Part shown: piece by piece, positions 1 to 64,000 of the stretch
How the letters are laid out: every line of letters starts with the position of its first letter
How positions within the stretch are numbered: the first letter of the stretch is position 1
NCBI GenBank assembly: GCA_022361155.1
Contig: JAKSBK010000210.1
Coordinates: forward strand, 2,364 to 66,363
Direction: 5' to 3'
Length of the DNA: 64,000 nt
DNA from: Pseudomonadota bacterium
Lineage (GTDB): Bacteria > Myxococcota_A > Polyangia > Polyangiales > JAKSBK01
Notes under the pieces: generated by a model
Databases searched by the model: none
The model's input: the letters and a program-made list of their open reading frames with translations, nothing else
What the model was told of the DNA's origin: nothing
Position numbers and translations under genes: made by a program

Positions 1-16
1 CCCGTCGCCGACATGA

Positions 17-141
17 GTTCCCGCCCAGAATCGCGCGACAGCGGTTTACGTCCTCGCCCCGGCCCTGCGAAATACTTCCAGTATTCCTCGGTCCGGCGCT
101 CCGGGCGCACGCGCTCTCGCATCGATTCTGGGCGGGAACTA
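17..141. repeat. MITE-like palindromic interspersed element, copy D (about 123 bp)
   Basis: Terminal inverted repeats gttcccgcccagaatcg (17-33) and cgattctgggcgggaac (123-139). Central hairpin aatac/gtatt. Same architecture as the copies at 9522, 21251, 35803 and 36066. TAG (139-141, minus strand) abutting the repeat is the dnaJ stop. Confidence 0.75.
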
Positions 142-1239
142 ACCGAGCCAGGTGCGTAGCTTTTCCAAGAACGACTGCTGTCTTGGGTGGGTTTCGGCGT
201 CGAGCTCGGCAGCGAGCTGCTGAACCAGGCGGGCCTGGCGTTCGCTGAGCTTGGCTGGAACCTCAAGATGCACGGTCACCAGCTGGTCCCCCTTGCCGTA
301 ACCACCGAAGACCGGGAAACCCTTACCTCGCAACCGAAATACCGTGCCGGGCTGTGTGCCTGCAGGCACTCTCATGCGCAGCTTGCCCTCGAGCGTGGGC
401 ACATCCACGTGTGCGCCGAGCGCAGCCTGGGCGAAACTGATGGGTATCTCGCACAGGATGTTCGCATCTTCGCGGGTAAACAGCGGGTGCTTTTTCAGAT
501 GCACCTCGACGTGCAGGTTGCCCGTGCCGCCGAGCGTCTGCTCGCCGCCGCCCCGCAGCGTCCGCACCGCGCCATGTTCTATCCCGGCGGGCACACGCAC
601 CGTCATCGTTTCAGTGCGCTGTACGGTGCACTCTGCGCGGCACTCGCTGCAGGCAGTCTGGATGCGTTTGCCGCTGCCGTTGCAGGCGCTGCATGAACGA
701 CTGGCGCTGAAGAAGCCACGCTGGAACTGAATCTCGCCCCGGCCCTGACACGCCGGGCATTCGGTGAGCGGCGTACCGGGCTCGGCTCCACTTCCCGAGC
801 AGTGCGGGCAGATAACCTGCCGCTCGAGCTGGATCTCCTTGGTCACGCCCTTGGCTGCTTCCTCCAGGGTCAGCTCCAACTCGTAGCGAAGGTTTCGCGG
901 AGCCCTGTGCCGCGGTCCGGCTCGGCGCATTCGGAACACGTCGCCGATCAAGCCTTCCAGTATGTCGCTGATTGCCCCGAAATCCACCTGGTCGCGGTTG
1001 GATCCCGAGGTTCTTTCGTAGGCGGCGGCTCCGACCCGGTCGTAGTGGCGACGCTTGTCCGGATCGCTTAGCACGGAAAACGCTTGACTCGCAGTCTTGA
1101 AGGCTTCCTCTGCGCCTTCGTCGTCGGGATTGTGATCGGGATGGTGCTTTATGGCGAGCTTGCGATAGGCTCGCTTGATGTCTTCGGTGGAGGCGGTTCG
1201 GTCTACACCCAATACCTCGTAGTAGTCCCGGGAGGCCAT
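139..1239 (-). CDS. dnaJ: Molecular chaperone DnaJ (J domain plus CxxCxGxG zinc-finger repeats)
   Basis: N-terminal DYYEVLGV...HPD J domain. Zinc-finger motifs [25 protein letters not shown]-terminal substrate-binding region. Confidence 0.9.
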
Positions 1240-1264
1240 GGTGCGCAGCCTGTCCTAGGGTGTT

Positions 1265-2254
1265 GTGGAAGGCAACTGCCAGAGCCGAGTCATGGCCCGT
1301 AACGACCAGCCGGGGGGCGATCAAGCGAGCAGCCTGACCGTTGCCCGCGATCAGGCGGGTCTTCGGCTCGATGTCTTCATCCGGGAGCGCTTCCCCGGCT
1401 GCGGCCGTAGCCGGGCGCGGGCGCTGCTCAGACAGGGAGCCGTGCTGCTCAACGATCGCAGGGCAACCGCCGGCCAGCGCCTCGAGGCGGGCGACCGTGT
1501 GAACTTCAGGCGAGCACCCGAACAAACCGCTTTCGAGCCTCAGGTCAACCCGGCGTTCGAGCTCGAGCTGCTCTTCGAGGACGCGCACCTGGTTGCCGTA
1601 AACAAGCCGCCTCACCTGCCGAGCCATCCACTGCGGTCGGACGAGCGGGACACCGTGGTCAACTTCCTGCTCGCGCGCTTTCCGGAAATGCTGGATGTGG
1701 GCTACCGGCCGCGCGAAGGGGGGCTAGTGCACCGGCTTGACGGGGGCACGTCGGGACTGATGCTGGCCGCGCGCACTCGCCCTGCGTTCGAGGCACTGCG
1801 GCTGCAGCTTCGCAGCTCAGAGCTCGACAAGCGCTACTTGGCGTTGTGTGCCGGCGAGCTTTCGGCTCCGATCGAGCTCAGGCACCGCTTGCTCGTGGCT
1901 CATCGGCGCAAGGTGGTTGTGCAAAAAAGATGCAGCTCGGGCGGAGTTTGGGTACGCAGCTGGATCCTCCGAAGGTCGCTTTTTGATTCGCGGACCGCTC
2001 TCGGCCCCCTGTCGCTGCTATGGTTGAAAGCGCCCCGCGCGGTTCGTCACCAACTGCGCGCTCAACTGGCCGCCATCGGTCATCCGATCGTGGGCGACCG
2101 CCTGTACCAAGGACCCGAGCTTGCTCCCCTCGATCGCCATTTCTTGCACGCCAGTGAGATTCGCTTCCGACATCCGGTCAGCGCTAGACCGTTGCGGCTG
2201 CGCGCGCCGCTCAGCGACGATCTGCGGAGCTGTCTGGCCGGGATAGCTCCCTGA
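1265..2254 (+). CDS. RluA-family pseudouridine synthase (RluD-like, S4 domain plus catalytic HRLD motif)
   Basis: LVHRLDGGTSGLMLAART catalytic motif and an N-terminal S4-like RLDVFI region. Start uncertain (GTG 1265 or ATG 1292). Confidence 0.8.
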   Translation: MEGNCQSRVMARNDQPGGDQASSLTVARDQAGLRLDVFIRERFPGCGRSRARALLRQGAVLLNDRRATAGQRLEAGDRVNFRRAPEQTAFEPQVNPAFELELLFEDAHLVAVNKPPHLPSHPLRSDERDTVVNFLLARFPEMLDVGYRPREGGLVHRLDGGTSGLMLAARTRPAFEALRLQLRSSELDKRYLALCAGELSAPIELRHRLLVAHRRKVVVQKRCSSGGVWVRSWILRRSLFDSRTALGPLSLLWLKAPRAVRHQLRAQLAAIGHPIVGDRLYQGPELAPLDRHFLHASEIRFRHPVSARPLRLRAPLSDDLRSCLAGIAP

Positions 2255-2255
2255 A

Positions 2256-2903
2256 ATGAGGATACCAGCGACAGCAACGGCGGGCTCTTTGCGCCAGAGC
2301 ATGGTCGACCAGCAGCTACGGCGACGTGGCATCGCCGACGAACGTGTGCTTCGTGCCATGGCCGCCGTGCCGCGCGAAGCCTTCGTACCCACTCGGTTGG
2401 TCACCGAGGCGTACGCCGACCGCGCATTGCCCATCGGACATGGTCAGACCATCTCCCAGCCCTTCATTGTTGCGCGCACGTGCGAGCTCGCCAGCATTGC
2501 GCCTGAGGCCACAGTGCTCGAGCTCGGCAGCGGCTCGGGCTACCAGGCGGCTGTGCTGGGCGAGCTGTGCAGGCACGTGGTCACGATCGAGTGCATTGCC
2601 GAACTCGCTGCACGAGCGGCTCGCAATCTCGAGTCCATCGGCCAGCGGCGCGTTCAGGTCGTGACCGGCGACGGCCGGCAAGGCTATCCGGCGCTCGCTC
2701 CCTATGCTGCGATCGTGGTGGCAGCGGCCGCCCCCGCGGTGCCGCCAGCGCTCATCGAGCAGCTCGCCCAGGGCGGCCGCCTCGTCATGCCGGTCGGTGC
2801 GCGCGGCCTGCAGTCGCTCATTGTCATGCACAAGGGCGAAGAGCGGCTCACCGAGACGTCCTACGATCCGTGCGTGTTTGTTCCTCTGGTGGGCCAGGAC
2901 TAG
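2256..2903 (+). CDS. pcm: Protein-L-isoaspartate O-methyltransferase
   Basis: GQTISQPFIVA and LELGSGSGYQAAVL SAM-binding motifs. Typical 215-aa length. Confidence 0.9.
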   Translation: MRIPATATAGSLRQSMVDQQLRRRGIADERVLRAMAAVPREAFVPTRLVTEAYADRALPIGHGQTISQPFIVARTCELASIAPEATVLELGSGSGYQAAVLGELCRHVVTIECIAELAARAARNLESIGQRRVQVVTGDGRQGYPALAPYAAIVVAAAAPAVPPALIEQLAQGGRLVMPVGARGLQSLIVMHKGEERLTETSYDPCVFVPLVGQD

Positions 2904-3086
2904 CTACATGGCGGTGCAAGAGTAGGGGAGGTCTTTCAATGCCTTCAGCAACCGGATAACTGGGCTGCCAACCGGAGCTGCGCTTTTTTTCGCAGGACCG
3001 AGCCCGAGGCCGAGAGCGCCCTCTTCCAGGAGCGCTGGTTGCGCTTGCAGCCCAGGCAGCCTACTCTTACTGGTAGGAGTAATACT

Positions 3087-3323
3087 ATGAAGATTACGTC
3101 AAAGGGCCAGGTGACCATCCCGTTCGAAGTGCGTGAGAGGCTCGGTTTGCTTCCGAATACAGAGGTAGAGTTCGTGATGGAGCGGAACGCGGTGCGCATC
3201 GTCAAGGTCGTGCCCCGACGAGGACGCGGTCGGGGGGGGGACGCCGTTGCTCGCCTGAAGGGACGAGCGGACGTTCGCATGAGCACAGAAGCGATCCTCG
3301 CCCTCACGCGCGCGAAGCGATGA
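3087..3323 (+). CDS. vapB: AbrB/SpoVT-type antitoxin (VapB-like)
   Basis: MKITSKGQVTIPFEVRERLGL swapped-hairpin motif. AGGAG SD upstream of ATG 3087. 4-nt overlap with the downstream PIN gene. Confidence 0.8.
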   Translation: MKITSKGQVTIPFEVRERLGLLPNTEVEFVMERNAVRIVKVVPRRGRGRGGDAVARLKGRADVRMSTEAILALTRAKR

Positions 3324-3733
3324 CCCGTGTTCTCGTCGACAGCAACGTCATTCTGGATGTAGCGACAAATGACCCCGACTGGTCCGACTGGTCAGCGAAC
3401 GCGCTCGAATCTGTAGCGAATCGATCGTCCCTCGCGATCAATGCTCTGATATACGCGGAGGTCTCGATCGCCTTCAGCCGTATCGAGGATCTGGAGCAAG
3501 CGCTCCCGTCAGCGCTGTATCACCGCGCAGTGCTTCCGTATGAAGCCGCCTTTCTTGCGGGTAAGGCCTTTGTTAAGTACCGGCGCAGGGGTGGTGTACG
3601 CACAGCTCCGCTTCCCGACTTCTACATCGGAGCACACGCCGCGGTTGCTGGCTTTCGGCTGCTGACAAGGGACACCAAGCGTTACAGGACGTACTTCCCG
3701 TCAGTCGAGCTTATCGGCCCGGAGCCGGAGTAG
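3320..3733 (+). CDS. vapC: PIN-domain ribonuclease toxin (VapC)
   Basis: N-terminal VLVDSNVILD acidic motif. About 137 aa. Translationally coupled (ATGA) to the AbrB-type antitoxin. Confidence 0.8.
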   Translation: MTRVLVDSNVILDVATNDPDWSDWSANALESVANRSSLAINALIYAEVSIAFSRIEDLEQALPSALYHRAVLPYEAAFLAGKAFVKYRRRGGVRTAPLPDFYIGAHAAVAGFRLLTRDTKRYRTYFPSVELIGPEPE

Positions 3734-4031
3734 CCTACAGTCCGGCGGCCCCCACCGCGCCGCATGCGGAACGGGGCTGTCAGAAGCGTGCGTCGACCGC
3801 CTCAACACAAGCGCTGCCGCCGTTCCAAGCTAGCGCGTATTCCGCAAGCGGGTTCCATCTGGCCGGGCGAGGTCGTTCACTGGTTAGGGCCCGGAGGCCG
3901 GAGCTTCCCGCCGCTCTGATTGACGGTGAAGGTGATGCTCTCGGCAGTCCATATGCAGCCGTAGGTGTTCCAGTTGTCGCGGCCGATCGGTGCAGTGCTG
4001 CCCTTGGGCGGGTCGCGGGTAGTTTGAAGGA

Positions 4032-5204
4032 CTAGAACGGTAGGCGCAGGCCGGCCATTCCGATCATGGCTTTGCCGTAGCGAGGATCGAAGCGCGTTAC
4101 CGTGTAGGTGCGCCATGCGTAGTCGAAGCTCAGGTCGGCCCATGCCCTGCTGGCGAAGCCGAACAGGCTGTCCTCGAGGAAGAACAAACGCATCCGAATC
4201 TGCGCGCCCGCTTCGTGGCTGGAGAACGCCCCCATTTTGGGGTCCGCGCTGAAGTAGATGTCGATCTGCTGCGAATAGGGCTGATTCTCCTTGAAGAAGA
4301 TCGCACCCGATTGACGATAGTAGCGATAGCGCCAGCGCAGCACCAGGTCGTCACCCACTTCCTTGAAGACCCGCAGCTCGGGCGTCAGCGCGGCCAGCTT
4401 CCACGAGTCCAGGTAGGCGCGATACATGGCATGCACGGCGATCTGTGTGTCCGGGTGGTACCACGCCAGTCGTGCCTGCAGGTTGTGCCGCAGGCGCCGG
4501 CCCGGGTGCTGCTCGGGTACGGGGGGCGAATCGTTGGTGCGAACCGAGCGATAGCGGTTCGCCAAAAACCCGGTGAGATATCCAAACGTGTAGGAAAACG
4601 AGGCCACCATGGTGGGGGAGACGACCTGGTCCCAACCGAGCAGCGTGCTCGCGCCCCGCAGGATACGGCGCTGCTGTTCCGATACCACGTTGAAGCCGCG
4701 CAGCACCCTGCCCACTTCGTCCTGCGGCAGCACGGTGAGCGCCAGGTGCAGCACGCTGTTGCGCTCGTTCAGCGACAGCTGCACGGCGGCTCCCGCGCTG
4801 CGTGACACGTAGTCCGGCTCCTGGCTGATGCGACCCGACACCGTTGTTTTGAGCTGAGCTTCGCCCAGATCCGCTTCGTAGCCGACGTACAGTCCCCCTT
4901 CTTTGCGCCACTCGGTAAAGCGGCGATCGACCAGCAATCCGGCTGAGATGCTCGCGCTGGTGATCACGTCCACCAAGCCCGTGGCGCCGAACTCGAGCCC
5001 TCCGGGAGTCTGGACGTGCCCGTAGAGTGTGGGCACGACGACTCGAGTGGATCGATCCCAGTAGTAGCGGGCGCGCGGCTCGAGGTAGCCCGACCAGCTC
5101 CCGGTGCCCTGGTCGGCTTGCGCCGCTGCTGTCACGCTCGACAGCAACAACACCATGCCTATCCAGCGCCGCGTGCGAGGTCCGAGTACCCACCCTGTTG
5201 CCAC
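4032..5204 (-). CDS. DUF3570-family outer-membrane beta-barrel protein
   Basis: Signal peptide from GTG 5204 (RTRRWIGMVLLLSSVTAAAQA). Alternating beta-strand pattern and C-terminal ...GLRLPF. Sits immediately downstream of a DUF4266-like lipoprotein, the usual pairing as recalled. Confidence 0.65.
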   Translation of the reverse strand: MATGWVLGPRTRRWIGMVLLLSSVTAAAQADQGTGSWSGYLEPRARYYWDRSTRVVVPTLYGHVQTPGGLEFGATGLVDVITSASISAGLLVDRRFTEWRKEGGLYVGYEADLGEAQLKTTVSGRISQEPDYVSRSAGAAVQLSLNERNSVLHLALTVLPQDEVGRVLRGFNVVSEQQRRILRGASTLLGWDQVVSPTMVASFSYTFGYLTGFLANRYRSVRTNDSPPVPEQHPGRRLRHNLQARLAWYHPDTQIAVHAMYRAYLDSWKLAALTPELRVFKEVGDDLVLRWRYRYYRQSGAIFFKENQPYSQQIDIYFSADPKMGAFSSHEAGAQIRMRLFFLEDSLFGFASRAWADLSFDYAWRTYTVTRFDPRYGKAMIGMAGLRLPF

Positions 5205-5208
5205 GCTC

Positions 5209-5481
5209 CTAGTTGCAGCCACAACCGCCACCCGTGCTGCTGCTGCTTCCGACGGCTCCTTCGCGCGAATCGTAGATATGGCCCCGGAACGTCTCCTGGG
5301 GTCCCTCACGCTCGAGATCCATGCTGGGCCGGGCGAGGTACTCGCGTTCGTAGGGTGCCACGTGAACGCAGCCCGCAGCGAAGCCGGCCAGGCACACCGT
5401 GACCAGCAGAAGCTTAGGAGGCTGCGCCCGGTCGGAGCGGCTGTTTCTCGGAGCCTCTTTAATCCTCATTGTCGAGTGCAC
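5209..5481 (-). CDS. DUF4266-like small lipoprotein
   Basis: Lipobox LAGFAAGC followed by VHVAPYEREYLARPSM, and a C-terminal GGGCGCN. Family name is from memory. Confidence 0.6.
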   Translation of the reverse strand: MHSTMRIKEAPRNSRSDRAQPPKLLLVTVCLAGFAAGCVHVAPYEREYLARPSMDLEREGPQETFRGHIYDSREGAVGSSSSTGGGCGCN

Positions 5482-7294
5482 GTGCCAGCCAAATCAGCGG
5501 CGAGAGCAGCTGTCGCGTGAACCCGCGCAGCGTTTCGTTGTGCCGAATTGCTCGAGCCGCCACGGGCCCGTGCCGGTAGTACAGGTCGACCAGATAGCGT
5601 CCGGCTGCGTAGGGCATCAGGTAACGATCCCGGAACCTGCGAAGGACGAAGACCTCCTCGGCCAGCGGCGTGCCAAAGGCAGCGCTCGCCACGAAACAGG
5701 GGGAGACCGTGGTGAAGTGGATCTCGCTCGTGGTCACTTCAGCCACCGCGATCGGCCCGGCGCTCGCGCAGCTGTCCACGGCGCGAATCCCCACGTAGTA
5801 GCGGGTCTCGGGAGCCAGGCCGCCGAAATCGATCGAGATCGTCGGCTCTTCGCCGGCAACTGGAATCTTCAGCGCATCCATTTCCGAGCTGGCCGATTTG
5901 GCGGGCAGCGCACGCAGGAAGGAGGTCTCGTCGCTGATCGGTTCGGTACCGACACGCACTTCGTAGCGCGCTATCTGCACGTCGTCTTCAGGGGCCGTGA
6001 AGCTCAGGTGGGCCCACTGATGCGAGTGCTTTTCGTTTCCGTGCCGGAGCACGCTCAGGTCTTGGATGGCTCCCGGTGCACGATCGCTCTTACAGCCGCC
6101 CGAAACGCCGATCTTGAAGCGGCTGCCGTCGGACATGGCCCGCAGGCGGTCGGCGCCGCTGCCGGGTGCCAGGGCCGGATTGTCCCGTATGCCCAACATG
6201 CTTTGGTTGATCTCTCCAAAACCAGGCGCCGTGCTATCCCAGGTGCCACGACCAGCAGCCTCCTTGGTCTGGAAGGTCGTCTCCCGGCCGCTGTACGTCT
6301 CGAACGGCAGGGCGTAGACGACGGACGGTTGGCCCCGATAGGGGTAGCCAAAGGTCAAGGCCCAAGAGTCCCAGCTGTCTTGAGGCGTGCTTGGCGTCGG
6401 CAACGCGTCGGGTCCAAAGGCCGTGCTGCCGGCGCCGTAGTCGCCCTCGACGTTGATTTCGAGCCAGGCCACGTAATCGCCGGGCGCCAAATCCAAGGGA
6501 AACGGCCACGTGTAGTCGACGAGCTCGTCTCCCGGCTGAGTAGCGTGGGTGACCGCGTCGATCTCGGGCATCACCTGGCGCACATCGCTGGCGAAGCGGG
6601 CAACGTCCTGGTGGTCGAAGCACGAGGTGGCGGCACACCGCCTGACGTCGCTGCGTGCGGGATAGAGCGAGCTCAGCGACAGCGGACGCATCGTGCCCGC
6701 GCCCCGGCTGGCCTCGTAGGGCTCCCCGTAGCCACTACCCACGTCGAGCGACGTAAGGTAACGGCCCTTGTCGCTGTTGAACTGGCTCGCGCAGGTTATG
6801 GCGTCGAGCTGGTCGTGCCGCGACAGCTCGGCGTTGAACGACAGGCAGAAGTAATCGTCGGGGGAGAAATCGTTGCTCGAGCGCGATGCGTAGCCCTCCG
6901 CAGGCACGCCGCCGGCATTGCGACGGTCCTGAAAGATGACGCGAGGGAAGCTCTGCGCGCCGGGTGCCTGCGCCCTGGCGTGCGCCCACACCGGCAGCAC
7001 CCCTTCGCGGCGCCCGTAGGGCCAGCGCCAACCGCTGTTCATCTGTGAAGCACCGGGCCGGTTGCCGATGCCTCGGCGAGCCACGGCTTCGGTAAGCCAA
7101 ACGGTACGCAAGAACTCGCCTTCGGCGCTCTCGATCCAGATGGCTATCTGGGCTCGCTTGGTGGGAACGAATTCGAAACGCACCAGGGTGGAGGCTTGCT
7201 GGGCAGCCGCCTCCGGGCAGCTCGAAAGAGCACCCAGTGCCGCCAGCGCCACACCAAGCCAGCGCGCGAACCCTCCTCCCGAGCATGATGGCAT
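5459..7294 (-). CDS. Secreted multidomain protein (DUF2271-like N-terminus, FN3-like middle, C-terminal CFVASAAFG...LRRFRDRYL motif)
   Basis: Signal peptide WLGVALAALGALSSCPEAAAQ. IAIWIESAEGEFLRTVWLT resembles DUF2271. C-terminal about 85 aa carry a CF[VI]A[ST]AA[FY]G-type motif, which I recall as a CFI-box-like C-terminal domain. Confidence 0.55.
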   Translation of the reverse strand: MPSCSGGGFARWLGVALAALGALSSCPEAAAQQASTLVRFEFVPTKRAQIAIWIESAEGEFLRTVWLTEAVARRGIGNRPGASQMNSGWRWPYGRREGVLPVWAHARAQAPGAQSFPRVIFQDRRNAGGVPAEGYASRSSNDFSPDDYFCLSFNAELSRHDQLDAITCASQFNSDKGRYLTSLDVGSGYGEPYEASRGAGTMRPLSLSSLYPARSDVRRCAATSCFDHQDVARFASDVRQVMPEIDAVTHATQPGDELVDYTWPFPLDLAPGDYVAWLEINVEGDYGAGSTAFGPDALPTPSTPQDSWDSWALTFGYPYRGQPSVVYALPFETYSGRETTFQTKEAAGRGTWDSTAPGFGEINQSMLGIRDNPALAPGSGADRLRAMSDGSRFKIGVSGGCKSDRAPGAIQDLSVLRHGNEKHSHQWAHLSFTAPEDDVQIARYEVRVGTEPISDETSFLRALPAKSASSEMDALKIPVAGEEPTISIDFGGLAPETRYYVGIRAVDSCASAGPIAVAEVTTSEIHFTTVSPCFVASAAFGTPLAEEVFVLRRFRDRYLMPYAAGRYLVDLYYRHGPVAARAIRHNETLRGFTRQLLSPLIWLARALDNED

Positions 7295-7408
7295 CCGCGC
7301 AGCCTAGCGCGCGGACCGGTCGCACTCAAGCGTTTAGCGCGGGCCTTCTTGGGGCCACCTTGGCGGCTACGTGGGCCTTGCGCGGCTGCATTTTGCGCGG
7401 TAGCCCGA

Positions 7409-9460
7409 TCAGCGGCGAGCCCGCCGAAAAGCGCGTCTCTGACGCCCTTGGCGCGTGTTTCCAGGTTGCTGGGCTCCGCCCTGCAGGTTGGTGATGCGGT
7501 CCCTCAGCTCCCCCGCCCTCTCGAACTCGAGTTGATCTGCCGCAATCAGCATTTCGCTCCGCAGCCGTTCGATCAGCAGCGGGAGCGACTCCGAGTGCGC
7601 GTCGTCCTCGGGTGCGTCCCCTTTGGGCACGGGCAGATAGTCTTGTTCGAGGGCGTCGGTCGCCATGTCCGGCAACGCCTTGCGCACGCTGCGAGGCGTA
7701 ATGCCGTGCTGGTGATTGTACTGCGCCTGGATCTCGCGGCGGCGCTCCGTTTCGTCGATGGCTTGCTGCATGGCCCGCGTAAGACGATCGGCGTACATGA
7801 TGACTTGTCCGTGTACGTTGCGCGCCGCCCGGCCGATGGTCTGAATCAGCGAGCGCGGCGAGCGCAGGAACCCTTCCTTGTCGGCGTCCAAAATCGCCAC
7901 CAGCGATACTTCAGGCAAGTCCAGCCCCTCTCGAAGCAGGTTGATTCCCACCAGCACATCGAACTTGCCGGAGCGAAGATCCCGCAGGATTTCCACACGC
8001 TCCAAGGTGTCGATGTCGCTATGCAGGTAGCGCACCCGCACGCCCAACTCCGCGTAGTACTCCGTAAGATCTTCGGCCATGCGTTTGGTCAGCGTGGTGA
8101 CGAGCACGCGTTCATCGCGCTCGGCGCGCAGTCGGATCTCGTGCAGCAGATCGTCGACCTGGTTGCTGACAGGCTTGACCGTGACCTTCGGGTCCATCAG
8201 GCCGGTGGGTCGCACGACCTGTTCGATCACGACACCGCCCGTCTTGTCGAGCTCGTAGTCGCCAGGCGTCGCGCTCACGTAGATACGCTGGCTGGCCCGC
8301 TGCTCGAACTCCTCGAACCGGAGCGGCCGGTTGTCGAGCGCGCTCGGCAGGCGAAAGCCGAAGTTCACGAGGGTTTGTTTGCGCGAGCGGTCCCCACGGA
8401 ACATCGCGCCGAGCTGCGGGACGGTCTGATGCGACTCGTCGAGCACGAGCAGATGATCCTCTGGCAGGTAGTCGAGCAGGGTCGGTGGAGGCTCGCCCGC
8501 GGAGCGACCCGAAAGATGCCTCGAGTAGTTCTCGATGCCGTGGCAGAATCCCATCTGTTCCAGCATCTCCAGGTCGTACAGTGTTCGCTGCTCGAGACGC
8601 TGCCGTTCGAGCAGCTTGCCCTCTTGTGCGAGCTTGGGCAGCTGCACGCGCAGTTCCGCGCGGATGGACTCGATCGCCCGCCGGCGCTGATCCTCGGGCG
8701 TGACGTAGTGCGACCCCGGATAGACGCCGTAGCGCTCGAGCTCACGCACGACCTTGCCCCGCAGCGGCTCGATCTCGCTGATGCGCTCGATCTCGTCGCC
8801 CCAGTACTCGATCCGTACGCCCAGGTCTTCTTCGTAGGCAGGAAAGATCTCGACCACGTCACCTCGGACACGGAAGGTACCCCGGTGAAAGTCGACGTCG
8901 TTGCGTTGGTACTGGATGTCGACCAGCCGCCGCAGCAGCTCGTCGCGCAGCAGCTCTTCGCCTCGCTTGATGGTGACGATCATGCCTTGATAGGCTTCCG
9001 CCGAGCCCATGCCGTAGATGCACGACACGCTGGCGACGATAATCACGTCGCGGCGCGACAACAGCGATCGGGTAGCGCTGTGTCGCATGCGGTCGATGCG
9101 GTCGTTGATGATCGCATCCTTTTCGATGTAGGTATCGGTGGTGGGAAGGTAGGCTTCGGGCTGATAGTAGTCGTAGTAGCTGACGAAGTACTCCACCGCG
9201 TTGCGCGGGAAGAAGCTTTTCATCTCCGAGTAGAGCTGCGCGGCGAGCGTCTTGTTGGGCGCGATGATCAACGCGGGGCGCTGCAACTGCTGGATCAGCT
9301 GGGCGACGGTGAACGTCTTGCCGCTGCCCGTGATGCCCAGCAGCACCTGATGCTGCTGCCCCTGCGTCAGGCTCTGGCACAACTGCTCGATCGCCTGCGG
9401 TTGATCACCGCGCGGCGACAGGTCGCTCAGTAGCTCGAATCGTTGCGCCGCTTCGGGCAT
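7409..9460 (-). CDS. uvrB: Excinuclease ABC subunit B
   Basis: GITGSGKTF Walker A, helicase motifs, and C-terminal UVR domain ([12 protein letters not shown]). Start taken at ATG 9460 ([10 protein letters not shown]...). Confidence 0.95.
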
Positions 9461-9521
9461 GCCGCGACTAGTAGCACGAATCACGAGTTCACCAGGGTCC
9501 TGCGGACCGGCCACCAGTCCA

Positions 9522-9680
9522 AGGGCCCGCGGAAGAATAGCTCATCCATTTCGCCGGTTCTGACCACCGCCGGCTATGTTGCTCCTCCTCGAAGTATCCC
9601 CAATACTCCTCGTCGGCGCGCCTCGCCAGCGGCGCCCAGTCCTCACCGAAACGCACGAGTTATTCTTCCGCGGGCCCTAA
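9522..9680. repeat. MITE-like palindromic interspersed element, copy A (about 157 bp)
   Basis: Inverted repeats agggcccgcggaagaata (9522-9539) and tattcttccgcgggccct (9661-9678). Central hairpin agtat/atact. About 85% identical in reverse complement to 21251-21330. The CTA at 9677-9679 is the stop of the ABC ATPase gene. Confidence 0.8.
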
Positions 9681-10621
9681 GGGCCCGAATCCTGGTTGAC
9701 CGCCTTGCGCACGAAGAGGTCCTCGAGGGTCTCGCGCTTCGGCGTCACCGCGATCAAGGTAGCCTGATGGTCGAGCGCGCTGCGGACGACTTCAGGCACT
9801 GCTGCATCGCCTTCGATCGTGACTACCAGGCTGCCCTCCAAGTCGCTGATCTGCATGGCTTGCCGTTCGAGCTGCGCGCGGCACGCCGCGGTCACGTTCG
9901 CAAGCTCGACCTCGACGTGGCGCACCTCGGGTCGCAGGAGCGTGGAAAGCGACCCCGTTGCACTGACGAGGCCTTGATTCAGAATCGTCACCTCATCGCA
10001 GAGCATCTCGACATCGCTCAGGATGTGACTCGTGAAGATCAAGGTCTTGCCGCGCCTGCGTTGATCCAGCAGCACATCGCGCACGTGCTTGCGCCCTACG
10101 GGATCGAGCCCGCTGAACGGTTCGTCCAGGATCAGCATCTCGGGATCGTGCAGCAGCGCCTGCGCCAGGCCGATGCGTTGCATCATGCCTTTGGAGAAGC
10201 GACCGATCGGTCGATCGACGGCGTCCGAAAGCCCCACGTCTTCGAGCTGCTTCGTGCTGCGCGCCTTGCGTTCGCGTTCTTGGAGCCCCACCAGCCGGCC
10301 GCACAGGTCCAGAAACTCGAGCGGACGCAAATACTCGTAGACATAGGGGTTTTCGGGCAGGTAGCCCAGTCGCGCGCGCGCCTCGCGGCTGGCGCCCTCC
10401 GAGCCGAACAGCCGGATGCTGCCCCGGGGGGGATGGATCAGGCGCAGTGCCATCTTGATCGTCGTGGTCTTTCCTGCGCCGTTCGGTCCCAGAAAGCCGA
10501 AGATCTGGCCCCGCCGCACGCTGAAGCTAATGCCCCTGACCGCATGCACCGGCTTGCGAAAAAAGCCGATGCGGAACGTCTTGTGCAGGTCACGGACCTC
10601 GAGCACGCTGTCGCCAGCCAT
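9677..10621 (-). CDS. ABC transporter ATP-binding protein (ABC-2/DrrA-like), no adjacent permease
   Basis: Walker A GPNGAGKTT, signature FSKGMMQRIGLA, Walker B ILDEPFSGLD. Start ATG 10621 or 10651. Confidence 0.85.
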   Translation of the reverse strand: MAGDSVLEVRDLHKTFRIGFFRKPVHAVRGISFSVRRGQIFGFLGPNGAGKTTTIKMALRLIHPPRGSIRLFGSEGASREARARLGYLPENPYVYEYLRPLEFLDLCGRLVGLQERERKARSTKQLEDVGLSDAVDRPIGRFSKGMMQRIGLAQALLHDPEMLILDEPFSGLDPVGRKHVRDVLLDQRRRGKTLIFTSHILSDVEMLCDEVTILNQGLVSATGSLSTLLRPEVRHVEVELANVTAACRAQLERQAMQISDLEGSLVVTIEGDAAVPEVVRSALDHQATLIAVTPKRETLEDLFVRKAVNQDSGP

Positions 10622-10647
10622 GGAGCAGGGTGCGCGGCTGGCACGCG

Positions 10648-11778
10648 TCATGGTGCTTTTCCCGCGCCGCCCCCCAGCACAGCAGCGACGGCGTCGATCA
10701 CGAGTTGCTGTTCGCCGGCTTGCAGCGTCGGATAGAGCGGCAATGCGATGCCGTATTCGGCGATGTGCTGAGCGTTTGGAAAGGAGCGTCCCCGTTGCCG
10801 AGCCAGCTGGCTGGCCTGTGCCAGCTGCGGCAAGCTATGCATCGCGTACGAGAGCATACCGGCCTCGACGTTCCTGGCACGCAGCTGTTCGAGCACGCTG
10901 GCGCGCCGGCTTGCAGACCGCGGAAGCAGCGCGCCCATGGTCTGAACGTTCCACTCGGCACCGGCTGGGGCGCGCTGGAACTCGAGCCCGCCCAGCGCCG
11001 CACGGTAGCGGGCCGAGAGCGCTCGCCTGCGGGCCACGATGGCATCCAGACGTCCGAGCTGGATGCTGCCCATGGCGGCAGCCATTTCGGTGAGCCGGAA
11101 GTTACCCGCAGGCTCGCGGAACCGGCCGGGCGCGGATTGACCGTGGTTGCGCAAGACCGTGAGCCTGTGCGCCAGCTCGGGTTGGTCGGTCAGGCAGGCG
11201 CCCCCTTCGCCCGTAGTCAGCAGCTTTCTCGGATGGAAGCTGAGGCAGGCGATGAGTCCCATCGAACCGCAGGGCTCACCATGCAGGGAGCTTCCGAGGC
11301 TGCAGGCCGCGTCCACGATCAGCGGTAGCTCGCCCAGCGCCGCCTGGATTTCGGTCACTCGGGCGGGGACACCAAACTGGTCGATCACCACGGCGGCGCG
11401 CGTCCGATCGGTACGTGCTTCGGCGAACGCGGCGGGTAGGGCGTTCCATTCGTGGCGATCCACATCCACCAGCACGGGGCTCGCGCCGCAGCGGATGATG
11501 GCATGTGCGGGGCTTGGCCAGCTCAGATCCGGGCACAGTACCTCGTCGCCGGAGCCCACCCCCGCCGCCTGCAGCGCGAGGCTCAGCGCGGCCGTACCGC
11601 TCGCCACGGCGACCGCGAAGGTGCGCCGGCAGGTCGCGGCCAGCAACTCCTCGAACTCGGCGACCCGTTGCCCTTGCACGAGGCGGCCCGAACCGAGCAC
11701 CGCCGCCACGGCGTCGAGCTCTTCGGAGCCCAGCATCGGCTTGCACAGAGGGATCACTGCCAGGTCGCGTTGTCCCAA
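10648..11778 (-). CDS. DegT/DnrJ/EryC1/StrS-family PLP aminotransferase
   Basis: Family-typical fold pattern (GDEVLCPD..., SFHPRKLLTTGEGG with the PLP lysine region). 4-nt overlap with the downstream ABC ATPase. Confidence 0.8.
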   Translation of the reverse strand: MGQRDLAVIPLCKPMLGSEELDAVAAVLGSGRLVQGQRVAEFEELLAATCRRTFAVAVASGTAALSLALQAAGVGSGDEVLCPDLSWPSPAHAIIRCGASPVLVDVDRHEWNALPAAFAEARTDRTRAAVVIDQFGVPARVTEIQAALGELPLIVDAACSLGSSLHGEPCGSMGLIACLSFHPRKLLTTGEGGACLTDQPELAHRLTVLRNHGQSAPGRFREPAGNFRLTEMAAAMGSIQLGRLDAIVARRRALSARYRAALGGLEFQRAPAGAEWNVQTMGALLPRSASRRASVLEQLRARNVEAGMLSYAMHSLPQLAQASQLARQRGRSFPNAQHIAEYGIALPLYPTLQAGEQQLVIDAVAAVLGGGAGKAP

Positions 11779-11927
11779 GCCACGTCTTGCGCTCGATCAT
11801 ACGTCAGTTCGGGGGTCCCTCTGCGCTTCTAGTTTGATACTTTTGGCCGTGTTCGTACCCACGGGACGGGGCCGCGCGGACCCCGTTCGTCTTCCCGCGC
11901 TCGGTCAGGCCGGGTTATCGTGCCCGC

Positions 11928-12230
11928 ATGCAGCCCGAAGGCCTGCTCGAGGCCGCGCTGATCGCGCTTGACAAGCTGGGTGTCGAGGTACGCGTCCAGA
12001 GGCTGCCCGACGAAGCGCAAGTACTCGGTGGCGTCTGCCGCATCCAGGGCCGGCTCACCGTCTTTGTGTCGCCGCACGCTCCCGTCGCCGACAGGCTGGC
12101 GCTCGTTCTCGACGCGCTGCGGCGTTCGGACCACGAGTCCATCTGGCTTGCGCCGCTGCTGCGCGACGCGCTGCGATCGGGGCCGGCAGGACAACAGCCG
12201 AGAGATACGAGACTGGAGAGCAACAGTTGA
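11928..12230 (+). CDS. Hypothetical protein (100 aa)
   Basis: High GC3 codon pattern in this frame and no recognisable motif. Confidence 0.4.
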   Translation: MQPEGLLEAALIALDKLGVEVRVQRLPDEAQVLGGVCRIQGRLTVFVSPHAPVADRLALVLDALRRSDHESIWLAPLLRDALRSGPAGQQPRDTRLESNS

Positions 12231-12465
12231 GAGGTAACCGTTATCCGAACCGCAGCCCGGCGTATTCCTCGTGCGACTGCTGCGGGCGTGCGCGCCCAGA
12301 AAACCGCCCGAAAGCCCGGCTTCCTGGGACCCCGAACGGTTTCGTTGAGAGCCGAAGCCGAGCGCCTACTGTCGACCCCGTAGCGCCCATGTCACGATTG
12401 TTACGCTCGTGTGTCGAAAGCGACCCGTTTTTCCACAGCGCGGATCGGCGCCCATGTGGATTCCC

Positions 12466-12495
12466 TGTGCAAAAAACGTATAAGCACTCGATAAT
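12466..12495 (+). promoter_or_regulatory. Candidate sigma70-like promoter (TGTGCA-18-GATAAT) in an AT-rich patch
   Basis: -10 GATAAT at 12490-12495 and a weak -35 TGTGCA at 12466-12471, in the only AT-rich stretch of the 520-bp non-coding gap. Confidence 0.25.
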
Positions 12496-12501
12496 AAAAA
12501 T

Positions 12502-12652
12502 CAAACGCCTGCTGCCGCTTGTGGATGGCTGGTTGCGTTATTGTCACCCCTGGGGGATGGGTGAAAACCCTCGCCTTTAGGCGAAGCCTTCAGGAGGCGT
12601 AGCCGAAGCGGATTATCCCCCGCATGAATGCGGGGGTTTTGACCTGTTTTTT
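12502..12652 (+). ncRNA. Candidate about 150-nt sRNA or terminator-containing 5' leader upstream of the cNMP/RiPP-like operon
   Basis: Non-coding region bounded by the candidate promoter and a strong intrinsic terminator. Contains local hairpins (tcgcc-ttta-ggcga). No known riboswitch consensus recognised. Confidence 0.3.
12617..12652 (+). terminator. Rho-independent terminator
   Basis: 8-bp GC stem cccccgca / tgcggggg with loop tgaa, followed by TTTTgacctgTTTTTT. Confidence 0.65.
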
Positions 12653-12762
12653 CGTGAATGCCTACCTTTCCTATCGTGGTAATATCGGGGTGACCCGGAT
12701 CAGCCCGGGCCCCGAGCGTCCAAGACGTGGCCGAGCTGCGTTTGATCCAGGGCGGCTGACCC

Positions 12763-14148
12763 ATGTCCGACTCTCCCACACGCAGCCACCCGGAGTCCCA
12801 CGGCCACAGCGGGGTGAGCTCGAGCGACCATGGCGCGTCCGGCTTTGCGCCGCCGACCGCGCTGGAGCGCGCTTGGGCCGACCGCGCGGCCGGGCAGCGA
12901 GAGCGGGCCCTTCGCCTGGCCCTGACCGCGATCGAGGGCCGCACCGCGGGTCCGTGGGCGGCTCTGCTGGTGGTGCGGCTGCTGCTCGAGGCGAGGCGCG
13001 ACCAGGTGGCGTCCCGCGCCATCGATCCCCTCGTCACCGCGTTCATCGACCGCGGTGACCTGCCGGGCGGGGTGGTAGCCGCAGGGCTGCTTGCCGCAGA
13101 GCGAAGGCAGGCGGCGCTGCGGCGTCTGGCTCAGGCGTTTGCGCGGGGCTCGGAGCGCGTGACCGATGCCCCTGTCGCCCCGCCGCCGTTGCCAGACGGC
13201 AAGCCGGCGCCAGCCGAGCAGCAAGCGCTAGCCGGCGAGCCCCTCTTGGGGCGGGCGGAGCAACTGCTGCAGCTGTATCTGTCCCTGGAGGCCGGCAGCG
13301 GCGCACCGTCCCGGCTGCCACGGCTCGCGCTGTTCGGGTCGCTGTCCGCCGACGCGCTCGTGCGCCTGTTGGGTATTCTCGGTTCACGGGAAATCCAACC
13401 CGGGGCCAATGTGGTTCGCGAGGGGGAGCCTGGTCGCGAGGCCTTCGTGCTGGCGCGGGGTCGGCTGCAGGTCGTTCGGCAGAGCGCGGGCGAGCATGCA
13501 GGGCTCGCGAATCTGGGCCCGGGCGATCTGTTCGGCGAAATGGCGCTCGTCAGCGACGCTCCCCGTGCGGCCTCGGTCATCGCAGCCACCGCCTCGGAGG
13601 TGCTGGTGGCGTCGCGCGAGCGCCTTGAAGAGCTTGCGGGTCAAGAGCCCGCGCTCGGCGAGACCTTGGCCCGTTTTTGCCAGCGCAGGATGCTCCAAAA
13701 CCTCGTACGCCACAGTCCCATCCTGTCGAGCCTACAGCCCAAGCAGCGCGAACAGCTCATGGGTCGCTTCAAGACCTGCCACTTTGGAGCGGGTCGGGCA
13801 CTGATAACGCAGGGAAGCCAAGCCCCCGGGCTGTATCTGATTGCCAGCGGCGAGGTGAGCGTCTGCAGTCCTGACGAAGACGGCGACACCGTGGTCCTCG
13901 CCGTGCTCGGTCCGGGCGACGTCGTGGGCGAAATTTCGCTCGTTCTGCGTCGAGAGGCCAACGCCAGCGTGGTCGCGACCCATCCCACAGTCGCGCTGGA
14001 ACTCACACACGAGCAGTTTCAACACAGCATCCGCGAGCACCCCAACCTGCTCGCACGGCTTTACGAAATCGCCACCCAGCGCGACGAAGAAACCCGTAGC
14101 GTGGTTGCACAACGAGCCCTAGATGTGGAAGATGTTGTGCTGGTTTAG
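12763..14148 (+). CDS. Protein with two cyclic-nucleotide-binding (CAP_ED) domains and a helical N-terminal region
   Basis: Two cNMP-binding signatures, GDLFGEMALVSDAPRAASV and GDVVGEISLVLRREANASVV. Ends 12 nt before the HprK-like gene. Confidence 0.8.
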   Translation: MSDSPTRSHPESHGHSGVSSSDHGASGFAPPTALERAWADRAAGQRERALRLALTAIEGRTAGPWAALLVVRLLLEARRDQVASRAIDPLVTAFIDRGDLPGGVVAAGLLAAERRQAALRRLAQAFARGSERVTDAPVAPPPLPDGKPAPAEQQALAGEPLLGRAEQLLQLYLSLEAGSGAPSRLPRLALFGSLSADALVRLLGILGSREIQPGANVVREGEPGREAFVLARGRLQVVRQSAGEHAGLANLGPGDLFGEMALVSDAPRAASVIAATASEVLVASRERLEELAGQEPALGETLARFCQRRMLQNLVRHSPILSSLQPKQREQLMGRFKTCHFGAGRALITQGSQAPGLYLIASGEVSVCSPDEDGDTVVLAVLGPGDVVGEISLVLRREANASVVATHPTVALELTHEQFQHSIREHPNLLARLYEIATQRDEETRSVVAQRALDVEDVVLV

Positions 14149-14160
14149 GCAGCTGGCGGG

Positions 14161-15096
14161 ATGGTTGTGTTCGCGCAAACCCACAGCGAACGAGTGGCTT
14201 GCCGGAACATGATGGAGCTTGGCTTGGCCCTGACAGACTCGGATGCTGCTCTCGCGCTTGGCGTTTCCGGGCGCCGCCGGAGCTTTTATTTCGGGGGCGT
14301 GCGTTTCGATGTCCGGGTAAGGGGGTTGCAGTGGGATGTTCCTCCAGCGGTACAGTCCTACATCACCGCCTGCTCGGACGCACTTCCGGTGGCTGGCCGA
14401 ATCGCGTGTGCGCTCGAAGCGGGCCCGGGCCCTACGCTCGAGGGGGACGCTGACGTCGCATGCGAATGGCACGGCGATCGGGCTAGAGTTCGCACACGCG
14501 GTTTGCATGCGATGCTCCGTCGGTGCGACCGGGGTGACTACGCGGCAAGGGCGCTCGTGCCGTCCGCGCACGAGGGAATCCGGGCGCTTACCTCCGCGCT
14601 CTCTGCGACGGTCGTGGAGCGTGAGGGTGGCATTCGTCTGCATGCTGTCCCGCTTCAGCTCGGTGAGAAGGTCGTACTGCTCATGGGTCCTTCGGGCGCC
14701 GGCAAGTCCACCTCGGCCGATCAGTGCGCCGGCGCTCGTGTGCTGTCTTATGATCATGCTGCTCTGGTTCGCTGCCGCAGCCGCTGGTTCGCGTGGGGAG
14801 TCCCGGGCGGCGCGCCTGCGCACTCACCAGTATCTTCGAGTAGGGCTCTGGCGGTGGCCGGTATCCTGCGAGTTCGCAAGGCAAGTTGCTCGCCCGCTCG
14901 CATAGTCCCGCTGCATTTGGTTCACGCCACCCTCGCTGTGCGTGAGAATGCCAAGAGCGGTACCGGGGCTTCTGGCGAGGCGAGGTTCTTGGCGGCCTGT
15001 GCCGAGATCAGCCGCGCGCTCCCCGTCGCCGAGCTTTGGACTGTCCTCGGAGCCCCGTTGCGCGACGTCATTGAAGAATGGATGAACAATGCCTGA
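14161..15096 (+). CDS. HPr kinase C-terminal-domain-like P-loop protein
   Basis: LHAVPLQLGEKVVLLMGPSGAGKST, the HprK-type pattern of a P-loop preceded by a His-containing strand. 8-nt overlap with the PqqD gene. Confidence 0.6.
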   Translation: MVVFAQTHSERVACRNMMELGLALTDSDAALALGVSGRRRSFYFGGVRFDVRVRGLQWDVPPAVQSYITACSDALPVAGRIACALEAGPGPTLEGDADVACEWHGDRARVRTRGLHAMLRRCDRGDYAARALVPSAHEGIRALTSALSATVVEREGGIRLHAVPLQLGEKVVLLMGPSGAGKSTSADQCAGARVLSYDHAALVRCRSRWFAWGVPGGAPAHSPVSSSRALAVAGILRVRKASCSPARIVPLHLVHATLAVRENAKSGTGASGEARFLAACAEISRALPVAELWTVLGAPLRDVIEEWMNNA

Positions 15097-15388
15097 GCAA
15101 CTCGCTCCAGGGTCGAGCACCAAGCTCAATGGTCTGATTCGAAGGGCCGACCGGGTGGCATGGCGTAACGTTGACGGTCGTGCGGTTCTGGTGATTATCG
15201 ATCGTCAGGAGCTCCATGCGCTAAACGATGTGGGCAGCCGAGTCTGGGAACTCGCGGACCGCCGCTCCATCCGTGAGATTGCGGTTCGCCTCGCAGAGGA
15301 ATTCGAAGTGGACTGCGTCAAGGCGGAGGCGGACGCGCGCTGCTTCGTTGAGCGCCTCCACGAGTTGGGAGCATTGCAGTGCGAGTAA
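15089..15388 (+). CDS. PqqD-family protein (RiPP recognition element-like)
   Basis: 99 aa. AWRNVDGRAVLVIIDRQELHALNDVGSRVWELAD...IREIAVRLAEEFEV matches the PqqD winged-helix pattern. Overlaps both neighbouring genes. Confidence 0.8.
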   Translation: MPEQLAPGSSTKLNGLIRRADRVAWRNVDGRAVLVIIDRQELHALNDVGSRVWELADRRSIREIAVRLAEEFEVDCVKAEADARCFVERLHELGALQCE

Positions 15389-16686
15389 CAGCCACGAGCG
15401 GGGCGGCAGCTAGTCAGACGGCAAACGCGGATGACTTGCTCTTTCGCCTTGGCGAGGCACGCGACTTTCCCCTCACGGCAACCATCGAAATCGCGGACCG
15501 CTGCAACGAGGTTTGTGTCCACTGTTATCAAGTGCAGGGTAAGAAGGGGGAGATGACAACCGAGCAGGTCAAACGGGTCATGGATGAACTGGCCGGTCTG
15601 GGCGTGCTCATGTTGTGCATCTCGGGTGGCGAGGCTACGCTCCGCAGGGATTTTCTCGAGCTCGTCGAGTATGCGAGCGGGCTTGGCTTCTCGATCACTT
15701 TGTTCACCAACGGGCTGACGATGAGCAAGGAGTTGGCCCGTGCCCTCGCGCGCCTCAACGTGCGTGAGGTGCAGATTAGCCTGTATTCGCCACGCCCAGA
15801 GGTACACGACTGGGTGACGGGCGTGCCGGGATCGTGGGAACGCACCACCAGAGGAGTGCGGTACCTTGTCGAAGAGAACGTGCGCGTGCGCGTCAAGACG
15901 CCGATCATGACTGTCAACGGCGGCGACTACAGGCGCTACATGCGGTTGGCCAGCGACCTTGGTGCGCTTTTCAGTCTGGATCAGAGCGTGCTTATGCCGC
16001 GCGAAGACGGCCGCCGGGATCCCGAGGCCATGGCGTATCCATGGGAGCTCAAGCAGCGCATCGTTAGCGACCCCGAGATCAAGAGGAGAGCGCAGATCAC
16101 CGGGCCTCGTTACAAGAGCAATGAACGTCCTGTTTGCGGAGCCTGCCGAACGCTTCATATCGAGGCCAACGGAGAGCTCAGACCGTGCTCTCAACTCGAG
16201 GTGGCGTGCGGGAACGCGTCGCGCGACGGGATCGAGGCTTCCTGGAAGTACGACGAAAACGTCAGGACGATTCGAGAGCTGACCTGGGACGATCTGCATG
16301 GCTGTCGAGAGTGCGACCTGCGCCATTATTGTTCTCGCTGCTTTGCGACGGCGCGCGCAGCCGGCGATGCCCTCGGCCCCTATGGGGCAGCATGTGCGGC
16401 CGCCAAGACGCGCTACCAGTCGGTTCACGGGAGATCGCCCTTCGATCGAGAGGTATCGCCCATTGGGCCGTACCGCCAGGCTGCAAGGGGTAGTTTCGAG
16501 TCGTTTCCCGACCGGATCACACCTCGCGACGAAGAGCTCTCGGCGGCGCTGAAATGGGTGCGACCCGAAGAGGGTGGGGCGCCAGCACCCGAGGCTTCGG
16601 CGATGCCGGGCCAGCTCGTTAAGTTGCGGAGGCCGGGGAAGCGACCGACTTGGGAGACCGTCCCCTCTGGGGCGGCGCCGACTTGA
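15379..16686 (+). CDS. Radical SAM / SPASM-domain peptide-maturase-like enzyme
   Basis: CNEVCVHCY (CX3CX2C) and SGGEATLR. C-terminal Cys cluster CGAC...ANGELRPC...ACGN...CRECDLRHYCSRC typical of SPASM auxiliary 4Fe-4S sites. Confidence 0.85.
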   Translation: MRVTATSGAAASQTANADDLLFRLGEARDFPLTATIEIADRCNEVCVHCYQVQGKKGEMTTEQVKRVMDELAGLGVLMLCISGGEATLRRDFLELVEYASGLGFSITLFTNGLTMSKELARALARLNVREVQISLYSPRPEVHDWVTGVPGSWERTTRGVRYLVEENVRVRVKTPIMTVNGGDYRRYMRLASDLGALFSLDQSVLMPREDGRRDPEAMAYPWELKQRIVSDPEIKRRAQITGPRYKSNERPVCGACRTLHIEANGELRPCSQLEVACGNASRDGIEASWKYDENVRTIRELTWDDLHGCRECDLRHYCSRCFATARAAGDALGPYGAACAAAKTRYQSVHGRSPFDREVSPIGPYRQAARGSFESFPDRITPRDEELSAALKWVRPEEGGAPAPEASAMPGQLVKLRRPGKRPTWETVPSGAAPT

Positions 16687-16755
16687 ACATATGCAGAGTG
16701 ACCCACAGGCGCTGGACTTGTCATGGAGCGGATTTCGGACGAAGGAGACACTCAC

Positions 16756-19700
16756 ATGGTGATCGGCCAGGTTCCAGGCGTTGATAGAAGAGCAGCCGCG
16801 GTGAAACAGCTGGATCGCCCTGCCGCGCGGGAAGCGGGCGTCATCTGGACGCTTGCATCTGTATTGTTTTGCGGCTGCAGCGTCAGCGACGATGGCGCGG
16901 GCATGCTCACGATCGTGAGCCCAGCGCCCAACCAGATGTTCACACCGGCGGACGATATCAGTCCGGACCAGCCTGGCTTTCAGACGCTGGTGGCGGTCAC
17001 GTCCACGAATCTCACCAGGCAGGCGAGGATCGTCTTGCATGTCGACGCCGGAGACCCGGTGCTCGCGAGGCTGCTCGAGGGGGTGGGCGCGCCCGACGAC
17101 GCGGGCAACGCCATGATCATGGTGACATTGCCCGCCGGCACGCACGAGCTGAGCGCGGAGACGTTCCTCGGCAGCGTTCGGTCCGCGGGTGTGGTGTACA
17201 CGGCTCCGGACCTTGGGGGTGGTCCGCCGATCGGGCCGGGAGGATGTCCCACGGCCTTGTTCGTGACACCGCTGCCGCCGGCCATGGGTGCCACGCAGCG
17301 GACGCTCGGACCGGGAAGCGACACCGTGGGCGAGGGCTGCGGGATGACCTTTGCCACCACCGTCGCGCTGGCGACCAACGCGCTCGACGGCGTGGAAGGG
17401 CAGCTGTTCGTCAACGGCACGCCGGGGCCGGTGGTCGCGGCAGCGGGTGGGGCGCTGGTATTCGACGACGTCGAGCTCGGCAACCGCGGCACGTTTCCGA
17501 ACCTGCTCGAGGTCAGGTTCAACCTCGCGGGCGTCGTGTGCGATGCGCTGCGCTATCCAGGCGATCTGCTGGTCGACTGCGAAGGCGCAAGTTGCGAGCT
17601 GACCGCACCACGCACCGATACGGGTTTTCTCAACCTCGAGGACGATGTGTCGAGCATGCCCGGTTTTCAGACGGACTTTCAGGTCACGACCGACAGCTCC
17701 GCCGCGAACCAGCCCGTGCGGCTCATCGTGGACGGCAATTTCAATACCCCCCCCATGATGAATCCGGTGGTCAACGGGCCCCAGGCCATTGCGACTTTCG
17801 GAGGCGTTTCACTTGAAGACGGCGGCCACACGGTCTTTGCCGAATGCCGGGACGACGCTGGCAACCTCACCAGGTCCGCTGCCGGGCGCTGGGTCGTGGA
17901 CACCGTGCCCTGCACCCTGGGTATCGATTCGCCTGCGGCGGGCACGAGCTTCATCGAGACCGACGACGTCAACAGCATGCAGGCCGGGCTGCAAGTCGAG
18001 CTTGAAGGCACCCTCATGGGCGACGGCTGCACCGGGGTGCGGGCAGCGGAGTGCACCGGGATCGAGGGCGTTCCGTTCCAGACGCACGATGGATCGCGGA
18101 GCGTGAGCGCCAATGTCACGCTGTCGAGTAACCGTATGCAGTCCCTGTGCCTCGAAGTGCGTGACGTGGCTCGCAACGTTGCCCAGGAACGAGTCGCCGT
18201 TGAGCGCCAATCAGATGCACCGAAGCTCGCCTTCGCCGTTCCGGACCCTCAGAACCCGGATGCATTGCGCTTCAACTCTGCGGGAAACACGTACGAGGGC
18301 CAAAGCTATGTGGCGGACCTTGACCCGACGACACCCGCTTGCGACGTGCGATTCGAGGTGCTGTGCGACGAGGTGGGCCGCCCCGTTACACTTCATGTTG
18401 AAGCTACGGGTGTTCAGCTGTCGGGCGGCAGCGCCGACTGCGTCGCGGCGCCGGCCATGCCCATGGGATTCCGAGGTCGAGCCACCTTCGCTTCAGTAGC
18501 CGTCGCCGCGGGGACCTCGCCCACCGTCAATATCGTCGCCCGTCAGCAGGGCGGCCGGCTGGAAGGCCAGTCAAGCCCGCTCACGCTGAACCACGACTGT
18601 CAACCACCGGATGTACTTTTCTACGAGCAGGATCCAGTGGACGGCGCCTTGTGCCAAGCATTCACTCCTTCGACCTCAGGGGGCGAGATCACCAAGAATG
18701 TTCGGGTATTCTCGCCGGTTGCAGCGCTTGAGCTGAAGATCTTCCGTACCGATGGCATGACGCCAGCCGTGCCGGTTTTCACGTCAACGACGCCCGTTCC
18801 CTCAGGCGCCTCACAGTTTCTGTTCCCGAATGTGAGCTTCCAAAACGGAGGAACCTACTCGGTGGTGGTGGAGGCTACCGACGGTGCTGGCAACCTCGGC
18901 ATCACCCCCCCGTGTCAGGTGCAGGTCGTGGATATCCCCACCCTTGCGATTACGGCCCCCATGAACGGGGCGGCATTGGATGCCTCGGGGGGATGCGCGG
19001 GTACGGGGATGTTCAATGTTCAGGTCGAAGCAACTACAGACGCGGCCGCGGGCTCGTTGGTCGAGATTCAGATTGCGGACCTTCCCGTCGAGACCACGTC
19101 CGTCGGCGTTAGTGGAGACATCAGCGAGTGCGTGGCGGCCAAGCAGGGCGAGGTTGATATTCGAGTGAGAGTTTCGGACACAGCAAGAGGTGGTGCGTTC
19201 GCCGAGCAGGTGCTGACTGTGACCATTGACAGCCTTCCGCCGCCCAACCCGATCACGGATCTGACTCTTCTGGATCCAACAACGACGCCTGCTACGGAGG
19301 ATGACAATCCGCGCGCAGGCACGGTGCGCTTTCGCTGGACCGCGGTGGATGATGCGGCAATGGGTCAGCCTCTTGCAGGCTACGAGCTTCGCTGTGTTGT
19401 GGCGCCGGGGCAGATCGCCGACGAAGCCAGCTGGTCGGCGGCTAGGTCCTATACGCTGGGCGTGAACCCAGCGGCGGGCGGGAACGTGCAGGAGGCGAAT
19501 GTTTCGGGGTTTCGGATGGGGGAGCCTGTGCGGTGCATTCTTCGAGGGGTGGACGGAGGAGGCCAATTGACGCCTCTACCTGCTGCGTCGGACCCGGGCT
19601 ACAACGTTCCCGTCGCTCTGAGCTTTCGTGACCACCAAGTCCAGCTTGCCGGCTCGGCTCGGCTCGGCATGCGCATGGTAGCGTTGGGAGACGTCAACGG

Positions 19701-21066
19701 GGACGGCCGCCCCGATCTCATGCTCGGTGGCGATGGCGAGGCGTATCTGTACTTTGGCGCTCGGGCCGGAGATCGCTTGCCGGATGCCCCATCGGTGACT
19801 TTCACGGGCTTGCCGGACTCGATGACAGTCCAGCATGGAGCCTTCGGTGAGCAAATCGCGGGCCTCGGAGACTTCAACGGGGACGGTTGTGCTGATTTTG
19901 CTATTGGAGAAGGTGCTGGGCTCGGCTCAACGCAGGGCGGGGACATGGGACGAGTCTATGTGTTTTTCGGGCGTGATGCTGATCCAGGCAAAGCCTGTCC
20001 CGATGAGTGGCCCACCGCTATCGATGTACCGGCGGGTTGCGGCGTGGCGGGACGGGTTGACGTGTGTTTGGTATCGAGTGAGTCCCTTGCCGTGCTGGGT
20101 GGGCGGGTAGACGCTGTCGGTGATTTCGACGGCGACGGTCTCTCGGACCTGGCAACGAGTGCCCGATTCGCCAGCGGGTTCGAGGGCAGAGTCTACGTTG
20201 TGCTGGGCCGGAAAGCCTATGCATCCGGTACCAGGATCGTCGTTCCTGGAACGCCCGGAATGGCGGGGAATGACCCGGATGGCTTTGTTTTCGCCGTTTC
20301 CGGAAGGTACCAGTTCGGTTGGGGGGTGACGGGGGTCGGTGACTTGCAGGGTGATAACCGTTCCGACCTCGTAATCACGACTCTGGGTCGTGGCCGAACC
20401 GGTACCCCCTGGTCGGTCTACCGTGTATTTGGCCAGACCTACAGTGCTGGCGGCGGGCTGGTCGCCGTGGATCAGAGTGAGCTGCTCGAGATCGCTTCGG
20501 GACCGCCAACTGGTAGCCCAGTTCGGGTCGCAGCGTTGGGTGACGTTGTCGGCGGTTCTGGACCCGATCTGGGGCTGTGGTTCCTCGCCGGGGGCCTCGG
20601 TCAGGTGCAGGTGTGGCCCGGCGACGGGCTCGGAAGCTTCGACCCCAGCCAAGCGGTTGTGCTTGACAACGCGGGCGGCGCCAACACGGATTCCCTCGGC
20701 GTGGCGATGGCATCGGTTCGCGGCCCCTTTTCCTCGAACGCAGACATTGATGGTGACGGCAAGGGCGAGCTGTTCATCGGTAGCGCCGGGTTGGGTGGAC
20801 ATCCCGGTGCCGGGCTGCTGTTCTATGCCGACAACGTCGCGTCGGGCGCACAGTCCGGCGCCATCGGCACAGACGTGGCTTCTGTTAGGCTACGGCATGA
20901 CATGGCGGGCGAGCCCCTAATAGTTGCGGGCAATTCCAGCGACAATCAGAACGTATGGGGCTTCGTCCAGTATGTAGGTGATATAAACGGCGACGGTTTC
21001 CCTGATCTCGCATTCGGCGACCCCAAATCGAACTCGGGTCGCGGCCGGGTGCAGATACTCTACTAG
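16756..21066 (+). CDS. Giant (about 1436 aa) putative lipoprotein with Ig-like repeats and a C-terminal FG-GAP/VCBS beta-propeller
   Basis: GAAGGAG SD 8 nt before ATG 16756 and a lipobox-like LFCGC. Repeated GDxNGDGxxD motifs (GDVNGDGRPDL, GDFNGDGCADF, GDFDGDGLSDL, GDINGDGFPDL). Confidence 0.75.
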   Translation: MVIGQVPGVDRRAAAVKQLDRPAAREAGVIWTLASVLFCGCSVSDDGAGMLTIVSPAPNQMFTPADDISPDQPGFQTLVAVTSTNLTRQARIVLHVDAGDPVLARLLEGVGAPDDAGNAMIMVTLPAGTHELSAETFLGSVRSAGVVYTAPDLGGGPPIGPGGCPTALFVTPLPPAMGATQRTLGPGSDTVGEGCGMTFATTVALATNALDGVEGQLFVNGTPGPVVAAAGGALVFDDVELGNRGTFPNLLEVRFNLAGVVCDALRYPGDLLVDCEGASCELTAPRTDTGFLNLEDDVSSMPGFQTDFQVTTDSSAANQPVRLIVDGNFNTPPMMNPVVNGPQAIATFGGVSLEDGGHTVFAECRDDAGNLTRSAAGRWVVDTVPCTLGIDSPAAGTSFIETDDVNSMQAGLQVELEGTLMGDGCTGVRAAECTGIEGVPFQTHDGSRSVSANVTLSSNRMQSLCLEVRDVARNVAQERVAVERQSDAPKLAFAVPDPQNPDALRFNSAGNTYEGQSYVADLDPTTPACDVRFEVLCDEVGRPVTLHVEATGVQLSGGSADCVAAPAMPMGFRGRATFASVAVAAGTSPTVNIVARQQGGRLEGQSSPLTLNHDCQPPDVLFYEQDPVDGALCQAFTPSTSGGEITKNVRVFSPVAALELKIFRTDGMTPAVPVFTSTTPVPSGASQFLFPNVSFQNGGTYSVVVEATDGAGNLGITPPCQVQVVDIPTLAITAPMNGAALDASGGCAGTGMFNVQVEATTDAAAGSLVEIQIADLPVETTSVGVSGDISECVAAKQGEVDIRVRVSDTARGGAFAEQVLTVTIDSLPPPNPITDLTLLDPTTTPATEDDNPRAGTVRFRWTAVDDAAMGQPLAGYELRCVVAPGQIADEASWSAARSYTLGVNPAAGGNVQEANVSGFRMGEPVRCILRGVDGGGQLTPLPAASDPGYNVPVALSFRDHQVQLAGSARLGMRMVALGDVNGDGRPDLMLGGDGEAYLYFGARAGDRLPDAPSVTFTGLPDSMTVQHGAFGEQIAGLGDFNGDGCADFAIGEGAGLGSTQGGDMGRVYVFFGRDADPGKACPDEWPTAIDVPAGCGVAGRVDVCLVSSESLAVLGGRVDAVGDFDGDGLSDLATSARFASGFEGRVYVVLGRKAYASGTRIVVPGTPGMAGNDPDGFVFAVSGRYQFGWGVTGVGDLQGDNRSDLVITTLGRGRTGTPWSVYRVFGQTYSAGGGLVAVDQSELLEIASGPPTGSPVRVAALGDVVGGSGPDLGLWFLAGGLGQVQVWPGDGLGSFDPSQAVVLDNAGGANTDSLGVAMASVRGPFSSNADIDGDGKGELFIGSAGLGGHPGAGLLFYADNVASGAQSGAIGTDVASVRLRHDMAGEPLIVAGNSSDNQNVWGFVQYVGDINGDGFPDLAFGDPKSNSGRGRVQILY

Positions 21067-21086
21067 TGAAGCCTTGGAGAATCCAA

Positions 21087-21254
21087 ATGAAGGACGAAGT
21101 CCCTGGGCAGAGCGAACCACCTCAGGACCCAGCTAGGCGGCCCTACGAGCCACCGGCGATCGAAGAGAGCGCTCAATTCAGCGTGCTGGCCTTGGGCTGC
21201 GATATTCAGCCGGGGGTTTGCGAGTTCCCCGATACGCCCAGTGCGAGCCTTTAG
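21087..21254 (+). CDS. 55-aa acidic/Pro-rich peptide with two C-terminal Cys (candidate RiPP precursor)
   Basis: GGAGA SD 6 nt upstream of ATG 21087. Sequence MKDEVPGQSEPPQDPARRPYEPPAIEESAQFSVLALGCDIQPGVCEFPDTPSASL. Starts 20 nt after the FG-GAP gene stop and is followed by an S26 peptidase gene. Confidence 0.45.
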   Translation: MKDEVPGQSEPPQDPARRPYEPPAIEESAQFSVLALGCDIQPGVCEFPDTPSASL

Positions 21255-21411
21255 GGCCCGCGAGAGAATGATTTGCGCGTTTCGGCGAGGACCGGGCGCC
21301 GCTGGCAAGGCGCAACGACGAGGAATGTTGGGGATATTTCGAGGAGGATGGACACAGCCAGCCGTGGTCGGAAGCGGCGAAACCCATGGGGGCGCCGCTT
21401 CTGTTCGTGGA
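21251..21411. repeat. MITE-like palindromic interspersed element, copy B (about 160 bp, distal repeat degenerate)
   Basis: ttagggcccgcgagagaatg... aligns at about 85% to the reverse complement of 9601-9680. Central hairpin aatgt/atatt (with G-U). TAG 21252-21254 is the stop of the 55-aa ORF. Confidence 0.75.
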
Positions 21412-21978
21412 GACCTTGCTGTTAACGATGCTAACGATGAGAGGGGTTTCTTCCTTGCTCTGTCCAAGCTGAGCGCTCCGCTGCGCCTGCAAGGAAACAG
21501 CATGATGCCTTGGGTGTGGCCGGGAACACGGGTGTCCGTTGTTGCCTGCAGACCGGAAGAGTTGCGAAAGGGAGACGTGGCTGTCGTGGCGCTGACGGGA
21601 GCGCTGCGGGTCCACCGGGTGATCAGCCGAGACCCTGGAGCTGGTTGGATCCTCCGCGGCGATGCGTTGGCTAAGTGCGATCCCAAACACTACAGCACTC
21701 GGATCGTTGCGCGAGTGCCCGGTACGGTGCTCTTTCGGTGGCATTGGCCGACGGCGCCCCCGGCGCTTGGCTGGGCCGTCAACCGTGCGATACTGTTTTC
21801 CACACGTGCCTCACGACCGATCTACCGGCGCTTGCGCAGAATTCGTGCGAGAGCGGAAGGGCTTGAGCGTGAAGTGCTCGCCTGCCGCAACACCACGAGA
21901 ATCAAGCGTCTCGTTTCGCGGGGGACAGCAGTCCGAGCAGCAGCCAAAGATAGCGCTGGTGCAGAACATCGCTGGTGA
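21325..21978 (+). CDS. S24/S26-family serine peptidase, SipW/archaeal-type signal peptidase-like
   Basis: LQGNSMMPWVWPG (catalytic Ser) and ALRVHRVIS (His of S26B-type enzymes). The only in-frame ATG/GTG starts upstream of the Ser motif (21241, 21268, 21325) lie inside repeat copy B. Confidence 0.6.
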   Translation: MLGIFRGGWTQPAVVGSGETHGGAASVRGDLAVNDANDERGFFLALSKLSAPLRLQGNSMMPWVWPGTRVSVVACRPEELRKGDVAVVALTGALRVHRVISRDPGAGWILRGDALAKCDPKHYSTRIVARVPGTVLFRWHWPTAPPALGWAVNRAILFSTRASRPIYRRLRRIRARAEGLEREVLACRNTTRIKRLVSRGTAVRAAAKDSAGAEHRW

Positions 21979-23293
21979 AACCGACCAACATTAGCGCACA
22001 AGTGGTCAGCCACAGCGTTCGATCTTCAACGTCACAGCGTCGGCGCCAGAGCGTCGCAAGTAGCCCCACAAGACTGATCACACCGAGTATGCCGGCCTCG
22101 GCGGCGAGCCCGAGGTAGGTGTTGTGTGGGGTAGCATATTCGTTGGTGCGAGGGTCGGGTCCGAGCTGATAGCGTTTGGCCACAAAACGGAGCGCGTGCC
22201 CGCCGTAGTTTCCTGGCCCTACTCCGAACCATGGGTTCTCGAGGAAGGCTGCGATGGAGGTCCTGTTGGCGAGCATGTACCGGGTCAGTGAACCACCGCG
22301 ATCGTGTCGAGCTCTAAACACTACGCAGCGCTTGCGCTCCTGGAAGAAGGCGACCTGATGCTCCAGGTCGATCCGCGCACAGTCTACTGTGCGGCGGTCT
22401 GAGTCGGCTTGTGGCCAGGTATCGATTCCCAGGTTCATGATCCAGCCAGCGCCCGCCAGTCCCACAGATGCTGCGAGCGCCGCTGCCTTCACGAGTCCAG
22501 GAGCTGGATTCTTGGCCATCCTCAGAGCAACAGCGCCTGCTACGATAGGGGCCCCCAACCAAGCTCGGCTGAAACTGAGCACTTCGGTGACGCATCCAAG
22601 CGTGAGCCAGGGGCCTAAGCGCCGGGCGCCGTGGCCCGCGCCTAGCAGGGTAACGAGGGCGGTCCAGACTAGCGTGTACTCACCCATGGCCTGGGTGTCT
22701 GAGCCGAAACTTCCGGTCAGCCTCGGCCACATGTCGAACAACGGATGCCGTCCGATGTGAACGAACGCTCCTCGAGGCAGCAGTTGGGTCGTGCAAGACA
22801 GCAGGTAGCCAAGCACGGACGCAGTCAGGGCGAGGGTGCCTCCCGCCACCGCCGCGCGGATCACTAGACGGTCTCGCCTGTCGGCAGCCAGCGCCGCGCA
22901 GGCTGCAGCAACGTAGGGGAGGCCCCAAACCTTCAGGGTGCTGCGTAGGCTGCTGCCGTTCACCAGGCCGCTTGCCGTCAGGGCCAGTGCCATCGCGACG
23001 CAAGCGATGAGCAGCCGTGATCCTACGAGCCTGTCGCGGTTCCTCCAGAGCAACGGCGCGAAAGCAGGCACCGCGAGCAACATCGCAAGGTCGGCGAGTC
23101 GCAGACCTAATGCCCTGTCAACACGCCAGTGCCCGATGCCCTCGAACGGAATCAGGAAGGCGTATGCGGACAGGCCCCAGCTGCCCAGTCGAGCGCCAAT
23201 TCCGTTGCACGGACGTGGGCGTGTCGGGTCCAGCACGGCAAGGAGTGGGTCACGCGACCTCAACCTAAAGCCAAGAGAAAGGAGGCACATCAT
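21902..23293 (-). CDS. O-antigen ligase (Wzy_C)-like polytopic membrane protein
   Basis: About 10-12 hydrophobic helices with a large loop. ...ATPHNTYLGLAAEAGILG... is typical of the O-antigen ligase/Wzy_C domain. Confidence 0.65.
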   Translation of the reverse strand: MMCLLSLGFRLRSRDPLLAVLDPTRPRPCNGIGARLGSWGLSAYAFLIPFEGIGHWRVDRALGLRLADLAMLLAVPAFAPLLWRNRDRLVGSRLLIACVAMALALTASGLVNGSSLRSTLKVWGLPYVAAACAALAADRRDRLVIRAAVAGGTLALTASVLGYLLSCTTQLLPRGAFVHIGRHPLFDMWPRLTGSFGSDTQAMGEYTLVWTALVTLLGAGHGARRLGPWLTLGCVTEVLSFSRAWLGAPIVAGAVALRMAKNPAPGLVKAAALAASVGLAGAGWIMNLGIDTWPQADSDRRTVDCARIDLEHQVAFFQERKRCVVFRARHDRGGSLTRYMLANRTSIAAFLENPWFGVGPGNYGGHALRFVAKRYQLGPDPRTNEYATPHNTYLGLAAEAGILGVISLVGLLATLWRRRCDVEDRTLWLTTCALMLVGFTSDVLHQRYLWLLLGLLSPAKRDA

Positions 23294-23306
23294 AGCCCGA
23301 CAGAGG

Positions 23307-25471
<2,165 letters not shown>

Positions 25472-25475
<4 letters not shown>

Positions 25476-25774
25476 GAAAGCACCCGGAGGCGTCGCGGCC
25501 GCTCGGGGCTGGACACCTCGAGCGCTGCGATCTCGTGACGCCGCAGCGACAGCCTCGAACCGCGCACCTCGAGCTCGAGCGGGTCGCCAAGCGGGGCGAC
25601 CTTGGCGACCCGGATCCGGGTCCCCGGCACCAGTCCGAGCTCCATCAAGCGCCGGCGGAAGGCACGGGATCCCTTGATCCTGCGGATCGACGCCGCTTGC
25701 CCAAAGGGCCAAGCCAGCAAGGAACAGCAGGCCTGCCCCGCATGGGGTGCTTCGGTGTGGGGGTCGTGGGCCAT
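25472..25774 (-). CDS. feoA: FeoA-family protein
   Basis: RRLMELGLVPGTRIRVAKVAPLGDPLELEVRGSRLSLRRHEA SH3-like FeoA motif. Confidence 0.85.
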
Positions 25775-25824
25775 GACTCGGGTCGGAAAAGCCAGGTGGG
25801 GAGCGTCGGATCGGGTATCACACC

Positions 25825-25843
25825 GATAATGACAATCAATTTC
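25825..25843. promoter_or_regulatory. Fur box upstream of feoAB
   Basis: GATAATGACAATCAATTTC matches the 19-bp Fur consensus GATAATGATAATCATTATC at 16/19 positions. Lies 51-69 nt upstream of the feoA start, in the divergent intergenic region. Confidence 0.7.
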
Positions 25844-26017
25844 ATTTTGTGCTAGAAGGCCGCTCGACGAAGAACGCCAAAGCGGCTATGCGGCTCCCTT
25901 GTGCGCACAAAGCGACCACGACGCGTCTTGAACACACCCCCGTCGATCCCGATGGACCGATTTCGAAAGCACGGCTGCATTCCAACCTGAAGACCAAGTT
26001 CAAAAAGCGAGGTATCC

Positions 26018-27949
26018 ATGCGCCCACCTAGCAGCTCTGGCAGCATGATCGGCGTAGCTGGCCTTTTGGCCGTGGCAGCGCTGGCCTGCGGAGGCGAAGA
26101 CGAGCACGCGGCACACGGCCTGACACCGGAAGATCGCACGTGGCTGCAGGACCTGTTGGCAACTGCGCCCGCGACCGGGGGTTTCGGCACGTCCGACCGC
26201 ACCACGCTGCAGGGGATCGCAACCGCGATCCAGATGGCCGCCGGGCCGACCGGCGGCTTCGGCGCATCCGACCGCACCACGTTGCAGGGGATCGCAACCG
26301 CGATCGAGATGGCCGCCATGCCGGTCACCACGCTTCCGCCCCAGGGCGGGCCGGGCTGTCATGCCTTGCGCCCCGGGCTCGAGCATAGCGGCACCGAGGG
26401 CGAGTTCATCGTGCGGCTGTTGAACGCCTCGCCGTGGCCCGAGCACCCCGGCAGACACACCTGGCTCGTCCAGCTGCTCGACATGAGCGGCAAGCCACCG
26501 ATGGGCGTCGGCATGGAGGTCGAGGCCCGCATGCCCGCGCACGCGCACGACGCCGGCCCGATCACCGTGCGCGATCGCTCGCCTGACTTCGGCGATGGAG
26601 TGTTCGAGATCGCCGGCATGGACCTAGCCATGGCCGGGCTGTGGGAGATCCGGATCGAGGCGACGCACAGAAACACGACCGACCAGATCCAGTTCAACGT
26701 GTGCCTGGTCGACCCGCCAGCGCCCGGACACGCCTTCGAGCAGCTCTACGTGTTCAGCCAGAGGCTCGGCAGCCCCAACGACCCCATGGACGACGAGGCC
26801 TGGATCACGATCCTCCGGCCCGGTGCCGAGAGGCCCGTGCTCGAGGAAATCGAAATGCACGGGGCCAACTGGGGCGATGCGGTCGTGGCTCCATCCGGCG
26901 AGCGGCTCTTCGTCAACGACCGGGGCAAGAACCAACTGGTGGTGATCGATACAGCCGCGCAAGCGGTGGAGGCCAGGCTCGACGTGGGTGGCCGGCCCAC
27001 GCATCTGTACAACCCCAACCACGGGCACGAAATCTGGACCCACTCCGACGCAGAGGGCGCGTTCTACATCGCGGACATCGACACGCTCGAGCTAATGGGA
27101 CCGGTCGTGGCGGCGCTCGACAACTCGGGTCACGGCAAGCTGGTCTACGACCCCTCGATCGCGCCGAAGGCGTACGCGACCAACACCAACGATGCCGCGG
27201 TCTTCCCGTTGGATCTGGACCACAAGACCGTGGACTACGCCATCCCGGTCTGCGGTTACACCGACAGCGCGGGCATGCCGGCCGGCGGCACCCACGACAA
27301 GGCCATCTCGCCCTTCAACGGCTATGCCTACTTCCAGTGCACCGGCGGCCAGGGTTTTTCCATTGTCGATACCAGCAACGATTCGGTGGTTCGCGACAAG
27401 CTGCCGCTGAGCGGTTCGGTGAGCCAGTCCCCGGACCACCGTTTCATCTTGGTGATCAATGCCTGCGTGGATGAACCGAGCTGCACCCAGGGCGAAGTCA
27501 ACGTCTGGGACACGCTGCTCGGCGATGGCGTCGCTGTTGATCACACCGTGTCGCTGAGCGGCCAGCCCAGCGCGCGCGGGACCCACTTCCTCGTGCCTGG
27601 AGGAAACTACAACCGCATGCTCGCCTACATCCCGCAGTCAGGCGGCAACGGCGTGGCCGTGCTCGATTTCGCCAAGCTCGTAGCCGATCCCCTGACCCCG
27701 CAAGCGGCAGTGAGCGTGGTCGGCGTGGGCGCGGTGGCCGACCCGGGCACGTCGCACTGGTCGCGCCGCGGGGCGCTCGGTGCGGATGCCTTCTACACGG
27801 TCGTCGACGATGTTTCGGGCCAAGCGGTCGCTGCGATCGCCCTGGACGATCACAGGGTCATGGGCGAACCGATCGCCATCAAAGGCGTGATCTCCCGCCT
27901 CGCGGTGGTTCCGGCCGGCCGAGGTCATGCCCGCGCAGCGGGCCCTTAG
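26018..27949 (+). CDS. Lipoprotein with YtkA/FixH-like Ig domain and a YVTN-type beta-propeller
   Basis: Lipobox LAVAALACGG. WLVQLLDMSGKPPMGVGMEVEARMPAHAHD...GLWEIRIEA resembles a YtkA/FixH-type domain. The C-terminal 400 aa are beta-propeller-like. Divergent from feoAB across the Fur box. Confidence 0.6.
   Translation: MRPPSSSGSMIGVAGLLAVAALACGGEDEHAAHGLTPEDRTWLQDLLATAPATGGFGTSDRTTLQGIATAIQMAAGPTGGFGASDRTTLQGIATAIEMAAMPVTTLPPQGGPGCHALRPGLEHSGTEGEFIVRLLNASPWPEHPGRHTWLVQLLDMSGKPPMGVGMEVEARMPAHAHDAGPITVRDRSPDFGDGVFEIAGMDLAMAGLWEIRIEATHRNTTDQIQFNVCLVDPPAPGHAFEQLYVFSQRLGSPNDPMDDEAWITILRPGAERPVLEEIEMHGANWGDAVVAPSGERLFVNDRGKNQLVVIDTAAQAVEARLDVGGRPTHLYNPNHGHEIWTHSDAEGAFYIADIDTLELMGPVVAALDNSGHGKLVYDPSIAPKAYATNTNDAAVFPLDLDHKTVDYAIPVCGYTDSAGMPAGGTHDKAISPFNGYAYFQCTGGQGFSIVDTSNDSVVRDKLPLSGSVSQSPDHRFILVINACVDEPSCTQGEVNVWDTLLGDGVAVDHTVSLSGQPSARGTHFLVPGGNYNRMLAYIPQSGGNGVAVLDFAKLVADPLTPQAAVSVVGVGAVADPGTSHWSRRGALGADAFYTVVDDVSGQAVAAIALDDHRVMGEPIAIKGVISRLAVVPAGRGHARAAGP
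26174..26317 (+). repeat. In-frame 75-nt tandem duplication (25-aa unit TGGFG[TA]SDRTTLQGIATAI[QE]MAA)
   Basis: Two near-identical units starting at 26174 and 26249, inside the lipoprotein CDS. Confidence 0.85.
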
Positions 27950-27995
27950 GGCCCGCGGAAGAATAGCTCGTCTGTATCGCCCGGTGAGTGACTCG
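27946..27995. repeat. Partial (one-arm) copy of the MITE-like element
   Basis: ttagggcccgcggaagaatagctcgtctgtatcgcc... matches the arm of copy A for about 45 bp. TAG 27947-27949 is the stop of the upstream lipoprotein. Truncated at the pstB 3' end. Confidence 0.6.
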
Positions 27996-28766
27996 TCAGC
28001 CATAGCGCCCTTCAATGTAGTTGGCGGTTCGCTTGTCCGTGGGATTGAGGAACAGGGTCTCGGTGCGAAGGTGCTCTATCTTCTCCCCCAGCAGCATGAA
28101 GACACACTCGTCGCTGACACGCCGGGCCTGAGCCATGTTGTGGGTGACGATCAAGATCGTGTAGCCGCCGCGAAGCTCCCTGATCAGCTCCTCCACCCGC
28201 TGGGTGGCCGCAGGATCAAGCGCAGAGCAGGGCTCGTCCATCAGCAACACCTCGGGCTTCAGCGGCAGCAGGCGGGCAATGCACAGCTTCTGCTGCTGCT
28301 CGAGAGGAAGGGTGGTCGCCCGCGCACGAAGCTTGTCCTTGAGGTCGTCCCATAGCCCGACTCGGCTCAGCGCCTGCTCTACGTAGGCCTCCGTTTCGCC
28401 TGACTTCGAGCGTTGCCCTCGATGAATCCTGAGTCCGAACACGATGTTCTCGGCTATGGACAGCGGAAGTGGGTTCGGCCGTTGGAAGACCATTCCGACC
28501 CGCCTGCGAAGCTCGATCAGATCGACCTCCGGCGCATAGATATCGTGGCCGAGTATCTGCACCGAGCCCACCGTACGCACGCCTTCGATGCGTTCGTTGA
28601 TCCGGTTGAAGCAGCGCAGCAGCGTGGTCTTTCCGCATCCAGAAGGGCCGATGAGCGCGGTGACCAACCCGTGCTTGATATCGAGGCTTACGTCCTTGAG
28701 CGCCTGAAAGTCCCCGTACCACAGGCTCAGCTCGCTGGCCCGGATTCCTTGCCGCACGGCCGTCAT
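27996..28766 (-). CDS. pstB: Phosphate ABC transporter ATPase PstB paralog 2 (degenerate signature motif)
   Basis: Canonical Walker A GPSGCGKTT, Q-loop VGMVFQRPNP, Walker B LLMDEP and H-loop IVTHNM. The ABC signature reads TLPLEQQQKL instead of LSGGQQQRL. Confidence 0.85.
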   Translation of the reverse strand: MTAVRQGIRASELSLWYGDFQALKDVSLDIKHGLVTALIGPSGCGKTTLLRCFNRINERIEGVRTVGSVQILGHDIYAPEVDLIELRRRVGMVFQRPNPLPLSIAENIVFGLRIHRGQRSKSGETEAYVEQALSRVGLWDDLKDKLRARATTLPLEQQQKLCIARLLPLKPEVLLMDEPCSALDPAATQRVEELIRELRGGYTILIVTHNMAQARRVSDECVFMLLGEKIEHLRTETLFLNPTDKRTANYIEGRYG

Positions 28767-29530
28767 CCGAACACGCCGTGCACGTACTCGAAGGTTCGGC
28801 GGTCAGCCGGTGTCCGGCCGAACACATCGTTCGTGGCCCCGACCTCCACCAGCTCGCCGTTCAGCAGGAATGCCGTTCTGTCGGCCAAACGCCGAGCTTG
28901 CTGCACGAGATTCGTCACCAGTATGATGGCCATTCGCTCGCGCAACTGCTTGAGCACGTCCTCGATTCGCATCGTGGTGACCGGATCGACGGCGATCGAA
29001 AACTCATCGAGACAAAGCACTTCGGGCTCGTGCGATAGCGCTCGCGCTATGGTGAGCCGTTGCTGCTGGCCGCCCGACAGCCGGGTTCCCAGGTCGTCGA
29101 GCCGGTCCTTGACCTCGTCCCACAACGCCGCCTGCTCGAGGCAGCGTTGCACGAGCCGGCCGATCTCGGTCCGGTCTCGAGGCCCGGCCATGCGGGGAGC
29201 AAAAGCAACATTGTCGAAAATCGACATGGGCAGTCCCACGGGTAGCGGCGCCACCATGCCGATACGACGCCGCAACATGGAGACGTTGCGCATCCTGTAG
29301 ACGTCTTCCCCGTCCAAGCGGACGGAGCCCTCCACCTTCACGTCCGCAATCCGCTCCAGGGTGCGATTGAGCACCTTCAGCAGGGTCGTCTTGCCGGACC
29401 CGGCGGGTCCTATGACGCCCAGGATCTCGTGAGCCCTCAGGTCGAGAGAGACCCTGTGCAAGGCCACCTTCGGGCCGTAGCTGACGCTGAGACCATCGAA
29501 CGCCACCTTGCTCACCACCTTGCTCACCAT
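28763..29530 (-). CDS. pstB: Phosphate ABC transporter ATPase PstB paralog 1 (canonical signature, degenerate Q- and H-loops)
   Basis: Walker A GPAGSGKTT and signature LSGGQQQRL. The Q-loop reads IGMVAPLP (no Gln) and the H-loop ILVTNLVQQA (His to Asn). Confidence 0.85.
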   Translation of the reverse strand: MVSKVVSKVAFDGLSVSYGPKVALHRVSLDLRAHEILGVIGPAGSGKTTLLKVLNRTLERIADVKVEGSVRLDGEDVYRMRNVSMLRRRIGMVAPLPVGLPMSIFDNVAFAPRMAGPRDRTEIGRLVQRCLEQAALWDEVKDRLDDLGTRLSGGQQQRLTIARALSHEPEVLCLDEFSIAVDPVTTMRIEDVLKQLRERMAIILVTNLVQQARRLADRTAFLLNGELVEVGATNDVFGRTPADRRTFEYVHGVFG

Positions 29531-30405
29531 TTTCTGCGGCTCCTGAGGTGGATTCGGAAGGCGATCGAGGCGGCGTTGACGGACAAGACGACGGCCAGCA
29601 GGGTCAGGGCGGTCGCGTAGGGAATGGCCTCGGGCACGTTCGGTACTTGGGTCGAGATCGTGAACAGGTGCATCGACAGCGCCATGCACTGGTCGTTGAC
29701 CGATTCAGGCAGCAGAGGCAGAAAGAAGGCGGCCCCGGTAAACATGATGGGGGCGGTTTCACCGGCGGCCCGCGAGACTTGGAGGATCACGCCGGTGAGG
29801 ATGCCGGCGATCGAGTTTGGGAGCACGACATGCCGGATGGTCTGCCAGCGAGACGCTCCCACGTTCCAACAGGCTTCCCGAAAGGCCATGGGGACGGCGG
29901 CAAGCGCTTCCTTGGTACTGGCGATGATGACGGGCAGCGTCATGATCGCCAGGGTCAGAGCCGCCGACAGAATGCTGGTCCCCAGGCCGAGAAAGAGCAC
30001 GAAGGCCCCCACCCCGAACAACGCGTGCACGATCGAGGGCACACCCGCGAGATTGATGATGGCAAGGTTGATGATCCGGGTGAACCAGTTATCGCGCGCG
30101 TATTCGTTCAGATACACTGCCGCCAGCACGCCGATGGGTGCGGCCACCAGCAGCGAGACGCCCACGAGCCATACGGTACCGACGATGGCTGGATAGATGC
30201 CGCCTGCCGTCATTCCGCGCATCGGCTCATCGAGAAGGAAGTCGAGGGTCATGGCGGGCGCCCCGCGAACGATCAGCAGTCCGATGATGCCCGTGAGAGG
30301 CAGGATGAGCACGAGGGTCATGCCGAAGAAAACGCCGTAGGCGACCTTCTCCGAGCGGTGCTTGCGCGCTCCTAGCTCAGTGGTGGCAAAGACCGACATG
30401 ATCAT
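29524..30405 (-). CDS. pstA: Phosphate ABC transporter permease PstA
   Basis: 6-TM MetI-like permease with an EAA-like loop (KEALAAVPMAFREACWNVGASRWQT). Position in the pst operon. Confidence 0.85.
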   Translation of the reverse strand: MIMSVFATTELGARKHRSEKVAYGVFFGMTLVLILPLTGIIGLLIVRGAPAMTLDFLLDEPMRGMTAGGIYPAIVGTVWLVGVSLLVAAPIGVLAAVYLNEYARDNWFTRIINLAIINLAGVPSIVHALFGVGAFVLFLGLGTSILSAALTLAIMTLPVIIASTKEALAAVPMAFREACWNVGASRWQTIRHVVLPNSIAGILTGVILQVSRAAGETAPIMFTGAAFFLPLLPESVNDQCMALSMHLFTISTQVPNVPEAIPYATALTLLAVVLSVNAASIAFRIHLRSRRKW

Positions 30406-30462
30406 GATCCTTCATGTAGCGGCGGCGACGACGTCAAGAACCTGAAATGACCTTTACTTCGG

Positions 30463-31485
30463 CTACCGCTGACGCACTCCGCGGACTGCGACATCCGCGA
30501 TCAGATTCACCATGAAGGTAAGCAGAAACAACAGCGTTCCCAGCACGAACAGGATCCGATAATGATCACTGCCCCTCGCCGTTTCACCGAGCTCGGCAGC
30601 TATGGTTGCGGTGATCGTGCGAACCGAATCGAGGGGACTCGTGGGGATGTTGACGGCGTGGCCCGTGGCCATGAGGACCGCCATCGTCTCGCCGATGGCC
30701 CTGCCCACGCCGAGCAGCACCGCGGCCAGCAGGCCGTTGCGCGCTGCGGGCAGCAGCACGCGCCAGGTTGTTTGCCAGCGTGTCGCTCCCATGGCCACGG
30801 CCGCCTCGCGGTACGTGTCGGGTACGGCCTTGAGCGCGTCCTCTCCGATCGAAACCATGATGGGCACGCTCATCAGCGCCAGCAGCAGCGCTCCGTTGAG
30901 GATATTGAGGCCGACGGGTGCGTCTAGCAGATCTATAATGATAGGATTGAGAATCATCAAGCCGATGAAACCCCAGACCACCGATGGGATCGCCGCCAGC
31001 AGCTCGACCACGACCTTGAGCGTCTCCTTGAGCCTGCCGGTGCAAAACTCCGAGACGTAGACCGCTGCGCCGAGCCCCAGCGGGATCGCCAGCAGCGTGG
31101 CCAGCAGCGTCACGCTGACCGTGCCGGCGATCAGCGCCAGCGCACCGTAGCGGGCGTTGACTTCGGAATCCGGATACCATGCGGGGCTGCCGACGAACTG
31201 GACGTAGTCAAGCCCACCGAAGAGCAGCGGAGCCGCCTCGCGGAACACGAAGTAGAAGATCCCGAACACGAAGATGACGGCGCTGACACCGCAGGCACGG
31301 ATCACCCACTCGATCAAGAGCTCGCTGGTGCGCCCGACACGCGCTCTGACGCTGCGGGACGGTTCGATCCGGCTACCTCGCGCATCCCCGGCGCCGCCGG
31401 CCGTGTGGTTGCTGCTCAAGATGGCCTCGTTGGGCTCCCATGGCGTCCAGATCGCTGCCCGGCCGTCCGAGACCTGTGGCCGCAT
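30463..31485 (-). CDS. pstC: Phosphate ABC transporter permease PstC
   Basis: Permease with EDALKAVPDTYREAAVAMGATRWQT. Operon context. Start uncertain. Confidence 0.85.
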   Translation of the reverse strand: MRPQVSDGRAAIWTPWEPNEAILSSNHTAGGAGDARGSRIEPSRSVRARVGRTSELLIEWVIRACGVSAVIFVFGIFYFVFREAAPLLFGGLDYVQFVGSPAWYPDSEVNARYGALALIAGTVSVTLLATLLAIPLGLGAAVYVSEFCTGRLKETLKVVVELLAAIPSVVWGFIGLMILNPIIIDLLDAPVGLNILNGALLLALMSVPIMVSIGEDALKAVPDTYREAAVAMGATRWQTTWRVLLPAARNGLLAAVLLGVGRAIGETMAVLMATGHAVNIPTSPLDSVRTITATIAAELGETARGSDHYRILFVLGTLLFLLTFMVNLIADVAVRGVRQR

Positions 31486-31537
31486 GCCTCCATAGGGGGG
31501 CGGGAGACTCCGAGCTGCAGGGTTGGGTCCACGCGCC

Positions 31538-32428
31538 TCAATGTTGTCTGAGCGTGGCCTTGGTGATCGGGGCGTAGCCCACGCTCTTGACGATCGCCTG
31601 AGCCGCCTGGGACTTCACCCAGCTCAGGTACTTGGCGATGGCACCCTTGGGCTCGCCCAACGTGTACATGTACAGCGCTCGCGCGATCGGGTAGCGCCCC
31701 GACATGGCCGTCTCCATGGTGGGCTCGACGCACGGCTTGCCCGCATCAACCTGCACGCACATGGCCTTGACCGCGCCGGTTTTGTACCCCATGCCGCTGT
31801 AACCGATCGCGCACGGCGTGTGCTGGACCAGATCCACGACGTCCTTGGAGCCTTGCATATCCCGCGAACCGAGCTTGAAGTCCTGGGTCTTGCCAAGCAC
31901 CCATGACCGGAAGAACGCATACGTTCCCGAGTTGTTCTGGCGACCCACCCGCACGATTTCCTGTCCGGCGCATCCAGGGACCTCGACCTTGAGGTCGGTC
32001 CACTTGGTGCAGGTGCCCTTCTCTCCGTAGATGCAGGCCAGCTGCTCTCGAGAGATGTGTGCCATGGGGTTGGATTTGTGTGCGTAGACCGCCAGGGCAT
32101 CGTAGGCGACGGTGTGCTCGACCGGGTCCTTGCCGGTGTTCTTCTTGGCCGCCTTTCGCTCCTTGTCCTTGATCCGACGGCTGGCGTTGGCGATGTCGAC
32201 CGTGCCGTTCATGAGCGCCGCGATCCCGGTCCCCGAACCGCCGCCGGTCACCGCGATCACCACGTTGGAATCCACCTTGCGGTATTCCTCCGCCCAGGCC
32301 TGCGCCAGGTTGACGATCGTATCCGACCCCTTGTTCTGGATCATCGCGCGTTCGCCCCGCCCGCTGCTGCATGCCAGCCCGCCGCTGCATGCCAAGAGCG
32401 CGGCCCCGAGTAAGACGACGTACCTCAT
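31538..32428 (-). CDS. pstS: Phosphate-binding protein PstS (lipoprotein)
   Basis: Signal peptide and lipobox LLACSGG. GSDTIVNLAQAWAEEY...VTGGGSGTGIAAL PBP motif. Confidence 0.85.
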   Translation of the reverse strand: MRYVVLLGAALLACSGGLACSSGRGERAMIQNKGSDTIVNLAQAWAEEYRKVDSNVVIAVTGGGSGTGIAALMNGTVDIANASRRIKDKERKAAKKNTGKDPVEHTVAYDALAVYAHKSNPMAHISREQLACIYGEKGTCTKWTDLKVEVPGCAGQEIVRVGRQNNSGTYAFFRSWVLGKTQDFKLGSRDMQGSKDVVDLVQHTPCAIGYSGMGYKTGAVKAMCVQVDAGKPCVEPTMETAMSGRYPIARALYMYTLGEPKGAIAKYLSWVKSQAAQAIVKSVGYAPITKATLRQH

Positions 32429-33543
32429 GCTTCTTCCTCTCTGCGGTCAGCGCCTATCAAAGCGTCGGTCAATTCCTTGATTCGCGAATCCAAGGATTCG
32501 AAGCATTCTTGATATGCCTTGTGCCGTTCTTCTGCGGAACCGGTTGCCAAGGACGGGTCCGCAATGTCCCAGTGAAGCTGAACCGCATCGTAGGCGACGG
32601 CCGGGCACGTGTCCTCGGCTTCCTTGCACAGGGTCACGATGACATTGAAGTCTTCGATCGGACCCAGCTTGGCGGTCGACTTGGAGCGTTGCCGCGAAAT
32701 GTCGAGTCCCCGCTCCAGCATGAAATCGACCGCTCCTCGATCGAGCGCGCCAGGATCGGTGCCGGCACTTGCGAAGATCAGGTGGCCCGGGGCGACGCTT
32801 CGGGCAATCGCCTCCGCCATTTGGCTTCTGCACGCATTGCGCCTGCAGAGAAACAGCACGCGCACGTCCTCGCGAGGCAGATGGCGCAACACCTCACCGC
32901 GTACAACATACACCGCCTCCTCCGCGATGTTGCAGGCTCGATCGGCCACCCGCTCGATGCGATTGATGAGCCCCACGAGCGCGAATCGCACCGGCAGATT
33001 GACATTCCCCTCCGCGGGCTCGGCCAGCGCCTCGAAGATCTGGGAGTTGAGCCGGTCGACCTGCTGATCGGCGTCGAGGGTTCGAGTCGCAGCCTCCGCG
33101 TCTCCCTGGAGAAACGCTTCTACCGCATCGTCCAACATCCCAAAAGACACCTTGGACATCTGCAGAATGTGCTCGCGCTGGGGAATGTTCCGGGCCTCCG
33201 ACGTGACGGCCACCCTCCTGGCGATAGCTTCCGCATAGTCACCGATCCGCTCCAGCTCCGAGTTGACCTTCGCGACAGCCACGGCAAAGCGCAGATGCGT
33301 CGACACGGGCATGTGGCGCACCAGGAACTCCTGGCACATCCGATCGATGTGGCGCTCCATGACGTCGATCCGGTGATCCCTGAGCACGACCCGGTAAGCG
33401 AGCTTGCGATCACCTTCCGAAAAAGCGCTGACGGCGTCCTTGAGCTGACTCACCACCAGCTTGGCCATGCTGCGGACCCGCTCGCGCAGCGCCGTGATGT
33501 CGCGCTCGAGCCGCTCCTCGAGGTGCAGTGCCGGGCTGTTCAT
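32425..33543 (-). CDS. phoU: PhoU domain fused to an ArsC/LMW-PTP-fold domain
   Basis: N-terminal about 215 aa carry duplicated PhoU helices (ELERIGDYAEAIA / NRIERVADRACNIAEEA). The C-terminus has VLFLCRRNACRSQMAEA (CX5R P-loop) and TLCKEAEDTCP (Cys-X6-Cys as in Trx-coupled ArsC). ATGA overlap with pstS. Confidence 0.75.
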   Translation of the reverse strand: MNSPALHLEERLERDITALRERVRSMAKLVVSQLKDAVSAFSEGDRKLAYRVVLRDHRIDVMERHIDRMCQEFLVRHMPVSTHLRFAVAVAKVNSELERIGDYAEAIARRVAVTSEARNIPQREHILQMSKVSFGMLDDAVEAFLQGDAEAATRTLDADQQVDRLNSQIFEALAEPAEGNVNLPVRFALVGLINRIERVADRACNIAEEAVYVVRGEVLRHLPREDVRVLFLCRRNACRSQMAEAIARSVAPGHLIFASAGTDPGALDRGAVDFMLERGLDISRQRSKSTAKLGPIEDFNVIVTLCKEAEDTCPAVAYDAVQLHWDIADPSLATGSAEERHKAYQECFESLDSRIKELTDALIGADRREEEA

Positions 33544-33556
33544 TTCGGGCTCGAGC

Positions 33557-34048
33557 CTAGTTGATGTCCGGGGATGCCACAACAGCGACGACCGTGCGGC
33601 GGCGTGTCGCGTGCGCCGCGGTTGAGCCGCGGCACCCGAGCGGGGAGGCCGGCCCAGGGCTGCCTCGGACGCAGCCGCGGGTTGGCCCTGGCAGCCGGGG
33701 GCTCCCGCAAGCCATGCCAATGGCCATTACGACGAAGGCGAACCCGACGTCTCGCGTTTCCTTCACGGCATTCCTGAAGCGGATGATGGGCAGCGCGCCC
33801 ACCAGCGAGAAGGCACGCGCCAGGTTGGAGCCTATGATCAACATGATAGGAGCCACGACCATGCCCAGAAGCACCAGGGTTTGAGTGTATGACTGCGAGT
33901 ACGAAATACCCTGGTGAGTGTAGCGATAGATCCATGCGATCATCGACGACAATACGTAGCTGAGCAGCAGCACGATGCCGACATCCGCCAGCGTGAAAGC
34001 GCTGGTGATATCCCTGAACCGCTCCATTTCCTTCAAAAGCTCGTCCAA
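33557..34048 (-). CDS. DUF4956-like membrane protein, apparently C-terminally truncated or divergent
   Basis: The first about 115 aa match the DUF4956 pattern (...GALPIIRFRNAVKETRDVGFAFVVMAIGMACG). The last 48 aa are Arg/Pro/Gly-rich and non-membrane. Confidence 0.5.
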   Translation of the reverse strand: MDELLKEMERFRDITSAFTLADVGIVLLLSYVLSSMIAWIYRYTHQGISYSQSYTQTLVLLGMVVAPIMLIIGSNLARAFSLVGALPIIRFRNAVKETRDVGFAFVVMAIGMACGSPRLPGPTRGCVRGSPGPASPLGCRGSTAAHATRRRTVVAVVASPDIN

Positions 34049-34323
34049 GTGTTCCTCCTACAACCGTATGGCCAGCTCCGAGCGTCGAGCGAGAGAATTC
34101 TGCAAGGTGGCAACGCCGGCGCAGTACTTGCTGATCCTACGCAGCTGACAGCCATGGCGAGTCAGCAGACGGCTCACCCACAGCGGCACGGCCTCGTTGG
34201 CTTTGAGGCCGCAGCCCCCCGGCCCGTCTGGCGCGACTCACTCGAAGAGGCCTATGTAGTGCCTTCACATCGCTACCACCCTAGCGCCCGCCGGCGGCGT
34301 TGGGACCTTCTCGAATGTGCCGT

Positions 34324-34398
34324 GCACCGCATCGACCTGCACCGCATCGACCTGAGCCGCATCGACCTGAGCCGCATCGACCTGAGCCGAATCGAAAC
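34324..34398. repeat. 15-bp tandem repeat x5 (g[ca][ag]ccgcatcgacct)
   Basis: Five head-to-tail units, the last degenerate, lying 124-198 bp upstream of the lipoprotein start at 34522. Confidence 0.9.
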
Positions 34399-34521
34399 GA
34401 AGCCGGGCAACTCGAATCGACTTTCAGGACCGTTGTTCTAGGCTGCGTGTATGCCGCAAACACGACAACTACCTGCCGGGCAAACGTCTTATTCGACCGA
34501 TGGCACCCCATAGTGCAACTC

Positions 34522-35763
34522 ATGAACCAGGTTGGGGTCAGGGTTGAGAGCTCGGTGCGCCGTCCGAGCGCTTGCGCTGCAGCACTGTGGTTGGCGTTCG
34601 GTGCGGGAGGGCTGAGCGCATGCGCGGGACCAGCACCCGAGCTCGCGCCGGACGCGGCCGCTGCAGGCTCTGGAGGCGACGGCGGGGCCAGCCCGGCCCC
34701 GCCCGAGCCCCCTCAACCGGGCCCCGACGCGGGCGGCAGGGAGGGCGGCATGACCTCGCAGGACGCTTCCCAGCCTGCGCTCGAAGCCAGCCTGGACGCC
34801 TCGGCGGATGCCGCCCACGACGCAGGCACGTTGGACGCCCAGGCTCCGCCCGCTCCACGCCCCAGCGACCTGAGGCCCCCGCTGCTGTCGGCGACGTTCA
34901 TCGACCTCAGCGGTGACTACGATCGGAGCACGCGCAGGCTCGCGGCATTGGATTGCAGCGAAACCGCCGCAGCCTCGGGCAAGCCTTGCGTAACAGTCTT
35001 CGGCCTGCCCGCGAGCTCGGAGGCAGGCCCAGCTGAGCTCGGCGCCATCGGGCTGAGGGCCCGAGCGGGGACTCCGGTGCTGGCCGCGATGGCAGGCGTG
35101 GTGGATGGTGTGAGGGCCCGGGGCGACAGGACAAGCAACCAGGTACGTTTCGCGCTGTCGCTCAGACGCGGTCCCGAGAGCGCGTTCTGGCTCGATTACG
35201 CAGGACTCGACAGGCTCGTGGTTGCGCAGGGCGCCCGAGTGCAGGCCGGCGACGTGCTGGGTTACGTGGCCTCGGATGGCGCAGCGCAGCCCGCACACGT
35301 CCGGGTCTCGTTGCGCAAACAGCTCGACCGGGTGCAGCGCCTGTGTCCGCTGCGCTACGCCACCGCGGCATTCAAGACCCGCCTTCAAGCCGCGCTGGCA
35401 GCCAGTCTCGAGGCCTACCCCTCCAGCACCGCGAGCGCGCTGTGCTCGGCGGGTTCGCTGCTCTGCACGCAGGGTGACTGCTCCCGTGCCGAGCACTTCG
35501 TCGCCCGGCTCGGCGACCTCGAGCAAGGCCTGACGATCTACCGCAGCGCCTGCGGCAGCTGTCACGGCGAGCAAGCTCAGGGCGGCATCGGCCCCGACCT
35601 GCTCGATTGCGCCAGCTGCTCGACCCCACTTCGGATGGCGCAGCGCACCCGCATCGACATGCCACCGGAAGGTCGCTGCAGCCTCCGCTGCTCCGAAGAC
35701 GTAGCGACCTTCATCTTCCACAGCTATACCGAGCCGTGGCGGGCCGCGCATCCACAGCAGTAA
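34522..35763 (+). CDS. Lipoprotein with degenerate M23/LytM-like domain and C-terminal cytochrome c domain
   Basis: Lipobox GAGGLSAC. GLRARAGTPVLAAMAGVVDGV is M23-like, but the catalytic His motifs are absent. C-terminal CGSCHGEQAQGGIGPDL...IDMPP is a class I heme c site. Confidence 0.6.
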   Translation: MNQVGVRVESSVRRPSACAAALWLAFGAGGLSACAGPAPELAPDAAAAGSGGDGGASPAPPEPPQPGPDAGGREGGMTSQDASQPALEASLDASADAAHDAGTLDAQAPPAPRPSDLRPPLLSATFIDLSGDYDRSTRRLAALDCSETAAASGKPCVTVFGLPASSEAGPAELGAIGLRARAGTPVLAAMAGVVDGVRARGDRTSNQVRFALSLRRGPESAFWLDYAGLDRLVVAQGARVQAGDVLGYVASDGAAQPAHVRVSLRKQLDRVQRLCPLRYATAAFKTRLQAALAASLEAYPSSTASALCSAGSLLCTQGDCSRAEHFVARLGDLEQGLTIYRSACGSCHGEQAQGGIGPDLLDCASCSTPLRMAQRTRIDMPPEGRCSLRCSEDVATFIFHSYTEPWRAAHPQQ

Positions 35764-35802
35764 CCGTTCAGGGGGTGACCACGCTTGCACGACGGCTTCC
35801 CA

Positions 35803-35906
35803 GGCGGTCTTCTGGGCGGCTTTCGTCCTCGGCCTCGCCCTGCGAAGTACGCGTAGTACTCCTCGGGCGATTCCTGCGGGCGCGCTCGCCCAGAAGACCG
35901 CCTAAA
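35803..35906. repeat. MITE-like palindromic interspersed element, copy C (about 100 bp)
   Basis: Inverted repeats ggcggtcttctgggcg (35803-35818) and cgcccagaagaccgcc (35887-35902), followed by TAA. Central hairpin agtac/gtact. Confidence 0.7.
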
Positions 35907-36065
35907 AACCCGACTGACAGGGGCCTGGACAGTTACCCACAGCAGGATGCGGGGACGGCGGCGCCCGACGCGATGTCGACGGCGGCCGATGCGGCAACTG
36001 CGCAGGACGCGGCCCCACCGGACGAGGGTTAGTTAGTTAAGTTTAGTGCCCATCCCGAAACGCCC

Positions 36066-36191
36066 GTTCCCGTTCAGAATGGATGCCAGAGCGAGCGCGC
36101 CCGCAGGAGCGGAGCGAAGGAATAGCAGCGCTATTTCAAGCTTCGGTCTGAGGACGAAAGCCGCTCTGGCGCCATTCTGAACGGGAACTAG
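36066..36191. repeat. MITE-like palindromic interspersed element, copy E (about 123 bp)
   Basis: Inverted repeats gttcccgttcagaatgg (36066-36082) and ccattctgaacgggaac (36172-36188), followed by TAG. Central hairpin aatagc/gctatt. Confidence 0.75.
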
Positions 36192-36252
36192 TTAGTCTAG
36201 GGCTTGTCGTGGCTGGCCTCGACCCGTTAGCCTGGGGGGCAAGGAGGAGACG

Positions 36253-36873
36253 ATGAAGCTCTATTCGAACCCCTTGTCGCCGAATTGCCGCAAGGTCCAC
36301 GCAACGCTTGCGCATGTGGGCCTCGAGGTCGAGCAACAGCTCGTGGATGTCATGAAAGGGGAGCAGCGAACTCCGGAGTTCCTCGCCATCAACCCGAACG
36401 GGAAGGTTCCGGCGCTGGTCGATGGCGCTTTCAACCTGTGGGAGTCCAACGTGATCGCCTGCTACCTCGCAGGCAAAGCCAACTCGGACCTATGGCCAGC
36501 CAATCAGGAAAGGTACTCGATTCTGCGCTGGCTGAACTGGGAAGCCGCCCACCTTTCGCAGGCCGTCGGCACCGTCATCGGCGAGAAGATCTTCAAGCCC
36601 TTACGGGGAGCCGAGCCCGACCCGAGCGTGGTCGAGCAGGGCACCGGCGATTTCCGCAAGTTGGCCACCGTACTTTCGGGCGTGCTCGAGTCGGGCGGGT
36701 TTCTGGCCGGTGCCTCGCCCACCGTGGCGGACTACAGCGTGGCGGTATGGTTCTCCTACGACGAGCCCTGCGGCCTACCCACGCGCGAGTACCGCCACGT
36801 GACACGCTGGCTCGATCAAGTACGCGGGCTTCCAGGTGGCCCAAGCCTGGCGGCCCCCCCGATCCCCAGCTAG
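36253..36873 (+). CDS. gst: Glutathione S-transferase
   Basis: AAGGAGGAG SD. MKLYSNPLSPNCRKV...FLAINPNGKVPALVDG thioredoxin-like N-domain plus a helical C-domain. Confidence 0.85.
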   Translation: MKLYSNPLSPNCRKVHATLAHVGLEVEQQLVDVMKGEQRTPEFLAINPNGKVPALVDGAFNLWESNVIACYLAGKANSDLWPANQERYSILRWLNWEAAHLSQAVGTVIGEKIFKPLRGAEPDPSVVEQGTGDFRKLATVLSGVLESGGFLAGASPTVADYSVAVWFSYDEPCGLPTREYRHVTRWLDQVRGLPGGPSLAAPPIPS

Positions 36874-36916
36874 TTGGCGCTCCAGGGAGCGTCCGGCAGG
36901 CGGTCGCGATCGGTCT

Positions 36917-37023
36917 GTGAAGACCCGTGCCCAGTCCGACGGCTGCTGCCTCTTCCGCGTGAGATCAACTACGCTCTCGATTCCGAGGTGAAGACCCGTG
37001 CCCAGTCCGACGGCTGCTGCCTC
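36917..37023. repeat. Perfect 36-bp direct repeat (two copies, 71-bp period)
   Basis: gtgaagacccgtgcccagtccgacggctgctgcctc at 36917-36952 and 36988-37023, in the gst-cdd intergenic region. Confidence 0.9.
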
Positions 37024-37113
37024 ACCAGCACGACGTGGGGCTGGAAATCGGGAGGCAATCGTGCTTAGTCTGCCGAAAGCTACCAGTTGGAGCAGCATGC
37101 CCCGAGCGCAGTG

Positions 37114-37560
37114 ATGTTGGCCGAGCAAGATATCCTGCCCTTGCTGAGCGCGGCCGCGGCGGCCCGAAACAATGCGTACGCTCCGTACTCGCGCTTCCGA
37201 GTGGGAGCGGCATTGCTGGCGGGCGAGCGTGTGATTCGCGGCTGCAACGTGGAAAACGCCGCCTATGGAGACAGCATCTGTGCCGAGCGTGGCGCCGTGC
37301 TGGCCGCGGTCGCGGCCGGGCTTAGGGAGTTTCGCGCCCTGGCGGTGTCCACGGAAGCGAGCACGCCCGTGCCACCCTGCGGTAGCTGCCGTCAGGTACT
37401 GCGCGAGTTCTGCCTCGACGACTTCCCCATCGTGATGGGCGCAGCGAGCGGTACCTACACCGTGGTCAGCCTCAACGACCTGTTGCCGGCCGCCTTTACG
37501 AGCCGCTCGCTATCGGACGCTGGCCGGCCCCCGTGGCCGCCCCGCCCGCCGCCGCGCTAG
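37114..37560 (+). CDS. cdd: Cytidine deaminase
   Basis: AYAPYSRFRVGAALL, CAERGAV (zinc and catalytic Glu) and PCGSCRQVLREF motifs. Confidence 0.9.
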   Translation: MLAEQDILPLLSAAAAARNNAYAPYSRFRVGAALLAGERVIRGCNVENAAYGDSICAERGAVLAAVAAGLREFRALAVSTEASTPVPPCGSCRQVLREFCLDDFPIVMGAASGTYTVVSLNDLLPAAFTSRSLSDAGRPPWPPRPPPR

Positions 37561-38951
37561 AACGCCGCCTGCAGCTGCACGCGCAACCGGACGACGCCCT
37601 GGCTCCGCTGCTCGCCGTATCCCCACAACTGGAACAGATCCGCCTGCAACTTGAAGGGGTGGCGCGCGAAATAGTAGCCGCCCACGATGCCCAACTCGTT
37701 CTTGCCCTTGAGCACCGAAGCGTCGCCGCCGGGACGGGTCATCCCGAAGCGTGCCCCGAGCTCCAAAGCCATGCCTGGAAGCAGGTACCCGCCCTGCAGC
37801 ATCCAGCCTATGCCGTCGGCCAGGTCGGTGCCTCCGCGACCATCGCGCCAATAGAAATCGCCGAGCACCGAGAGCCCGGCGTACTTGAACAGCAGATCGG
37901 CGTTGGCATTGTGAAAGGTGTCGTCGTCCGCTTCGGGCGCCCTGCCCTTGATGCCCTGCACGCCCGGTGCGTTCTGCAGGTAGGCATAGCCCACCCCGAG
38001 CGAGAGCCGCGGCTTCGCTGTGCGTTCGAAGTCCGCCTCCGAGTAATCCTTGAACATGCCGAAGGGCAGCAGCTCGAAGCGAATCAGGTACATGAGGCCC
38101 AGGTCACCCGCACCGGGAGTCCTATCCGAGGTGTTGCGGCCCTCGCCGATGTAGACGCCCGCGTAGTAGCGAAACAAGCCCAGGCCGAGTAGATCCTTGG
38201 ACCGGAAGTCGAGTCCCAGATCCCGGTCCAAGGTGAACTCGCCGTTCGTGATGGCGCGATCGACGAACTGCAGATTGCCCGACGAGATCACCCGCTGCCG
38301 GCTGTAGGGCACCTTGTACTGGCCGACGCGCAGGGTCAGGTCGCGCAGGTAGTCGAACGTCATGTACCAGTCGAGCAGCGGCGTGGTGCCTACAACATTG
38401 CTACGCGTCGTGCCCGTCACTCCCATGCCCATGCCCGTGGGATCCTGAAGCACGACCGTCGGCTGCGTCAGGTCTTCGTCGCGCGGCGAAAACGCGAGCT
38501 CGATCTTGAACGTGTTGTGCTTGCCCCACATGTTGCCGACGAACTGCAAGCGCGCGCGACGAATGTGGAAGACCTCCTCGTCGGGTCCCCCGGCTACCCC
38601 TTCGTACTCGTAGCGGAACTGGCCGCGCAAGCGCGTGACCAGAGCAAAGCGTCCGTCCGCACTCTTGAACTCCAAGCCCTTGCCCGGGCGGAAGCGCGCA
38701 CTCGAGGCATCCGCCGGGTGGTCCTTGACGAGATCCCTTTCCCAGCTCGGGGGAGGATTGGGCCCCAAGGCATCCGAGTCGGTTTTCACGTTCGCTGCAC
38801 GATGGGGTTCTGCCAAGCTCGTTCCTGCAGGCGGCGGCGAGCGCTCACCGCTTTCGTGCGCGTGTTGGGCCTGCCCAGCGTTCGCCGCTCCGAGCCACAA
38901 CCAACAGATGGCGGCACCCCTGAGCCGCTGCCTACTTCGATCCAATGACAT
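37557..38951 (-). CDS. Outer-membrane porin, putative phosphate-selective porin O/P family (paralog 1)
   Basis: Signal peptide from ATG 38951 and beta-barrel periodicity. C-terminal RLRVQLQAAF. Highly similar to the adjacent paralog. The family assignment is recalled, not searched. Confidence 0.6.
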   Translation of the reverse strand: MSLDRSRQRLRGAAICWLWLGAANAGQAQHAHESGERSPPPAGTSLAEPHRAANVKTDSDALGPNPPPSWERDLVKDHPADASSARFRPGKGLEFKSADGRFALVTRLRGQFRYEYEGVAGGPDEEVFHIRRARLQFVGNMWGKHNTFKIELAFSPRDEDLTQPTVVLQDPTGMGMGVTGTTRSNVVGTTPLLDWYMTFDYLRDLTLRVGQYKVPYSRQRVISSGNLQFVDRAITNGEFTLDRDLGLDFRSKDLLGLGLFRYYAGVYIGEGRNTSDRTPGAGDLGLMYLIRFELLPFGMFKDYSEADFERTAKPRLSLGVGYAYLQNAPGVQGIKGRAPEADDDTFHNANADLLFKYAGLSVLGDFYWRDGRGGTDLADGIGWMLQGGYLLPGMALELGARFGMTRPGGDASVLKGKNELGIVGGYYFARHPFKLQADLFQLWGYGEQRSQGVVRLRVQLQAAF

Positions 38952-39265
38952 GCTTTTGCGCCTCGTGTACGTCCCGGCGGTCCTGGAACAGTGATTGCTT
39001 AGATAGCTCGGGTAGCTTGGGTAACTCGGTGAGCGAAACCTTAAAACCCAAGTTCCCTCAAAGCTCAAGCTCGGGAAAGTGCAGGGGCATGCACCAATCC
39101 GGACCAATCGAGCCGTACAACGCCCCAGGATACAGGCGTGACCGCCCCGGAGACGGGGAGGGCAGCGAGCACCCCATGCATGCAGGCCCGTACCAACCCG
39201 CATCCGAGCTCACTCGCCGGTTGGCGCGCAGCCCAACAGCGTGGCCGCTCGAGCGTTTCGTAGGC

Positions 39266-40678
39266 TCAGAACGCCGCTTGCAGCTGGACGCGCAGGCGAG
39301 TGTTTTGGCCCGCTTTGCTGCCCTGATTCCACAGCTGAAACAAGTCCGCCTGAACCTTCAGGGGATGCTGTGCAAAGTAGTGGCCCACCACGACGCCGAG
39401 CTCGTTCTTGCCCTTGAGCACGGATGAGCGTCCGCGGGGACGGGTCATGCCGTAGCGAGCCCCGAACTCGAGGGCCGTGTAGGGCAGCAGGTAGCCTCCC
39501 TGCAGCATCCAGCCGTAGCCGTCGGACAGGTCCTCGCCGCCGCGGCCTTTGCGTACATAGAAATCGCTCAGCACGCACAGCCCGGCGAACTTGAACAACA
39601 GGTCGGCGTTGGCATTGTGGTAGTTCACCTGCTGCTTGGGCGTGCTTCCGAGGATTCCTCGACTTCCCGGTGCGTTCCGCAGGTAGGCGTAACCGGCACC
39701 GATGGAGAGCCTCGGCCTGAAGCTGCGCTCGAAGTCGGCCTCGGAATAGTCCTTGAACATCCCGAACGGCAAGACTTCGATACGCCCGAGCGCCATCAAG
39801 CCGAGGTCGCCCGCTCCGCGCGTCTTGTTCGAAGTGTTGCGACCCTCTCCAATGTAAACGCCGGCATAGTACTTGAGCACTCCGAGGCCGAGAAAGTCCT
39901 TGGACCGAAAATCAAGACCCAGGTCTCGATCCAGCGTGAACTCGGCATTGGTGACGGCGCGATCCACGAACTGCAGGTTGCCCGAGGAAACGACGCGCTG
40001 GCGGCTGTAGGGAATCTTGTACTGGCCCACGCGCAGCGTCAGGTCTCGCAGATGATCGAACGTCACGTACCAATCGAGCAGCGGGGTGGTACCCACCACG
40101 TTGGCAGCGCTGTTCGTGTTGTCGGAGAGCGCGATCGGCTGGCGTGCCATGTCGCGCGGCGCGACGGCGAACTCGACTTTGAACGTGTTGTGCTTTCCCC
40201 AGAAGTTGCCAAGAAACTGCAGGCGCGCGCGGCGGATCTGAAACGCCTGCCGGTCCTCGGCACCGCTTACCGACTCGTAGTCGTATAGGAACTGTGCTCG
40301 CAAGCGCGTTATGAGTGCGAACCGACCGTCCCCGGTCTTGACCTCGAGCCCCTTGCCCGGCCGGAAACGCATGCTAGCAGGCGCTGCCGCGTGGTTTCGG
40401 ACGAGCTCGCTCTCCCAGGCCGGTACGAGGTCGTTGCGTTCTTCCGGAGCGGTGCTCGGTTGGGAAACAACACGCTGCGGCGAAGCACCAAGCTGGTCGA
40501 CACCGTGCCGAGCGACACCATACCGAGTGTCAGCACCTTGTTCGGCCCTTGCGAAGAACTGCTGGGCCTTTGCGGAAGGCGCTCCCGCGGTCAAGAACAA
40601 GAGCAACGCGGCGGCATGCGCACGCGCAGGGCTCCCGTTGACTTTGCGAACCTTCGATTGCGTCAGTCGTAGCGGCAT
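39266..40678 (-). CDS. Outer-membrane porin, putative phosphate-selective porin O/P family (paralog 2)
   Basis: Signal peptide ...LLLFLTAGAPSAKAQ. Collinear similarity to 37557-38951 across the whole barrel, with the same C-terminus RLRVQLQAAF. Confidence 0.6.
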   Translation of the reverse strand: MPLRLTQSKVRKVNGSPARAHAAALLLFLTAGAPSAKAQQFFARAEQGADTRYGVARHGVDQLGASPQRVVSQPSTAPEERNDLVPAWESELVRNHAAAPASMRFRPGKGLEVKTGDGRFALITRLRAQFLYDYESVSGAEDRQAFQIRRARLQFLGNFWGKHNTFKVEFAVAPRDMARQPIALSDNTNSAANVVGTTPLLDWYVTFDHLRDLTLRVGQYKIPYSRQRVVSSGNLQFVDRAVTNAEFTLDRDLGLDFRSKDFLGLGVLKYYAGVYIGEGRNTSNKTRGAGDLGLMALGRIEVLPFGMFKDYSEADFERSFRPRLSIGAGYAYLRNAPGSRGILGSTPKQQVNYHNANADLLFKFAGLCVLSDFYVRKGRGGEDLSDGYGWMLQGGYLLPYTALEFGARYGMTRPRGRSSVLKGKNELGVVVGHYFAQHPLKVQADLFQLWNQGSKAGQNTRLRVQLQAAF

Positions 40679-40806
40679 GGTTGCTTCCTATGCACCTTGC
40701 GGGGCGGTGTACTATTCGCTCCCTGGGTAGAGCGACCGCGTAACCTTGGCGGCGAGTCAGTCGCTACTATTCATCGATCGCCGGCGTCACGGGCAAGCGA
40801 CAGCGT

Positions 40807-40886
40807 TGTGGCATCGAGGTGACATCAGGAATGGTCCTGGAGCATGTGTCACAGCCGAGCGGCAGCCCTGTGGCATCGAGGTGACA
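40807..40886 (-). promoter_or_regulatory. Two copies of an 18-bp Pho-box-like element upstream of porin paralog 2
   Basis: tgtggcatcgaggtgaca at 40807-40824 and 40869-40886. On the gene strand these read [CA]TGTCAC-CTCG-ATGCCAC, a 7-4-7 direct-repeat layout like the E. coli Pho box CTGTCAT-N4-CTGTCAT. They lie 129-208 nt upstream of the ATG. Confidence 0.35.
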
Positions 40887-41093
40887 GGTTTGGCGTCTTC
40901 AGCCCGAATCTGGCGAAACCGGCCAATCGCTGATCGAGGGTGCTGGGCGCTCGCCGGGTCATCAAGCCGGACGGCCGCCAAGCCGGCCGGCTTCCAGCCA
41001 CGGGTCGCGAGCGCAGCGCATCAACCACTCGAACATGGTCGAACAAGAGCCCGAGGAATGCCTCCCGAAGCTTGAACGTTGAACGAGGACGAG

Positions 41094-41372
41094 CTAGTTC
41101 ACGATGCGGAAGTCGACGTATTCGCCGGTGTAGCTTCGCCAGTACGTTTCGACCTGATCGACCCTGGCTGTCGAGGGACCGCGCTGGGTCCAGGCGAGCA
41201 GGTCCTTGACCTGGTCCTCCTCGCCTTCGGCCATCACCTCCACTGCACCATCGGAACGGTTGCGCACCCATCCCGTGAGGCCGAGTCGCTTGGCCTCGCG
41301 CTGCGCGGAGGCGCGGAAGAACACGCCCTGGACCCGTCCCCGAACCACTACTCGTATGCGTTTCTGTGCCAT
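41094..41372 (-). CDS. acyP: Acylphosphatase
   Basis: [37 protein letters not shown] matches the acylphosphatase signature. 92 aa from ATG 41372. Confidence 0.9.
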
Positions 41373-41559
41373 CGTTGTCTCGTTGTTCGCAGCTGGGGCC
41401 CGGCGCAGCAGCCATGGCAGCGCGGGGCTTGCGTGCCCGAGCACGATCCGCTACGACCCCGCGCGTTGCATGGGCCTGAGCCTGGCTCTCCGGGGCCGAA
41501 GGGTGGCCCGCCAGTGTAGGGCACTCACTCACCAACCAGCCACAAGCTGAATAGCAGCC

Positions 41560-41796
41560 ATGAAGCCAGGCATCCATCCCGAATACCAACAGTCCGTTAT
41601 CACCTGCGCGTGTGGGGCGCGCTACGAGACCCGCTCGACGCGCGGTTCGTTCACCGTCGACCTATGCGCTCAGTGCCATCCCTTCTACACGGGACAGCAG
41701 CGTGTCGTGGATTCCGCCGGTCGCATCGATCGCTTTCGCAGGAAATACGCCAAAAAGGCGGACACGAAACGCAAGAAACCGACTGACACCTCTTAG
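41560..41796 (+). CDS. rpmE: 50S ribosomal protein L31
   Basis: MKPGIHPEY...CxC...[12 protein letters not shown]... is the canonical zinc-ribbon L31. Confidence 0.95.
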
Positions 41797-41811
41797 GGCC
41801 GTCCAAGAATA
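41793..41811. repeat. Solo terminal-repeat-like motif of the MITE family at the rpmE stop
   Basis: cTTAGGGCCgtccAAGAATAa compared with TTAGGGCCCGCGGAAGAATA. The TAG at 41794-41796 is the rpmE stop. Confidence 0.4.
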
Positions 41812-41893
41812 ACCGGTCGAGACCGGCCGCGCAGCGTGGAGGCGATTCGTCCCCGGATGCGACCCCCACCTTGGTGCGGTATACTGATCCGTC

Positions 41894-42913
41894 ATGACGG
41901 AAGGCGCTGCGAAGTACATAGGTGGGCAGGCCGTCATCGAGGGGGTAATGATGCGGTCGTCCTGCGGCCTTTCGGTGGCCGTGCGCCGGCCGAACGGCGA
42001 CATCGCAGTCAGCGACAAACCGCTGGTCGATCGTTGGGAAAGCTCGAGGCTCTGGAGGCTGCCGGGCTTTCGAGGCGTCGCCGCCCTGATCAGCTCGGTT
42101 TCGGACGGTTTCAGCGCGCTGCGCTTCTCGGCAGAACAGCAGCTCGATGAGGCGGAGCGCAAGCAGGAAGCGCAGGCATCGACCAAGGGCGCGTTCGTCG
42201 TATCGACCTTGATCGCGCTGCTTGTCTTCATCGCGCTGCCTCAGCTGATGACGGCCGGAGCGGCGAGCTTCATGGGCACTGAGCTCGCGGTTCAAGACTG
42301 GCGCTTTCACCTGATCACGGGTGGCTTCAAGCTGCTGCTGCTGGCGGGTTATCTTTGTCTAATCGGACAGATCCCCGACGTGCGCCGCGTGTTCCAGTAC
42401 CATGGTGCGGAGCACAAGACGATCTATGCGTACGAGCAGGGTTTCGAGCTGACCGTGGACAACGTACAGCGCCAGTCCAAGCTGCATCCGCGTTGCGGAA
42501 CGACGTTTCTGATCGTGGTGATCGTCATCTCGATCGTGCTCGGCTCGCTGGCGACCCCGTTGTTGCTTCCCGGCGCCCAGGGGGTGAGCGGCCAGCTGTT
42601 GACGCTGGCGCTGCGACTGGCGCTGCTGCCGATCGTGGCGGGGATGTCGTACGAGCTTCAGCGCTGGCTGGCGCGGCAGCCTGATTCGGGCCTGCTCGGC
42701 GTGCTGCTCTGGCCTGGATACGCGTTTCAGCTCATCACTACGAGGGAGCCAGACGACACCCAGGTCGAGATCGCGATCGCAGCCATGCAGACCGCTATTT
42801 GGCGCGAAACCGTGGGCAGGGAGGTGCCAGAAGGCGAGCCGCTCGTGTTCCGCGGGTTCGAGGCCTTCAACAAGGCGCTGCCCTCGCTGCGCCCCCTAGC
42901 AGCGGCTGCATAG
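41894..42913 (+). CDS. DUF1385-family membrane protein (YqhQ-like)
   Basis: IGGQAVIEGVMMR N-terminal motif, YHGAEHKTI, and multiple TM helices. Located upstream of prfA, as is common. Confidence 0.8.
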   Translation: MTEGAAKYIGGQAVIEGVMMRSSCGLSVAVRRPNGDIAVSDKPLVDRWESSRLWRLPGFRGVAALISSVSDGFSALRFSAEQQLDEAERKQEAQASTKGAFVVSTLIALLVFIALPQLMTAGAASFMGTELAVQDWRFHLITGGFKLLLLAGYLCLIGQIPDVRRVFQYHGAEHKTIYAYEQGFELTVDNVQRQSKLHPRCGTTFLIVVIVISIVLGSLATPLLLPGAQGVSGQLLTLALRLALLPIVAGMSYELQRWLARQPDSGLLGVLLWPGYAFQLITTREPDDTQVEIAIAAMQTAIWRETVGREVPEGEPLVFRGFEAFNKALPSLRPLAAAA

Positions 42914-42919
42914 CAGGTC

Positions 42920-43996
42920 TTGCTTCCCAACGAAAAACTCGAATCGCTGCGCTCGCGCTACCTGGAGCTCGAGGATCTGCTGTGCCAGCAGCACGTGTTG
43001 TCCAACGCCAAGCAGTACACGACCATCAACCGAGAGCGAGCCGAGCTCGAGCCGGTGGTCGAGGCGTACGCGCGCTACTGCGAGCTGCAGCAGCGGCTCG
43101 AGGAAGACCGGGAGCACATCAACGATCCCGAGCTTCGGCCTATGGTCTTGGCAGAGATCCCGGAGCTCGAGGCCGGGCTCGCAGAGCTCGAACGACAGCT
43201 TTCGGTGCTGCTGCTGCCTCGGGATCCCAACGATGCGCGTAACACCGTGCTCGAGATCCGCAGCGGCACGGGGGGCGAGGAGGCCGCCCTTTTCGCCGCC
43301 GACCTGTTTCGCATGTACTCGCGCTACGCCGAGAGCCGCAGGTGGAAACTCGAAGTGCTATCGGCCAGCACCGCCGATGCGGGCGGATTCAAGGAGATCG
43401 TGGCCTTGGTCAGCGGGGAGCGCGTGTACTCGCACCTGCGGTTCGAAGGTGGCGTGCATCGGGTGCAGCGGGTGCCAACTACAGAAACCCAGGGCAGGAT
43501 ACACACCTCGACAGCTACGGTCGCGGTGCTGCCGGAAGCAGACGAGGTCGACGTCGGCATCGATGACGCGGACCTGGAGGTCAGCATAGCGGCCGCCAGC
43601 GGGCCTGGTGGACAGGGAGTGAACACGACCAACTCCGCGGTGCAGATCCTGCATGTTCCGACGGGAATCATCGTCCGCTGCCAGGATGAACGCTCACAGA
43701 TCAAGAACAAGGCGCGGGCTCTGAAGATCCTGCGCGCACGCTTGTTGGAGCGACAGCAGCGCGCGCAACACGAAGCGGTCGCCGAGGAGCGCCGCGGCAT
43801 GGTGGGCACGGGGGAGCGTTCGGAGAAGATTCGCACGTACAACTACCCCCAAAACCGAGTCACAGACCACCGTCTCGGCCTGACGCTGCACAAGCTTGAC
43901 GACATCGTTGACGGCGATCTGGACCAACTGCTGATCCCGCTGCGCACCGATCATCAAGCGGCGCTGCTGCAAGCGCAGGTGGGTGACCTACGCTGA
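42920..43996 (+). CDS. prfA: Peptide chain release factor 1
   Basis: SGPGGQGVNTTNSAVQILHVPTG (GGQ motif) and RVQRVPTTETQGRIHTS (PxT RF1 tripeptide region). Confidence 0.95.
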   Translation: MLPNEKLESLRSRYLELEDLLCQQHVLSNAKQYTTINRERAELEPVVEAYARYCELQQRLEEDREHINDPELRPMVLAEIPELEAGLAELERQLSVLLLPRDPNDARNTVLEIRSGTGGEEAALFAADLFRMYSRYAESRRWKLEVLSASTADAGGFKEIVALVSGERVYSHLRFEGGVHRVQRVPTTETQGRIHTSTATVAVLPEADEVDVGIDDADLEVSIAAASGPGGQGVNTTNSAVQILHVPTGIIVRCQDERSQIKNKARALKILRARLLERQQRAQHEAVAEERRGMVGTGERSEKIRTYNYPQNRVTDHRLGLTLHKLDDIVDGDLDQLLIPLRTDHQAALLQAQVGDLR

Positions 43997-44041
43997 GGCG
44001 TCGGGTCGAGACAGCGCGCGCATGGTCCGCCGACTCACAGC

Positions 44042-44069
44042 TTGACGGCGCACAATCCGTTCCTACATT
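44042..44069 (+). promoter_or_regulatory. Candidate sigma70-type promoter for ribA (TTGACG-16-TACATT)
   Basis: -35 at 44042-44047 and -10 at 44064-44069, 31 nt upstream of the ribA ATG. Confidence 0.3.
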
Positions 44070-44099
44070 AGCACGGCTGTTCGCTGCTTATCACGAAAG

Positions 44100-44738
<639 letters not shown>

Positions 44739-44746
44739 GGCACCCC

Positions 44747-45244
44747 CTACTCGTCGAGCGAGCAGGCCTTTGGACCGGCTCCCCACAGCAGTTGTGCAGG
44801 TCGCGGACACCTGTCGCTCGTGTTGAGGTCACAGCGATCGCAGCACTCGGGAAACGGCCCGTGCGTGCAGCCGCGGCAGTGCTCGATAAACTGCAGGGTT
44901 TCCCCAAGCTCCCTATGCACGCGCTTCAGCAGGTTGATCTTGCGCTCGAGCGCCTTGGCGCGTTCCCCCAGCGCGTTGCCCAGGCCCGCGACCGCCTGCT
45001 CGGGTGACTCGCAGCGGCTCTTGAGCTCCATGAGGTTTCGGATCTCGTCGACGGTTAGCCCGGCCTCGCGAAAACCGACAATGGCCCGCAACCGCTCGAG
45101 CTCACGCGGATCGAACTTCCGGTGTCCCCCCGGAGTACGCGAGACAGGACGGATCAGCCCGACATCCTCGTAGAAGCGCACGGTGCGAAGCGTGGACTCG
45201 GACCCGCTTGCCATCTCCCCGGTGGTTAGCAGCCGCCTCTTCAC
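44747..45244 (-). CDS. MerR-family transcriptional regulator with Cys-rich C-terminal tail
   Basis: HTH LTTGEMASGSESTLRTVRFYEDVGLI, a coiled-coil, then HCRGCTHGPFPECCDRCDLNTSDRC. Confidence 0.8.
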   Translation of the reverse strand: MKRRLLTTGEMASGSESTLRTVRFYEDVGLIRPVSRTPGGHRKFDPRELERLRAIVGFREAGLTVDEIRNLMELKSRCESPEQAVAGLGNALGERAKALERKINLLKRVHRELGETLQFIEHCRGCTHGPFPECCDRCDLNTSDRCPRPAQLLWGAGPKACSLDE

Positions 45245-45419
45245 CCGTTGGGTACTCCCGCGCCAAAAATCTAGCCTGATGGCGACATTTTCATATAGAG
45301 AGCGGCCCTGTCGGGGTCAACCCGTCTGGCCGGCGGTATGCCGGCGGTAGCAGGATTTGGGCCGTGAGCCCTTGCTGGCAAGCTATGGCGACCTTAGGCT
45401 GGGGACAAGGCACATCGCT

Positions 45420-45773
45420 ATGAGCACGCCGATTCGTCCCCCAGGAGGCGCCCCTGCGCCCGTCACGGTTCCAACCGAGGCGCTCGAAAGCGCGCAGCCG
45501 GCCAGCCAGGAAGCGGGCCCCATGAGCACAGGCGTGAAGGCGCCCGCCCCCGCCGATGGGTCGCACCCCATCGCTACAGAACTGGCTGCGGGACGTATCG
45601 ATCTAGATTCGGCCATGAACGCCCTCGTGGATAGCGTGGCAGACGGAGCACTCAACCCAACCGTGGCTGCTGCAGAGCGCGAGCAGCTGGTCGCGCTGCT
45701 GAGGAGTGCCCTGGCCGGGGACCCGTCGCTTCAGGCCCTGATGCGAGACTTGGAACGCTCGCTGGAATCCTAG
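45420..45773 (+). CDS. Hypothetical protein (117 aa)
   Basis: Coding-like GC3. Pro/Ala-rich N-terminus and helical C-terminus. No motif recognised. Confidence 0.4.
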   Translation: MSTPIRPPGGAPAPVTVPTEALESAQPASQEAGPMSTGVKAPAPADGSHPIATELAAGRIDLDSAMNALVDSVADGALNPTVAAAEREQLVALLRSALAGDPSLQALMRDLERSLES

Positions 45774-45795
45774 CCAGGGTCGTGAGGACACCGTA

Positions 45796-46929
45796 TTGGC
45801 CTTTTCGCCCGCACCGAGGGCAGCCGCGGGCCTCGCGACCTTGGGCTGGCTGGTCGTCTGCTGCGGCGGCGACGATCGCCGCGGGCCCACAGAGCGACCG
45901 CGGGCATTTTACGCGATGGTGCAGGAAGCTGCGAAGCCGGCGGGGCTCGTCAAGGTGCTGGGATCTCGGCACGCGCGAGGCAGGAGCGGCCATCGCGCCA
46001 CCTTGGGCAAGGCGCCACGCCACGAGCCCCCTTCCGCGTCCGATCCAGCCTACGCCGGTGCCGAACCGGTTCACGCACGCAGGCTCGTCTACCGCGTCCG
46101 TTTCCTGGTGCCCAAGGCGTTTGGCGAGCGCCCGCCCGATGTCTTTGCCGCCGCCACCGAGCTGACGATCGATGTGTCGCCGGACCGCCTGCGCGCGCAG
46201 TTTTCTGGGCCTGGATGGCCGGTCGACGCCGATTCCCAGGTGCGCCTGCGTGGCGATCGGCCGGGTGTCTACGTGTTCGACAGCGAGGGGGGGCGCCCGC
46301 TCGGCGCCTCGCAGCTGGCCGCTTGGTTCGAGGGTCGGCTGCCGGGTCACCAATCCACGACCCGGCTGGGCGTGGGCAGGGTCTGGGGAAGGCGGGTGGA
46401 TGGGCCCGGTGAGCTCACGTGCGCCTTGTTCGCGGAATGGTCGGGCCGGGCTCGCGAAGGTGTCATGGGGCGTTGCCGGGGCAACGCCATGCCGCCCGTC
46501 TTCGTGCTCGGACCCTGGCGCGGCGAGCTCACCGCCGCCGTTGCACTGGAGCTGGCCAGGCGGGATCTGGCGGCCGACGCGACCCGACCGCCCCAAGGCA
46601 TCCGGGTCGGGTCAGCCCCCTTTCTCGAGCCCCGGGCACTCGGCAGGCTGCAACCGGCCCGAGACAAGAGCGGCGAGGGCAAGGTCGAGCCGCCGCCGGC
46701 CGCCGGGCCCACCACCCTCGAGGTGGTGAACCACGAGCTGTTCACGGTGGTCGTCGTGGTGGACGGCACCCCCGTGGGCGCTGTGCGCGCGCAGCAGGCG
46801 GCGCGCTTCCTCGGATTGATGGCCGGGCCCCATCGCGTGGGGCTCATGCGTCCACTTGGGCTGTGGGCTCGCAGACCAAGATTGAAGTTCTTGCCCCATC
46901 GCCTGACCGTCGGGTCCGTCCAGGAGTAG
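45796..46929 (+). CDS. Hypothetical lipoprotein
   Basis: Signal and lipobox LGWLVVCCGG. Balanced amino-acid composition, unlike the Arg-rich antisense ORF. Confidence 0.5.
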   Translation: MAFSPAPRAAAGLATLGWLVVCCGGDDRRGPTERPRAFYAMVQEAAKPAGLVKVLGSRHARGRSGHRATLGKAPRHEPPSASDPAYAGAEPVHARRLVYRVRFLVPKAFGERPPDVFAAATELTIDVSPDRLRAQFSGPGWPVDADSQVRLRGDRPGVYVFDSEGGRPLGASQLAAWFEGRLPGHQSTTRLGVGRVWGRRVDGPGELTCALFAEWSGRAREGVMGRCRGNAMPPVFVLGPWRGELTAAVALELARRDLAADATRPPQGIRVGSAPFLEPRALGRLQPARDKSGEGKVEPPPAAGPTTLEVVNHELFTVVVVVDGTPVGAVRAQQAARFLGLMAGPHRVGLMRPLGLWARRPRLKFLPHRLTVGSVQE

Positions 46930-47038
46930 CTCGACCGGCTGCGGCAGCGGCAGGACTTGCTCGCGGCTTTCGGGCTCGCAACGGCTCGTTCTCGGAGGCG
47001 GCGTTGGCTACCTACCTGTCGTTGCGACGCGGATCCCG

Positions 47039-49354
47039 GTGGACGGCTACCGTGCAGACGGCTTGCACCGATTGCGATGTCAGCTAGTGTCGCGGTCGGG
47101 TCTTCGTATGCCGGACGGAGCCAAAGCGCAGTCCGCCGCGGGTTACATGGGAGTCGCTGGTGAGACACGGGCCGAGCGCGTCCACGTCCCGGCGGCGGAC
47201 GGTGGCCTCGACAGCGTGGAGATCTACCGCTGCATCAACGTGGCCACCGATCCGGAGCTCAAAGAGCGGGCGCTCGAGGGTCGCCTGCATCGCCTGGCCG
47301 ATGGACGCGAGCTCGCCGTGCCGTTTGTCTACCACGACCCCGCGTCAAGCAGGTTCGCGCTGGTGGTCCCGAGCGTGTTGGCCTACCGAGAGCTTCCCGA
47401 GCGTGCCCAGCTTCTGTGCGAAGTCGCGCGCGAAACCGCTCACGCCATACCCGCCTACGTGCGCGCCTGTCCGAGTCTCGTGGGACTCGACGCCCTTAGG
47501 AGCTTCCTCGAGCAAGCGCCTCAGCAGCAACCGGGGCCAAGACAAGCCAGCGCCACGCAAACAGCCAGCGAGCCCACGCAGCCGGAGCCAACGCCGCGCC
47601 CTAGAACGCCGCCAGGGCCCATGCACGAAAGCGTCGAGTGGACTACCCAGATCACCGAGGGCGAGCTGCACGAGGTACGTGAAGCGCTCAACGCTCTGGA
47701 CAGCGACGACGAGGTGGTGCCGCCCCCGTCGCAGGCTCCCGAACGGCACCCGGCCAGGGGCTCTCTACCACCCCCGATACGCAGCGCACCTCCCGGGCTG
47801 GGGTCCCGACCCGGAAGCAGGCCACCACCGCTGCATCGTAGAGCCGAAGCGGTGCCGCCCCCGCTGCACTTGACGCGCAGGTCAAGCCCGGTCCCGCGCA
47901 ACGATGGGCCGACGGCGGCGCTTTCGGCGCCCCAAGGGGGCGTCCGGTCGGCTCCCCCGCCATTGCCTCGACATGACGCAAGCCGCGACGGTAGCGAGCC
48001 AGGCAGAAACGACAGCGGCGACAGCGATAGCGACACCTACGCGGTAGCCGAGCCCACGCACGTAGAGGGTCCGCAGCCAGGTGTGGCTCCGCCACCTTCA
48101 TTCTTCGACACCTCGGGGCCGCATTTGGCCGCAGTGGTGGCCGGCGAGGAGCTTTGGCTGTTTGCTCGCATGGAACCGAGCTTCTTTGAAGCTCACCGGC
48201 CGCAAACACTCGAGCTGTGGGTGCAGGGGATCGAGGCCCAGGGCTGTCCCTTGGTTGTTGTCGTGCTAGGTGAAGCGCGGTCCGAGGCTTCACGCTACCT
48301 GTTGCGTGTACCGCTGGCGCTTCACGAGCGGGACGATAGGCGCGTGATCGACGCGCTCGTGCGAGCCTTCGAGGCCAGGGTGGCGCTCTACCGTGGCGAG
48401 CGCTACCAGCGCACGATCCAGGTACGCGGCCACGACCGCGGCACGCAGCTGCGGCACGTACTCGAACGGCTGGACCAGCTGCCGCGCCCGATGCCGCACA
48501 CAAGCGCCGCTGCCATGGCGCGGCTGCGTAGCGATCCACCGCCCTTCGAACCGAATGCCGCCAGCCTGTTGCTGCGCACGGACGCACATGGGCGCTACAG
48601 CGCGGTCCCTTCGCAAGCAGGGTCCCCCGCGGCGCGCGCGGCATCCACGCGACCAGCCGGGAGCACCCCGCCGCCCCCCCCCACCCCGGCAGCCGCGCGA
48701 GCCGACGCAGCTCCCGCACACCCGTCACCCCCGGTGGGAACCGGCGGGGACGGCGGTCACCGCTTGGCTACGCTCCTGACTATGTGCCGCAAACGTGACC
48801 CGGCCGCGCTGCCTAAGCTCCTTGCCGATGTGCAAGAACTGACCATCTTCGAGGCTGCCCAGGTATTCGCAGCGACGGTGGGCTTCGGCGGCAGCGTATT
48901 GCCGGTGCTGCTCGAGGGGCTCAGTGAAACGTCCCCGGCCATCCGCCAGCTGTCGATGCTGGCCATCGGCGAGCTCGGGGACAGCCGTGCTGTCGTCCCC
49001 ATGCTCCAGCAGCTGCGCCGCGAGCCAACCGAAGCGTGGCGCGAGGCCGCGAGGGCGCTCGGCTGCATGGGATCGGAGGTCTTCAAGGCCATCGACGACA
49101 GCCTCGACCTGAGTGACTACGAGGACCGCCACGTGCTCGCGCTCGCCCACCTGTCCAACCGGGGAGCGCTATCCGACTTGCAGAAAATGGAAAAAGGGGA
49201 CGGCCAGAAACGGCGCAACGTGGCCCGCAAGGCGCTCGCGGTTCGGGGCCTGGTGCGGAGCGAGGACCGGGCCGTTCGTTCCGCGGGGGTGCTTCCCAGG
49301 GAAGACGAAGTGAAACGATTGTCGCAGGGCTTCTACGCAGCGCTGCACCCCTAG
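47039..49354 (+). CDS. Hypothetical protein with Pro-rich linker and C-terminal HEAT/PBS-lyase-like repeats
   Basis: C-terminal LSETSPAIRQLSMLAIGELGDSRAVVPMLQQL repeats. Start uncertain (47039, 47108 or 47147). Confidence 0.55.
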   Translation: MDGYRADGLHRLRCQLVSRSGLRMPDGAKAQSAAGYMGVAGETRAERVHVPAADGGLDSVEIYRCINVATDPELKERALEGRLHRLADGRELAVPFVYHDPASSRFALVVPSVLAYRELPERAQLLCEVARETAHAIPAYVRACPSLVGLDALRSFLEQAPQQQPGPRQASATQTASEPTQPEPTPRPRTPPGPMHESVEWTTQITEGELHEVREALNALDSDDEVVPPPSQAPERHPARGSLPPPIRSAPPGLGSRPGSRPPPLHRRAEAVPPPLHLTRRSSPVPRNDGPTAALSAPQGGVRSAPPPLPRHDASRDGSEPGRNDSGDSDSDTYAVAEPTHVEGPQPGVAPPPSFFDTSGPHLAAVVAGEELWLFARMEPSFFEAHRPQTLELWVQGIEAQGCPLVVVVLGEARSEASRYLLRVPLALHERDDRRVIDALVRAFEARVALYRGERYQRTIQVRGHDRGTQLRHVLERLDQLPRPMPHTSAAAMARLRSDPPPFEPNAASLLLRTDAHGRYSAVPSQAGSPAARAASTRPAGSTPPPPPTPAAARADAAPAHPSPPVGTGGDGGHRLATLLTMCRKRDPAALPKLLADVQELTIFEAAQVFAATVGFGGSVLPVLLEGLSETSPAIRQLSMLAIGELGDSRAVVPMLQQLRREPTEAWREAARALGCMGSEVFKAIDDSLDLSDYEDRHVLALAHLSNRGALSDLQKMEKGDGQKRRNVARKALAVRGLVRSEDRAVRSAGVLPREDEVKRLSQGFYAALHP

Positions 49355-49400
49355 TTCCGCGGCCCGGGAATTCGAACCGGGGTTTCTGGGCCGTCGTGCC
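49351..49400. repeat. Possible degenerate core-less relative of the MITE family
   Basis: cTAGTTCCgcggcccgggAATtcg resembles TTAGTTCCCGCCCAGAATCG and is followed by the inverted ggtttctgggccg. The TAG at 49352-49354 is the stop of the 771-aa ORF. Confidence 0.3.
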
Positions 49401-49513
49401 CGAGTCGGCCAAGAGTGCACGGATGCACCTGGTGGCCGATCCGGATCGAAGTATCCGGCGGGTGCGCGGGGATAGACACGGTAGTGACCGCGTCCTATAC
49501 AGACTGACTATCG

Positions 49514-50251
49514 ATGCGCATCGGGGTCTTCAGCGACGTTCACGCCAATGTTGAGGCGCTGAGCGCCGTTCTCGAGGCCTACCGCGACGAACGTGTCGAC
49601 CGCTACTATTGCCTGGGCGACGTCGTGGGCTACGGTGCGAGCCCCAACGAGTGCATCGAATTGGTGCGAGAAACCGCCGAGCTCACGATTCTGGGCAACC
49701 ACGACGCGGCGGTGGCCGGGCGCATGGACTACTCGTACTACTACGAGGCGGCACGGCGCGCGCTTGATACGCATGCCCGTATGCTGACCCCGGAGCACAT
49801 GCAGTGGCTCAAGTCGCTCCCTTACAAGCATGACCTGGACGAGCTCGGTGTCTTGTTGTGCCACGGCTCGCCCGTGCGGCTCGAGGAGTTCGAGTACATC
49901 TTCGCCCCCGAGCAAGCCCGCGAATGCCTCGAGGTTTACGACGAGCTGGGCGACCTCACACTGATCGGTCATTCCCACTTGTGCAAGGTCTTTGCGCTCT
50001 CTCGCTACGATGTCCGCGAGCTGCCTCCGGCCAGCTTTTCCTTGGAACAAGGCTGGAAGTACATCGTAAGCGTGGGTTCGGTAGGCCAGCCGCGCGACTA
50101 CGACAATCGCGCGAGCTACACCGTCTACGACTCTGGGACGCGCTCTTTCGAATTCAAGCGGGTCGAGTACGACATCGACGCGGCAGCCAACAAGATCTTC
50201 GCCAGCGACCTCGAGCACAACTTCGGCCACCGGCTGTTCATCGGCGTGTAG
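49514..50251 (+). CDS. Calcineurin-like metallophosphoesterase (YfcE/MJ0936-like)
   Basis: MRIGVFSDVHAN, GDVVGYG, GNHD and GHSH motifs. Confidence 0.85.
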   Translation: MRIGVFSDVHANVEALSAVLEAYRDERVDRYYCLGDVVGYGASPNECIELVRETAELTILGNHDAAVAGRMDYSYYYEAARRALDTHARMLTPEHMQWLKSLPYKHDLDELGVLLCHGSPVRLEEFEYIFAPEQARECLEVYDELGDLTLIGHSHLCKVFALSRYDVRELPPASFSLEQGWKYIVSVGSVGQPRDYDNRASYTVYDSGTRSFEFKRVEYDIDAAANKIFASDLEHNFGHRLFIGV

Positions 50252-50371
50252 GCTGGATCGTGCCGAAGTTGACCGGGCCATCCCGCCCACTGCAAGATCG
50301 GGGGGGACGCCCGACTGGCAGGGGCTACGAAGGTGCCGCCGGTCGCTCATGGCTTGCACGCCGGCCGACCC

Positions 50372-51181
50372 ATGACCCTCGCATCCATCCGCGCGCGTAC
50401 CTACGAGCTATTGTCGGTCGAGCACCGCGCGGATCGCACGAGCCGCCGGTTCAACGGGCTGATCGGAGGCTTGATCGTGGGCAACGTGCTCGCGACGGTG
50501 CTGGAATCGGTGAGCTCGATTCGGCAGGGGCATGAAGCATGGTTCAGCTACTTCGAAACGCTGTCGGTGGCCGCGTTCAGCATCGAGTACGTGGCGCGGC
50601 TGTGGAGCGCGGCGGCCGGCTTCGGTGCCCGCGTGCGTCTGATGTTCCGGCCGATGATGCTCGTGGATCTGCTTGCGATCCTGCCTTGGTATCTGCCGCG
50701 CGCCGGCGTAGACCTGAGGGTATTGCGCGCACTGCGGCTGTTTCGTGTGGCGCGTGTCATGCGGCTCGGCCCTTACGTGTCGGCGCAGCGCACCTTGATG
50801 CGCATGTTCGAGCGCTGTCGTTATGAGCTCGGCGCGACCTTGGCCCTCGGCATACTGTTGCTGTTGCTCGCTTCATCCGGCATGTACTTCGTCGAACGCG
50901 AGGCCCAACCCGAAGCGTTCTCGTCGATTCCAGCGGCGATGTGGTGGGCCGTCGTGACGCTCACGACCGTGGGCTACGGCGATACCTACCCCGTGACCGC
51001 CGCCGGACAGCTCCTCGGGGGTGTGATCGCGACGCTGGGCATCGGCTTGTTCGCGCTGCCCACGGCGATTCTGGGCGCATCGTTTCTCGAAGCGCTCAAG
51101 GAGGAACGCCAACACCCGGAGCCCGCACGCTGCCCGCGTTGCGGCGCTGATCTCTCGCCCCGATCCCGAGGCGGTGCTTGA
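50372..51181 (+). CDS. Voltage-gated potassium channel (6TM, Kv-like)
   Basis: Selectivity filter TLTTVGYGD. S4-like LRVLRALRLFRVARVMRL with Arg at every third residue. Confidence 0.85.
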   Translation: MTLASIRARTYELLSVEHRADRTSRRFNGLIGGLIVGNVLATVLESVSSIRQGHEAWFSYFETLSVAAFSIEYVARLWSAAAGFGARVRLMFRPMMLVDLLAILPWYLPRAGVDLRVLRALRLFRVARVMRLGPYVSAQRTLMRMFERCRYELGATLALGILLLLLASSGMYFVEREAQPEAFSSIPAAMWWAVVTLTTVGYGDTYPVTAAGQLLGGVIATLGIGLFALPTAILGASFLEALKEERQHPEPARCPRCGADLSPRSRGGA

Positions 51182-51232
51182 TACGCCGCCTCGCTCGCGT
51201 AGCGATCGCTCGACCGGCAACGAAGCTCCTGC

Positions 51233-52147
51233 TCAGCGGTCACGCTGCGTTTCGGCAAAGCGACTCTCCAGCACATCGAGCGCGCGCAGCCGAGCGAAAT
51301 GCAGCAACGAGGCCAGGTGCTGTCTGGGCGAATCGAGCACGATGGGAAACAGCAGCAGGCGCCTGCGCCAAGGCGCGAGGCCGGGCCACCGAAACTGCAG
51401 CACGCCCTCGTGCGAAGCGGTCACGCGCCGCACGTAGCGCCGGCGCAGCGTCCGAGGTGACAGCCCCGCGAGCGTGGCCTCGGGCACTGGGCTCGAGAAG
51501 CGCTGGCGCGCAGAGGTGAGCAGCAGCCAGAGCGCGATGCAACAGCCCCACGAGCGGGCGCGCCCCGACAGCACATCCCAGCGGATCGGAAACGCGCGGA
51601 TGAGACGATGGGCGTCCTCGATGTTGCGCAGATCCGCATCGAGCCCGTGCCCATGGACGGTGCGGTGCAGTGCCAGGTGCAGCAAGCTGTCCTCGGCGCA
51701 CAAGCGCCGGACGGGCTGCCCCGAGAGCTCGCTGGTTTGCGCGCGAGCAAACAGGCCCTCGAGATCGATCCGGTAGCGGACAGGATGAATCAGGTTGGTG
51801 TGGATCTCGACCGGAACTGGACGGGCGGCAGCGCCCGAAAGGAAGGTACGCTCGTAGAACTGGCGCGCTGTGGCGGGGCGACCTGGCGGCGGCCTGATTC
51901 GATAACCCAGGCCTTGCAGAGCTGCGACCGAACGCTCCTGCTCGTCCGGGTGAACCAGCAGATCGATGTCGGTCACCTTGCGTTCGCCCGGCTCGTAGAT
52001 GCTTGTCCAAAACGCCGTGCCTTTGAGCAGCAGCGCATTGACCTCTTGGGCCGACAGCGCGCAGAGCACCTCTGCCAGCTGCGAGCCTACGAGCAGCTCG
52101 ACCCCGACGCGCGTCCAGCGCGGCCGTGATGGACTCGGATCGCACAT
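51233..52147 (-). CDS. Nucleotidyltransferase-family protein (NTP_transf_5-like)
   Basis: LLKGTAFWTSIYEPGERKVTDIDLLVHPDE matches the uncharacterised nucleotidyltransferase pattern (GxxxD.D). Family is recalled, not searched. Confidence 0.55.
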   Translation of the reverse strand: MCDPSPSRPRWTRVGVELLVGSQLAEVLCALSAQEVNALLLKGTAFWTSIYEPGERKVTDIDLLVHPDEQERSVAALQGLGYRIRPPPGRPATARQFYERTFLSGAAARPVPVEIHTNLIHPVRYRIDLEGLFARAQTSELSGQPVRRLCAEDSLLHLALHRTVHGHGLDADLRNIEDAHRLIRAFPIRWDVLSGRARSWGCCIALWLLLTSARQRFSSPVPEATLAGLSPRTLRRRYVRRVTASHEGVLQFRWPGLAPWRRRLLLFPIVLDSPRQHLASLLHFARLRALDVLESRFAETQRDR

Positions 52148-52175
52148 ACGCTGAGGTCCGGCCTGGAAAGCGCGG

Positions 52176-52394
52176 TCAAGCCGTTGGCGTGCCGCGCCCG
52201 CCAGTCCCGTCGCCGGCGAGGCCCCGCTCGAGCGATTCCAGCCCGCGCAGCACGGCCAACCGCAGGACGATCGATCGCGACACACGGCCCACGACCATCA
52301 TCTGATCGTCGTCGCGCAGCTGTGGGATCAGGCGGTCAGCGCGCTCAACCAGCGACTTCGGCAGGCGCAAGGTAACGATGGTCGAGTCTGCCAT
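52176..52394 (-). CDS. Ribbon-helix-helix (CopG-like) protein
   Basis: TIVTLRLPKSLVERADRL...SRSIVLRLAVLRGLESLE is an RHH pattern. Lies 28 nt upstream of the nucleotidyltransferase gene. Confidence 0.5.
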   Translation of the reverse strand: MADSTIVTLRLPKSLVERADRLIPQLRDDDQMMVVGRVSRSIVLRLAVLRGLESLERGLAGDGTGGRGTPTA

Positions 52395-52583
52395 TCACAA
52401 TCTCCGCATGGGTTGGGTATCACCCTCGAGTCTGCCGTCCGTCGTCTCGAGCGAACTACTCACCGCTGGGACAACACCTCGTTTCACTTTAACACGGCTG
52501 CCTGCATTCTCGTAAAGGTTACCCTGCAGCGGAACGATCAGCCCTGACACGAGAAAATCACATATTGGGTGGAAAAGGGGCTC

Positions 52584-53420
52584 CTACAACCCTTGTTCAA
52601 GTCGCCGCTGGGTGAAATCGGCATCGGTCACCGACGGCTGGTTGAAGCGCACGCCGTCGAACTCGAGCACGGTGGTCGATTCCACCTTGCCCTTGCGCAC
52701 AGTACGTACGGCGATGCGGTGCGCCATCCAGATCCCATCGACTTTGCGCAACTGGGTGAACTTCAAGTACTTGAGCTTGCGCCCTTCCATGACCCAGGCC
52801 TTGGACTGGACGGGCATCAGCTTCGACTTGCTGATCCACTGGTGGACCTTGAGGTAGCCGGTTTCCTTTTTCTCCTTGGCGGTGCGCGGCCGCGCTTCGA
52901 TCACCCAGCACTCCTCACCGTCGACCCGAGCCGACGCCTCGAGCAGCTTGTAGTCGTACTGAGCCACGTCCCGCTTGGTCATGTCAGCGTAGCTGATGTC
53001 CGTACCCAGAAACGAGCGCGACTTCTCGGACGTCGAGATACGCGTAGAGCGATGCAGGCTGGGCAGATACAGCCACTGATCGTCGTCCTTTTGACCCGCG
53101 TCGTAGTCGATCGTCAACAGCCCCGTGTTGCGAACGTCCGCCGGTGCCTCGAACAGCATCAGGGTCTTGCTGCCCCCTGGGAAATCCATGGAGCGTGTCC
53201 TTAGCGTGCGGACTCGCTTGCGACCGCTCGGATCGCCCAGCGTCATGGTCATGCGCGTCACACGCTTGTTGCCGTCATCGCGGTCGTTGACAGCTTTTGC
53301 AATCGCCCGCGGGTCGCGCGTGCTCGGTTCGATCGCATAGGCACGGGGCACGAGCGCAACGGCGAGCAGAACAAGCAGCAGGGGATGCACTCCGATCATC
53401 CTCGGGCACTCGCTAGCCAT
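52584..53420 (-). CDS. Outer-membrane lipoprotein-sorting (LolA-like) family protein
   Basis: Signal peptide. ...DDQWLYLPSLHRSTRISTSEKSRSFLGTDISYADM is typical of the LolA_like family. Confidence 0.7.
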   Translation of the reverse strand: MASECPRMIGVHPLLLVLLAVALVPRAYAIEPSTRDPRAIAKAVNDRDDGNKRVTRMTMTLGDPSGRKRVRTLRTRSMDFPGGSKTLMLFEAPADVRNTGLLTIDYDAGQKDDDQWLYLPSLHRSTRISTSEKSRSFLGTDISYADMTKRDVAQYDYKLLEASARVDGEECWVIEARPRTAKEKKETGYLKVHQWISKSKLMPVQSKAWVMEGRKLKYLKFTQLRKVDGIWMAHRIAVRTVRKGKVESTTVLEFDGVRFNQPSVTDADFTQRRLEQGL

Positions 53421-53544
53421 TTGCAGCTCCCTTCATCTGGTCGGCCGGCACCCGGGCGCGGGCAGCCTATGGTACTCTGGTCGCGCTTCAGCAGCAGCGT
53501 GCAATCCAGTTCGTCGCCAACCGATACGGAAGCAAACTCGGTCG

Positions 53545-54489
53545 TCAGGACCTGTCGGGACCCTGCCGGGCCCTGGCGATCGCCTCGCGCGCCTCGTCAA
53601 AGGCCTCGGGGCTCTCGACGCTGACCCGCGGCACCGCCCTGTCGATGCGTGCGAGCAGCGAGCTCAGCACGCGCCCGGGCCCGATTTCGACGAAGACCGA
53701 GGCGCCTGCTTCGAGCATGCGCTCGATCGACTGCTGCCACAGCACCGAGCGGCTGACCTGACGCGCAAGGGCGTCCCGGGCCGCCTCGGCACTGCGCACG
53801 GTCTCGGCATCCACATTGACGACCACGGGCCAGGCCGGGTCACGGAAGTCGGCCTCGCGCAGATGCGGCGCGAGCCGCGCTTCGGCCGGTCGCATCAGGC
53901 TCGAGTGGAAGGGCGCGCTCACAGCCAAGGGCCTGAGCTTCGCACCGAGCGCCTTGATCTTGATCCCCGCCCGTTCCACAGCCGCGGCCTCGCCCGCGAT
54001 GACCAGCTGCCCCGGGCAGTTGTAGTTGACGACTTCGACCGTGCCGCCGGTCTCGGCGCAAGCTTTCTCGATCGCGCTCGCGTCCCCGCCGAGAGCGGCT
54101 GCCATGGCGCCTTGACCCACGGCAACCGCCTCTTGCATGTACTGACCTCGGCGGCGAACCAGCTGAATCGCGTCCTCGAAACGCAGCGTGCCCGCAGCCA
54201 CGTGCGCCGAGTACTCGCCCAAGCTGTGCCCCGCCGCCAGGTCGCAGCGTTCGCCGAGGGCTCGAAAAAGTGCGATCGAAGTCGCAAGCAGCGCGGGCTG
54301 CGTATTGACGGTAAGGCGCAGCTGCTGTTCGGGTCCACGAAAACACAGCTCGGAAAGCGACTCGGACAGCACATCGTCGGCGCTGGCGAACACCGCCCGC
54401 GCCGCCGCGCTGTGCTTGGCCGCCGCCTCGCCCATACCGACTTTCTGCGACCCTTGCCCGGGAAATAGAAAAGCAACTTTGCCCATCAC
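53545..54489 (-). CDS. fabD: Malonyl-CoA:ACP transacylase
   Basis: FLFPGQGSQKVGMG and GHSLGEYSA active-site motifs. Confidence 0.9.
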   Translation of the reverse strand: MMGKVAFLFPGQGSQKVGMGEAAAKHSAAARAVFASADDVLSESLSELCFRGPEQQLRLTVNTQPALLATSIALFRALGERCDLAAGHSLGEYSAHVAAGTLRFEDAIQLVRRRGQYMQEAVAVGQGAMAAALGGDASAIEKACAETGGTVEVVNYNCPGQLVIAGEAAAVERAGIKIKALGAKLRPLAVSAPFHSSLMRPAEARLAPHLREADFRDPAWPVVVNVDAETVRSAEAARDALARQVSRSVLWQQSIERMLEAGASVFVEIGPGRVLSSLLARIDRAVPRVSVESPEAFDEAREAIARARQGPDRS

Positions 54490-54607
54490 AAGCTCATCTA
54501 CCCATCAAGCTCATCCATAGCACTTCCGTGTGCCCAAAACCCGCCACGCCGCCTGCAGCATACGTTCGGCGCGCTCGGACCGCGGCCCCGCCATCCCGGC
54601 TCCGCCA

Positions 54608-55093
54608 TCATTGCGAGTCAGGGGGGGGCGTGCCCGGAAGCGCTCCCTCGATCACGTAGCTGAGCGCCTGAACGACCTGTTCCGGGGTTTGCGCCACGAC
54701 GGCTGCTGCGGCGTCCACCTCTTTGAGCGCGTGGGTCAGGCTGGGATCGTGCAGCACGATGACGGACTTGCCGAGCGCCGCTGCATAGCCCGCGTCAAAG
54801 GCTGCGTTCCATTGCCGGTACTTCTCCCCGAAGCGCACGACCACCGCGTCGGCGCGTCCGAGCAGCGTTCGGGTGCGCACCGAGTTCAGCTTGGCACCCT
54901 TGTGGTCCTTCCAGAAAGCCTCGCTTTCGGGGCCCAGAATGCTCACGCCGCAGTTGTCGCTGCTGGCGTGATCGGTGATCGGTCCGGTGAGCGTGATCGG
55001 AAGACCCGCACGCTCGACGGCGGCCTCGATGCGTTGTCGCCAGTCGGTGTGGATCTCTCCGGACAGGTAGACTTGCCAGTGCTCCTTGCTCAT
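54608..55093 (-). CDS. YtoQ-family protein (nucleoside 2-deoxyribosyltransferase-like fold)
   Basis: VYLSGEIHTDWR...RFGEKYRQWNAAFDAGYAAALGK matches the recalled YtoQ pattern. Confidence 0.65.
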   Translation of the reverse strand: MSKEHWQVYLSGEIHTDWRQRIEAAVERAGLPITLTGPITDHASSDNCGVSILGPESEAFWKDHKGAKLNSVRTRTLLGRADAVVVRFGEKYRQWNAAFDAGYAAALGKSVIVLHDPSLTHALKEVDAAAAVVAQTPEQVVQALSYVIEGALPGTPPPDSQ

Positions 55094-55100
55094 GTTGACC

Positions 55101-56216
55101 TCATACGAAATTCAGGTGTTCTGGCGGCGCTCCCCTCGCAGCACGCAGCTGTACCAAGCCCTTCATGTGGGCATCAAGGGTCTCGTTCACCTTGTGCTGA
55201 AGGCACAGCGAGCCGCACATGACCTGCGCGTTGAACTCGGGCGAGGCGAGGTAGTTCATGACTTCCCAGTAGCGGTCGCTTGCCCAGATGTCCTTGAAGC
55301 GTTGCTCGCAGATGTTGCCGATATGCAGCTTCTTGTAGCGTTCGTTGAAGAGCATCCCGCAGGGGGCCACGAGCCCCGACCCGGAAAGCTGCAGCAGAAA
55401 AGGGGGGCCGTAACAGCGCTGATAGGATCGTTTGCCCTTGGCCTCGATCTTCGACCACTTTACCACGACCTTGTATTGCTGATCGGACATCGCTTCGGCT
55501 TCCCGAAAGCGGTCGTACAGGGACTCGTAACCCTCGTAGTCGACACCGAGCTCGCCGTCCTCGCTGTCGGAGCAGTGCTTGAGCACGAGGTAGTCGGGCT
55601 GAAGCCGCTTGCCCAAGCGGGCCAATGGCAGGATCTGATCGCCGTAGCCGGGCATGACGACCATCTGCATGCCGATGGTGACCGCGAGGCCGTTGCGTCG
55701 CTTGATCTCCATCATGTCGCCGATGTTCTGGCACACGCGATGAAACCACGCTTCCTTCACGCCCATGATTTGCGCGTAGCGCCGCGGCTCACCAGCCGAG
55801 ATGTTGACGCGCAGGTAGGTCAGGCAAGGCAGCAGCTCTTCGAGCTTTCGGCGCGTAAGCGCCAGGCCGTTGGTGCCCACAGCCATGGCCAGGCCGAGCT
55901 CATGACCCCTGCGCACCGTATCGACGAAAACCGGGGAAATCGTGCTCTCGCCGTCCGAGACCAAGCTGATGGCCTTGACCCCGATGCTCGCGCAATCCTC
56001 CAAGAAATCGAAGATGACCTGGCGCGTGATCGGCCTGCGGTCGTTTTCCTGAAGCATGGCGTAGCAGTATTCGCAAGCGAAATTACAGGCCCGCGTCAGC
56101 GCCATGTCGATCGTGATCGGTGCGATGCGCTCGCCGCGTTCCCAAGCGGCGACGCGCTCCATGTGCCACGCGATCTTGGTACCGTCCAAGAGCAGCTCAC
56201 CGGCTGGCGCCGTCAC
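55101..56216 (-). CDS. Radical SAM enzyme in the sugar-modification cluster
   Basis: LTRACNFACEYCY (CX3CX2C) and a C-terminal Cys-containing auxiliary region. ATGA-type coupling to the upstream gene. Confidence 0.8.
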   Translation of the reverse strand: MTAPAGELLLDGTKIAWHMERVAAWERGERIAPITIDMALTRACNFACEYCYAMLQENDRRPITRQVIFDFLEDCASIGVKAISLVSDGESTISPVFVDTVRRGHELGLAMAVGTNGLALTRRKLEELLPCLTYLRVNISAGEPRRYAQIMGVKEAWFHRVCQNIGDMMEIKRRNGLAVTIGMQMVVMPGYGDQILPLARLGKRLQPDYLVLKHCSDSEDGELGVDYEGYESLYDRFREAEAMSDQQYKVVVKWSKIEAKGKRSYQRCYGPPFLLQLSGSGLVAPCGMLFNERYKKLHIGNICEQRFKDIWASDRYWEVMNYLASPEFNAQVMCGSLCLQHKVNETLDAHMKGLVQLRAARGAPPEHLNFV

Positions 56217-57415
56217 GGGGCCTCCTGCAACAGCGCCAGGCGCCGCAGCTTGTTGCGATCCTTGAGCTCGGCCAGCAGCACTTCAAGCCGCGGGTCGATC
56301 TCATCCCGGATGGCGCGCTCGATCCTCATCGCGAGCCCTGGTTTCTCGTGTTCGGCAATCAAACGGGACATGCGCAGCACCACGCGCACGTCGAGCTGGA
56401 TCGCGAGGACCTCGATACGCTCGGGATGGTAGCCCAGGGGCCCGGCGTTGCGGGTGATGCTGCGCCGCAACGAAGCCAGCCGTTCGGGCTCGGACATGGC
56501 GAGCCAGCCGGCGCCCGGCAGCCGATCGTGGAAATTGGCGACCTCGTGGTTTCCCGTTTGCTCGCGGTAGCGGGCCGCGGCCAGCCGCAGCAGCTCGAGG
56601 GGCAGCGCGAACGCGGGATCGGCGGCTTGTGGTGTGACGATGCCAGGCACGGGGGGCGGCTGCGCGCGATCGCGCAGCGTGTGCTCGAGCCGGATCACGC
56701 CGTGGTCGCTCGCTTCCTGAAGCGGCAGGCCGAGACACAGCGCACACAATCGGTCCAGCAGGGCCCGCTCGAGGGCGTTCCGCGTGCCCGAGAAACACGC
56801 GTCGCGGACTACCTGCGCCCGCGTGTCCACCACCAGCCACAGCGCAACCGAGCCGACCTCGCCGCGCACCGTGAGCGAGCCGGTGCTTTCCTTTGGCGCG
56901 CGCTCGAAGCCGATGCGCGACAACCCTTCGCCGATCGCCTTGGCATAGACGTCCCCCATGCCAAGGCGACGCCCGACGTGCGCCGGGCGTGCCTGGGCGG
57001 TCTCGGGGGCGCCGTGGAGAGCCGTCCTGGTAGCTGCCCGCTCCCGTGGGCGCTGCGGGACCGATCGCCGCGGCGCACGAAGCGCATCCACGGCGAGCAC
57101 GACGCCGTCCTCGAGTCGCACCAGGCGCACCCGGCCGAACTCGCGGGCTGCTTGTTCCAGCTCCGCCAGGTCCATGCTGGCGGTGGTGGCAGCGCCCATG
57201 CGCAGCGTCAGCTCGGGCCTGCCGAGCTCGGCCGCCGCGTCCAGCATGTTGGCGACGCTGCGCATCGGATCCTCGTCGGGTACCCACAGCTCCAGGTAAT
57301 CCGCGCTCGGGCCGAAGCCGCGCAGCTTGGTGGCGAGCCCGCTACGGTAGTCTGCACAGAGCTGGTCGAAGTCGAGTGCGGTCCCCAGCCGATCCTGATC
57401 CAGCGTTTCGGTCAT
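56213..57415 (-). CDS. Hypothetical protein (400 aa) inside the sugar cluster
   Basis: Translationally coupled on both sides (ATGA at 57412-57415). No motif recognised with confidence. Confidence 0.5.
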   Translation of the reverse strand: MTETLDQDRLGTALDFDQLCADYRSGLATKLRGFGPSADYLELWVPDEDPMRSVANMLDAAAELGRPELTLRMGAATTASMDLAELEQAAREFGRVRLVRLEDGVVLAVDALRAPRRSVPQRPRERAATRTALHGAPETAQARPAHVGRRLGMGDVYAKAIGEGLSRIGFERAPKESTGSLTVRGEVGSVALWLVVDTRAQVVRDACFSGTRNALERALLDRLCALCLGLPLQEASDHGVIRLEHTLRDRAQPPPVPGIVTPQAADPAFALPLELLRLAAARYREQTGNHEVANFHDRLPGAGWLAMSEPERLASLRRSITRNAGPLGYHPERIEVLAIQLDVRVVLRMSRLIAEHEKPGLAMRIERAIRDEIDPRLEVLLAELKDRNKLRRLALLQEAP

Positions 57416-58554
57416 GCGTAGAACCCGTTGATCGTGCGGCACACGTACTCGATATCGTCGCCATGCAAGAACTGGTGAATCGGCAGCGACAGAATCCGCT
57501 GCGCCTGGCGCTCTGCAGCAGGGAAAGCGCCTTTCTTGTAGCCGAGCTCCGTTGCCGCCGGCTGTAGATGAATGGGCACCGGATAGTGGACCGCGCTGGC
57601 CACACCGCGGCTTGCCAGATGCGCTTTGAGCTCATCGCGCCGGTCCACCTGAATCACGAACGTATGGTAGGTGTCGATAGCTTGCTCGCGCCAGGCGGGA
57701 TGCTTGACGTGGCGATCATCGAGCAGCTCGAGGTAGCGGCGCGCGTTGGCACGCCGGTCCCGAAGCACGGCATCCAGTCGCTGCAGGCGATACCGGAGCA
57801 CCGCCGCCTGCAGGTTGTCCAAACGCGAGACCACGCCCCATTCGAGCGCGCTGTCGCGGTCCACGAGGCCATGGTCCCGCAGCCTGCGCAGCCGGGTGGC
57901 CAGCTTCGCGTCGCGGCACAAGACGAAACCCGCATCGCCGACGGCATTGAGGTTCTTTAGCGGGTGCGCGGAAAAGCATCCGAGGTGTCCGAAGGTGCCG
58001 GCAGGCTGACCTTTCAGCGTGGCTCCAAAGGCCTGAGCCGCGTCTTCCACTACCTTCAGATCGTGGCGCCGGGCTATCTCCACGATGGCGGGCATATCGG
58101 CGCTGCGACCCGTGAGGTGAATGGGCAGGATCGCCGCGGTGGCCCGGGTGATGGCCGCCTCGATGCCCGAGGGATCGATGTTCTGATCCTCTCCCACGTC
58201 CACGAAGACGGGTCGCGCGCCGGCGTGCACGATGGCGGCCGCCGTGGAAATAAAGGAGTTGGGCGCCGTGATGACCTCATCGCCCGCGCCGATCCCCAGG
58301 GCACGCAGCCCGAGCAGCAGGGCGTCCGTTCCCGACCCCACGGCGACGGCGTGCTCGACTCCAGAGCGGCGCGCGACGGCTGCTTCGAAGCGAGCGATCG
58401 CTTCGCCACCCACCCAGCAGCCCGAGGCGAGCGCCTGTTCGATGGCGGCCATGAGACCTTCACGCTCCTTGCGAAACTGCGCCCGCAGATCGATATAAGG
58501 GATCCGGCGCCACTCTCCGGGGGCTTGGCGGTCTGTTCTAGCTGCTGCCCGCAT
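57412..58554 (-). CDS. DegT/DnrJ/EryC1/StrS-family aminotransferase
   Basis: IPYIDLRAQF..., GSGTDALLL, and FSAHPLKNLNAVGDAG (PLP Lys). Confidence 0.85.
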   Translation of the reverse strand: MRAAARTDRQAPGEWRRIPYIDLRAQFRKEREGLMAAIEQALASGCWVGGEAIARFEAAVARRSGVEHAVAVGSGTDALLLGLRALGIGAGDEVITAPNSFISTAAAIVHAGARPVFVDVGEDQNIDPSGIEAAITRATAAILPIHLTGRSADMPAIVEIARRHDLKVVEDAAQAFGATLKGQPAGTFGHLGCFSAHPLKNLNAVGDAGFVLCRDAKLATRLRRLRDHGLVDRDSALEWGVVSRLDNLQAAVLRYRLQRLDAVLRDRRANARRYLELLDDRHVKHPAWREQAIDTYHTFVIQVDRRDELKAHLASRGVASAVHYPVPIHLQPAATELGYKKGAFPAAERQAQRILSLPIHQFLHGDDIEYVCRTINGFYA

Positions 58555-59644
58555 AAAACTCCTTGACGGTCTTTACGACGTAGTCTTGCTGCCGGCGGGT
58601 CAGGTGCTGATCGCACGGGAAGGTAATCATGGAGGCAGCATGGCGATCCGCGACCGGGAAGGCACCGGCCCTGTAGCCGAGAAACGCGAGACCCTTCTGG
58701 CGGTACAGAGGCACCGGGTAGTGGATCTTGCACTCGATTCCCTTGTCCCGGCAGTAGCGGTACAGCTCGTCTCGATTCTGGGCGAAGACGACATAGAGAT
58801 GGAATACGCAGCGCATGCGAGCGGGGCGGGCCGGCAGGCTGATCTCCGGCAGCTGCCCTAGTTGCTCGTCGTAGTAGCGCGCGTTGTCGATCCGTTGGGA
58901 GGTGATGTTCTCGGCCTGTCCGATCAGCCAGTTGCCGACCAGCGCCTGCAGGGTATCCAGCCGCGAGTTGCAGCCCAGCAAGGCGATTTCGTCCCGGCTG
59001 GTCATGCCATGGTTGCGCAGCAGTCCCAAGGTGTTGGCGAGCTCGTCGTCGCCGGTGACGATCACTCCGCCGTCTCCCCAGACGTTCAGGTTCTTGAGCG
59101 GGTGCAAGGAGAACGCGCCAGCGGTGCCCCAAGTGCCTGCGCGGCGCTGGTCGAGCTCGCCCAAAATGGCCTGACAAGCGTCTTCGACGACGGGAAGCCG
59201 GTTCTTCGTGGCAACGGGCATGAGCTTGCGCATGTCGGTCATGGCTCCCGTGTAGTGGACGGGTACGATGGCGCGCGTCTTGTCGCTGATGACGTCTTCG
59301 ACCTGGTCGACGTTCATGCAGAAGCTGTCGTCGCAGTCTACGAACACCGGGCGCGCCCCAAGCTCGGCAATGGCCCCGGCCGTGGCGACGAAGCTGTTGG
59401 CGGCCGTGATGACCTCGTCGCCAAACCCCACACCGAGCGCTTTGAGGGAAAGCTTCAGGGCGTCGGTTCCGGAACCTACTCCAAGCGCGTGCCTGCTGCC
59501 GATGAGCTCGGCGAAGCGGGCTTCGAAACGGGCCAGCTCGGCACCGAGCGTGAAGTCACCTTGCTGCGCCAGGCTCCGTATGCGATCGAGCAGATCGTCG
59601 ATCTCCGAAAACTGCTGAGGCAAGTAGGAGTAGCGAACGTGCAT
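58538..59644 (-). CDS. DegT/DnrJ/EryC1/StrS-family aminotransferase (second copy)
   Basis: YSYLPQQF..., GSGTDALKL, and FSLHPLKNLNVWGDGG (PLP Lys). Confidence 0.85.
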   Translation of the reverse strand: MHVRYSYLPQQFSEIDDLLDRIRSLAQQGDFTLGAELARFEARFAELIGSRHALGVGSGTDALKLSLKALGVGFGDEVITAANSFVATAGAIAELGARPVFVDCDDSFCMNVDQVEDVISDKTRAIVPVHYTGAMTDMRKLMPVATKNRLPVVEDACQAILGELDQRRAGTWGTAGAFSLHPLKNLNVWGDGGVIVTGDDELANTLGLLRNHGMTSRDEIALLGCNSRLDTLQALVGNWLIGQAENITSQRIDNARYYDEQLGQLPEISLPARPARMRCVFHLYVVFAQNRDELYRYCRDKGIECKIHYPVPLYRQKGLAFLGYRAGAFPVADRHAASMITFPCDQHLTRRQQDYVVKTVKEFYAGSS

Positions 59645-59657
59645 CACGGGGCTCCGA

Positions 59658-60740
59658 TCAAAAGGGGCCTTGAAAGGCCGGATGCGGGACATCCAGCGGC
59701 AGGTCCTCGCGCTTGCTCACGAGCGTTTCGCAGACCCGCGCAACCGTTTTCTCGCTCAATCCTGCGAGCTTGCCTGCGGCGCGAGCCAGGTCGGGAGAAC
59801 GCGGATAGTACTCGGCTGCAAGGGCTCGCGAGCTGGGCGTCGGGTGCTCGGGCAAGCCCATGCGAACCGGGGCGGCCTCGAGACGGGCGAAGCAGGCTTC
59901 GGATACGCGGGCGGTGACCTCGGCACCGATGCCGAGATTCTGAAAGCCCGTGTCGACGCACAGGAGCTTGCCGGTTCGCCTGACCGATTCGTAGATCGCG
60001 CTCGGACGGAGCGGACTGAGCAGGCGCAGGTCGATCAGCTCGACCTCGCAGCCTTCCCGTGCAAGGGCATCTGCGGCCTGCAAGGCTTCGAGGGTCATGT
60101 AGGAAGTTGTGACCAGCGTCAGGTCGCGGCCCGGGCGTATGCACCTGGGCCCGTCGAGCGGCAAGGGCGTGCTGCCGGCGGGGACATGGCCTCGCACGTA
60201 GTGCACCCAGCGGTGCTCGATGAAGATCACCGGGCCGTCGTCCGCGATCGCACCAAGAAGCAGTCCCTTCGCGTCGGCAGCGCTGGAGGGCATGACCACC
60301 TTGAGCCCGGGAACCTGGGCAAACATGGCTTCGAGGCTCTGGGAGTGGGCGGGACCCTGGCCCCAGCCGCGTCCCACGATCAGGCGTACGACCAGGGGCA
60401 CTCGGTGCCTGCCGTCCGAAACGTAGTGGAGCTTCGCGGCGTTGTTGACCAGCTGTTCCATCGCAAGCAGGCAGAACTCGACGCGCTGATGGATCACCAG
60501 CGGGCGCTGCCCGAGCAAGGCCGCACCGATGGCGATGCCGGTAAACGCCGCCTCGGAAATGGGCATCTCGAGCACGCGCTCTCGGCCGTAGCGTTGCCAA
60601 AGCCCTGCGGTCGTACCGAAGATGCCCTTGGGATCGAGCGCGCCTTCGCCCATGACGAAGACAGCCGGATCGGACTCGAGCGCGATCGCCGTGGCTTCGA
60701 AAATGGCCTGAGCCGCTGTCAGCATGCGGGTTTCAGGCAT
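59658..60740 (-). CDS. ThDP-dependent 2-oxoacid dehydrogenase E1 beta / transketolase C-terminal-like subunit
   Basis: Pyrimidine-binding domain pattern (VFVMGEG..., EAAFTGIAIGAAL, GPAHSQS), then a transketolase C-terminal-like domain. Confidence 0.8.
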   Translation of the reverse strand: MPETRMLTAAQAIFEATAIALESDPAVFVMGEGALDPKGIFGTTAGLWQRYGRERVLEMPISEAAFTGIAIGAALLGQRPLVIHQRVEFCLLAMEQLVNNAAKLHYVSDGRHRVPLVVRLIVGRGWGQGPAHSQSLEAMFAQVPGLKVVMPSSAADAKGLLLGAIADDGPVIFIEHRWVHYVRGHVPAGSTPLPLDGPRCIRPGRDLTLVTTSYMTLEALQAADALAREGCEVELIDLRLLSPLRPSAIYESVRRTGKLLCVDTGFQNLGIGAEVTARVSEACFARLEAAPVRMGLPEHPTPSSRALAAEYYPRSPDLARAAGKLAGLSEKTVARVCETLVSKREDLPLDVPHPAFQGPF

Positions 60741-61728
60741 AGACCTTGGTCCTTGCATGGGCCGGGTTCGGAAAGGGAGCACGCTGCGCCGCCGTGAAGG
60801 CGGTTTCGATCTCGCGCTTCAGTTTCAGCAGCAGCTCGCATTCCAGCGCCGCGTCCCACAGCTCCCGGCGTTCGAGCCACGCCTTGAAACGCTGGATCGG
60901 GCACTGCGCCTTCCAGCGGGCGAGCTCTCCCTGAGGCCGGTAGCCCAGCTGGTCATCGCACTGGGGGCCGCAGTGCTCGAGCCAACGGTAGGTGTCGACG
61001 CACACCAGGCCCGGTCCGCCTCCGGATCGGGCGCGCTCGACAGCCTCCGTGCTCCGGCGATAAACCTCTAGTACGTCGTTGCCATCGGCGCGCCGGGCGG
61101 GCAGCCCATGCGCCGCCCCGAAACGGGTGAGCTGCCCGGACGGCTGGCGGTCATCGATGCGCGTATAGACCGAGTACAGGTTGTTCTCCACGAAGAACAC
61201 GATCGGAAGCCGATGGGCTGTAGCGAAGTTGGCGGCTTCGTGGGCAACGCCCTCTTCCAGAGCCGCATCTCCCAGAAAGGCCATGCAAACGCGGCGCTGC
61301 GCGCGTTGCCGAAAAGCGAGGGCCACCCCGACGCCGATGGGAATCGAGCTTGCCACGATCGGCACGCTGGCCAAGACACCTGCCGCGTCGTCGAAGAGGT
61401 GCATGGAGCCGCCACGGCCGCCACAGCATCCCGTGACCTTGCCGTAGAGTTCTGCCAGCATGGCCCCAAGGTCGCCTCCTTTCGCCAGGTAGTGGCCGTG
61501 GCAGCGGTGCGTACTGACGATCTTGTCGTCGGCTTGCAGCGCCCGGCAGGCACCGACCGCGCTGGCTTCCTGCCCGATCGACAGATGCACCGGGCAGCGC
61601 ATTTCCTGTTCGCCGTAGCGCCCGGCGATCGCCTCCTCGACCAAGCGAATGCGCCGCATTTGGCGGTAGACCCCGCGCAGCCCATCGTGGGACAGCCGAG
61701 CCGGGTGCTGGGGAAGCGCTTCGTGCAC
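60733..61728 (-). CDS. ThDP-dependent 2-oxoacid dehydrogenase E1 alpha-like subunit
   Basis: GQEASAVG..., GGRGGSMH, and the ThDP-binding motif FLGDAALEEGVAHEAANFA...ENN. Confidence 0.8.
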   Translation of the reverse strand: MHEALPQHPARLSHDGLRGVYRQMRRIRLVEEAIAGRYGEQEMRCPVHLSIGQEASAVGACRALQADDKIVSTHRCHGHYLAKGGDLGAMLAELYGKVTGCCGGRGGSMHLFDDAAGVLASVPIVASSIPIGVGVALAFRQRAQRRVCMAFLGDAALEEGVAHEAANFATAHRLPIVFFVENNLYSVYTRIDDRQPSGQLTRFGAAHGLPARRADGNDVLEVYRRSTEAVERARSGGGPGLVCVDTYRWLEHCGPQCDDQLGYRPQGELARWKAQCPIQRFKAWLERRELWDAALECELLLKLKREIETAFTAAQRAPFPNPAHARTKVYA

Positions 61729-61730
61729 GA

Positions 61731-62738
61731 TTAGTGCAGCCTCGCTTCTTGCATCCGTTTGATGTTGAAGTAGCGGGGATCTTCGAGGGAGTTAGGTACC
61801 TTGCCCGCCCGGAAGGCCCCCCGCAGATCGCGCACCGCGTCGGCTATGCTTCTCGTGGGGCTGAAGCCGAGCTTTGTACGCGCCTTGGCCGAGGACACGC
61901 GGTAGGAGCGTCGATCTTCGCTTGCTGTCACTCGGATGCCGACATCGGCGTCTAGGGTGTCCCGCACGGTTTCGGCGATCTCGATGAGACTCAGGTTGTC
62001 CGAGCCCACGTTGAAGATCTCGTTGTCGATCCTGCTGGCGGGCTGCTCGAGGAGATATAGATAGAAATCCACCATATCGTCGATGTGGATGTTGGGTCGG
62101 AGCTGCTCGCCACCGAACACCGTGATCAGGTTCTTGCTGATGGCGTGGTTGGTGAAGATGTTGACCGTCAGATCGAGACGCAGTCGAGCAGCATACCCGC
62201 ACACCGTGGCGGGACGGACCGTGACCGCCGTCAACCCATCGCTGCGCCTATCGTGCAGAATGTCTTCGCACAGCGCCTTGTAGCGCGAGTAGTCGGTGAG
62301 CGGCTTCGGCTCGAGCGCTTCGGTGATGTCCGGCTCGTCGCGCAGGCCGTAGACGCTCGACGAGGAGGCATACACGAAGCGTCTCACGCCCGCCTCTGTG
62401 GCGCTCTGAAGCAAGGGCTCGAAGGCATCGAAGTTGATCGACTTGCCGAGCCTGGGATCGAGATCGTAGGAGGGGTCGTTGGAAATGCAGGCGAGGTGAA
62501 CCAGGGCGTCGGCGCCGCCGAGCGCTTGCCGGACCAGTTTGGCGTCGCGCACGTCGCCCTCGACCTCTCGCAGGCGGTCGCCGCGATAGGCCCTGAAGAC
62601 GTCTCGGCCATACAGGTACAAGTCCATGACGGTTACCCGGTAGCCGGCATCCAGCAACCGCGGCACGAGCGCAGAACCCACGTAGCCTGCACCGCCGGTG
62701 ACGAGCACGTGCTCGAACAGACGTTGGCCTCGCAGCAT
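61731..62738 (-). CDS. NAD-dependent epimerase/dehydratase (extended SDR)
   Basis: VTGGAGYVGSAL Rossmann motif and YSRYK (YxxxK) catalytic motif. Confidence 0.85.
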   Translation of the reverse strand: MLRGQRLFEHVLVTGGAGYVGSALVPRLLDAGYRVTVMDLYLYGRDVFRAYRGDRLREVEGDVRDAKLVRQALGGADALVHLACISNDPSYDLDPRLGKSINFDAFEPLLQSATEAGVRRFVYASSSSVYGLRDEPDITEALEPKPLTDYSRYKALCEDILHDRRSDGLTAVTVRPATVCGYAARLRLDLTVNIFTNHAISKNLITVFGGEQLRPNIHIDDMVDFYLYLLEQPASRIDNEIFNVGSDNLSLIEIAETVRDTLDADVGIRVTASEDRRSYRVSSAKARTKLGFSPTRSIADAVRDLRGAFRAGKVPNSLEDPRYFNIKRMQEARLH

Positions 62739-63436
62739 CAGCGGGCACCGGATCCGATCGAGGCGACCGAGCCCCCCGCGTCATCGAAAATCGGCGCGCG
62801 CAGGGGCCGTCGCGGTTCTCGGCTCGACTCCGCCCCCAGCTTCCGAGTCAGCCAGCTCGTGATCAGGTGGGCGACCACGGCATGTGCTGCTTCCGCCGCA
62901 CCGTAGTCACAGACCGCGACATGAATCGAGCAGTCCGCCTCGGCCAGCGCTCGCCCGCCGTCGAAGCCGAGCCAGGCCATGCTGGTGAGCTCGAGACGCC
63001 GTGCCCACTTCAGCGCCTCCAAGACGTTGGGGGAGTTACCGCTCGCGCTGATCACCAGCAGCACGTCGCCCGCAAGCGCCAGGCCGCGCAACTGTTCGCC
63101 AAAGACGCAGGCGTAGGATTCGTCGTTAGCCCAGGCGGTCAGCGTGGCCACGTTGTCGCACAGCGAGCGCGCGCGAAAGCGCTTCGTCTGTTTACGAGGT
63201 TCGCGGCCGCACGTGGTCTTTTCGAGATCGCACGCGAAGTGACTTGCCAGGGACGCGCTGCCCCCGTTGCCTGCGACAAAGACCTGGGCGCCGCGCCGAT
63301 AGGCATCGAGGAGCACGAGCGCACAGCGCTCGATGGACTGCGCGGGGATTGCTTGGAGCGTTTCCGAAAAGGCTGCGACATAGTCGTGCGCAAATGTTGC
63401 AGGTGATGCGAGCGACTCGGATGTTGTAGGCGTCAC
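62738..63436 (-). CDS. SIS-domain sugar-phosphate isomerase (GmhA-like)
   Basis: VFVAGNGGSASLASHFACDL and LLVISASGNSPNVLEAL. GTG start overlaps the upstream TGA. Confidence 0.75.
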   Translation of the reverse strand: MTPTTSESLASPATFAHDYVAAFSETLQAIPAQSIERCALVLLDAYRRGAQVFVAGNGGSASLASHFACDLEKTTCGREPRKQTKRFRARSLCDNVATLTAWANDESYACVFGEQLRGLALAGDVLLVISASGNSPNVLEALKWARRLELTSMAWLGFDGGRALAEADCSIHVAVCDYGAAEAAHAVVAHLITSWLTRKLGAESSREPRRPLRAPIFDDAGGSVASIGSGAR

Positions 63437-64000
63437 GCGATTCTCCACTGGCCGAAGCGGCCGCTGTCGAAGTCCTTGCGGGCCGACTTCAAGCGCTCGG
63501 GCGAGTCCACGGCGCAGCGATAGCCCGCAAGCGATTGAGCCCAAAGATTGCCCGCTGCGGCCCAGCGAGGAAATGCGTCCCGCGGCAGGTCCTGCGCCTG
63601 CATTACGTCGAGCTCGTCGAGGGCGGCTTGAGACAGCACGCACAAACCGGAAAAGGCCCAGCTCCCCTCGGGATCGGCGAAGGGTGGCGCAACCCGGGGC
63701 CGCTCTACAAAGCGCTTGACGAGGCCGCGCTCGTCGACATGAGCGTAGCTGTTCGACCCGCGGCGCCGATGGACGAGCAGGGTCGCAAGCGCGCTCCGCT
63801 CGCAATGAACGCCGAAGAGCGACGCGAGATCGTGCTCGGTGAGCACGTCGCCGTAGTGGACCAGCAGCGGCCCGTCGTCAAAGTGCTCGCGCAACGCCCG
63901 CAGCGTGCCGGCCGTTCCTAGTGGACTCTGCTCGTAGCTGAAGCTGATCGCCAGGCCATAGCGCGCACCGCTGCCTAGATGGTTCCTGAACTGCTGGGCG
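63433..64000 (-). CDS. Sugar-phosphate nucleotidyltransferase (5' end outside window)
   Basis: ...YEQSPLGTAGTLRAL..VHYGDVLT... resembles the NTP_transferase domain. The open frame continues to the window edge. Confidence 0.7.
   Translation of the reverse strand, partial: AQQFRNHLGSGARYGLAISFSYEQSPLGTAGTLRALREHFDDGPLLVHYGDVLTEHDLASLFGVHCERSALATLLVHRRRGSNSYAHVDERGLVKRFVERPRVAPPFADPEGSWAFSGLCVLSQAALDELDVMQAQDLPRDAFPRWAAAGNLWAQSLAGYRCAVDSPERLKSARKDFDSGRFGQWRIA

Follow-up and report, generated by a model that had tools for sequence, protein, structure and literature searches.

Two-carbon branching of activated sugars has been described for Plm8 and Plm9, which as paired E1 alpha and beta subunits attach a two-carbon chain from pyruvate to C4 of an NDP-keto-sugar (PMC4802897); the same paper cites the avilamycin two-carbon genes, which bears out what the first-pass annotation of the present DNA had said about them. 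Further modification of acetyl branches by reductases, transaminases or oxygenases also has precedent (PMC9306805). For heptoses, the reaction and function of Cj1427 are documented (PMC10680097), and conversion of a 4'-keto to a 4'-amino heptose is found in work that covers only the later heptosamine steps of a septacidin-type route (PMC9978623). The stand-alone E1 pair described here is likened to Plm8/Plm9 and to the avilamycin genes (AviB1/2) by their described role and not by sequence. A literature search found no paper characterising the core of the locus, which consists of this E1 pair together with a radical-SAM enzyme and a NifU-like protein poor in cysteine.

In the window, by which we mean the whole 64,000-nucleotide stretch of DNA that was analysed, nine intact and co-directional ORFs occupy the minus strand from position 55101 to 64000, according to the sequence and the ORF list. 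Their order is NTP-transferase, SIS, SDR, E1 alpha, E1 beta, DegT, DegT, a 400-aa protein and a radical-SAM/SPASM enzyme; Pfam and NCBIfam matches confirm the identities given at first inspection, and the junctions read from the sequence confirm the tight coupling, with overlaps of 1, 4, 8 or 17 nt or gaps no wider than 13 nt. The nucleotidyltransferase and SIS genes meet in GTGA, SIS and SDR in TGATG, and DegT-B and the 400-aa gene in ATGA, while the 400-aa gene and the radical-SAM gene again share GTGA. A 2-nt gap separates SDR from E1 alpha, the two E1 genes overlap by 8 nt in ATGCCTGA, and the DegT genes overlap by 17 nt. Between E1 beta and DegT-A the gap is 13 nt if translation starts at the ATG at 59644, and the protein from this start has 368 aa, like the one predicted on a second contig of this organism; starting at the ATG at 59692 instead would give a 35-nt overlap. 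GC3 is 0.77–0.84 in each gene of the block and alike in the rest of the window. Terminator-like sites (8 versus 5.8 ± 2.8 expected) were not above chance, and a search for promoter-like sites within the block gave none.

Since the same gene order occurs in many unrelated genomes, chance does not account for the arrangement found here. The block from SDR through E1 alpha, E1 beta, both DegT genes and the 400-aa gene to the radical-SAM gene is conserved in order at 14 independent full-length loci (L005, L006, L008–L011, L013–L015, L017, L021, L028, L029 and a plasmid of Azospirillum oryzae KACC 14407, the one case from a cultured strain); it is only partly present at four further loci, split at two, and without the DegT genes at one, L024. 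The hosts, as taken from record titles, are Myxococcota (mostly Nannocystaceae), Alphaproteobacteria and untyped metagenome contigs. The block is consistently preceded by genes of the heptose-activation type, in the order SDR2-PfkB-HAD-NTase-SIS in Myxococcota, and as SDR2-HldE-like, with or without SIS, in Alphaproteobacteria and one untyped genome. Within the overall explanation that we hold with moderate confidence, the nine genes of the window would make up three-quarters, the downstream part, of an operon with about 12 genes that activates and tailors a heptose or a sugar phosphate closely resembling one.

The suggestion of a heptose origin, made earlier from the GmhA-like SIS protein, has gained strength from the structural relatives of that protein, from the activation genes at syntenic loci and from the closest structure of the SDR. 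The SIS isomerase (62738..63436, minus strand; Pfam SIS_2), which starts with a GTG overlapping the stop of the upstream gene, has as solved relatives at E ≤ 1e-5 exclusively phosphoheptose isomerases or the related DiaA, the best six being isomerases and the closest 1x92 (E 6e-22). Its scores with NCBIfam GmhA models are 93–95 bits, against cut-offs of 209–320. Of the sugar-1-phosphate nucleotidyltransferase (63433..64000, minus strand; Pfam NTP_transferase, E 3e-10), the window holds the C-terminal ~188 aa; the N-terminus lies beyond position 64000, so that the cluster is indeed cut by the window edge, as had been noted. Its best NCBIfam matches are of the mannose-1-phosphate guanylyltransferase and MurU types, all under their cut-offs, and in L005, L023 and L029 its place is taken by full-length orthologues of 243–256 aa. 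At syntenic loci the set is completed either by an HldE-like fusion or by a nucleotidyltransferase, a kinase of the PfkB family and a HAD phosphatase resembling GmhB; the HAD protein matches best the heptose 1,7-bisphosphate phosphatase model (132 versus a cut-off of 178) and the kinase the heptose-7-phosphate kinase model (111 versus 345). Because every heptose-pathway NCBIfam match stays under its curated cut-off, the substrate could also be another ketose phosphate.

The extended SDR (61731..62738, minus strand; Pfam Epimerase, E 7e-42) is of the GalE/Cj1427 type. Its top solved relative is 6vo6 (E 1.4e-40), which we take to be Campylobacter Cj1427, a GDP-glycero-manno-heptose C4-dehydrogenase. 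The window copy and six orthologues share the motifs GGAGYVG, SSSSVYG and YxxxK and were all found to lack the Asp-Glu pair of dehydratases, for which reason a 4,6-dehydratase was rejected in favour of an oxidoreductase or epimerase. Orthologues at syntenic loci are 56–64% identical.

Next to it, E1 alpha (60733..61728, minus strand; Pfam E1_dh, E 1e-62) carries the ThDP motif GDA-x26-NN at residues 153–183 and is closest in structure to human PDH E1 alpha (E 5e-41). E1 beta (59658..60740, minus strand; Pfam Transket_pyr and Transketolase_C) starts at an ATG 8 nt inside the E1 alpha gene, and its orthologues align from residue 1 of that start; aligned with the E1 beta of Geobacillus (1w85_B, E 5e-60), it keeps the cofactor-activating Glu and His128. 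With these ordinary E1 catalytic residues kept, sequence alone does not separate a carboligase from a dehydrogenase component.

Both DegT-family PLP aminotransferases possess the Schiff-base lysine, in SLHPLK in DegT-A (58538..59644, minus strand; Pfam DegT_DnrJ_EryC1, E 8e-96) and in SAHPLK in DegT-B (57412..58554, minus strand; same family, E 2e-105). The Coxiella burnetii protein 3uwc is the top solved relative of DegT-A (E 1e-116) and is also among the closest of DegT-B, together with 7b0d (glutamine-scyllo-inositol transaminase), QdtB and 2oga. The closest characterised relatives, QdtB and WbpE, are C3 aminotransferases, whereas the SDR analogy suggests C4. Amination is optional, since neither DegT gene is present in the module of L024, and for the same reason the radical-SAM enzyme cannot simply feed the second transaminase.

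That enzyme (55101..56216, minus strand; Pfam Radical_SAM and SPASM) has a SPASM/Twitch-type C-terminal domain, a CX3CX2C motif at residues 44, 48 and 51, and four further cysteines (C268, C286, C334 and C338) that are invariant even in paralogues of 21–43% identity; its best 120 database matches are 75–99% identical. By profile its closest solved relatives are SkfB, DesII, 5v1q (deposited as 'Radical SAM'), PqqE and BtrN, and the profile also reaches cytosylglucuronate decarboxylase, which like DesII and BtrN acts on sugars or cyclitols. Directly upstream at every locus examined is the gene of the 400-aa protein (56213..57415, minus strand). The first-pass annotation had left this protein as unknown, which holds in that it has no Pfam or NCBIfam match; its fold can nevertheless be assigned. 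A search of the AlphaFold2 model (mean pLDDT 82) against the PDB with Foldseek matched solely IscU/SufU chains (E 4e-5, target TM ~0.7, ~135 columns), and by its predicted structure it is a NifU-like protein with an IscU fold, at about residues 155–290 as placed by secondary structure, and with degenerate cluster ligands. NifU_N gave weak matches in 3 of 27 homologues, and the family comprises 1074 clusters at 50% identity.

Downstream, the YtoQ-family gene (54608..55093, minus strand; Pfam Nuc_deoxyri_tr3, PF11071, E 5e-64; NCBIfam YtoQ_fam above cut-off) follows after 7 nt with a GAGG upstream of it and is probably co-transcribed with the block; 118 nt further lies an acyltransferase/FabD-type gene (53545–54489; Pfam). 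The positions earlier given for both were correct, but they are not members of the conserved unit: at E ≤ 1e-10 no YtoQ match occurs in the other-genome loci L005–L022, and the sole other copy is in L001, another contig from this organism.

The operon probably makes a modified, nucleotide-activated seven-carbon sugar, to judge from its gene content. In the reading that we consider somewhat better than an even bet, an NDP-heptose is oxidised, extended by two carbons, twice transaminated and subjected to one radical step; substrate, order of steps, regiochemistry and product fate are what we infer here. The NDP-heptose would be made by the GmhA-like isomerase, a PfkB kinase, a GmhB-like phosphatase and the nucleotidyltransferase, with the kinase and phosphatase genes expected just past the window edge. 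The Cj1427-like SDR would turn this into an NDP-keto-heptose by oxidising one of the ring hydroxyls, in all likelihood the one at C4, and the E1 pair, acting without E2/E3 as a ThDP carboligase that decarboxylates pyruvate or a related 2-oxo acid, would add the resulting two-carbon acyl-anion equivalent onto a sugar carbonyl. Two carbonyls would become amines through the DegT enzymes, and the radical-SAM enzyme, probably aided by the NifU-like protein, would abstract one hydrogen from the sugar; judged by BtrN and DesII, the step would turn a secondary alcohol into a ketone or cause dehydration or deamination, either of which could give the second carbonyl.

Other roles for the E1 pair have to be weighed. 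It is highly improbable that it is an ordinary metabolic E1, of a pyruvate, acetoin or branched-chain 2-oxo-acid dehydrogenase with E2/E3 encoded elsewhere. The PDH E1 alpha and beta models are the top NCBIfam matches, the catalytic Glu and beta His128 are conserved, and the region past 64000, upstream of the block, is outside the view of the window; yet the scores (272 and 269 bits) fall under the equivalog cut-offs (394 and 321), the pair is translationally coupled with SDR and DegT genes, and its position is kept in 14 of 14 full-length loci from two phyla. An adjacent E2/E3 complex had been raised at first pass as the competing explanation, but no E2 or E3 gene lies within 10 kb on either side in seven gene-called syntenic loci (L005, L006, L023, L024, L025, L028, L029). 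Glycan amino sugars are usually N-acylated and the conserved seven-gene block contains no N-acyltransferase, so that E1 might supply acetyl-ThDP for N-acylation, or else decarboxylate a sugar-derived 2-oxo acid, with no C–C bond formed. We regard this as very unlikely, as E1 is kept in the DegT-less L024, separate acetyltransferase genes lie near the modules of L006 and L028, and we know of no precedent for E1-mediated N-acetylation. Chain elongation, in which a DXP synthase-like E1 condenses a two-carbon unit with a sugar aldehyde before DegT amination, has a modest chance. The acceptor could be, for example, a heptose C7 after radical-SAM oxidation or diol dehydration, giving a linear nine-carbon aldose that ends in CH3-CO-CHOH. 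Aldehydes are in general the preferred acceptors of ThDP enzymes, AprD4 is a radical-SAM diol dehydratase of aminoglycoside sugars, E1 alpha has a weak Pfam match to DXP_synthase_N, and L024 retains E1 and radical-SAM genes without DegTs, as expected if the radical-SAM enzyme prepares the E1 acceptor. Against it, no nine-carbon aldose of this kind is known to us, the SDR beside E1 is of a ring-C4 dehydrogenase type, and E1 pairs have only one documented role in sugar clusters, the branching of keto-sugars at C4 (PMC4802897).

Two further explanations concern the radical step and the product. Nfu/IscU proteins such as NfuA and IscU for LipA repair the clusters of sulfur-inserting radical-SAM enzymes, and the coupling of an IscU-fold gene to a radical-SAM gene with an auxiliary-cluster domain would fit sulfur insertion to form a thiosugar, with the NifU-like protein donating sulfur or a cluster to rebuild a sacrificial auxiliary cluster. 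The chance of this is slight: the three ligand cysteines are missing from the IscU-like domain, with only C224 conserved (~90%) and inside a helix, the putative Nfu-like C-terminal part lacks CXXC, and the module has no cysteine desulfurase. With a probability that is low though not negligible, the product is no building block of glycans but a small molecule that diffuses or stays within the cell (a natural product of the nucleoside type, a signal or a cofactor-like compound). ADP-heptose feeds septacidin-type nucleosides, a nucleotide-handling gene directly follows the radical-SAM gene (YtoQ in the window, NUDIX in the same position in L025 and L028), the radical-SAM enzyme is unusually conserved (75–84% identity across phyla), and the Myxococcota-type operons (window, L023, L029) lie among unrelated genes with no glycosyltransferase alongside. 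On the other hand, the module has glycosyltransferase, flagellar or nonulosonate genes as neighbours in L005, L006, L024, L025 and L028 (glycosyltransferase or flagellar ones in the last four), and the virulence-linked O-antigen island of Coxiella burnetii holds relatives of both the E1 and the DegT pairs.

Under the favoured reading of an oxidised and two-carbon-extended NDP-heptose, the module, whose core recurs from marine myxobacteria to Azospirillum, would thus supply its hosts with a C2-extended or C2-branched diamino heptose for a surface glycan.

The first-pass annotation described a translationally coupled nucleotide-sugar cluster on the minus strand at 55101-64000, and this observation is confirmed. 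The region holds nine minus-strand ORFs, all intact except for the most upstream one, which is partial at the window end. In the order of transcription, Pfam assigns the products to NTP_transferase (partial), SIS_2 (62738..63436), an SDR of the Epimerase family (61731..62738), E1_dh (E1 alpha, 60733..61728), Transket_pyr with Transketolase_C (E1 beta, 59658..60740) and twice DegT_DnrJ_EryC1 (DegT-A, 58538..59644; DegT-B, 57412..58554), followed by a 400-aa protein without a family (56213..57415) and a Radical_SAM protein with a SPASM domain (rSAM, 55101..56216). The annotated junctions were all recovered, being in this order GTGA, TGATG, a 2-nt gap, an 8-nt overlap, a 13-nt gap, a 17-nt overlap, ATGA and GTGA. 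Terminator-like or promoter-like signals within the block did not rise above chance, and no Rfam family was found in the 64-kb window. The GC3 values of the nine genes (0.77-0.84) are the same as in the remainder of the window, which has 65% G+C. None of the nine proteins falls in a curated NCBIfam equivalog, all specific matches being below cut-off.

Downstream of the rSAM gene, a YtoQ gene lies at a distance of 7 nt, with a FabD-type gene a further 118 nt on; beyond these lie unrelated housekeeping genes (LolA-like, NTP_transf_5, ion channel, RF-1, GTP cyclohydrolase II). The gene directly 3' of the rSAM gene encodes a nucleotide-handling enzyme of which the family varies by lineage. In the window this is YtoQ (54608-55093, minus strand, with GAGG upstream), and in both ADP-type loci that were read, the Azospirillum oryzae plasmid (L025, 15112-15687) and metagenome contig L028 (11130-11636), a NUDIX gene takes its place. 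Such an enzyme may serve in the clearing of 5'-deoxyadenosine or in NDP-sugar processing.

To establish how widely this arrangement occurs, the surroundings of homologues of the 400-aa protein and of the rSAM protein were compared, with a subset of the family alignment as query for the locus search. MJD61_07945, from a MAG labelled 'Proteobacteria bacterium', is identical to the 400-aa protein across 98% of the query ORF and is encoded on contigs of 2-5 kb that stop within the cluster; exact-sequence look-ups of two window proteins gave no match. A word-indexed search returned about 30 homologues, and a full profile search 1074 clusters at 50% identity, of which 495 had E <= 1e-30. The block SDR-E1 alpha-E1 beta-DegT-DegT-400-aa protein-rSAM was found in the same order and orientation in 14 independent full-length copies: eight from Myxococcota (Nannocystaceae, Nannocystales and two 'deltaproteobacterial' MAGs), three from alphaproteobacterial MAGs (Rhodospirillaceae, Magnetovibrionaceae, Hyphomicrobiales), one from the untyped genome L006 and two from the metagenome contigs L028 and L029. 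A cultured carrier is Azospirillum oryzae KACC 14407, where the block lies on a 318-kb plasmid (NZ_CP054615.1; module genes HUE56_RS00850 to RS00795) and is followed by the NUDIX gene and then three glycosyltransferase genes. This was the only plasmid among 72,556 with the 400-aa protein, and no homologue of the rSAM protein was present among 50,697 phage records. In four other loci the block is incomplete, the contig or the match being truncated, and in two further loci the block is split by an insertion. In the MAG loci, identity to the window protein is 67-84% for rSAM, 57-75% for E1 alpha and beta, 57-69% for DegT-A, 56-63% for DegT-B, 56-64% for the SDR and 32-49% for the 400-aa protein.

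The E1 pair is present in every full-length copy. The metagenomic locus L024 (1741-12227 and 13245-21122) carries the block without either DegT gene, together with a methyltransferase and a glycosyltransferase gene, and the DegT pair therefore is an optional sub-unit; the 400-aa protein and rSAM form another. On its other strand, L024 encodes one more E1 alpha/beta pair, which is divergent (identities of 36% and 44%) and is accompanied by a DegT of its own, two SDRs, a GHMP kinase and an rSAM protein that binds B12. The two split copies, in Nannocystaceae MAGs (L012, about 331-8841; L018, about 665-8856), are interrupted between DegT-A and DegT-B by an insert of about 8.5 kb on the opposite strand, encoding GH18, a flavin amine oxidase, a PRK/uridine-kinase-like protein and unknowns. 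Further removed is an rSAM paralogue (42% identical) on the Solidesulfovibrio carbinolicus plasmid pDCAR1 (L026, 101156-126238). The region around it contains numerous SAM methyltransferases, additional rSAM genes, a 'transketolase C-terminal domain' gene and an MptE-like protein, presumably of the Maf type. It is a possible flagellin-glycosylation island and may embody this tailoring logic in a remotely related form.

Regarding the substrate, the first-pass annotation proposed a sugar that is possibly heptose-derived. The solved structures that the SIS_2 protein matches at E <= 1e-5 are those of phosphoheptose isomerases or of the related DiaA, and its score against the NCBIfam GmhA models is 95 bits, below the cut-offs of 209-320. 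In the Myxococcota-type loci nearest to the window in architecture (L005, L023, L029), genes for a HAD phosphatase, a PfkB kinase and a second SDR precede the nucleotidyltransferase gene; by synteny, the same three genes are expected beyond position 64000. The best matches of the upstream genes in syntenic loci are to models of heptose-7-phosphate kinase, heptose-1,7-bisphosphate phosphatase (GmhB) and HldE, with scores below cut-off, of 111 against 345 for the kinase and 132 against 178 for the phosphatase. Whereas in Myxococcota the block is preceded by a kinase, a phosphatase and an NTP_transferase, in Alphaproteobacteria it is preceded by an HldE-like fusion with the adenylyltransferase domain first. 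The simplest explanation for two different activation systems before the same block is that both provide a heptose as substrate. All of these family matches are below the curated thresholds, and a related ketose phosphate could take the place of the heptose. The PfkB kinase of L023 (86-1606) is unusually built: it has 506 aa, as compared to 343-350 aa in other Myxococcota-type loci (L005, 1582-2634; L029, 396-1427), and its kinase domain is confined to residues 180-481, preceded by about 170 aa at the N-terminus that have no match. This additional stretch could be the degenerate remnant of the adenylyltransferase domain of an HldE-like fusion.

The closest solved relative of the SDR is 6vo6 (E 1.4e-40), which we take to be Cj1427, in agreement with the deposited name. 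The motifs GxxGxxG, SSSSVYG and YxxxK are present, and the Asp-Glu pair of 4,6-dehydratases is absent. The capsular heptose pathway of Campylobacter jejuni combines a GmhA-type isomerase, of which the SIS_2 protein is a candidate counterpart, with a nucleotidyltransferase and an SDR near 6vo6, as are found in the window. In that pathway, oxidation of GDP-glycero-manno-heptose at C4 by Cj1427 opens the way to tailoring, with recycling of the bound NADH by alpha-ketoglutarate (PMC10680097). The next steps differ: epimerases and a C4 reductase follow in Campylobacter, whereas in the window the SDR is followed by the E1 pair, the DegT proteins and rSAM.

The E1 subunits retain the features of functional thiamine diphosphate (ThDP) enzymes. 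Their domain matches are strong (E1_dh, E 1e-62, for alpha; Transket_pyr and Transketolase_C, E 8e-30 and 7e-28, for beta), the ThDP motif GDA-x26-NN is found at residues 153-183 of E1 alpha, and the cofactor-activating Glu as well as the active-site His128-beta align with Geobacillus E1 beta, so that both proteins are predicted to be catalytically competent as E1s. The scores remain below the NCBIfam pyruvate dehydrogenase equivalog cut-offs. The first-pass annotation had noted that the pair might instead belong to a dehydrogenase complex with E2 and E3 components. No lipoyl/2-oxoacid_dh or E3 gene lies within 10 kb on either side in the seven loci with called genes (L005, L006, L023, L024, L025, L028, L029), the window itself being cut upstream, and the E1 genes are coupled to those for an SDR of the C4-dehydrogenase type and the DegT proteins, with conserved synteny. 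The pair is probably dedicated to the sugar pathway. Conserved catalytic residues were also considered as a discriminator, and as these do not separate carboligases from dehydrogenase components, no conclusion was drawn from them.

Such a role has precedents. An E1 alpha/beta pair inside an NDP-sugar cluster, with no E2 or E3, is known from the paulomycin genes Plm8/Plm9 (Pau11/Pau12) and from the avilamycin two-carbon genes, which we take to be AviB1/AviB2. For both systems, transfer of a two-carbon chain from pyruvate onto an NDP-keto-sugar is proposed, in the case of Plm8/Plm9 onto C4 of NDP-keto-deoxysugars; the avilamycin genes, which were studied genetically, and YerE, studied biochemically, are cited alongside (PMC4802897). 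The Streptomyces pairs act on dTDP-2,6-dideoxy or pentose-derived antibiotic sugars, whereas the window type, occurring in Myxococcota and Alphaproteobacteria, would use a heptose-type substrate and is fixed in a block with rSAM, the 400-aa protein and usually two aminotransferases; the likeness drawn here is one of gene context. A second precedent is provided by YerE-type enzymes, which are single-chain, acetolactate-synthase-like ThDP enzymes. In the biosynthesis of Gram-negative surface glycans, YerE/YerF (yersiniose) and ErwE/MyGE illustrate ThDP-dependent acyl addition to a nucleotide-4-keto sugar with subsequent tailoring; YerE, ErwE and MyGE are the branching enzymes of lipopolysaccharide sugars found to be characterised so far, and the acetyl branches are starting points for reductases, transaminases or oxygenases (PMC9306805). 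The title of a reference cited in PMC4802897 describes YerE as a flavoprotein. As compared to these systems, which use a CDP-3,6-dideoxyhexose, the window enzyme is of the two-subunit E1 type and its sugar would be heptose-like.

A Schiff-base lysine is conserved in both DegT proteins, within SLHPLK in DegT-A and SAHPLK in DegT-B (Pfam E 8e-96 and 2e-105). A His at this position marks ColD-type dehydratases, and because the lysine is kept the two proteins are therefore transaminases and not dehydratases of that type. DegT-A matches PDB 3uwc with E 1e-116. Among the characterised solved relatives, the C3 aminotransferases QdtB, 2oga and WbpE rank ahead of two enzymes acting at C4, ArnB and perosamine synthase; these nearest relatives hint only weakly at the regiochemistry. 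Amination of an oxidised heptose is known from the septacidin L-heptosamine pathway (SepI/SepJ/SepA/SepG), where oxidation at C4' and transamination yield a 4'-amino-heptose; there the heptose is tailored after attachment to the nucleoside, with one aminotransferase and with neither a ThDP enzyme nor an rSAM enzyme (PMC9978623).

The rSAM protein is very conserved. Its CX3CX2C cysteines (C44, C48, C51) are invariant in 121 sequences, and in the C-terminal part C268, C286, C334 and C338 show no variation, down to paralogues with 21-43% identity. The Pfam SPASM match has E 1.5e-6; the four C-terminal cysteines would be enough for one auxiliary cluster, the seven-Cys SPASM pattern not being established. 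All of its best 120 database matches are 75-99% identical and unnamed. By profile comparison it reaches SkfB, DesII, 5v1q (deposited as 'Radical SAM'), PqqE, the auxiliary domain of BtrN, MoaA and cytosylglucuronate decarboxylase, a link which is at the superfamily level, yet includes rSAM enzymes acting on sugars and cyclitols. The profile matches DesII of desosamine biosynthesis with E 3e-17 and the auxiliary-cluster domain of BtrN with E 2e-13; in the BtrN/DesII logic an rSAM enzyme makes or removes a carbonyl or amine beside a DegT step. The likeness to DesII and to BtrN/BtrS (2-deoxystreptamine) is at the superfamily level only, the E value for DesII being 1.6e-5 with a single sequence, and BtrN and DesII lack a partner like the 400-aa protein.

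This partner is encoded directly upstream and overlaps the rSAM start (GTGA). Its AlphaFold model (pLDDT 82) has IscU/SufU chains as the only PDB matches (Foldseek E 4e-5, target TM 0.70-0.76), and NifU_N gives weak matches in 3 of 27 homologues (best E 0.01). The three cluster-ligand cysteines and a CXXC are absent, only C224 (about 90%) and H238 being conserved in the IscU-like domain. It is therefore called NifU-like rather than NifU, and for the same reason the idea of a thiosugar product was ranked low. For the N-terminal domain, which has an invariant LRGF...WVPxxD motif and was modelled apart (AlphaFold pLDDT 83), no PDB structure matched significantly in fold (best E 0.08). At the C-terminus the model has an alpha-beta-beta-alpha-beta unit that is similar to an Nfu domain only in the order of its secondary structure elements. 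The IscU fold is thus shared with NifU/IscU scaffold proteins, from which the window protein differs by the extra N-terminal domain and by its constant pairing with one particular rSAM enzyme. There is a marked difference in conservation between the two partners, with 75-84% identity for rSAM and 30-49% for the NifU-like protein. The latter could be a partner of rSAM, a substrate carrier or a catalyst.

From the gene content, coupling, synteny, motifs and folds we infer a pathway in which an NDP-heptose would be synthesised and oxidised by the SDR to a keto-sugar, to which E1 alpha/beta would add a pyruvate-derived C2 unit in a ThDP-dependent manner; two transaminations and one radical step, perhaps making a second carbonyl or deoxygenating the sugar, would complete the sequence. 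Substrate, order of steps and regiochemistry are thus putative. A serious alternative is that the E1 pair carries out a linear chain extension, as DXP synthase does, which would give a nine-carbon sugar; the antibiotic precedents, where the acceptor is a keto-sugar, and the C4-dehydrogenase type of the SDR are consistent with branching. For the stand-alone operons of Myxococcota, of which the window copy is followed by unrelated housekeeping genes, a non-glycan fate of the product is possible, and on the other side stand the glycosyltransferase genes next to the A. oryzae block. In L005 (12328-21185) a NeuB/CMP-nonulosonate-type cluster lies back-to-back with the module, and in L006 (1-2083 and 15306-15665) it is adjoined by the flagellar genes FlgK and FlaF; these neighbours may indicate that some hosts use the product in glycans of the surface or the flagellum.

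To the extent that sequence analysis permits, there is support for the reading of the first-pass annotation, in which the E1 pair transfers a two-carbon unit onto a keto-sugar that is possibly heptose-derived. Nucleotide-sugar tailoring with ThDP-dependent C2 transfer is known; the predicted heptose-type substrate, the fixed, uncharacterised pair of rSAM and NifU-like protein and the broad environmental distribution set the present system apart. In the literature searched, no characterisation was found of the cluster or of the combination of a heptose, a ThDP enzyme and a radical SAM enzyme, and nothing useful was found on the lipopolysaccharide structure of A. oryzae.

A relative is the O-antigen island of Coxiella burnetii. 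PDB 3uwc is a protein of this organism (99% identical to P0294), and locus L027 (GCA_002247155.1, contig NOLM01000012.1, 26637-47791) encodes an adjacent DegT pair, one member being 3uwc, an E1 alpha/beta pair, a C-methyltransferase, a GDP-mannose dehydratase and glycosyltransferases. Identities to the window proteins are 48% (DegT-A), 40% (DegT-B), 42% (E1 alpha) and 47% (E1 beta), a range of 40-48% which is below that among module orthologues. Judged by gene content and published functions, the locus would correspond to CBU0688-0698 of the O-antigen island that is deleted in the avirulent Nine Mile II. This 'virenose' island (about CBU0674-CBU0698) holds, besides the DegT and E1 pairs, a second GmhA-like gene, SDRs and the HldE-like CBU0678; its gene order is unlike that of the block. 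No rSAM or NifU-like gene is present in the 21 kb of the island that was read, CBU0678-0687 lying outside this stretch. Two unknown proteins flanking the Coxiella DegT pair were compared with the NifU-like family and show no relation to it (hhalign probability about 0.1%).

CBU0678, an HldE-like protein in which the order of the domains is reversed, is essential for phase I lipopolysaccharide (PMC5843353), on grounds that published work describes as unclear, and its acquisition from Alphaproteobacteria has been reported (PMC5423948). In Azospirillum, the kinase linked to the module shows this reversal too. The Coxiella E1 genes were interpreted as pyruvate dehydrogenases for acetyl-CoA supply (PMC5423948); the present comparison suggests a sugar-tailoring role instead, as a lead and not as a finding.

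In its most far-reaching form, the proposal is that the block makes an undescribed kind of sugar, either a nucleotide-activated diamino aldose with nine carbons or a heptose with an aminoethyl branch, that rSAM and its cysteine-poor NifU-like partner are a new two-protein catalytic unit, and that the same chemistry lies behind unassigned genes of the Coxiella burnetii O-antigen island; we consider it unlikely that all of this is correct. The occurrence of the block in a cultured organism, A. oryzae KACC 14407, makes genetics, glycan analysis and in vitro reconstitution possible.

Until now, the deoxysugars of actinomycete antibiotics were the setting for carbon-carbon chemistry on sugars by E1-type ThDP enzymes. 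Here it would take place in a fixed and widespread block for putative heptose tailoring in Gram-negative lineages, united with a highly conserved rSAM enzyme and a NifU-like protein devoid of cluster ligands. If the reading as a nine-carbon sugar or branched heptose is true, the same chemistry would operate in an O-antigen island that Coxiella needs for virulence, where CBU0678 is required for phase I lipopolysaccharide and where the E1 genes, hitherto taken as ordinary pyruvate dehydrogenases, would offer a lead.
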